Assembly (NCBI GenBank): GCA_003990765.1
Contig: RBNJ01000057.1
Span: forward strand, 1-45,844
Length of the DNA stretch: 45,844 nucleotides
Reading direction: 5' to 3'
Source: Jimgerdemannia flammicorona
Lineage: Eukaryota
Notes under the pieces: model-generated
Databases searched by the model: none
Told to the model about the DNA's origin: nothing
What the model saw: only the letters and a program-made list of their open reading frames with translations
Part shown: positions 1 to 45,844 of the stretch, piece by piece
Numbering within the stretch: the first letter of the stretch is position 1
How the letters are laid out: each line of letters starts with the position of its first letter
Position numbers and translations under genes: made by a program

Positions 1-19
1 AAAAAAAAAAAAAAAAAAA

Positions 20-1533
20 GATAGAGAAGGAGGAGAAGGAACTAACAGAAGAGGCAGAGGGAGAGCAAGCAGTAGAAGGAGCTGCAGGATGAGAGACACT
101 ACTATGGGGCAGACAGACTTTGCTGGATGCCAGTAGGTATAGTGGAGGCAACCAGAGAAGTAGTATCTAGCTAGGCCCTAGTAGGGTAAGTGTCAGAGTT
201 TTGCTATATATCTCTGGCAGGAAGAGTGATAATGTTAAATATATACTAGTTGCCTAAGCTATAGTATCTGGAGTACTACTTGGACTTTCTGGTATGAGTG
301 GTCAGATAATTATTGAAGATGGCCAGAACCTAGATATGAGTAGGGTGATAGAGTCAAATTTGTTGAGAGGTATTGATCTGATCAGTAGACTGGAGAGGCC
401 TGGGTCTGATGGATTTTTCCAAATATCTTCACTGCTTGAGAGCATGGTGGCTGAAGTGAGTGAGCAAGTTGAGAGGCAGAGAGTGGGTTCTCCTCATACA
501 GAGGGTGTAAGAGGCCCAGTTCTCTCTCTGTGGTATGACTGTAGATCTTCTATCTCTGGTGGCTTTAGAGGAGAGTCAGAGAATGTATTATAGGGATTCT
601 GGTAGGAGATGGTTGATGGGGTACACTGTATTGATCTCCACTGGAGGGGTAATGAGGGAGAGGAGAAATAGGGACTCCAGATATAAAGATAGGACTACCT
701 TCTATTGGGTGGAGTGCTAGTGGATAACTTCTGCTTAGAGGATAGCATGGAATACCTTCTGAAATATGGGAGAGATCTGTAGGCTGAGGTGTAGCAGGGG
801 GTAGAGATTGGAGAGGAGTGAGACTGAAATGGCATTTAGCAGTAGGGTAAGCAGGTGGTGAGATAGATCTCTGCTAAGTTCTGGGTGGTATAGCAGAGAA
901 TTCTATAGCATAATATAATATTGAACTACCAGACAGATCACTTGGTGGAAGGAGGTACCCAGGAGTGTGAGGAGAGTCTGAATGTTAGACAGGAGAGAGA
1001 AGAGATACAGACTTCTGAACATTGGCTAGGAGAGTGTGAGGTGATGGATGACTTTTGGAGAGAGATTGAGATGTGACTGGGGATATACTCACCAGGGTTA
1101 GTGGTAGGAGGGAGGTGAGGTGACCTCCAGAGGAGACTGGTGGAGGGGTTGGAAGATGAGTAGTTGATATTAAGATGGGTCTTGGTGATTTGAGTTGAAC
1201 TTACAGAATATTAGCTATATGTATTTGAGGAAGATTAATGGTTGATGTTAAGAGTGAGAGTAGCTAGATAAGAGTGGCTGATGATGGATATTTTGAATGG
1301 GTGGTAGAGGGGTGGGGGTGCTGGTGGAGGGTATCAGAGACAATTGGTAGAGACAATCTATAAGAAGAGTGGGGAGAGGATTGGAGTAGCAGTAGGATCA
1401 GCAGTATTTTGGAAATATAATGAGAGAGAGAGGGAGTTTCTGATTGAGATTGGGTGAGGGGCTCATTTATATTAGTATATTATAAATGGTTTAGTAATAA
1501 AGTAGAAGTTCTTATGACTATAAAAAAAAAAAA
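20..1533 (+). mobile_element. 3' fragment of a decayed L1/Tx1-like non-LTR retrotransposon (ORF2 C-terminal part plus poly(A) tail)
   Basis: Collinear with 10900-12394 and 29000-30520. Retains EHWLGEC (GAACATTGGCTAGGAGAGTGT ~1017) and the terminal ..IG* codons, then AATAAA and GACTAT(A)n at ~1495-1533. Many TAG/TAA stops at former TGG/CAG codons. Confidence 0.85.
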
Positions 1534-1717
1534 GAGATAATAATCTAACTTTGAGAAATTATAGACTGGAGCTAAGCCCAATATATCACATTTATATATT
1601 TAGATATGATATATATATTCTTGATAAAAGCAATACCAATTAGTATAAGTTCAAGCTAAAAGTCAGTAAGTATATATTTTTTAAATATTCTAATAAGACA
1701 TATTAATTCTGGGATCT

Positions 1718-3552
1718 TTTTTTTTTTTATAGTTACTTGGACTCTGCCATTTATTACCATCTAATCAATATAAATACAATACTCCCTCCCACTATCCAAT
1801 CCCTCTAGGGGGCCTCCCTCTGATATCTTTATACTTGAACACCATCTTATCACCTACTACCCCAACCCTCCCCACACTCTGCCCACAAATTTTCTCCACT
1901 AAGTGATGTCTCTGACCATTCTGCAAACAACATCTCTGCCACCAGCCCATCAAGACATCCTCCATCAACCCTTCCCACCACACCAGCTGCTTCTCTAACC
2001 CCAAATGCCTCTCTTTCTCAAAAACAAATAGCCAGTGACTTGTCAGCCCCATCTATATAGCCAAAGCCCAGCCCAGAGTAAGCCACTCCTTATCAATCTC
2101 TCTCACCAATCTATCTCTCAGATTCTCCCATTGACCTCTCTCACTATCTCTCCTCCTTATAATATTCAAATGATTTCTAACTACAAATCAAAAGTCACTA
2201 AGTATCTTATACTCTCTTAGCCAATGTTCTGGCATCTGTACAAACTCCCCTTTCTGTCTTACATTATAACACTCCTTACAGTCAAAGTTACCCCCCACCA
2301 CCAGGTTGTCTGAGTAAAAGTTGAGCATGATATTCCTTCACAGTATACACTACCACACCACCTAGTACCTAGATAACATCTATTGCTATATCTCTGCACT
2401 CTAGGTCCAGACCCCATTTCAATCCCACTCCTTACCAATACCCACTGTCTATCACCTACTAGGCCAAACATCCTGTCACTGACACTCAACCCCATTAAAA
2501 ATATCAAAGTCAATTAGAGGAGTATCTCCCAACAGCACTTAATCCCACCTCCATATTGTTGGACCCCAAGGCATCTCTCCTTCAGCCTCCTGCCAGTATA
2601 TACTGATGTGGTGTATCCCATCAACTATCAGAATCCCCTATATAATATGTGCCTACTGTTTGAAAGCCCAACCAAGGACAGTAGATCTCCTATAGAGCCT
2701 CTTGGCAAGAACCTCCTCTCTCAGATCTTCATCAATAGAGGACCCCAACTACCACTTCTCAGTTCTATTGCTCTCTTCAGCCACCATGCTCACAAATAAT
2801 ACAGCTTCTTTAGAAAGTCAACCAGCTCTAGGCCTTTTCTAGCCACCAGTAGTAATAAGATTTTCCAACTAATCTGACTCCTTTTCCTAGCCTAAATCCC
2901 ATCTTTGGCCATCTTCAATAACTTCTTCATCACCTAGATCAGAAAATTCAGATGATATACCAAATACTATAGCTTAAATAGCCAGTAGATATTCAAAATT
3001 GAAACATATCCTGCTAAGGATAAGTGGTGGCCTCTCCAACTTCACAGAGTCTCTCCCCAGATAGTCACTTACTGCTCCCACTAAGTTCATGGTAGAACTG
3101 ACCCATATACTGAAATATAGATATCTAAGTACCTCACAGCTTCACTAGTAGTAGTACTTTCAATGAATCGAATTGAATTGAATTGAACCCAAATTCGATT
3201 TGATTCAAAAACTTCGAATTGAATTGAGGCCCAATTCAATTTGAATCAATTCAAATTGAGGTCCAATTCGATTTGAGGTCTGATTCAAACTCTATTTTTA
3301 GAAATTAAATAACTCGACAAATACACATCTAAATTCAATGATCTTTAGCTTGTTAGATTCCTATTATATAGGGGAATCTAATAAGCTAAGTATCATTAAA
3401 TTTGGACATGTACTAGTCAAGTTATTACATTTCTAAAAATAGGTTTCAAATTGGACTCTTAATTTGATTTGAATTGATTCAATTCATTTGGGAGCACTAA
3501 CCAGTAGAGACAATTATTCCAATAACATTACCTCCCACCAGAAAATTGCCTA
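1718..3552 (-). mobile_element. 5'-truncated L1/Tx1-like LINE with a 17-bp TSD
   Basis: Poly(T) then ATAGTTACTTGGACTC, the reverse complement of the family 3' end. ORF 1792-2052(-) ends RGRPPRGIG, matching the ORF2 C-terminus. TSD TATTAATTCTGGGATCT (1701-1717) vs TATTAACTCTGAGATCT (3553-3569). Confidence 0.88.
3152..3499. mobile_element. 348-bp palindromic (foldback) MITE, hAT-type
   Basis: Left end TAGTACTTTCAATGAATCGAA is the degenerate inverse of right end TTCAATTCATTTGGGAGCACTA. 8-bp TSD ACTAGTAG (3144-3151) vs ACCAGTAG (3500-3507). Arms pair inward to the centre CCCTATTATATAGGG (~3359-3373). The LINE sequence is continuous across the insertion. Confidence 0.8.
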
Positions 3553-5935
3553 TATTAACTCTGAGATCTATAAAAGTATTATATTATAATCTCATAAGAC
3601 ATACAGTTCAATAAAAAAGAAAATAATAAGGAGATTCATATGGATATATCTATCTCAACCTCTACTTCAACCTCTATATCTCAGTTAATATAAATATAAC
3701 AACTAGTATAAATCTCTCCAATAAAGTAAAATTATTTTCAACTGCTATACATATCTGAGCCAGAGTTGTCTGAGTCAAGAATAATAGAGATTAAGGATAA
3801 TGAGACTTCTAATAATAAAAAGTCTATTGAAGATAAGAAAAAGCAAAAGTATAAGCTCAGGAATGAGACTTATTCCAATTTAGAAAATTATTGAGATACA
3901 CTAGCAAACTCTATATAATAATATAAGAACTTTATAAGCTATGTTAAAATATATAAATATATATTTATTATAACTTCTAGTAAGCTAAATATATCTAATA
4001 AAGTGATAATTTCTCCTAATAACAAGAGATAGAAACAAGTCATGAATGAAGAATATAATTCACTTATTGAGAATAGTGTATAGGATCTAGTATCTCTTCT
4101 GACTAATAAATAAGTCATGAAATCACCTGAGTTTATAAAATAAAGTACAAAAGTAATAGAAGTATAAGATGGTATAAAGCTTATTTTACTTTTAAGAGTT
4201 ATTCACAAAATTATAATATAGACTAGGATGAGACATTTTCACTAATATTGTATATTACTTTACTAAGAATACTTCTTATAATTAGTGCTATATATAATCT
4301 AGAAATCTATCAAATAGACATAAAGATAACCTTTTTTAATAGTGATATACATAGATATGAAGCTATATATTTACTAGCTATAAGAATACAAATTATACAA
4401 TAGTCAGAACAATAATCTTATATATAAACTATATAAATAATTATATAGTATCAAGTAAGCAGTCTGTTTGTAGAATAGAAAAATTAATAAATATCTCCTT
4501 AATAATAGCTTTAAGTACTGTAAAGTAGATAACTGTATATATATATATTTAATACTATACTGATGGAATTATATTCATAGGTATATGGATGGATGATACA
4601 ATTATCATTATAATGAAAAACAGATTTAATAGAGTTAAAGATAACCTATTTAAGAAATTTAGGATAATAGATATAGATAATACATTCTTTCTTTTGGAGA
4701 TATCTATTATATATAATAGAAGTATATATACTATATACCGCTCATAGTCAACTTATATCTAAGTCATTCTTAAACAATTTAATATGAATAAATATAAGTC
4801 AGTAAATACTTTTATAAAAACTCAGTAAAGTTAAAAAAACCTAATACTATACTAGAGATAATGCCAATATTCTCTATTAGTAAATAGTTAGTTTTCTTAT
4901 ATATATATCTTATACTAAGATTGAGGCTCAATATATATATATTTTATATATACTATAAATAAGATATTGTATACTCATTTTACTATAATAATTTATATTA
5001 AAGTACTATTAAGAAGATTTTTAGATATATTAAAGATATAGTATATTATATACTCACTCTTAGCAGATTAAGCAAAAGTAATGATAATAAAGATAAGAAT
5101 AATAATATATAACTATCTGATATATATATATATAATACTAACAGAGCTGGAGACTTAGATGATTATTAATCTATAACTAAATACTTTTAATTAAATAATA
5201 AAGAAGTTATATTATAACAAATATATAAGCAGAGCTCAGTAATAATATCATCTATATAAGCAGAGTATTAAGCATTATTCATAATAAATAAAGAAGCTAT
5301 TTAGCTTTATCAGCTATTAAAGAAACTTAGCTTTGATCAGAAATAGTACTTAATACTCATTTATTAGAATAATTAGTCTATAATTACTATGACCAAGAAT
5401 ACTATTTATTATAACAAAACTAAACACATTGATATATAATACTATTATATAAAAAAATATATAAAAAATAAAAATATATACTTAGAATATATTTCCACAG
5501 AGCATCTGATTATATATTTACTTACTAGAGCTCTTCTGAGATCTAAATTTAAGTAATATACTAAAGAAATCGATCTTATAGTAAACTATATACATACTAG
5601 CAATAGAAATATATACTAATAATGGATAATTATGAGATATTTCATAATGAAAAAGAAGTAGAAAAATAATACATTATATCTTTCTGTATCTCTCTCTCTT
5701 TAAGTATTATTTACTAGTTATTCTTCTTTTTTTTCTTCTATATTTGAGATTTTCTATCACTGAGATCTATTTATATTCTTTATTTTTACTATAGTTTCTT
5801 ATGCTTTAAATATATATAGATAGTATTCTTTTAGTACATTTATAGTTATTTTACAGTTATTGCTTAGTTTTATTATATTCTTATATTCCTATTTATATTA
5901 TATTTATTCTTACATATTATCTCATTGAGCAGAAG

Positions 5936-6089
5936 TAATGAAACTCTCATTATTATATATCTCAATAATGTACTCTAGGTATTTGATTCTTTATAACTAT
6001 ATTATCTTTGAGCTATATTACTCAATGTATTAAAATGTGAGCAATCATCAAACAATATTACTTTTTTTCCTCTACTTCATATTTCAATA
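5936..6089 (+). repeat. Degenerate 3' LTR of the copia relic
   Basis: Follows the PPT. Begins TAATGAA (from TGTTGAA-like) and ends TTTCAATA (from TTTCAACA). Confidence 0.55.
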
Positions 6090-6609
6090 AAGATATAATA
6101 TACACAATTTTATAAATATAAGAATCCTAAATTTTATACTCAAAAGAAACTTATAATTATAAGAATCTTATAGATATAAAGATCTTATGATTATAAAAGA
6201 TAACTTATAGAAAAAGAAGTTCTAACTTAACTACTATATAGCTAATAAATAATATATAAAAATCTCTAATATCTAGAATAAATAAATCTGAAATCAAAAT
6301 ATTTTAAAAGTAAAGAGACAAAGAGAACTAGAAAGCTTATAAGTAGATATATTTCAAACTTATCTATTCCTATATTTCTGAGAACTCTGAGGAGTCAAAG
6401 ATGATTAAGTATTCAGAATAAGGAAATCTATTATACTTGTTAGAAAGAGGGGTGAAGAAGTGATTTATTTAAAAATATATATATTGCATATTTTATATAT
6501 TACTAATGAATGACATAATACTAACAACATCTCTCTCTGGTACCAATTAGGTTACACAACCTTTAGAAGGCACTTACAACATCATTTTTGGAGAAAAGAA
6601 ACTAACAAC

Positions 6610-8633
6610 ATGGTGACTGATAAGCAACCTGAGGTATGTACCAGGCAGGGTGGCCCAAGCACTTTCGAATGGTAGCAGGTGGGGAGGGGCCTGGGCCTGG
6701 AGTGGGGCATGAGGGGGCTGCTGGCAGGAGGACATGGAAGGAGTAGAGATAATGGTGGAGGCCAAGGGTCTGGGAGGGTGAGCTTTGTGGAGATAGTGAA
6801 GGAGAGGCAGCAGGTATTAGAACTGGAGGGCTGACTGAGGAAGGGCAAGGAGACTGAGAAGGAGGTAGTGTGTGGGGGAGTAGCCCTTGGAAGGGGGAGC
6901 AGTGGAGCTGGGGGAGTAGTGGCTAGGGGGAGTGTGACTGCTGATGGAGATGGAACTGCCAATCTGGAAAAAAATCCAGATGTGATGGCTGATGGTGAGG
7001 CTGAGCAGCTGAGGCTTTGAAGACAAGGAGATTTGGTGGATGGTGTGATAGACCTGGCAGTGCCCCATTACTCAAGAAATCAATCTTAGCATTCATGATT
7101 ACACTGTGCTTCTGGGGCTTAGCAGTGACAGCAAAAATGGTGCTGGGGCTTATCGCTAAGCAGGTGGCAGGAGCAGCATCAGTGAAGTTTTTGAAGGGAC
7201 TGGAGGGTGTGGAAGTGGGTTTTGAGGAGGTGGAGCTGCTGGAGGAGGCACTGAAGGTAGGGTTGGTAGTTGGGGAGGTGTGTGTTCCAATGACATGGTG
7301 CTTGAAATAGGATCTGAGGGTGGTCCAACTGCTAGTGAAAGGAGTGCCTACAGTGATGGTGGGGGAGACAAGAAAGAGAGTTGAGAAAGTCATGGCAGAG
7401 TATAGAGAGGTGGTGGATATCAGATTCAGGGTCTGGGAAGGGACCTTGCTCAGGACTGGAGACATGGATGTGAGAATTCAGCTGGCTGGGAAAGAAGCTA
7501 CCAGGAAGGTGAGGGACTGGCCTTCAGTGATAGTCTGGGGAGCAATCTTGTGCAAGGTGATGAGGGTGAAGAGAAGTGAGGAGGAGGAAGAGGATTTATT
7601 GAAAGTGCTCAAAGAATTGAGTAGTGCTGTGAAGTGGCGAGCCAAGGCTTGGAAGGTCTTTGTGGAGTCGATGCACTTAAAGGTGGTGGATGGAAAGCAG
7701 ATTCGGGTAGATAAGGTGTAGTGGGAAAGAGCTCAGGGGTGTAAGAGATAGAAGGATCTACTGGCTAAACTGGGTGGCAGACCACTGGAGGATGCAAGCA
7801 AGATGACAGATATGGAGGGGGCCAAAGTGAGTGCCTGGGCTAGCGAGAGGGGTGGGAATGCCAGGAAGGAGACAGGGAAGGAGAAAGAGGTAAAGGTTAA
7901 TGATCCGTACACTGATGGCACCTTTGAGGTTTGGGAGGAGGCCTGGGAGGACTCCCTCACTCCTTCTCCTCTTATCAGGCAAGGCCCAGCTTCCTGAAAC
8001 AAGATAGTGGAGGATGTGACAATGCTGGGAGCCCAATAGATGAAATTTGGAGTTCCAGAGGTGATAAATGGGAGACATGTAGTGGAGGCTGGAGAGGAGG
8101 AACTGGTGGATGTCCCAGAGGTGTGGGATGAGGCTACAAGTGTTGGAGCTGACACCATAATGATGGATGGAGGGAGGCCAGCAACCCCTGGAGGGAAGGA
8201 GGTGGGAAACCTACTCTGGATATATAGGATGATGAATAACCTGGCAGCAGAAGAGTTGGGGGAGGTGGACTTGCAATTGATGAGTGATGAGCACTGGGCA
8301 CAGATATTGAAAGGAGATGGAGTGATGATGGCACTGAAGGCAGAAATTCTTATGGTGTATCTGGAGGAGGAAGGGTATGAAGTGGACAAGGAGCAGGAGG
8401 CAGAGATGGCAGTTGTCACTAGGGAGAGGGCTGAATATTGCTGGAACAGGTGTCATGAATTGCAGCTTTGGCAGGAGGCTTATATTGAGTACCGAGAGGA
8501 GTTTGAGGAGATGGCAGATAGGGAAATGAATGAGCTGTTGGCTGGATTGGAGGCTCAGAGGGCTGAAGAGGAGGAGGTGATGGCAGAACATAATCTGGAC
8601 ATGGCACAGAAGGAGATGAATATGGAGCAGTAG
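6610..8633 (+). pseudogene. LINE ORF1 (gag-like; possible RRM-like core, acidic helical C-terminus)
   Basis: ATG at 6610. ORF fragments 7017-7310, 7320-7721, 7803-7997 and 8040-8633 share one frame. Homologous to 24832-26740. Confidence 0.75.
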
Positions 8634-8651
8634 AGATCGACTGATAACAAA

Positions 8652-11600
8652 ATGTATTTCATGATGAACAGTACAACCAACATTTTTTCTTTGAACATGA
8701 ATGGGTTATGGGGCACTGTTAGATGTAGGAACATTTTTACTTAGCTGAAGAGATTGGGGGCTGATCTCTTCCTCTTACAGAATATCAGGTGTGAGGATGA
8801 TTCTGATAGGATGGAATGGACAAAGGAATGGGGAGGCATGGCAATTTGGAAAGGCAAGGTTGGAATTCTGGTTTGAAAGGACAGAGGGGAGTTAAGTGAT
8901 GTGAGGAGCTGGGGGGAGAGGCTGGTCTGGGGTGAGTGGATTCGTGCAGACTGGGAGCCAGTTACAGTTGGCTCCTATTACTGCCTTACTGTACAGGGTG
9001 AGCATATAGATTGGGTGAAGGGTCTCCAGGAGAGTGGAATCCTTGCAGAAGCTGGGGTGGATATGCTTGGGGGAGATTTCAATATGGTTCGGGATATACT
9101 GATGGATAGAACAGATGGAGGATGGGGTGCTGAGAGCAGGAGTGGGGGACTGGCAACGTGGGAGGAAGTAGAAAGACTCAGTGCACTGGTGGATGCTGGT
9201 AGGGAGTACTGGGGGGATAGGAGGGTTTATACACATTGGGCTGGGGGCCTGGGGACCAGGATTGACTGGATTCTGACAGCCAGCTGCTGGGGCTGAGATG
9301 TTTGGAAGTTGCTGGAAGTGGAGTGGTGCCCATGGTCAGATCACTGGGGCCTTTTGGGACAGGGGTGCTTTGGGGGAAGTGGGGACATTGGCACCTCAAT
9401 TCCTCTTTGTTAGATGACAAGTCCTGGTAGAATGAGTGGGCTAAAGACATTCAGCTGAGGGTGGAGATCTGGTGACAGGAAGGTACCTCAATTGGGGTTC
9501 AGTGGATGAGGATGAAAGAGATGGCCAGGATTTACTAGAGTGAGGCTGGCAAGAAGGCAGGGAAGCAGAGAAGGCGAAGAGTGCAGTGGGCTTCTACTAG
9601 ATTGACTTGGCTTCTGGAGGAGTGGGTGAGACTGGCAATATTGGAGAGAGAAGAAGATTGGAGAGTAATAAGGGCAAAGATGGAGGTTAGGGAACTACAA
9701 CAGGTGCTATGGGAAGAGAAGAGGCAAGGGTGCAAAGCTTGGTAGCATGGCTTCATTGGCAGATGCTGGAGGATGGAGAGAGGCCTTCCTGGTTTCTCAC
9801 AAGGGTTCTTAGAGCAAGGAGGGTACAGCAACGATGGGAAGGGGTACTGGACTCGGATGGGGTACTAGTGCATGGATTGCAGGACATTCTTGGATCATTG
9901 AAGGAGTGATGGAGCAGTTTGTGGAGTGAGGAGGAGGGTGGGGCAGATGCTGCTACCATTGATCAAATATTGGAGAATTGGTACCCACTATAGGTAAAAG
10001 GGCTAGGTGACCTGGTAATGCTTATAAAGGAGGATGAGATCTACCAGGTTCTTGCCGTGATGACTCTGGGTATGGCACCTGGGGAGGATGGTCTGTCCTG
10101 GGACTTCTGGAAGCAAATGGTTAGAGTCCCAGATGTGATGGGAGAGATGATAGCATTGTGTGACTCTATATTACAGACAGGGAGATGGGTGGGTGAGCAG
10201 GATCTTGGGCTGGTGATGCTGCTTTATAAGAATAAAGGAAGGTGAGAGGATTGGAAGAACTGGTGGCTGATAATGTTGCTAGATATGGACAGAAAGTTGG
10301 TGACTAAGGTAGTGGTTGCAAGGCTATAGAAGGTGGCACAGCAAGTCATTGGTGTTGAGCAGAGGGGATTTGTGGGTGGTTGGCTCATTAGAGATGGCAC
10401 AGCCTGGGTATATGGAGTTATTGAAGAGGCAAGAGCCAGTAGACTGGATGGGCATCTAGTCTTCTTAGACCAGGAGAAGGCTTATGACTGGATACACCAA
10501 GTCTGGCTGATGAAGGTATTGGATAGAATGGGGGTTCTGTGCCAATTTTGGTCAGCAATGGTCAGCCTACTGGAAGGGAGTAGGGCTGCCATCATGTGTA
10601 ATGGACATAGAGGGATAGCATTCCCCCTGGGTAGGGGGGTGCCCCAGGGGGACCCACTGTCCTCCATTTTGTATGCTCTTTCCCTGGAACCTCTAATGGA
10701 CAGAATTAGGCAGAGGGTAGCAGGGCTCTCTATCTATGGAATTGAGTGGAAAGTTGGGACCTTTGCAGATGATATGGTAGTTGGTTTGAGATCGATTACT
10801 GATGTTGAGGAGCTCAAGAAGATAGTGGAGTGGTATGAGGAAAACTCTGGGGCTAAGTTGAATTGACACAAGTGTGAAACAATAGTGCTAGGCAATAGTC
10901 TGGTGGGAGGAGAAGTTATAGGAACAATCGTCCCCACCAGTGAGACAGTGTGGTATTTGAGCATTTATTTGTTGGTCTATGAGTCAGTTCTGACCAGGCT
11001 TTGGTGGGAGCAGAGGATTGGAATCTGGGAGGAGGACCTGCAGGGTTGGGGGGGAAGACAAATTTCTCTGGTGGGATGGGTTATGATTTTGAATGTCTAT
11101 TGGCTGCCAAAGCTGTGGTATCTGGCTTATCATCTGGACTTCCCAGCCTGGGTGGTGAAGAGATTGGTGAAGGTGGCAAAGGGATGGATTTGGGCTGGCA
11201 GACAGAGTCAGATTGGTTGGGAGACCTTGTCTCTACTGGTGGAGAGAGGGGGTATTGGGCTGGTGGACTTTCCCAAGTGATTATACTGCTTGAGGGCATA
11301 GTGGCTAAAGAGGGCAGTGGAGCTGTGAGGAGGTGGTTGGGTTCTCCTGCTACAGAAGATCTGGGAGAGGCAGACATTGCTGAGAGACTCAACTGGCAAT
11401 CTCCTCTCATTGGTTGGACTTCAGAACACTAAACTATTACAATATAAAGGATTCTGGTGGGGATAGCAGAGGGGGTGCACTACATTAGTATTCGCTAGCA
11501 GGGGAATGAAGGAGAGGTGGCTTGGGACCTGGTGATATGGAGATGAGATAGTATACTACTGGGTGGTATTCCTTTAATTGAGTTCGACATTGGTAATGGA

Positions 11601-12308
11601 ATGAAATGCCAAAGGGGACCAGGCCAGGATCTATGGCCTAGCAGTTGGCAAGGAGTTAGAATTGGAGAGGAGTGGGACTGGCAAGGTGTTTGGACCTGGA
11701 GTGCTGCAGTACATCAGTGGATGCCGCCAAAGTACTGGGTAGTCTGGTGGTACATACTGAGGAGGAATATAATGCTCAACTTTTGCTTAGGGCACCTAAT
11801 TATAGGGAGTTGCTTCAACTGTGAGGAGTGCCTTAATGTAGGGCAGGAAGAGGGCTTTGTACAGATACCAGAACATTGGCTAGGAGAGTGTGAGGTGTTG
11901 GGGGACTTTTGGAGGGCTATTGGGGACCACTTGGGGGTGAGGTGTAGGAGAGGTGAAGTATGGGGGAGGTGGGAGGACTTGAGGGATCAATTGGTAGGGG
12001 GGGTAGGAAAGGAATGGCTTACCTTGGGCTGGGCATTGGCCATTTGGGTGGGGCTGGCCAGTCACTGGCTATTTGTATTTGAGGATGGGAGAAGACAAGG
12101 CTTGGAGAGCCAGTCATTGCAGTGGCAGAGTCTTATGGAAGATACCTTGACAGGCTGGTGACTTGGTTGGGGGCTGCAGAGTGGGCGGAGGTACCACTTG
12201 GTAGAGAAAATCTGTAGACAGAGTGGTGGAAGAGTTGGAGTCATTGGTGAGAGAGTGATCTTTATTCATGAGGAGGTAGAGGGAGACTCCTCTATGGGGA
12301 TTGGGTAG
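8652..12308 (+). pseudogene. LINE ORF2: APE endonuclease, reverse transcriptase and C-terminal zinc knuckle
   Basis: Endonuclease motifs SLNMNGL, GGDFN, TRIDW, SDH. RT motifs APGEDGL, EQRGF, LDQEKAYD, GVPQGDPLS, FADD. C-terminal CEEC..EHWLGEC. Stops and frameshifts are present. Confidence 0.93.
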
Positions 12309-12523
12309 TAGGTGGTGATAATGTATACTTATTCATAGACTGGTAATAAAGATGGAGTCCGAGTGACTATAAAAAAAAAAAAATAAAAAAAAAAAATGAC
12401 ATAATTCTGATAGAATAGTATGTAGCATAAAGATACATACCTATATATCAAGTTGCCATCTCAACACTTCTGCTCAAGGAGATATGTATACTAAAATAAA
12501 ATAAAAAAAAAATCAACTATATT

Positions 12524-12524
<1 letters not shown>

Positions 12525-12580
<56 letters not shown>
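12525..12580 (+). repeat. Poly(A) tract of about 56 nt
   Basis: Seen directly; lies in the 3' untranslated part of the minus-strand copia. Confidence 0.9.
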
Positions 12581-12581
<1 letters not shown>

Positions 12582-14592
12582 CAAACTAGTATATAAATAG
12601 TAATACAAAATGCATACAAAAACTAAAACTACATATAATCCAGAATTATATTTAGGAATTTTCACAGGTCAAAAAGTATTCTGAAATACCTGAAATATCT
12701 ATATAGATAAGAGATGTAACCAATATAGATATATATATAATATAAGACTTTTAATAGCCTAAAAAATATCTTATGATCACCTGTATAAAGATCAGTATAA
12801 CAATGTTAGATTTTGCCAAACACTAGCATAGTGTTACTCACAATATTCAAAAAAGGCCCACATTCTCAACATAGTATTCAGACTTATCTTCAGACTTGTT
12901 ATAACTATTATAGAGATTACTGTCATAGATATTGCTGGCCCAATTAGTATTGCAGAAGCCAGATACAAGAATACTACTCCTGCTTAATCTATTGATCATA
13001 TAGTCTGACATTTCTTTGATATACTCATTCTCATTCTCAGATACTGTTCTCTTTGAGAGATTTACCCATATTCTTATCCACTTCTTGTTATCATTAAAGA
13101 GATTTATATACTCTTGGTATGGTATCTTCAGTAGTTTCTGCTCTTTTTGGAATAATTTCTTATCATCAGAGACTTTGTCATCTTTAATATTGGTTATCTT
13201 AGGCTCAGATAGTAGTTGAAAATAATTTTGCTTTACTGCTGAAGATGTAGATGGTAGTGAGGATGCAGTTGATACCAGTTGCTATACTTGTACTGACTGA
13301 GATATAGAAATCATTAGTAGTAATTATTGCCCTTTTGGCTATAAAAAATCATCAATATCTTTATCAACTTTAGTTGCTATAGATTGCTTAGTTGGCACTG
13401 CTGGTGCTGCCTATAGTACTTATTGCAGTACTTATTGTCATAGTTTTGATAATATACTAGATTGTATACTTGACATTGATATTATCTCCCATGCTTTCAT
13501 AGATATTGAACTGATATTTCCAGCTAGAGCATTTTTTGTTAGTTCTCCCAAATTGGCTCCCAAAGGTGATAGTGGTTGCTGGATATGTCCAAGTTGTTCA
13601 TATCAGATATAGATATCACTTAGTATAGTTGTCAAATTAGCCCAGATATAGATGTTATTTGGGATCAATATAGTTATCATTTTTATATACTAGTATATAG
13701 TGTACTGGCAGATAGTATATTGGTAGACAGGTATACCATTGATCATGTAAAGGTTACCTCATTTTGATGCTATCATAAATTGCATTTAATTATTATACAT
13801 CATTATACCTTTTGAATATAAGTACATTTACTTATTTCTATATACTATAATCATTTGTCTTATAGAGAAGAGGTTCTTTTTCAGTTCAGGATTATAGAGG
13901 ATATAGTATAATATAATAGATGTATTGGCTATATTGCCACAGAGTTCTATGTCAATGTTTTCTTGCCCTTTAATATATAATATTATTGCTACTCAGTTCA
14001 ATAGAGATCAGTTTCTTGAACTCTCTGTATATATTGAACTATTTATGGTATAGCATTATATGCTGTATTGTATCAAAGTCTATTAGCTAAATATTGTTAT
14101 CATCAGTTGTGTTGATATATTTGATGCTGGTGACACTGATGTAACTTTTCATCAGTCTATTACCATCAGATAGTTATTTGTAGTTTCTATATTAAGCTTG
14201 GGTTTGGGTTTATCTCCATTGACCTTATTGCTGACTTTATCCACACTTCTGACCTTATTGATAGCATTTCTTGTCCCATCTATAGAGGCTATAGAGGGCT
14301 TTCCTATTATCATCATTACCTTGACCACTTGGGAGGGCTTTGTTGTCACTATCTTGGCAGACTTCTTTGTATATACTCTTAGATCATTCAGAGATCATGA
14401 TGGACCTCTTAGCTAGATTTATGCTTATGTATGATAGAGACTTCTCCTATTATCAGAGTACTTATTATTGGTATATATATCTATATTGCTAGATTGTTTG
14501 TCACTTGACATTTCTAGTACATATATTATATAGTATATATTTATGAGGTATATATGCTATAGCTACTTAATGCTAGTAGGACTTATAACCTT

Positions 14593-14735
14593 TATTAGAA
14601 AGAGGAGTAAAGAAGTGATTTATTCAAAAATACATATATTACATATTTTACATATTATTGATGAATGACATAATACTGATAAAATGGCATGTGGCATAAA
14701 GTCACATATCTACATATCAAGTTGCTATCCCAATA
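14593..14735 (-). repeat. 5' LTR (143 bp) of the non-autonomous copia
   Basis: Direct repeat of 6438-6522 plus 12409-12466. Abuts the copia-type PBS at 14579-14591. Confidence 0.85.
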
Positions 14736-15282
14736 ATACTTCTGAGATTAAGCATCTGCTATATTATATCTAAGTACTTATTGGTTGATAATTTAAGACA
14801 AATATCTTACTTTTAAGCTAAACAATAAATAATTGATACTGTCTGAATACTTACTCAAGTTGAATCAAGATAGTTAGTAAGATAGATATAAGACTATTAG
14901 TATTCTATAGATATATATATCTCTGATAAATTTATTATTATTTTAGTTGATGATTTTGAGCAATATACTACTATAAGAAATCTATCAATAGTATAGCAAG
15001 TAGCCCTCATACTCTTTAGTCTCTGAGACTTAGTAAGAGCTATATTTATAGATATAAACTATATAGAACAAGATGATATCACAATATTAATAGTATAGAA
15101 GATCTGGTTGCAAACTATCTACTATATATATATATATATATATAAAATTAAGCAGATATTGAAGGACAAACTCAATATAATCTGTTAAGAATGAGTGAAG
15201 ATCCAAATATCTTCTATACTTAAATCTGCTATTAGATAATTTTTGTAGACTATGTTAATATTATCAGAGATCAGATAGTTGA

Positions 15283-16465
15283 TATGCCTCTTTCTCCACT
15301 ACCTTACTGGTTACAATGGTTTGGTAGGCAACCTTCTAAGTCCACTTTCCATAATTATTACCCTCTCTACCTTGGGTTGGTTTGCTGTACCTGTTGCAGG
15401 GTAGTGGGAGGGAGGCAATAGTGATGAGTTGCCCCTTTATTGGTATCAGATCAGTGTCTTCTCCACTTTTTCATAGTTTCTAGTACCTTTGGCTATGTCT
15501 GGAGTATATCTGTTTTGGTGCGGCACCTTCTTTCTTTTGCCATTGCCAATAAGGTGCTGTCTTGGTATATCTCAGGCTATATAGGGAGTCAGCTGACCTT
15601 GGGTATCAAGTGCTCAGTATAGGTTACCTGCAGGTTCTTGGTACCTATAGTGAGGCCCTCTGGCTTTGGTGAGCTTCTCAATGAGCATAGTTCTGGCATA
15701 GGCAACTGTTTTTTGGATGTTATTGGGATGAGAGGGGAGATGGCCATCACAGATAAGAGAAAGGGTGATAACAGTGAACCAGTAGGGTGTCAGGCTGGGA
15801 GCAGTTGTTGGGGCTGAGGTGGGTGCTGCTTTAGTGGGGTCCTTTGATTGATGCAGTGTAGTTAGGTGATAGGTGTCACTATTGGCTTCTTTTGGCAATT
15901 TGGTGGATTGGGCTCTGATTGTTAGAGAGGGTTGGGGGGCCTGAGGCTACCCATTTCAGGTATCTTGGCTGCACTCAACTGGAACCAAAGCTGATATAGC
16001 AATGTGATTGAGGTCTGCAAGCTTGAGTAGTGGGGTATTGAGGGTCTCCTCCTACCTCACATGTAAGTTCTTTACTCACCTCGACTGAGAGAATCAGATC
16101 CTACCCACCATATTGTGCTTTGATGAGGGTTTTTCTTTGTCTGTCATTCTCTTTGGGGTGGTAGGAGCTATTCTATTTGGCTTGGGCATGGCCTTGTACA
16201 TACATTGGGTTCTCGGGTATGTGCTTTCAGTCATTGACATATGGTTGGGTTTCCCCTAGTAGTAGGGAGAGCATGGTGTGCAGAATGAGATGCAGGCCAC
16301 CATTGGCCCTGCTGTGTCTGATATAGTTGAGCTGCTGGACAATAGCTAGCCTAGGTTAATGATGGGGCAGTGCTTGATGGGTAGTGGGAGAGGGTTTTGA
16401 CCTATATAGTCTAGGTTTCCTTTCAATAAAAATCTGTGGGATATAGAGTCTGTTAAATAAAAAAA
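15283..16465 (+). mobile_element. 5'-truncated non-LTR retrotransposon (a different family) with a perfect 17-bp TSD
   Basis: TSD AGAGATCAGATAGTTGA at 15266-15282 and 16466-16482. AATAAA at ~16425 and an A-rich tail. The LAWAWPC/LYIHWVL region near 16180-16210 resembles the ORF2 C-terminus of the other LINEs. Confidence 0.75.
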
Positions 16466-17267
16466 AGAGATCAGATAGTTGAAATATCTTTATAAAAGAA
16501 AATTTATCCAGAGATAGCTATAGTAAGCTAATTATCTTTAGTAGTTCTGAACTTATTATAAAAGATGACTTATACTTAGCAATACTAAATAGTCATATAC
16601 TTCCAAGACTATATAATAGAAAGAGTCACTAAAGTTAGAGTTTAAGTATTTAAGATAATTAGTATAATTTCTACAACTATGGTCAACCAAAATACACTTC
16701 AGCTAAAAGCTATAGAGTAGTAGAAAAATTATAATTCTATAGAGAAATATACTAAGAAATTTGCCAAAATAATTATATATTAAGAGATATATATAGTAAA
16801 AGAAATTAAAGAAAGAGATTATTATCTAGTTCAGAAGTTTACTATTACTATAGATAAGAAGAGAGACATCTGCTATACTTTTGAAGAAGAAGGCCACTAC
16901 TTTATAAATATATATATAAGATCTAATATAAGGTCTAGCTAAGTTATATTTATCAAAAAGATTAGTTATATATATAACAAATAGAAATGATATAATTTTG
17001 GTTATTAAAAATAGAAATATATAGACTTCTTGCTTATATTTATAATAACTATAGTTGAGACTATATTTTTTATAATAATATATATAGGTATATTGATTAT
17101 ACTATGTTTTTTTATTTTTATTTTTATAATTATTAGAGTATTTTATTAATAACCTAATCTATACTATATATATATAAAATTTTCTCTTATAATAGTATAA
17201 CTAGTAGCTCAGAAGGATAAGATTTAAGAAGTCTTGAGACCCTTAGTCTATTTCTCTCTTTTACCTT

Positions 17268-17940
17268 ATTTTTTTAACTATCAGAGTATTTTATCTTTTT
17301 TCTATTTTCTACTCAATCTCCTTGGGTCTAAACTTCAACTGTTTCTGACTTTTCTATATCACTATTACTACTCTCTTAAGTATATCTCCATTCTTCTTTA
17401 CTCTCTATAACTACTATCTCTATACAATCTCTCTCATTACTTACTACTACTACTCTATTAAGATCTTTATCTCCATTTATCTCTCTCCTTCAATACTCAC
17501 TATCAATAATAAGTCATAATTATCTATAGACCAATAATCCTTCTAAAGTTCTCTCATATATCTTCAATCCTATCTATCAGATATTCTATAAGATTACTAT
17601 AATAGCCTTATCCTCTGATCTCTACTATCCCAATGATCTTTCAACATCTGCTAAAATTTTCCACTCTTCTATATTCTGCTAAGATATGTTCTGGTGTTTA
17701 TACTCTACTTCTGCCTATCTCTTTACACCACTCATACTCTAAGCAGCTCTCTATATATATATATCCAATTAGTTCAATAATTCAATATAATATTCTTTCT
17801 CAAAAACTACTAACAAATTACCCAGAATCTGGGTTGAACTATATACTGCAACTCATCAGCCCAATTCCACACTCTTCCCTACTCTCAAGTCTCTCTAAAC
17901 CCAGTTTTCTACCAACCAACAGGTTATCTCTCCAGAGGTA
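17268..17940 (-). mobile_element. Decayed 3' fragment of an L1/Tx1-like LINE
   Basis: The minus strand resembles the ORF2 C-terminus (PRFWV.. region; ends CCAAGGAGATTGAGTAG, like PRGIG*). A T-run at ~17269-17275 marks the tail. The 5' boundary is approximate. Confidence 0.6.
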
Positions 17941-18052
17941 AAGTGCTTATGCTTATTGTGTCCATATTGTCAGACTGATCTAATACTATTTTTAATATAG
18001 TATATGTGTTAGAGATTCATTTTACTAGCCACTAAGTGGGGCTCATAACCTT

Positions 18053-18168
18053 TGTAGTGGAATTCACTGGCAAAAGAGGGTGGTTTTTATTACTTACAAA
18101 GTTGCATATTTCATATAAACGATGTGGTGTAAAGTCACGTGTTTACATGTCGAGTTGTCATCCCAACA
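18053..18168 (-). repeat. 5' LTR (116 bp) of a third copia element, with intact PBS at 18038-18051
   Basis: TG...CA ends. 18122-18168 matches LTR 14689-14735 but keeps its CpGs. The adjacent GGGCTCATAACCT reads AGGTTATGAGCCC on the minus strand, the half-tRNAiMet PBS typical of copia. Confidence 0.8.
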
Positions 18169-20190
18169 GACCTCAGCCCCTCGCATTGGTGCTTTAAGTT
18201 CACTTACCTGGGCTGGGTTGATCATGAGGACGAATCCAAGCTGCAGCAGCAATTCCTTTGGTAAATGGCATGAGTTATTCGGGAAGACATTAGAAAGAGA
18301 GCGGTGGCCTTAGAACAATATGGACCATCCCCCCCAGTATTGGGACCTGCGAGATCGGAAGGGAGGGACGCCATAAGATATGTGAAGCCAACGCAACTCC
18401 ACCTCGTGGTGCCTTCTCGGCAATGTATTATTATTTTTAGATATTTCGGAACGTCGGGCATCCCAAACATTAGGCTACCATACATTTATTTGTCTGTGTT
18501 TTGCAATACATAGATGAAATATAAAACACTTTCAAATTATAATTATTATCAAATATTCAAACCACATTCCAAATATCTGGCCCTTGACGCCGGGCACTTG
18601 AAATCGTCACATTTCAATTGTAAAAGGCGAGTTTAAAGCGGCTGTAAGCGATCGAGCTTTCCGGAGCAATGTGATAAGAAGCGTAGCTGACCCATTTTTC
18701 AATTTATTAATTTAGGTGCAACAAATGCGTCGGAGTTCGTTGTTGATGGCTTGTCAGAACGTTGTCGTCGCCGGTACTTCAAATCTTCAATCGCGGTTAA
18801 ACTTCATCTACAAATATGACCTTGAAAAGATACTCACATGCGATCGAGCTGCCAAGGAAAGATTCCACCGTGGAAGAGATGGGTCGTCCTTTCTCTTCGC
18901 TTGCATGACAAACTGCTGCCTTCAGTATTGCACACGACACAATATAGCGTTCAATTCAAGTTTCTCCTTGCGTTCACAAATCTGGACGAGGCAAGGAGAT
19001 TGTTGCTCCCCAAGGTAAATCGAGTCACGTTTGGAATGATCAATTACCCAGTACGTCATTACAAATTTGGTCATTATTTATTTGCTTGAAACCCTGCAGC
19101 TGCCAAGCGCCACATCAGCGCCAGCTGCGGATATCGGTATGTATTACAATTTTGCACAACAACAGGCTTTGGAGCGAACAATGCAACCAAGAGCAATCCG
19201 TAGTCGACCTCGGTGAGCACGATCATGAAAGCACGCACGAGCATATGACTTGAAAGCCTAAGGAGCAAACGTTAACATATCATCACAAAATCACGTGACA
19301 TAATTACATGGCATACTTGGTGTATACACATGTGCTTACAGGTCCTCAACGGCACTCAATGCACGGTACCTGGAATTTATGATAAATGTGATCTGATAGT
19401 TACATTTACCCCGACAACCTTTTGGTTTCGAAGATGACATTAACAACGATTACAAATATTCTCCCACAGCCCAATACGATCACCAACATCAAGTTCTCCG
19501 GTGTCACTACAAACAGTGCAGTAAATGTTTGTTGGTATCAGGTCATCTTTCGTCGCACATTGGTCTCTGATTCGTGCTCTTTTTTTGTCAAACTGAAGAT
19601 AGCGTCGAGCTCAGCGGAGTTCAGCACGTTTTCTTGTGCTCGGAGATTTAAGGTACCTATATCAGCCGAAATCCACGTGACAGTTAAAAAGGAGCTTTAG
19701 CCTTTTCGTAGTCATGTTTTTCCTTGATGTAATTTTTCATTTGAGTTATGGCTAAGTGGGTAGCAAACTGAATCGTAAAGATATCTGTATATCCGCAATG
19801 TATGTTGCAATCCGTTTTGTGATGCTCGCATCGAGCCGCAAGAAAACGTACAGATGACAGAAGATGTACCGTGACTGTTGAATTTTTGCAAAGGTGACAC
19901 TTTGGTCAGATGCTGGGGCGGAATGTAACAGTCCAGCTGAGTTCATTGCCCATTACAAACATTACGCCTTTATTCTGACAAGCGCAACCGACAGTCAATC
20001 ATGTCATTATACCAGCGGATTTAAATATATATATATATATATTAGAAAACAACAAAGACGAAGTCCCCCACCTTCATCGGAAACCCTAAAAACCTGAAGC
20101 AGGTATATATACTTGGCAAACCAATCTTCCTACACACCTTTAATTCTACCTCTGTTACTTACTGATCGCATCTCATATAAAAAAGGACGC

Positions 20191-20718
20191 ATGGTCGTCA
20201 TCAAGGGCATTCTCCTGGCAATTCTTGGCATACTTGCGTTTTCAGTTTGCGGTAGTTTGGCCTTTTTCGAGAGAGACAGTGAAGAAACAAAGTTCGTTGA
20301 AGGTATACCTTTTATTGGCTACGTTGCCTCTGTCGTCCACGCGCGCGCCGGCAATCGTGATCACGCCAGGCGCGCTGCCGCCAAAAGCACCAATTCTCTC
20401 TTGAAGGCAACCGGCGCAATAGTTGGCGGCGTTGTAGGTGGCCCAGCTGGTGCCATCGTAGGTCGCGCGGCTATGAGTTCTGTAGGCGTTCGTGTCGAAT
20501 ATGCTATCGCCGAGCGCATTGAAGACGAATCTGTACGTTGCACTGTCGGGGCCGTCAAGCCAAAGGTATTCCTTCACGACATGGTATTTTCTGCAATTGA
20601 CGGAGGTATTGGAAACTTTGGTAGTTCTTTGGTAAAGAAGGGTTCCGTCAAAAAATTTCTCGCCGAACAAGCCACTAGAGTCGTGGTGGCTAAAGTCTCA
20701 AAAATAGCCGTATACTGA
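20191..20718 (+). CDS. Small secreted protein (175 aa) with N-terminal signal peptide and glycine zipper; function unknown
   Basis: Intact ORF from ATG 20191 with normal CpG content. Hydrophobic leader MVVIKGILLAILGILAFSVCGSLA, motif EGIPFIGYVASVVHARAGN, and zipper GAIVGGVVGGPAGAIVG. Confidence 0.75.
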   Translation: MVVIKGILLAILGILAFSVCGSLAFFERDSEETKFVEGIPFIGYVASVVHARAGNRDHARRAAAKSTNSLLKATGAIVGGVVGGPAGAIVGRAAMSSVGVRVEYAIAERIEDESVRCTVGAVKPKVFLHDMVFSAIDGGIGNFGSSLVKKGSVKKFLAEQATRVVVAKVSKIAVY

Positions 20719-21232
20719 AGCTGGCGTTTGCGAAACCTATCTCAGCGATTTAATATTTTTCTCGACATCTTCATTTGTTCCGGAGCTGAGCGATAAAATT
20801 TTTGTGCTATAGACGACGTGCTCTCTTGTATATCCACCAAAACTCTTATATTAGATTGCAATTTTCTGTGAAATAACAATTGTAAATAACTGACGCAAAT
20901 ACACGAAATCTTTCTAACTTTCCATGTGTGGCATGAATATATCCGACTACTTTGATGCGTTAAAGTGAGAAAAGTAATAAAGGTCACCTCGAAATTGTCA
21001 TGCAAAGTAACAAAATTCAAGTTACAACCGACACGTCAACATCAGCAACATTAATTATGCGACGGCGACCACCACCAAATCCACTCGATCCTCCAAAGCG
21101 ACGTTACTCCAACGTCAAAGGGAAATACCCGTCGTGCTGAAAAAATCTTATATCGACGTCATATCCGCACCATTTGTTTTACTTGTATAAGCCTATTAAA
21201 CAATATTCAGATAATGTGGAACTACTTCAGGG

Positions 21233-21820
21233 TCAGAAAGACGACACGCTGGAACTCTTCCGTGAAGTGCGATTACAGCGATTGCTTATTTTGCAAGTCA
21301 AAATCCTATCCGTGAGAAATCTCGGCAACAAGCCAGTCGAGTTCCACTCCTCTGCCTCTGTGACTATCGTCAAGTCTGAAAGTTCCCTTTTGTCATGGCC
21401 AAGAAGACCAAGACCGACAGGCTCTGAATGTTTTCCGGTGATTGTCATTTTTGCCACTGGTAAGGTCATTTAAATGGCTCTCGCTACTTTGATTAACCGA
21501 TTACCAACTCCCCTTTGCTGCTCCAATAACCGGTAATCAAACAATTGTCTATGTTTGTCATCGATTTTTATTTGGGTGAATGCGTGCATGAGGAATGCTT
21601 CTGTCTCGAATGCGTTGCATTGGTCAGTTTGATAAGAACCCGACATGAAGTGTAGAGGGATTAAAAACGTGAAGTAACGGCTAATAGTTTGTAGCGAAAG
21701 CGTAGAATTGGACATTGCGCAAAGTGCAGGAAATGCTCAAATATTATGAATAGAATATCCTGATCGAGTAATCGACGCGACGTGTCTTTAACCAGCAATC
21801 CCTTTCGGGATCCCTTCATT
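21233..21820 (-). pseudogene. Possible disrupted or spliced host gene with an F-box-like N-terminus
   Basis: Consecutive minus-strand ORFs (21661-22026, 21470-21715, 21233-21469). LLDQDILFIIFEHF weakly resembles an F-box start. No clean gene model can be built. Confidence 0.25.
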
Positions 21821-22736
21821 TTTGCTCCTAGTAATGAGAAATGGAAGATGTTCGCAGTAATATCTACCCTTCCACAGCGAAGCCAACTGTAGCCCTTGCA
21901 TAATTCAGACCAATTTCTGCTGACCTCGCCCCGTCTCAGTGAACCCATCTGAATGAAAAGCAATGGTATGAATGAAGTAACCGAGCATTTTGTTGCCTTA
22001 TTAAAGGAATCTCTCATGTCTCTCAATCGGAGGTCTTTCGATAAAGATACCTAAAAATACATCATGGCCTTACATTTGCTCAGTGGTACAGATTTTCATT
22101 TGATAGTATTAATATTAGTGGCATTAAAGTTTCAGGAGCTGAAGAATTAGGGCATTAAAAACACTTTCTTGATATATTATGCGAAAGCGACTCCGAACTT
22201 TAACGTGGAATGTATCTGGATCCCAATGGGAAGCGGAATATGCAAAATTTTATCCTCCAGGTATTGCCATCTCGGTGACATCGCTTGCTATATTCTGGCG
22301 TAAATTCTGATAACTCCGACAAGATCCTCGTTTATCATTGGTACATCGGCCACAGTCATTACGAAAAAAGCGACATATATTTTGCAATCATACATATACA
22401 TTGCACATACATACCTTATTGCTGCTAACTTGTTTGCTGTTGTGAACCAAATTGTCTTACATTACATTGATTTATACATCTTATGTGTAACTTGGTCTCA
22501 GGATCAAAAATTTTAAAAATTATACACCAAATATATACATCAAGATTCACGGCAACCAAAGTGGAATTTTATCACAAAAATAAAATAAAATAAAATAAAA
22601 TATAACCCCTAAGTATAGTGAATATTCTACTTGAATTACTTAAAGTTTATCTCTAAATATCAATCTTAATATTTATTTATTAAATATTCACAAAGGAGAA
22701 TATATCTGAATTATTACTCTATATATTGTAATGTAC

Positions 22737-23787
22737 TGTGACGCGCCAAACAGCATAGTATGTATAACCAGATGATGTGAATACCCTAGTTACCCTGTTG
22801 GTGCGGAAATCGTATAAATAATCAGATAGCCCAAAAAGGAAATGGGCAGTGAATGCAAATATCAAACCTATAGTTAGCCACATAGCAACCAGATAGCAAC
22901 CAACTTGTATAAAATACTCCAGAGACAAGAGTGAATAAACCTCAGTCTGGAAAGTCAAAGAAAAAGCAGAGAGCTTCCTTCTCACACTCCGGTCCACTTT
23001 CCAATACAAAGCCTGAGATTTGCCGCAAAAAGTTCGAGTGAAGAACTTCGCCGCCATTTGAAGAGAAACCCGCTGCTTAAGGAAAAGCCAAAGCCAGTCT
23101 ATTTGACACAACTTCGCAGTGAATTTACATTCGCGCAAACGAAGCCAGTCTTTGATGCAACTTTGTCAGTCAAGAAAGATATCCGCGCCATATTTTCGAG
23201 AAGTCTGCCATCTTGCTACAAAGCCAGTCTAGAATAAGACGCGAAGCCAGTCCCTCAACGTAACCTCGCGCAAATGAAGCAGTCTTTGATGTAACTTTGC
23301 TCAAGAATCCACGCCATTCCAGTTATTTTCAAGAAGCCCACTGAATCTGCACTCTCTGCCAAACTGAGTTATCCGAGTTATCTGCCAAAATCGAGTTATC
23401 CGCCAAAATCCGCTTAATACACAGAAATCGCATACTTTTGGAACAAGATCATCACGCCATAAATTGCATAAGGAAATCCACTTGCAGAGATTGTCACGCC
23501 GAAATTACACAATTTTGGAGGATTGTCGCACTATACAGAGATATCGCAACAACCCAAAGAAGGAAGCCTCTGAAATTACAAAGCGCCGCCCTACCCAAGA
23601 ACCGTCCTAATAAGGAAATCTGCCAGAATCAACCGCTGTATCCAGATTTGAAAATTATACTGCTAAACACCAACATCAGGAATTATAGAAGATTTTGTTG
23701 CTTTTTGACAAAGTAACTGGAGGCTCAAGCCAAACTACATAGTACCCCCAACCTTGTAATCTGTCTCTATTGAGCCAGCATGTTACA
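22737..23787 (+). repeat. 5' LTR of gypsy A (~1.05 kb)
   Basis: TGTGAC...GTTACA ends. TATA box TGTATAAAA (~22906) and AATAAA (~22934). Internal AAGCCAGTC and GAGTTATC repeats. Confidence 0.92.
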
Positions 23788-24831
23788 TTTGGGGGCTCAA
23801 CTGGGAAGATTATAAATCTACATGACTTTTCAGCTCACAAGAACTCAATAGAAAAACTGGATACATTTGATACAACACCAATCTCTACCACTAAAGGAGA
23901 ATAAGTCATGACCAGCATTTGGACAGGAAGAGAAGTAATCATCCCAAGACTTATCTATTAGAAGAATCTCAACCAAAAGTCAGTATGGTGCAGAATTCTC
24001 AGCCAGTACTAATAGTCTTACCACCAGATCAACCAGATCAACTAGACAATACAGACAGCCCTGCTAGAAACTTCAACAAGCTCAAGAACATAAAGACCTC
24101 ATTGCACAATCTCAGTTTCCCTCCAAAGATCCACTAGTCTCCCCCATTGAACTGCTACTAGAACCAGTAGTCACAGAACCAGAAGGACTAAGAATAGCTC
24201 CTTTAAGGTTATCTAGACCTACTGCACCTGACCTAAGATCAATAATACCATCTTTAGGATATTCAAGCATCTTAAGCTTTAGCAATAACTCAGAAAGTAA
24301 ATCAGAACCAGAATTAGAACCAGAATTAGAATTAGAATCAGAATTAGAAGAAAGTGATAATAAAATGACCACCTCAAACCAATCTTTGCAAGATATCCAG
24401 AAGAAGACCCAAGGGAATTCCTTGATAGAATTGAAGAAATTATAGCTCTAAAGAATCTTTCTATCTAGAGAAAAGTCACTATCTATAAGATCCAACTCAG
24501 AGAACCAGTCAAGAGAATTTTCAACTAAGTAGCAATTGATATATATTTAAACCTTCAAATAGCCATCTATATAGCACCATCCTGAGAAGTAGTATATAAA
24601 GCCATGATTCACTAGCTTATTGAGAAATATACAGAAAATGAAACCTACTATAAGGTCTAAAAATCTATTATAGAAATGAAGATAAATATTAGAGAATCAC
24701 CCAGAGTATACTTTATTAAAATCTAAAAAAGAATATATATAGCTAGATTCAATACTACTAAGACAACATTCAGGTGACACAAGACTCAGACAATACTTTT
24801 TCAATATTTTTGGTATCTGACGACTATCAAC

Positions 24832-26740
24832 ATGGATGGTAATGATTATACTGGTGAGCATACTGGCCAGGGGGGTGGTAGTGCCTTTGGCTGGCAGCAG
24901 GTGGAGAGGAGGGGTGATGGTTTGGGGATGCCAGAGGCCTCGATGGCTAGCTGAGGCCCTGGTAGTAAAGGGAGGAGTGGTCTGAGGCAGAGAGGAGGGG
25001 AGAGGTTAACCTTTGCTGATAAGGTCAGAATGGAGAAGATGGCTTCTGGTCTAGATGGTTGGCTGGGTCTGGGGAAGACATTGATGGCTGCTGCTGGGGG
25101 CCTAGAAGGTGTGCCCAGGGGAGCTTCTGATGGAAGAGTAGGAATGGAAGTAGGGGCTGAAGATGTGACTGTTGATGGGGCTGTGACTGGGAATCTGGCA
25201 AAAAATCCAGATGTGATGGTGGTTGGCAATTCAGGATAAGGGGTGGGCGCAAGGCCCGGGGACCTGGCAGATGGGGTGACAGGAATAGTGTCAGCCCCAT
25301 TACTCAAGAAGTCGAGGTTGGAATTCGCAGTCACAATGAGTTTCTAGGACTTGGCAGTGATGGCGAGGATGATCTTGGGGCTGGTGGCATAGGAGGCTAA
25401 GGGAGCAGCCTTGGTGAAGTTTTTGAAGGGGAAGGAAGGGGTTGAGGTGGGGTTCAAGGAGGAAGATGCCTTACTGGCAGCCTTGGAGAAGAGAGTGACC
25501 ATTGGTGGTGTTGTGGTCTCTATGGCCAGGTGCATGTGCTGAGACCCTCACGTGGTGTAGTTGATGGTATTGGATCTCTCTACAGTGTCGAAGGAAAGGA
25601 CCAGGGAGTTGGTGGTGGAGGTGATCAAGGAGTATGGAGAGATTGGGAATGTTTGGTTCAAGGTCTGGGAGGGTATGGAGCTCTGGACTGGTGACGTTGA
25701 TGTCAGGGTAAGGCTGGCTAGAAAGGAGAATATGGGGAAGTCAAGGGACTGGCCAGTGGTGCTGAGGTGGGGACTGGTGGAGTACAAGGTCATGAGGGTT
25801 GGAGGAGGAGAAAGACCTGCTAGAGGCTCTGGAGGATCTGGAAGGGGCAGTTGCAAGGAGGAGATTGGCCTGGAAGGAGTTTGAGATCAGGACGGTGGTG
25901 GGGGAGGTAGATGGGAAGAGGGTCTGGATGAAGAGGGGGGTCTGGGAGAAGATGCAGGGGAGGAAAATCCAGAAGGAGCTGTTGGTGAAGTTGGGTGGGG
26001 GTAGAGCTGGCAGAAGCTCAGGGGAGGGGGATGCGGGATTGCAGGAGAGCACCTGGGCTGTGGGGGGCAAAAGGGCCTGGGGTAGGACTCAGAATGGATT
26101 GGAGGAGGAGAGGGAAGGCAATATGGAGGCAGATGTGGAAATGAGCAAAGGTGTACACCCCCAGTATAATGTCCTGGGTGGAGCTGAGGGGAGGAGGAGC
26201 TGCTGGATGTGCCGGATGAGGAGTGGGATGAGTCAGTAAGGAGGAGCACTCTGGTGGACCCTGAGGGGGATGGGGGGCAAATCGTCCAGGGTATGGTGGA
26301 GGCAGTGGATGAGGAGAAGTGGATGTGGAAGACTCTGGAAGGGGTAGCAGCAGAGGAGCTGGGGGGAGAGGATTTCAGGGTTATGGAAGAGAGGCATTGG
26401 GAGGAGATCCTATGGGGGGAGGAGGTGCCAAGGAAGATGAGGAATGAGATCCTGACTATTCTCCTTGAGTTAGTTGAGTATCAAGTTGATGATTGGAGAG
26501 AAGAGGAGCTTAGTAAGATTGTGAGTAACTGGGTATATATTATACTTGTGGAACTCAAGGAAGGGACTGGAGAAGTGGCATACAGTCTACATAGACTACT
26601 GGTCAGAGATGGAGGTAGTGGATGGGGTGGAATATCAGGAGATCTTGGAGACACTGGATGCTCAGGCTACTGTGGAGGGAGACTTGGAAGCCAAACAGTG
26701 CTTGGATCTGGCTGGGGATGAGATGAGTATGGAATACTAG
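24832..26740 (+). pseudogene. LINE ORF1 (second copy)
   Basis: Homologous to 6610-8633 (e.g. FKVWEG..TGDVDVRVRL, DWPVVLRWG, AAEELG, MSMEY*). Confidence 0.75.
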
Positions 26741-26771
26741 ACTGGGATCTCTATTGCAACATTCTTTTAAT

Positions 26772-29700
26772 ATGAATAGTACAACTAAGATATTCTCTTT
26801 GAATGTAAATGGGTTACAGGGGGTGGCTAGGAGGAAGTATATATTGGATGGCTTAAGGGACTGGATGCGGACCTCTTCTTGTTGCAGGATATTCATTATG
26901 AGGCAGATGTGAATTTACAGAATTGGACTAAGGAATGGGGGGGGGCAGTGGTATGGAGGAAGAAAGTGGGTATTCTAGTTCAGAAAGGGATGGGGGACAT
27001 TGGGGACATTGGACACTGGGGGTCTTGGGTGGTGTGGGGAGTGTGGAAGAGGCCTGGATGGGGCTTGTTGACAGTTGAGTCTTGTTACTGCCTGGCTGAG
27101 AGAGGAGAGGGTGGATTGGATCCACAGGTTGAAAGAGGCTGGTATCTTAGGTGAGGTTGGGTTGGACTGCCTGGGGGGTGATTTCAACATAGTACAGGAT
27201 AAGGAGATGGATCGAACAGATAGCAGGAGGGGCATGCAGGGCAAGAGTAGTGGGCTGGGTGACTGGTTGGAGATGGAGAGGTTGAGCTTGTTAGTGGATT
27301 CAGGAAGACAGTTTTGGGACAATCGGCAGGTGTACACCTACTGGGCAGCAGGGCTGGGCTCTAGGATTGACTGGGTTTTGATAGAAGAGTGTTGGGGGGC
27401 AGATGTCTGGATGGTGCTGGAGGTAGTTTGGTGTCCATGGTCAGATCACTGGGGGCTGCTAGGTGGGGGGAGGTTTGGGGAAAGTGAGGATGGGCCTGGA
27501 CATTGGTGACTAAATTCTTCCTTGTTGGAGGATAGGGCTTTGTGGGAGGGTTGGGAAGTAGAGGTTATCAGGAATATTGGAAGGTAGTGGATATGGGGCT
27601 TAGGGATTGGAGACCACTGGAGGAGACTGAAGGTGAATACTCAGGGGTATTGGAGAGAAGCTGGGAAAGGAAGGTGTGCTCAGCAATGGTGGTGGGTGCT
27701 GTGGGCCTCGCAGTACCTGGAAACACTCTTGGGGAGATGGGCAGGTATGCTAGAAGATGGGAAGGTAACTGACTGGCATATTGTGAGAATCCAAAAGGAG
27801 GTGGAGGAGCTCAAAGGAGTGTTATGTAGTAAGGAGGAGGCAAGGCTGCAGGGGATGGTGGCCCAACTGCAGTGGCAGGGGCTTGAGGAGGGAGAGAGGC
27901 TGACTAGATTTCTGACATAGTTGTTACAAGCAAGACAAACGAAGCAGTGGTGGGAGGGGGCTCTGGATGCAAATGGCGAGCTGGTGGTGGGGACTCAGAT
28001 GATTATAGATTTACTGAGAACCCATTGGGAGAATCTATGGAGTGAGGAGGAAGGAGGCATGGATGCCTTGGACATTGAAAGGCAGCTGGGAGATTGGCAC
28101 CCGAACCCTGTGCTGGGCCTAGGGGCTTTGGGGGACCCAGTGAGTGAAGAGGAAATATGTAAGGTTGTGGCCTCAATGAGTAAGGGGATGGCTCTGGGGG
28201 AGGATGGACTTCCCTGGGATTTCTGGAAGAAGATGGCTGGGGTGGGTGAGGTGCTGGAGGAAATGACCACTATGTGTAATGAGGTTCTTCAGTCTGATAC
28301 TTAGATTGGGGGACAGCACCTAGGGCTAGTCTCTCTGCTCTATAAGAATAAGGGGAGACAGGAAGATTGGAAGAACTGGTGTCTGATCATACTACTCGAC
28401 ATGGACTTCAAACTAGTGATGAAGATCTTGGTGATGAGGTTGTAAGGAATCACTCAGTAAGTGCTTGGGGTGGAGCAGCATGGGTTTGTAGGTGGCTGGT
28501 TGATTTTGCAATGGGACAGCCTGGGTCTATGGAGTGATTGAAGGTGCCCAGGCTACAGGGGTGGATGGCTGGTTGGTATTTTTGGATCAGGAGAAGGTAT
28601 ATGATAGAGTGCAGAGGATCTGGCTAGAAGGAGTGTTGAAACAGGTGGGTATTCCCCTGGGGTTCCAAGGATCGCTGGTCAGTCTCTTGGAAGACAGTCA
28701 GGCTGCATTGGTCATCAATGGCCACAGGGGGGTGACCTTTCCCCTAGGTCGTGGGGTGCCACAAGGAGACCCCTTGTCACCCATATTGTATGCCCTCTCC
28801 CTGGAGCCCCTACTGGACAGGATTCAGCATCAAATTGGGGGTTTGGACATTCTAGGGATTAATTGGAAGGTGGGGGCCTTTGTTGATGACATAGTGGTTG
28901 AGCTGGGCTCCTTGATGGATATGGGGGAGTTACAGAGGTCTGTGGAATGATATAAGAGGGGATTGGGTGCTAAACTGAACTGGCACAAATATGAGACTCT
29001 GGTGTTAGGTGCTGGAATTGTTGGTGGCAATGTCATTGGGACAGTGGTACCAGCTGGTGAACTAGTGTGCTATTTGGGGATCTACTTTTCAGTGTTCAGA
29101 TCTCTTCTTTCCCGTACTTAATGGAACTGACAACTTCTGGAGTGGGGAAATGTCCTGCTGTGATGGGGAGGTCGGCATATGTCCCCAGCCAGCAGAGTGA
29201 TGGTGCTGAATGTGTATTGGATACCAAAGCTGTGGTATGTGGGGTATCATTTGGATTTTCCACCTTGGGTGGTCAGGGGGCTGTTGAAGATGGCAAGGTC
29301 ATGGATCTGGAGAGGGCAGCAAAGCCAGGTGGGGTGGGAGGTGCTCACACTGCCTGTGGAAAGAGGTGGGCTAGGTTTAGTTGACTTTGCTAAGTGGCTT
29401 CATTGTTTGCGAGCCTGGTGGTTGCAGAGGGCGAGTGAGCTGAGGGGTCAGGAGTGGGTGCCACTCATGCAGAGGGTGTGGGAGGTTCAGTATTCCCCTC
29501 ATGGTAACTCTGGTGACTTGCTTGCGATGGTGGCCATGGATGAGAGCAGGAGGATGTGGTTTATGGGCTTTTGGTGGGGGGTGGTAGATGGTGCTAAGAA
29601 AATTGGACTTCGGTGGCAAGGTGACAAAGCTGAAGAGGATTGGGGACTGCAGATGTGGCAGTGGGATAGGCTTCTGCTGGGTGGGGTTCTAGTGGAGGTG

Positions 29701-30432
29701 TTTCAGCTTGGTGAGGGTATGGAGTATCTGCAGGGCTTGGGTGGCGACCTGTGGCCCAAGGCCTGACAGAGGGTTGGGATTGGTGAGGAGTGGGATTGGA
29801 ATAGAATCTGGCATCAGAGTAAACAGATGAGGCAATGGCTGCCCCCCAAGTTCTGGGTGGTGTGGTAGTGGGTCCTACAGTGGAATGTGATATTGAACTA
29901 TTGGTCTGGGCACTTGGTGGATGGTGGAGTATTTAAGTGTGAGGAATGTTTCAATGTTGGTCAGGAGGGAGGAGTGGTACAGACGCCTGAACATTGGCTT
30001 GGTGAGTGCAAGGTTTTGGAGGAGTTTTGGGGTTATATCATGGACTAGTTAGGGCTGCATGCCTTGGAGGGAGGGAAAGGGGGGAGATGGGGAGAGCTCT
30101 GCCAGAGACTGGCTGGTGGGGTTGGGAATGAATAGCTGACCCTTGGCTGGGCTCTGGCCATGTAGGTTGGATTAGCTGGGCATTGGGTTCATATATTTGA
30201 GGAGGGATAGTGGGTTGGGGTTTGGGACAAGGTGGTACATTGGAAATGGCAATTATTGGACATTTTGAATAGCTGGTGGCAAGGGAGGGGGCCGGGTGGG
30301 AGGAATTGCAGGGGTTTGGTACAGTGTATCTCCAGAAAGAGTAGTGGGAGGATTCGGGTGGTGGGTGGCTGGGTTGTACTTGGATAGAGAGAGGTTATGG
30401 GGAGAGGGTTGGGTCCCCGGAGCATTGGTTGA
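26772..30432 (+). pseudogene. LINE ORF2 (APE-RT-CCHC), second copy
   Basis: Motifs SLNVNGL, GGDFN, SRIDW, SDH, GVPQGDPLSP, FVDD, CEEC..EHWLGEC; ends PRSIG*. Confidence 0.93.
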
Positions 30433-33289
30433 GAGATTGGGGTGACATTGTATTGTTAGAATTATAGATAGCAGTAATAAAGGACAGTCCAAGTAACTAT
30501 AAAAAAAAAAAAAAAAAAAAACTACTAACTAAGACATTATAGGTTCAATGATCTTTTTAAATAGGATCCCTCCAAATATTGCTTAGTATATCTGCATTTA
30601 AGGCATCAGAAAGCCTGAAGAACAAGTAGATATAGCTCAAGAATTTTTTAATATTAGACAAGGAACCACCTGGAGTGATCATAATAAGAAAGATGAGAAA
30701 GACCTCTTGGTCAAAACTCTACAAGGACTTCTTCAAGAATGTGAAAAATCAGAAGAAGAAAAGTCAGCAAAGAAATAGTTGAAAGAAAGAAACAAAATCC
30801 AAGACCTCAACTTCAAGTTAGACTAATTGATTGAGTAAATTGAAAAACTCAACATATGTGAAAATCAGAGCTATCAATAAGACAACAGAGGGTACATACT
30901 ATAAAGAAACCAAGACTATCTACTCAGAGATAATAAGAGCTATCAGCTATAGGAAGAAAGAAGGAATCTACATAATTAGAGATAGAGCCCAAGCCTAATA
31001 CTTTTACTGCAAATAGTTTGGATATTAAATTATAGAATGTGATAACAGAAAAAGAAATCAAAGAGACTCAGAACTACTAAATTGAACGAATAAAACCCAG
31101 TATAAGAAGACTGAAGCCCACTCTATCAAAGACTTTTAAAAAGAGAGCTACAGCAAAGACTACAATAATTTAGACCTATATCTAACTAAGAATCATTATC
31201 AGAAAAACAGTCTACCTGCTGAGAAAAGAAAGAGATCAGTAGAAAGACTATCTAGAAACACTAGTAGAAGAATTATCTAAAAAGAAGATGAAGGAGTAAG
31301 TTGAGATATCTCTCTGATCTCCCTTATCTTTTATTCTCAAAACAAATAAACTATTACTAAAGAATGAAAAAATGAAGCAAAAAGAACAAGAGCCTAGTTC
31401 TGAAGCTCCAAAAAAAGGATACCCTGAAGACCATACTTAGAGATATCTAAAATGAAGTCTGGCAAAAGATTCAAGAAAGTAAGATAGAGGTATCCCTCTT
31501 GTAGTTTCTATAACTAATATCTGTTAAAGTTCAAAAACAAACTATTGAGAACCACCAGGTCTAGTACTAATTAAGTCTCAATCCTATAACAAGAACTAGC
31601 ACTATCTAGACTACAGAAAGACATATCAGTACATATCTATATAGAGATATTAGAGGACAGAAAGAAAAAATTCTCATTGATACAGGAGTAGCTATCAGTA
31701 TCATTACTAAATAATTCTTAGATATCCTCCAGTGGTCTATTGATAGACTATTTAATCTCAGTATTATAGTAGAAGATAGAGCTTAAAATCAACCTCTTAG
31801 AGAAGTATGAAATATCATTATCTCTCTGAGATACATTTAGTTTTCTATTCTAAAAGCTGTTGTTACTAAAGCTATCATCTATAATATAATCCTTGATATT
31901 AACTGGATGAAGAAAATAAATACAGTCATTGATATGGGTCAATAGGTACTCAAATTTAACTATAGAGAAAAAAGTATAGAATCAAGGTAACCAGCTATAA
32001 GCAATTGAAGAAGAAGAAGAAGGTTACTATCCAGGAAGAATATACCAATAGCAAAAAATCTACTAACTATAGTAGAAGAACAATCTGAAGACAGGAATAA
32101 TCCCAGGCATAACCTCTAAATCAACCTAGTAGATAACAGACCAGAAGACAATATATAGATCAAAGATACTATTTCCAATCACAATCAGAGCTATTGTAGG
32201 ATAAGTTAGAGGATACTTCACCTGTCTCAAAAGATACAACTACTCTAAACATTCCTCTAAGATTATTGAAAAAAGGAATTCATCTAGTACAGCCTGCTCT
32301 GAGTATAGAAAAAGAAATAAGAATTATAATCACTCTCTGAAAACACCAATAACTAAAGCTACAGAGGTACAAGCAATCTGAGATCAAGAAATATTTAAAG
32401 AAAAAACTTCTAAATAAGAAGTTTCTGAACTGGAGAAGCTCTCTAAACTTATTTTCTAAGATGACCCTTACTGGACACTACTAGAAGATAATGACTCTTA
32501 GAATACTGAAAAAGGATCAAGTATAGTTACTATTATTCAAAGATAAGAAATATACCAGAAAAGAGCCTTTTAGCTAGAAAGATACTAATATCAAAAGCTC
32601 TTCTACTCTCTCTGAGATTACTACTATTAGTGCTACCTATTGGATGAATAAGAAAAATAGAGATACTGTAGACCAAGATCTCTAATTATAATTATACAGA
32701 TAACTATCTTTTAAAAAATTACTGCAATATTGAAAAGATGAGCCAATGATCAAGATTACTTCATTTGAACAGATATATAGTCCTTAGCTACTCTTTTCTT
32801 AACCTATAATAGAGATGGATACTAATTCTCAAAGCAGCAAGAAATCAACAACTGAGAACTATATTTTTAAGTAATAGGATATTGTAATTATAAAAAACAC
32901 TCAGATTACTATGATTGTCTATATTAGAAGATTCACCTTAGATAATATATTACTATATATATACTAAAGAAAAGAGATGACAGAGCTCAGATCTGAAGAA
33001 ACCAGGCCAAAAAACCAAAAAAGAAGACTCTCAAGATCTATGATCTAGGAGATAACATCCTAGCTCTCATTAGACATATAACTTATCAAGAATGGATAGA
33101 AGATACTATCAACTTTATAAAAGTCCTAAATTCTATAGATAAAAGAGAGATCAATTATCTCTGAGATCCCTTTACTGAAGTCAGATGGCTATATCTCAAT
33201 CTTAGAGTCTGGGGGCTCATCTCTATCAGAGCCTCAGCTTAAGAATAACTAAAACTCAGTAAAGATATTGCCCAGTATATCTTACTACA

Positions 33290-33690
33290 TATATCTAATA
33301 GTTAAATCTCAAACAAAAACTCACCTGAAAGATATAAAATATGACCTTTATAGTCTTGGAGATAAATCTATTAAGCCTGGAAGAATAATAGTACTTAGTA
33401 TATGTAAGACTAGCTATATGGCTGCCCAAAGGAACTTACATCCAACTGATCTCAAGATCTAGACTCACCAGATAAGAAATAACTATAGAAGAAGAAATAA
33501 TAGATTTTAGATATATAGGAGAAATCAAGATCATTCTGAACAATAGTAGTACTGAATGGTATCAAATCTATAGAAAATAAAAGATTGCACAAGTAGTCTT
33601 TATAAAGATTAAGACTCCTCCACTACAAGTAGTCCTCTAAACTAAATCAAGATAAAAGACAAACTGAAGAATTTGAGAGTTTAGACAAAA
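33290..33690 (+). pseudogene. dUTPase domain relic in gypsy A pol
   Basis: Motifs YDL, SRSRL (from SRSGL), EEIIDFRYIGEI (from GGIIDxGYxGEI), KIAQ and RQTEEFES (from RxxxGFGS), lying between protease and RT. Confidence 0.75.
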
Positions 33691-36550
33691 AAGAAGTATA
33701 CCTTCTCTAGATTAACTACTTCAAGAAAAATACTCCTCAGTAAGTATACTACCAACTAGTTAAGATATATAAGAACCTCATCCTAGAACTAGGAGAGCAG
33801 ATCATCTTTGAAATCTTTACATACTTAATCCTAGAAATCTCTTTTTTGAACTCAATGAGAATATTAAAAACCTGAATATAGAAAAATATATATTTTCTAA
33901 CAAGATAAACTCTATATATTCTTGAGTAACTACTCAAAGCTGAGAAAGTCTTATTCTGCTAAAAGAAACCATTATAGGCTATCTGGTGCTCTATCTTAAT
34001 TAAATATACAGAGAAGTTTATAAACTAAACCTATTGAGAAATAGCAGAAGATCTTAGAAGAAAGAAAAGGCCCTTCTGTAACTCAGAAAAAGTGAAGTCT
34101 TCTATTAACTTTGGAGAAGAATTGATATCTCAGCAATAGTAATAACTAGTAGAACTCTTCTATAAATATCAGAACATCTTTACTATAGACTATGACAACC
34201 TACTATATAAACCATTATATGTACTATCACAGTATAAATATAGGAAATCCAATACCTATCTGAGAAAAGCCTTATAGAATACCTTATTATCTAAAGATAT
34301 TCAAGAAAGAATATATTTAGAAACTCTTAGACAATAGAATTATTCAACCCTCTATCAGCCTCTGGGCTAGCCTTATACTTATTATATCTAAGAAAAGAAT
34401 AGAGACTCTGCATAGACTACAGAAAGCTCAATTTAGTTATATATAGAAAAAGATACTTACTCCTTGCTTACAATTGATGATCTCCTAGACTAATTATAAG
34501 ATAACAGATATTTCAACAGTATAGATCTCTTTGCAGAATTCTATGAAATCCCTATAGACCCTAAGAATATTCAGAAAACAGCTTTTTTGATCCTAGAGAA
34601 ATTTTTTGAATATCTCTGAATACTCTGTAGACTCTGCAATATACTTTCTATCTTCTAGAGAATAATAAACTCAGTCTATGGTCTACTGATCTACTACTGT
34701 CTAATTATATATAGATGATATCAATATCTATTTAGTAAATTTTGAAGAATACCTATATTACCTAGAAGAATTCTTTCAGTTTATCTATAAGAATCATATG
34801 AGACTCAATGTCAAGAAATGCTACTTTGAAAAACAGAAACTCAAATTTCTTAGATTTATAGTTTCAAAAGAAAGAACTCATATAAACTCAAAGAAAACTG
34901 AGAAGATCAACAACTAGTCAGTACTCAAGATCTAGAAAGAAATACTATTATTCTAAATATTAGTATCTTACTACAGAAGATTTATCAAGAACTTCACTTA
35001 AATTGCTGACCCATCTGAACTCTTCTCAAGAAGAAGTATTATATAAATAAAAGAAATCACAAGAACCAGCCTTCAGAGAACTAAAGAGCTATATGACTAT
35101 AGTATTAATTATTATATAACTCAATCTGCAGAAATCATTCATCTTATATATAGAACTTCCAAAGATGGCCTGAGAGCAGTTTTAGTCTAAGAAGGACCTG
35201 ACCAATAGCACTATATGATAACTTATACAAGCTGAGCTACTAATTAGTAGTAAACCAATTATGGTAGCTCTAAACTAAAATATCTTATAGTCATATAGAT
35301 AGTTACTCTGTTTAAGTACTATTTTATCAGAAAAAGAATCACTTTGATAACTAACTATACTGCCTTCAAATAGCTATTTAACAATAAGAAACCTATTGGA
35401 ATTCTAGTCTACTGGATCCTTATCTTATAGGATTACAAAATCACTATCATCTATAAAGCAGAGAAAGCTCACAATAATATTGATATACTTTTCTACCAAC
35501 CTTAATAAACCAGAAAAAGAGTATATCAAGAAACTACATCCTGAAGGAATCTTCTCTATCTATTAAAGTACAAGAAGATCTTATCTGAAAAGAATACCAG
35601 AAAGTCTACCAAGAACAGATATATAATATAGAAGAAAAGCTACAAACAATACATTAATATTGGCTCAACCTTAGAACATATACTTAAGAAATATGATATC
35701 TATCAGAAGTATCAAGAAAGGAAAAACTACCAATTACCATTATAATTAATTATACTACTAAATAATATCTTTCAAAGATAGAGAGTAGATATTATTAGAC
35801 CCCTATTAGTTATATATACTAAAAAGGAACAAAAATATCCTAGTATTTATAAAACATCTGACCAAATAGTCCAAAGCTTTCCCAATATAAATTGCTGATA
35901 CCTTGATCATTGTTAGCCTTCTTTATAATCTCACACTCAGATATAGATCCTTAAAAAAACTTATTTCTAACTGAGGTATAGAATTTATCAATAATATAAT
36001 TATAAGTTATACTTAAATTCACATGATCTACCTCAAATGAACTATATCATATCATCTCCAAATCAATTGTATGACAGAATAAATAAACTAGACTATTAAG
36101 AAAGAACTTACTCAAGTTAATCCTATCAACTGAGACCTGCTTATTTGAGATTCTATGGAAAATTCTAAATACTCCTACTATCTCTATCAAACAAAAGCTA
36201 TTTGAAATAATATTTACTAAAAGAACTAGTTCTGCTAATTATGAGAACCTTAGAGACCTCTTCAAAAAGACAGAACAAATATACAATTAAGCCTAAGCTC
36301 AGATAATTAAGGCTTAAGAAAGACAAAAGAAGTACTATAACTAGAAGTAAAATGATCAAAAGATCAAAATTAGAGATCAAGTATTAGTCTAGAGAAGTAT
36401 GATAAAACAAACTTTATTATCAAACTGGAGCCCAAATGTATCTTGTATACAATATTAAAGAAACTAGTATCTATATAAGCAGTATAGATAAATATATCCT
36501 GAGGATCTCAGTTTATATCAACTATTTCAAGAAATACTTATTTCCCTATA

Positions 36551-37045
36551 ATGGCCCAAAGAACTGACTAGTGTCTCCTAACTCTCATCTTTAGCTCCTT
36601 CTAAGCTCTGTTTATTTCTCTGTTTTAGTTTCACTTACTTGAAGGAACTTTAATATAATTTATTCAAAGATACTAAGAAAACCTCATCATTATCCTGAGG
36701 CTATAACAGATCCACCACCTGCAGACCTTCTATAATATTTGATAACTATGTAAGAATAATTATATATATATAGAAGAACCAGCCAGTATAACTCACCAAG
36801 AAGCTCAAACTGCAAAAAGGCTCTATATCCTATACAAATAAAACAAAGGAGCTCTAATATATACTCACTTCTGTTTAACTAATATTTATCAGATGAATGA
36901 GACAATCTTTCAGAGCATTCTCTAATAAGTAAATGTTCTATATACCAAAAAACAGAAGGAAGACCCAGAATTAGAATAGTGTTACCCAGATATAAAAGAA
37001 GATAATGATACAGGAGTAGATTCAGAAGATGTCTATGGATATTAG
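36551..37045 (+). pseudogene. Extra ORF3 downstream of integrase in gypsy A
   Basis: ATGGCC overlaps the integrase end. One frame with point-mutation stops. Contains TAKRLYILY...GAL, similar to ORF3 of B. Confidence 0.6.
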
Positions 37046-38056
37046 AATGATAATTAAAAAATAGTCTAAGAAAGACTACGCTTTAGTAAGGGCTAATGTG
37101 ATATGTCAAATAGCATAGTATAATCAGATCACATGAATACCATAGTTACTCTATTGTTATAAAAATCATATAAATAACCAGATAGCCCAAAAAGGAAATA
37201 GACAGTAAATGTCTGCTAGATAGTAGATGTCCACTATATAGTACATGTCCACCAGATAGTAGATATCTACCCCCAAATAGTAAACCTATAGTTAGCTACA
37301 TAGCAACTAGGTAACAACTAACTTGTATAAAATACCCCAGAGATAAGAGTGAATAAACCTTAGTAAGAAAAAGCAGAGAGCTTCCTTTTCACACTCTGGT
37401 CCACTTCTGATACAAAGTCTGAGATTTGCCACCAAAAGTTCAAGTGAAGAACTTCACTGCCATTTGAAAAGAAACCTGCCACTTAAGGAAAAGCCAAGGC
37501 CAGTCTATTTGATGCAACTTTGCAGTGAATTTACATTTACACAAACGAAGCCAGTCTTTGATGCAACTTTGTCAGTCAAGAGAGATATCCGCACCATCCA
37601 AGTTATTTTCGAGAAGTCTGCTATCTTGCTACAAAGCCAGTCTAGAATAAGATGCACCTTCGCAGTGAAGCCAGTCCCTCGACGTAACCTCATGCAAACG
37701 AAGCAGTCTTTGACATAACTTTGCTCAAGAATCTGTGCCATTCCAGTTATTTTCAAGAAGCCTGCTGATTCAGGAAGAATCCACGCCCTCTGCCAGCTGA
37801 GTTATCCGAGTTATCCATCAGAATCGAGTTATCCACCAAAATCCGCCTAATATGCAGAAATTGCATACTTTCAGAACAAGATCATTATGCCAGAAATCAC
37901 ATAAGGTCACGCAGAAATTGGAGGATTGTCGCGCTACAAAGAGATATTGCTAAGGGAGCCACTGAAATTATAAAGTGCCGCCACACCCAAGAACCATCAC
38001 AATAAGGAAATCCACCAGAATTGACCACTGGATTTGACTATTATACCACTAAATAC

Positions 38057-38523
38057 TGTGACAGTATAACCAGATTTGGAAGAAGGAAATAGGGAATAGA
38101 CACTTGATCGCACCCAGTTCCAAAGTAGTATAGCCATATAGTTAACAGTCCTCGATTCCGCAACTTACTAAATATTTTGCAAAGTGCAAGATCGAGCTCC
38201 CCGATATAGTATAGCATTTTGCAACTGGTGAAACATTTTGCAAAGTGTTAAATGACTCATAACTTAGCCACGTAACTCAGTAATCATCTCATAGCTAGCA
38301 AACTTGTATAAATAACCCAGTATCTTTGAGTGAATAAACCTCAGATCGAAATAGTTCAAAGCAAAGAGATAGCAAAGGAACTAGTAAGCCTATGGGCAGA
38401 TACACTTCAAACTCACCCACTCTCTCCTGCAACTTCAAGAGACTCTGCGAGAGTCAGAACAGTCAAGTTTTCAAGATATAGAAATCCGACATACTTTCAA
38501 GAGTAAGCATCCGCTACATTACA
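38057..38523 (+). repeat. 5' LTR of gypsy B
   Basis: TG...CA ends; about 95% identical to 44293-44759 by hand alignment. Confidence 0.95.
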
Positions 38524-38637
38524 ACTTGGTGCCCATTGGCTGGTGATTCAAGATGAATCCCTCACTTTCAAGCTGAACAATGAATAACCACCACCACTTG
38601 AACAACCATACAAACCAAGCCCCAATACCCAGACAAG

Positions 38638-41600
38638 ATGGATATGAGACCACCAGTATTCTATGAATATACCTCAGATGAATCGATCATCACCTTCATT
38701 GACGATTTCGAGCAGTATGCCACTGTAAGGACCCTGACAGTAGCACAGTAAGTAGCCCTCATGCCCTTTAACCTATGAGGCCCTGCCAGAGCAGCATTCA
38801 CAGCTGCAACCCATGCAGGAAATAATGCTAATGCTGTACTGACAGCACAGAAGACCTGGCTCTGAAATACATATTATACAGATGAGATCAAGCAAGCCCT
38901 GAAGGATCAGCTCAATACAACATACCAAGGAATGAGTGAGGATCCAAACACATTCTATACCAGAATTCGATATCAGATAATCCTTGCAGACTATGCTGCT
39001 GCTACCTAAGATCAAGTAGCCGAAGTAACCTTCATGAAAGGAGTCCATTCAGAAATAGCCATGGCCATCCGCTTATCACCAGTAATTCTGGATCTGCCAC
39101 AGAGGGTCACCTATGCTCAGCGATACTGGATAGCCAGACATCCACAAGACCATACAATGGAAAGGGTTACAGGAGTCAGAATCGAGGCACCCAAGGCAAC
39201 CAGTGTGATCCCTACCACAATGATCAATTGAAACACCCCTCAGCCAAAAGCTACAGAGCAGCAAAAGAACAGTGACCCTATGGAGGAACTCGCCAAAAGG
39301 TTTGCCAAAATGACTGCCCACCTGGGAGACGTGGTAAAGGAAATTCAAGGAAGAGACCGCCGCTCTGTCCAGAAGTTTTCTGTCACCTCAGACAAGAAGA
39401 AAGGCACCTGCTACACTTGTAGAGAAGAAGGCCACTACTCCTATGAATGCATGAGTGAAACCAAGCACAAGGCTCAACCAAGCAATGCTACATGAAACAA
39501 GGAGCAGGCCAATATAATTACCTTTGAGGAGATCAGAGATTCTGATGAAGAAGAATGGAAGACCTATCCTGCTCAGACCACCAAGAAGGATGCTCGCAAA
39601 GAACCCTACAAGAGACCACCGGGAAGACCCAAGAAGAACCCAGTAGAAAAGCAGATGGAAACTGCCATGGAAAGCCAAGCCGAAGAGATGGACCAAGATA
39701 TAGAGCTGGAGCAAGCAGTTCAAGATATCATCTGAGGAACCACTCTAGCCAGTGAAGGAGAAAAAGAGAAGAAGCTTCGCAAGACCAAGACCTTCAAGTA
39801 TGATATCTTCAAGGACCTCAGCCAACAAAAGGTCAATGCAACCTTTGGTCAGCTTGCAGAAATCCCAACATTCAGACAGCAAATGAGGTTTGGACTTGCC
39901 AAAACAACTAAGGAACAGGGATGGAAGATAACTGAGGCCAATAATGCTCAAGAAGACTCAGGAGAAGAAAGTGAGGACAATCGCAAAACCTCTGCATATG
40001 CAACATGCCAAATTGAAGATAGAATCTTTGAGGCCATCATTGATATGGGAGCAGGAGGATGTCTCCTCAGCAAGAAGGCAGCAGACTGCCTAGGTTGGGA
40101 TGTGGAAGAAGCAACTAAGCTGGTGTTCATCACAGCCGATGGCACAAGAGCCACACCCCTGGGAAAGATCCAAGACGTTCGCATCAAGATTGGAGGAGCA
40201 ACTATCCCAGTAGATGTAATCATAACCAATGCCACCAACTATGACATCCTCATCGGCAATCAATGGCTTCACAAAGCCAATGCAGTAATTGATCTCAATT
40301 CCCAGAAGATGCAGATCACCTACTAGAGACAGAAGATATGAATTCCCATCAATGTCAATAAAGGAGTCCTGTCTGATATGAAGGAAGAAGAGAGTGAGCA
40401 AGAGGAAGCTTATATGGTGACTACTCCAAAGAAGAAGAAAGTCAGATGAATGAGTGAAGAAGAATAGTGCAAGAAGATGGCAGAAGGCTATGCACTATAA
40501 GGAGTCTGTCCTCATAGGATCAAAATGTACTGCATGGAGCATATCAATGATTGCTACCAGTGCACTATTGGAATCAGAAAGATCCACCAGGAAAGAAGGC
40601 AGAAAGCTCTCGAAAAACAGATCAGAGAAGAAGAGAAGGAGGAAGATGATGAACCACCAGCTCTTCTGGAGGACAGTGATGATGAAGAAGAAATCAAGGT
40701 CAAGATCCGAAAGATCCACCCTGATGCAGTCTTACCAGAATACAAGTCAGAAAATGCAGCCGAAATGGACATCACTACAGTAGAAGAGACTGTACTGGAA
40801 CCCCAGACAACCACCCTACTTGCAATCAGATTGGAGATGACCATCCCAAAGGACCATGTCAGGATTCTCAAGACAAGAAGCAGCCTGGCTAGAAGCGAAA
40901 TTACAATCGAAGGAGGAGTCATCGATTCAGACTATATCGGAGAAATTCTACTCATTGCTAGGAATCACAATCCTACAATCCCATTTCCAGTCAAGAAGAA
41001 GGACCAATGGGCACAAATGTTGATCTTTCCGATCCTACAACCAAAGATCATAGAAGTCAAGAAGCTGGAGGATACAAGAAGAGGAAAGAAAGGATTTGGA
41101 TCCACAGGAAGAGGAGTATTCACCAACACCAAGATCACCGAACTTGAGCATAAGAAGGAGAAAAACACAAGCAAGCATAGCTACACCATCGGAAATGAAT
41201 TTCCACTCAAGAAAGAACTCAAGAAAATACTCCACGAATTCGAAGATGTCCTTGCCACAGATTTCAAGGATATCAAAGGAAAGACCCCACACTACTATCA
41301 CAAAGTAGATACTGAAGACACTGAACCAATTTATCAGAAGGCAAGGCCTGTCCCGTCAGCCTACTGAGAATGGCTCAGAGAAGAAATCAAGCAGATGGAA
41401 GAAGCCAGCATCATTAAAGAAGCAAGCAGTCCCTGGTCCTCACCTGTTGTACTGGCCCTGAAAAAAGGAAGCAAGCCTGGAGAATTCGCCCCAAGACTCT
41501 GTGTCGACTACAGAAAACTCAACATGGTTACCAAGAAGGATCGCCAACCACTGCCCCTCATCAATGACATTCTCATAATACTGGGAGATGAAGCACAGTA

Positions 41601-42597
41601 CTATAGTACTTTGGACTTATACTCAGGATTCCACCAAATCGGACTCACAGATATGGTAAGTGAAAAGTCAGCCTTCATCACTCCAGATGGAATCTATGTC
41701 TATCTATGAATGCCATTTGGAATGTGCAATGCACCAGCAAGTTTCCAGTGAATGATGAACAAGATCTTCTGCTATGACATAGGAAGATGGATGATGGTCT
41801 ATGTTGATGATGTAATCATCTACAGCAAGACACCTGAGGAACATCTGCAGCACATACAGCAGATAATGGAGAGACTAAGACAACATGGCCTCTACATCAA
41901 ACCCAAGAAGTGCAAGTTTGCAGAAATCGAGATCTCCTATCTTGGCCACATCATCAATCGAGATGGAACATACATGGACCCCCTCAAGATACAAGCAGTG
42001 GCAGCATACCCAAGACCCACCACTGTCACGGAAGCCCAAGCCTTCATGGGACTTGCCTCCTATTATCGAAGATTTATTAGAGGATTTTCTAATATTGCAG
42101 GACCAATCTATGAACTTAACAAGAAGGATACCAAGTTCCAGTAGACTGGCAGATAACAAAAAGCATTTGATGAACTCAAGGTCAGACTGACCCAGACACC
42201 CATCTTCAGAAGATCTGACTGGACTCAAGAATTCATCCTACAGACTGATGCAAGCGCACAAGGACTAAGAGTAGTCCTAGCTCAAAAGAAAGATAAAGTG
42301 GAGTATGTCATCACATACCTCAGCCACGGAACCCAAGGAGCTGAAAAAGAATATGAATCCTACAAGTTGGAATGCCTTGCAGTCATCTGGGCCATAGAAA
42401 AGTTCCACTACTACTTGGCTGGAAGACACTTCACTATCCAAACAGACCACTCAGCTCTCACCTGGCTACTGACAACTGGACAACCCAAAGGAATCTATGC
42501 CAGATGGATAATGAAGTTGCAAGCTTATGATGTAACCATTGTATATCACTCTGGAAGAACCAATGCCAATGCAGATGCCCTCTCACAGACACCCTGA
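38638..42597 (+). pseudogene. Gag-protease-dUTPase-RT-RNase H polyprotein of gypsy B (single frame, premature stops only)
   Basis: All ORF fragments share one frame. Motifs: CYTCREEGHYSYEC knuckle, AIIDMGA (DTG changed by C>T), dUTPase, SPWSSPVV, RLCVDYRKLN, YVDD, TDAS, TDHSAL, NADALS. Confidence 0.93.
40696..41109 (+). other. dUTPase domain within gypsy B pol
   Basis: All five trimeric dUTPase motifs: AAEMDI, TRSS, GGVIDSDYIGEI, WAQM, RGKKGFGSTG. Confidence 0.92.
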
Positions 42598-42622
42598 AGG
42601 ACCCCACCCCCACAAAATCGCC

Positions 42623-43816
42623 ATGAATAAGGAGCTCTACTATGGAATTATCACATACCTGGGACAGCGAAAGATGCCCCAACATCTGGAAGAATGGACA
42701 CAAATGATTATCAACAGAACATAGAAACAATTCGAAACTGACGGAGAAACACTGAAGAAAGGGAAACTACTAGTCATACTAGAATACAAGAAGGAGCAAG
42801 CAATAAAATCAGTACACAAACTTGGCCATCTAGGAGGAATGAATACATATGACAAGGCAAGGAGAACAATATGGTGGCCAGGGATGGAGGAAGATATTAG
42901 ACAATTCATCAAGACTTGTGACAAATGCCAGAAACAGAAACAAGACTAACGAAATCAAGCCTCAGGATCAGCACATATAGAACCAGTACCATTAGCCCAC
43001 ATTGCAATGGATATAATTGGCCCCCTATCCTTGACTTTGACTGGCAACCAATACATCATCATCATCGTAGACCTCTTTATGAAGTAGATAGAAGCAGGAC
43101 CCCTCAAAGAAGCCAATGCACAGTCAATCACTGATTTCTTCTACAAGGAAATCATCTGCTGGTTCAAGACCCCAATACAAGTAACTATAGATAGAGGAAC
43201 CGAATTCGTGAATCAGTTCTTCGAAGTTCTCTACAAGAAGTACAAGATCCAGCATATTTGGACTATAGCATATCATCCTCAAGGAAATGGACAAGTAGAA
43301 AGGACCAACAAAACCCTCAAGAATGTTATTGCCAAGATCTGCAATAACTACGAGAACTGGGATCACTATCTACCAATAGCATTATCTGCTCTCCGGGATA
43401 TCTGATCACAAAGCACCCACTTTACCCCTCGAGAAATGCTGTTTAGAGAAGAATGTTCTCAGGGAACCTTGTCATCCAATGGAGATACCATATAGAAACA
43501 TGTGGACATGGAAATGCGAAGACTACACCAAATCAGGAAGAAGGCTGAGGATTACATAATGAAGGCACAGACACTACAATGGAGGAATGCGGAAAAGACC
43601 CACAAACCCTTGGAGATTATCAAGATAAGAGACAAAGTCCTAGTGTATCAGAATATAGTTGAAGCTTCATGGTTATGAAAACTGGAGCCCAAGTGGGAAG
43701 GACCTTACCTTGTGCAAGATATAAAAGGAACCACCTTTTGGCTATGAAAACCCTCAGGCACAATAATCCCCACCACTATTCATCGAAACCAACTCAAGAA
43801 ATATCATGGCCAGTAA
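42623..43816 (+). pseudogene. Integrase of gypsy B, in a separate (+1) frame
   Basis: HHCC motif (HKLGH...CDKC), MDIIGP, DRGTEF, YHPQGNGQVERTN, KLEPKWEGPY. No chromodomain is visible. Confidence 0.92.
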
Positions 43817-44255
43817 TAAAAGTACTGCGATGGTACTCAAGATCACTAGTGCTGCTCAAAGAGCCATCGAGAGCACCGAGCCTCCGACCATAGAGGAGTC
43901 TTATGACAGTATCCAAAGTATCATGCAGACTCATCTCTCTTGGATCTCACACTTCAAGGCCTATCAGCATCGGAATGAATTCCAAGAGTACTTCAAACTT
44001 GGCCAAGTACTCAACCAAGACCCGGAAATGACCAAAGAAAATTGGATCACAAAATGCCAGCTCTCCTATTCTCAGATCACCATTGCCAAAAGAATCCACA
44101 AGCTATTCCGAGAGGATGAATCAGCACTAGCTCACCTGCGAGGAGTGACTCCCTCAGACTTTGACTGAGTCAGGTGACACCATTGGGAAACAGTGATATA
44201 ACAAATCATGCAATACAAGACCATACAGACCATTGAAGCTTGGGAGTTTGAATAG
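43806..44255 (+). pseudogene. Extra ORF3 of gypsy B (~149 aa if TGA/TAA are read as CGA/CAA); function unknown
   Basis: 120 codons are open from ATG 43806, which overlaps the integrase end. Similar to ORF3 of A. No signal peptide or transmembrane segment. Confidence 0.75.
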
Positions 44256-44292
44256 ATGCTTTAGGGATGAGATCATCTATTCAGGAGGAAGT

Positions 44293-44759
44293 TGTGATGG
44301 TATAACCAGATTTGGAAGAAGGAAATAGGGAATAGACACTTGATCGCACCCAGTCCCAAAGTAGTATAGCCACATAGTTAACAGTCCTCGATTCTGCAAC
44401 TTGCTAAATATTTTGCAAAGTGCAAGATCAAGCTCCCCGATATAGTATAGCATTTCGCAACTGGTGAAACATTTCGCAAAGTGTTAAATAACTCATAACT
44501 TAGCCACGTAACTCAGTAACCATCTCATAGCTAGCAAACTTGTATAAATAACCCAGTATCTTTGAGTGAATAAACCTCAGATCGAAATAGTTCAAAGTAA
44601 AGAGATAGCAAAGGAACTAGTAAGCCTGTGGGCAGATATACTTTGAACTCACCCACCCTCCCCTGCAACTTCAAGAGACTCTGCAAGAGTCAGAACAGTC
44701 AAGTTTTCAAGATACAGAAATCCGACATACTTTCAAGAGTAAGCATCTGCTACGTTACA
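44293..44759 (+). repeat. 3' LTR of gypsy B
   Basis: Direct repeat of 38057-38523. Confidence 0.95.
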
Positions 44760-44884
44760 ACACCAACATAAGAAATTATAGAACATTTTGTAGCTTTTTC
44801 ACAAAGTAACTGGGGGCTCAAGCCAAACTACATAGTACCCCCAACCTTGTAATCTACCTCTATTGAGCCAGCATATTACAGTAC

Positions 44885-45619
44885 CTAGCACAATAGAGAT
44901 AAATTACAAGTTTGAGCAGCTATGTAGATTGACTGAGCCTCCAGTTACTTTGTCAAAAAGTAACAAAATGTTTAATAATTTCTCTCTCAAAAATAGGTAC
45001 AAGTTCTCTTGTTTACTTAATATAGACAATTTTGGAGATTTTCTAATTAAGTACAGATTTAGTATAACTTGATAAATTTGACAGATTTCTCAAAGTAGCA
45101 GATATCTTCAAAGTATCAGCTAAGTTCTTCAGGCTTAATCTGATAAGCAAACTAAAATTGGCAGACTTCTTCTTTATATCAGAAAGTGGACTAGAGTAGA
45201 ATTAGACAAAGCTTACAATCTTTTAAATAATAGCTTTAGAGCAGATATTTCTCCTAAATATTATAATTCTTTTTCTTTAAGATTAAGTGGCTTTTGGCAG
45301 ACATATGTATCTCTTGAAGTATATTAGACAGACTTATCTTTTGCTTTTAAACTTTTCACAATAAGGTTTATTCACTCAAATCTCTAGAATATTTATACAA
45401 GTATAGTTATTATCTAGTTACTATCTGGATAATTACAGAATATATAGTAAGACTAACTTAGATGAGATGTAATTTCTTGTCCTATATAAGACAGATGTTC
45501 TCTGCAGAATAGATATTCTACTTGAGATAAGTATTTTAATTAGAATAGATATTTCAGTTAGAATAAAATCAATATATCTAACTTGATATACTTGGTTATT
45601 TATACAAATTATAACATAT
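44885..45619 (-). repeat. Older inverted LTR (C) related to the gypsy A LTR; its terminal bases lie at 22727-22736
   Basis: The minus strand contains TTTTTGACAAAGTAACTGGAGGCTCAG and CTTGTATAAA..GAGTGAATAAACCT. Joining TGTAATGTAC to CTAGCACAATAGAG restores an LTR end (..ATTACA). Confidence 0.75.
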
Positions 45620-45844
45620 TGTGACGGTACAGCCAGATTTGGAAGAAGGAAATAGGGAATAGACACTTGATCGCACCCATTCCCAAAGTAGTATAGCATC
45701 ATAGTTAGCAGTCCTCAATTTCGACATTGTCTAATTTCTTAGACATTGTCTAAATTTTAGACATTATCCAAATCGAATACCCCGATTTAGTATAGCATTT
45801 AGACATTGTCCAAATGTTTCGACAAAGTCCAAATGACTCATTTA
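45620..45844 (+). repeat. Start of another LTR (D) related to gypsy B, running off the window
   Basis: The first ~100 bp are nearly identical to the B LTR start. It then diverges into short GACATTGTC tandem repeats. Confidence 0.85.

Follow-up and report, generated by a model that had tools for sequence, protein, structure and literature searches.

The window (the whole 45,844-nt stretch of contig RBNJ01000057.1 from Jimgerdemannia flammicorona that was analysed) contains a pair of 469-nt direct repeats with 95.3% identity, at 38057..38525 and 44293..44761 of the forward strand, which are the 5' and 3' LTRs of a retroelement, denoted element B. By sequence reading, a putative primer-binding site, TGGTGCCCATTGG, starts 1 nt past the 5' LTR (38527..38539, forward strand), and a polypurine tract, AGGAGGAAG, is located at 44283..44291 of the same strand, next to the 3' LTR. 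The former stretch is also kept in L001, a near-intact relative of the element, and the latter is kept there beside both LTR starts.

Between the LTRs, a decayed ORF1 (38638..42630, forward strand) encodes gag (zf-CCHC), protease, dUTPase, RT and RNase H in a single frame. It contains 18 stops in 1327 codons and, in a tblastn comparison, shows 68.7% identity to the L001 gag-pol across 1322 amino acids. Pfam matches in ORF1 include zf-CCHC (E 6.3e-05) and dUTPase (E 9e-24). The dUTPase domain (40729..41109, forward strand; PF00692, 84.1 bits, with the cut-off at 22; residues 69-195 in the ORF at 40525-41367) lies in the interval between protease and RT, and the same layout is found in L001; the top Atlas cluster for the L001 pol contains RVT_1 and RT_RNaseH_2. 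The integrase (IN) is encoded in a frame of its own (42623..43816, forward strand), +1 relative to RNase H (RH), with 7 stops in 397 codons and matches to Integrase_H2C2 (E 1.2e-16) and rve (E 1.7e-09). An in-frame integrase ATG at 42623 is located 5 nt ahead of the stop of the RNase H frame (42628-42630), and L001 has this junction as well.

Element B is a dead Ty3/gypsy copy with the order gag-PR-dUTPase-RT-RH, then IN, then ORF3. It possesses the LTR pair, with the primer-binding site at the 5' LTR and the polypurine tract at the 3' LTR, and the order gag(CCHC)-PR-RT-RH-IN is apparent from the domain matches and from collinearity with the gag-pol and IN of L001. A Pfam search at E <= 1 detects no chromo families in the integrase (42803-43805, stops as X) or in ORF3. 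Element B is a dUTPase-bearing, chromodomain-less type of Ty3/gypsy element, without the feature that would assign it to the chromovirus branch.

The space from the integrase to the polypurine tract is wholly taken up by ORF3 (43806..44255, forward strand), a decayed copy of what appears to be a 153-aa orphan accessory gene, in the +1 frame relative to the integrase. The frame extends from the ATG at 43806 to the terminal TAG at 44253-44255, exactly as delineated in an earlier reading of the same DNA made from the letters alone (the sequence-only reading), which described an ORF of 150-165 codons. The frame and the intact 153-aa relatives agree with that description, but the window copy is open for only 120 codons and carries in-frame stops at 44166 (TGA), 44175 (TGA) and 44199 (TAA); the intact relatives extend over the full 153 residues and have sense codons in the three corresponding columns. 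Compared with the relatives, the window ORF3 has a 12-nt in-frame gap after codon 22, and the sole indel among the aligned ORF3 proteins is four codons long and thus frame-preserving. The overlap of the ATG with the last integrase codons in the +1 register, also pointed out in the sequence-only reading, is present in element B, where the integrase reads TAT CAT GGC CAG TAA, with the stop at 43814-43816. The ATG is located just ahead of the integrase stop in element B and 39 nt ahead of it in L001, and in both elements an in-frame stop is found 14 codons upstream of it. Its context, atcATGg in B and accATGg in L001 (A at -3 and G at +4), is well suited to initiation.

In a search of 5.8 billion proteins, 8 of 9 candidates match ORF3 with E values from 2e-55 to 5e-29 and 70-79% identity. 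The relatives form three clusters of 1, 6 and 2 members and are mutually 64-84% identical, which defines a narrow family; in total, 15 database proteins and L001 belong to it. Intact 153-aa forms occur in metagenomes, and full-length open forms are represented by P0001, P0010 and L001:5795-6253. A metagenome scan for further ORF3 loci yielded a single locus out of 440 pattern matches, viral contigs gave no further loci with either ORF3 or IN as the query, and genome contigs gave no further ORF3 loci. An exhaustive phmmer search of 1.84 billion representatives returned three hits only, all to members of the same family. No Pfam family matches ORF3 at E <= 1. At E <= 10, HTH_Tnp_Mu_2 is hit by 3 of the 15 family members (residues 5-63, E 0.031-0.18, 12.3-14.8 bits where the cut-off is 20.5) and ZW10_C2 by one of the 15; all these matches are below the cut-off and probably noise. 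A search of the PDB sequences with the ORF3 profile gives a best E value of 0.13, an hhalign comparison with the element's own gag gives a probability of 0.3%, none of 214 candidates for fused or longer ORF3 forms among longer proteins reaches E <= 0.01, and the Atlas feature search with ORF3 identifies unnamed or unrelated clusters only. The comparison with known domains proposed in the sequence-only reading likewise matches no described retroelement domain (Pfam to E <= 10 and profile searches). Judged by its sequence, the ORF3 protein is an orphan, with no relative detectable outside its family among the 1.84 billion representatives.

Selection on ORF3 was estimated from one pair, element B and L001, which have 74% nucleotide identity (26% divergence) and a saturated pS. 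By the Nei-Gojobori method, ORF3 has a pN of 0.192 and a pS of 0.758 over 146 codons (pN/pS of about 0.25, with pS saturated); the respective values are 0.180 and 0.713 for gag, 0.131 and 0.682 for RT-RH, and 0.098 and 0.551 for IN. The ORF3 frame of L001 contains no stops, whereas the two remaining sense frames have 8 and 9 and the three antisense frames have 5, 8 and 15, and only 3 of 20000 shuffles of this ORF are stop-free. The GC content at the three codon positions of ORF3 (0.51/0.39/0.47) is close to that of gag-RH (0.53/0.40/0.48), and the cosine similarity of codon frequencies to gag-RH is 0.859 in frame compared with 0.698 and 0.735 out of frame. With its relatives and a pN near that of gag, ORF3 is conserved in the manner of an additional ORF (aORF) of an LTR retrotransposon family. 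For this one B-L001 pair, the substitution pattern shows purifying selection on ORF3 that appears about as strong as that on gag. Because ORF3 combines a gag-like pN/pS, an open frame in independent copies and a pol-like codon composition, it is best described as a selected accessory gene. The sequence-only reading, which postulated a selected accessory protein and suggested a dN/dS estimate, is thus upheld for the family of element B.

The ORF3 protein has a maximum 19-residue Kyte-Doolittle mean of 0.19-0.46, with no hydrophobic stretch or transmembrane segment, and a GRAVY of about -0.6. A protein of 153 amino acids with no transmembrane segment and no Pfam match to env (to E <= 10) does not resemble an envelope protein. 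Six helices and no other secondary structure are predicted, at low confidence, and the two AlphaFold models are of poor quality, with mean pLDDT values of 60.5 and 63.0. The product is predicted to be a soluble, all-helical protein of about 153 amino acids, as anticipated by the sequence-only reading, which described it as soluble, helical-looking and non-env. The comparison by AlphaFold and Foldseek, also suggested there, yields no fold match above noise: none of 147 hits in PDB and none of 427 in BFVD has an E value of 0.001 or lower. A wide fold search with VIA gives best Z scores of 7.4 and 5.8 for the two models, below the noise level for helical models, and an HTH fold is absent from the top VIA rows for these low-confidence models. 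No enzymatic motif was found in ORF3. Both VIA lists contain the RSV M2-1 core domain, with Z scores of 5.2 and 5.4 that amount to noise.

Taken together, these observations are best compatible with the hypothesis that one dUTPase-bearing, chromodomain-less Ty3/gypsy family possesses ORF3 as a genuine, lineage-specific accessory gene, with a dead copy of it in the window (probability of roughly 0.6). How the gene would be expressed and what its product would do can be proposed only tentatively. From the layout of the frames, ORF3 might be translated from its own AUG, either on a subgenomic or spliced 3' RNA or through restart or +1 recoding after the integrase on the full-length RNA, although we consider the odds of translation from this AUG to be below even. 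Position and analogy suggest, with similar reserve, that the protein might be a non-enzymatic adaptor that binds the RNA, the particle or the integrase of the element and contributes at the RNA, particle or integration stage. The roles put forward in the sequence-only reading, namely an integration-targeting factor, a silencing suppressor or a nucleic-acid-binding regulator, would be conjectural for a protein that has neither a homologue outside its family nor a confident fold. The restart sites known so far depend on structured elements. No stable RNA structure is detected at either ORF junction, where folding is no better than in shuffles (z from +0.6 to +1.6), so that there is no sign of a structured element of the restart type; neither an Rfam nor a tRNA scan of the window gives a hit.

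The most serious alternative holds that ORF3 is an old gene common to a whole clade of gypsy families, with a decayed homologue in a second element of the window. Element B is inserted directly after an LTR of this element A (37094..38056, forward strand; paired with 22734-23670 at 78-79% identity in self-BLAST), and contigs from other runs join 38053 to 44774-44801, without element B. In self-BLAST, there is no match between the LTRs of A and B at E <= 1e-10, in line with the statement of the sequence-only reading that the LTR bodies differ. The same reading had placed an ORF of 150-165 codons at 36551 of element A, aligned its protein by eye with that of B and concluded that ORF3 is kept in two divergent gypsy families. 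In element A, the slot that separates IN from the 3' LTR (36551..37090, forward strand) is fully decayed sequence with no ORF: its 180 codons include 15 stops when read in the proposed frame, and the two alternative frames contain 13 and 14, which is the chance level (14.0 +/- 3.6 in shuffles), so that no frame of the slot has fewer stops than expected by chance. The ATG at 36551 is in the same +1 register to IN, as claimed, but it lies four codons farther from the conserved KKY end of IN. The size of the slot from IN to the LTR (about 0.5 kb, 36571-37093) is similar to that in B (43817-44292), and the C-terminus of the element A integrase is clearly homologous to that of B (z = 8.6), both of which favor a common origin.

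The sequence of the slot itself speaks largely against this origin. The by-eye alignment corresponds to a tblastn hit at 36788-36919 with an E value of 5.1 (18.5 bits), and better E values are obtained at six unrelated places in the window. In a decay-tolerant DNA alignment, the slot gives z = -0.6 against B and 0.3 against L001, with 149 and 72 of 200 shuffles, respectively, scoring as well as the real sequence, compared with z = 3.3-11.1 and none of 200 when IN and RT serve as controls. With the ORF3 profile, the slot obtains 4.2 bits, in the proposed frame and roughly collinear, a value reached by 2 of 290 same-size tiles from the rest of the window and 8 of 500 codon shuffles, but also by 2 of 36 tiles inside the AT-rich interior of A. 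The ATG-anchored N-terminal similarity ranks only 79th of 1375 ATGs. The profile and N-terminal tests are only marginal (p about 0.01-0.06). A protein search with the slot as the query (stops as X) found nothing, and the 1.84 billion representatives contain nothing beyond the B family. The ORF in element A and its alignment with B therefore do not hold up, and neither does the conservation of ORF3 in two families, inasmuch as the similarity is marginal or absent; a clade-wide gene keeps some plausibility, with the balance tilted against it.

A further possibility is that ORF3 is a C-terminal extension of the integrase, produced by a programmed +1 frameshift and, as a module, taking over the targeting or tethering that a chromodomain would otherwise provide. 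The chromodomain of chromoviral integrases is, similarly to ORF3, an extra module that follows immediately on the IN core and C-terminal domain, the location of targeting functions, and no chromodomain is found in the scanned IN. In both B and L001, ORF3 is +1 relative to IN, just as IN is +1 relative to RH, and IN has no start of its own except for an internal-looking ATG, so that recoding or restart seems to be needed. The sequence CCC CGA AGG in the RH/IN overlap of L001 might be a +1 slip site, considering the work on yeast Ty1/Ty3 and on CGA stalling. The chromodomain is encoded in frame with IN, whereas ORF3 is in another frame, has its own ATG, is predicted to be all-helical and has no Pfam chromo match. 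Moreover, the ATG with its good context is kept in both B and L001, the upstream stop in the ORF3 frame leaves a short shift window in both elements, no Ty-like slip motif is seen within these 14 codons, and the 214 candidates searched at E <= 0.01 include no fused IN-ORF3 protein, the last point being a weak one given that gene callers omit frameshifts. On balance, the frameshift appears unlikely.

It is also conceivable, if rather improbable, that ORF3 does not serve replication and instead counteracts host defence, i.e., RNA silencing, cytosine methylation with the ensuing mutation, or uracil-based restriction. The transposable elements of the window are strongly depleted of CpG (observed/expected ratio: B, 0.27; interior of A, 0.02; LINEs, 0.06-0.10; positions 12500-23670, by comparison, 0.65-0.88), which shows that the host exerts heavy pressure of this sort, and fast-evolving orphan proteins are typical at host-parasite interfaces. 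Element B already has one gene, the dUTPase, that is usually seen as protection of the cDNA (in the relevant part of PMC2864245). However, the pN of ORF3 is not above that of gag, which gives no hint of an arms race in sampling of this depth, and ORF3 is similar to no known suppressor in Pfam, the PDB sequences or the 1.84 billion representatives.

The short overlaps in element B (8 nt for RH/IN and 11 nt for IN/ORF3, with each AUG just ahead of the upstream stop) invite a bolder and quite speculative scheme, for which we see little chance. Under this scheme, the element would be a three-cistron gypsy in which both IN and ORF3 are produced by recoding on the genomic RNA (stop-coupled restart or +1 slip), ORF3 would represent a new class of integrase- or RNA-binding proteins present throughout the clade, and the slot of A would be a relic. 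If true, such recoding would be a translation strategy combined with an accessory function of a kind that a term-based literature search did not find described for LTR retrotransposons.

Finally, a chance ORF, a conserved cis-acting RNA or DNA region, or a recently captured fragment of a host gene can be practically dismissed: ORF3 has no functional database homologue and LTR elements are known to capture genes (as treated in part of PMC7264820), but the low pN/pS, the absence of in-frame stops compared with 5-15 in the other five frames, the rarity of open shuffles, the codon-position composition equal to that of pol, the lack of a cellular homologue among the 1.84 billion representatives and the presence of the frame in sub-lineages 26% apart all argue against it.

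The sequence-only reading took extra gypsy ORFs in this position to be usually env-like, a premise that is too narrow because non-env ORFs 3' of integrase are described, in the portions of the literature considered here, for Cer1 of C. elegans, bdelloid rotifers and plants; LTR elements with extra ORFs of the non-env kind are already known. If the accessory gene encodes an adaptor, its nearest parallels would, by analogy, be CERV of Cer1 and the small retroviral accessory proteins rather than the envelope. Among the latter, Rev, Rex, Rec and Vpr are largely helical, non-enzymatic adaptors of about 100-190 amino acids that are encoded 3' of pol, made from spliced mRNAs, and act on viral RNA export or host factors. 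ORF3 has no sequence or fold match to these proteins and no evident arginine-rich motif.

According to the excerpted description in PMC10309623, CERV is a non-env orphan ORF in the same position that is required for genomic RNA export; similarly to ORF3, it has no homologue beyond a narrow host range and is partly helical, and the element needs it. The differences are substantial: CERV consists of 517 amino acids, is expressed from a spliced mRNA of five exons, with gag exons in common, and contains a G-protein-like domain (same source), whereas ORF3 consists of 153 amino acids and has its own ATG overlapping the end of IN. No sequence similarity between the two is detected by phmmer, which returned own-family hits only, and there is no fold match above noise.

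The plant extra ORFs (Athila, Bagy2), in the sections of PMC7264820 that deal with them, have the same position and orientation as ORF3, a mostly unclear function and, as is the case for ORF3, a conservation across family copies similar to that of other element proteins. Those discussed there are env-like, with transmembrane domains, and the Bagy2 ORF is spliced; ORF3 has no hydrophobic segment and is far shorter. The bdelloid elements Juno, Vesta and TelKA (PMC5408684, in part) share with element B the Ty3/gypsy-like type, the dUTPase between PR and RT and the lack of a chromodomain. Their ORF3s are family-specific and often non-env, and include GDSL esterases, DEDDy exonucleases, and paramyxovirus-type fusion or TM/coiled-coil proteins; the respective Pfam families have no match at E <= 10 in the 15 ORF3 family members or in the L001 ORF3. 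Fungal Gypsy elements with a dUTPase between PR and RT, as in B, are described in the consulted part of PMC2864245 (PosPlaTy3-5 of Postia placenta, and elements of Phanerochaete and Tuber). An 'add. ORF' of unknown function is drawn there for fungal Gypsy elements and can be compared with ORF3 by description only; that survey is centred on chromodomain-bearing elements, whereas element B has no chromodomain match.

The extra genes of LTR retrotransposons illustrate how the elements deal with tasks outside the reach of Gag and Pol, for instance exporting RNA, targeting and evading host control. A function is known for very few of them, most clearly for CERV of Cer1. ORF3 is small, predicted to be soluble and clearly under selection, and it belongs to an element that has a dUTPase and whose three frames are staggered in an unusual layout, so that it is a tractable candidate for studying the action of a minimal retrotransposon accessory protein.

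ORF3 is abundant in soil and root metagenomes, with 1768 contigs from one run mapping to the element; the mapping covered four runs, all of them contigs, and those of runs X1, X2 and X4 cover the ORF3 bins. The contig depth over ORF3 is lower at 44006-44236, from which no inference is drawn. At the RH/IN junction, contig joints skip 82, 88 and 112 nt, lengths that all equal 1 mod 3; these may be divergent stretches rather than deletions.

The frame at 43806..44255 (+), ORF3, belongs to element B, a 6.7-kb Ty3/gypsy LTR retrotransposon at 38057-44761, and is best described as a genuine orphan accessory gene, kept by selection within a single gypsy family and present here as a dead copy. The LTRs (38057-38525 and 44293-44761; 95.3% identical) enclose a PBS-like TGGTGCCCATTGG at 38527, a gag carrying a CCHC knuckle, a protease region that has no Pfam hit and is placed only by collinearity with the gag-pol of L001, a metagenome contig, a dUTPase domain (40729-41109; PF00692, E 9e-24), the RT and RNase H (RH) region, an integrase (IN) with H2C2 and rve domains, and a polypurine run at 44283-44291. 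The RT-RH region is likewise assigned by collinearity with L001, for whose pol the top Atlas cluster includes RVT_1/RT_RNaseH_2; a Pfam search finds no chromodomain in the integrase. The placement of dUTPase between protease and RT is shared with L001, and the relevant passages of PMC5408684 and PMC2864245 report it in basidiomycete and bdelloid elements. The B copy is dead throughout, with stops in 18 of 1327 gag-RH codons, 7 of 397 IN codons and 3 of 149 ORF3 codons. A further gag-like fragment, insertion-split and 66-67% identical to B in nucleotides, is found within 14736-16901, and a third B-type LTR start (45616-45844, 86-92% identical) is truncated by the end of the window.

The sequence-only reading presented ORF3 as an open frame of 150 codons. 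The ends, ATG at 43806 and TAG at 44253-44255, are exact, but the window copy is open for 120 codons only, with in-frame stops at 44166 (TGA), 44175 (TGA) and 44199 (TAA), so that the 150-codon frame is the ancestral and not the present state. Database relatives of 153 aa are 79% identical over an alignment that spans 43806-44252 in full, and in them all three stop columns are occupied by sense codons. Four codons near the N-terminus are missing from the window copy and present in all other N-terminally complete members. ORF3 occupies all of the space from the IN stop (43814-43816) to the polypurine tract.

An indexed search of 5.8 billion proteins identifies eight relatives among nine candidates (E 2e-55 to 5e-29, 70-79% identity), all from metagenome sources, in clusters of 1, 6 and 2 members. 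L001 (6479 bp) carries a near-intact relative of element B with 74% nucleotide identity; there is one stop in its gag-RH frame, located in gag, and one in IN; the ORF3 frame (5795-6253) runs open through 153 codons. Positions 1-140 of this contig contain the final 13 codons of a second ORF3 copy, a PPT and an LTR start, followed by the full element; the tails of the two ORF3 copies differ in sequence, and the arrangement is either a tandem array with a common LTR or an assembly wrap-around.

Comparison of B with L001 yields pN 0.192 and pS 0.758 (saturated) for ORF3, against 0.180 and 0.713 for gag, 0.131 and 0.682 for RT-RH, and 0.098 and 0.551 for IN. No stop interrupts the ORF3 frame of L001, compared with 5-15 in the other five frames, and of 20000 shuffles only 3 lack stops altogether. 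The GC1/GC2/GC3 values of ORF3 (0.51/0.39/0.47) resemble those of gag-RH (0.53/0.40/0.48), and the cosine of codon frequencies to gag-RH is 0.859 in frame versus 0.698 and 0.735 out of frame. From pN/pS, the stop-free frame and codon composition, we conclude that ORF3 is a protein-coding gene of the B family, under purifying selection of about the strength seen in gag, as judged from one pair of DNA copies; the proposal of a selected accessory gene is thus borne out to that extent.

The ORF3 protein (~153 aa, pI 6.8-8.8, GRAVY about -0.6) contains no hydrophobic segment (maximum 19-residue Kyte-Doolittle mean 0.19-0.46), in agreement with the suggestion that it is soluble and not env-like. Six helices are predicted, in keeping with its helical appearance, but model confidence is poor (pLDDT 60.5; 63.0 for residues 33-139). 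No Pfam family is detected at E <= 1, and phmmer, run exhaustively against 1,835,955,588 representatives, returns three matches at E <= 0.001, every one from its own family. Longer, fused forms were not found in the protein search; there is no match among PDB sequences, no relation to the gag of the same element, and no fold match of the predicted models that exceeds the noise level usual with helical models. By these searches, ORF3 appears as an orphan protein. A sub-threshold match to HTH_Tnp_Mu_2 in 3 of 15 family members was not taken as evidence.

The most unusual feature is the staggered layout of three coding blocks, shared by B and L001, in which IN lies in the +1 frame relative to RH, and ORF3 likewise relative to IN. 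At the RH/IN junction (window 42540-42660; L001 4530-4650), both elements, which are 26% diverged, have an ATG in the IN frame 5 nt ahead of the TAA that ends the RH frame (ATGAATAA). The overlap includes CCC CGA AGG in L001, with TGA replacing CGA in B; from yeast work, we take the L001 sequence to be a candidate +1 slip site. This conserved split of pol, unusual for gypsy elements, suggests recoding or restart. The distance from the ORF3 ATG to the IN stop downstream is 8 nt in B and 39 nt in L001; both ATGs have A at -3 and G at +4, and each is preceded, 14 codons upstream, by a stop in the ORF3 frame. RNA folding at the RH/IN and IN/ORF3 junctions is no better than in shuffles. The layout is compatible with three modes by which ORF3 might be expressed, namely initiation of its own on a spliced or 3' subgenomic RNA, restart after termination, as reported for the fungal hypovirus CHV1 (PMC2699510), or +1 recoding.

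Non-env genes in this position are already documented, and ORF3 of B adds one more. They include CERV between IN and LTR in Cer1 (PMC10309623), ORF3s of GDSL, DEDDy and other types in bdelloid elements that carry a dUTPase (PMC5408684), and sense and antisense aORFs in plants with an antisense aORF in Boty of Botrytis (PMC7264820); fungal Gypsy elements are drawn with an 'add. ORF' of unknown function (PMC2864245, figure 3 legend). ORF3 conforms to the definition of a conserved additional ORF of LTR retrotransposons, and differs from env-like proteins, from enzymatic ORF3s of the bdelloid type and from CERV-related proteins. Literature searches by term, rather than by sequence, returned no description of the protein. 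Because it is small, soluble, helical and non-enzymatic, constrained like gag and tied to the end of IN, and because precedents exist, ORF3 might be a non-enzymatic adaptor acting on the RNA, particle or integrase of the element, to which we assign a probability of about 0.3-0.35; functional parallels can be drawn with CERV of Cer1 and small retroviral accessory proteins. An extension of IN by frameshift, for which the +1 register leaves room but against which stand the well-placed ORF3 ATG and the upstream in-frame stop, is unlikely, and an antagonist of host defence slightly more so. That ORF3 is a non-gene or a captured fragment is highly improbable given the coding evidence.

The claim that ORF3 is conserved across two divergent gypsy families involves element A, whose LTRs (22734-23670 and 37094-38056) are 78-79% identical and whose interior, with a LINE insertion, has 30% GC and CpG o/e of 0.02. 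Element A is related to B in pol: RT (z = 11.1) and the IN C-terminus (z = 8.6) align well above shuffles, none of 200 being as good in either case; IN ends with a KKY motif in both. The slot between IN and the 3' LTR of A, from 36551, is not an ORF: its three frames carry 15, 13 and 14 stops over 180 codons, in each case the chance level (14.0 +/- 3.6). A tblastn comparison of the slot with ORF3 gives E = 5.1, with six unrelated matches better. The ORF3 family profile scores 4.2 bits, equalled by 2 of 290 window tiles, 2 of 36 tiles within the AT-rich interior of A and 8 of 500 codon shuffles. Decay-tolerant DNA alignment gives z = -0.6 with B and z = 0.3 with L001, the ATG-anchored N-terminal similarity ranks 79 of 1375, and a protein database search with the slot finds nothing. 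The A/B alignment, for which a lack of significance against shuffled controls had been set beforehand as refuting, is in essence not significant, and cross-family conservation is unsupported by either open frame or similarity. A relic homologue in the slot is conceivable, if doubtful: the slot is similar in size to that of B, its ATG shares the +1 register but stands 4 codons more distant from KKY, and ORF3 evolves at twice the rate of IN, so that loss of signal would not disprove homology.

Transposable elements are strongly depleted in CpG: o/e is 0.06 for 1-12500, 0.10 for the LINE (24000-30400), 0.02 for the A interior and 0.27 for B, compared with 0.65-0.88 for 12500-23670. Differences between the window and related metagenome contigs are mostly transitions; together with CpG depletion, this is consistent with C>T decay of repeats driven by methylation. 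The insertion point of element B immediately follows the LTR of an A-type element (38053-38057). The 122 nt following B (44759-44880) show a 92.6% match to the sequence after the 5' LTR of A (23666-23787), and an inverted copy of these nucleotides comes next (44885-44983, 82%); in contigs from other runs, B is absent and 38053 is joined to 44774-44801. LINE-like non-LTR elements lie within 1-12500 and 24000-30400 (RVT_1 domains at 10330-10866 and 28504-28950; mutual identity about 64-68%), and one of them interrupts element A. A stop-free frame of 206 codons with a glycine-zipper-like stretch (20098-20718), with weak C19orf12-like and Gly-zipper matches, both below the cut-off, may be the window's only gene that does not belong to a transposon.
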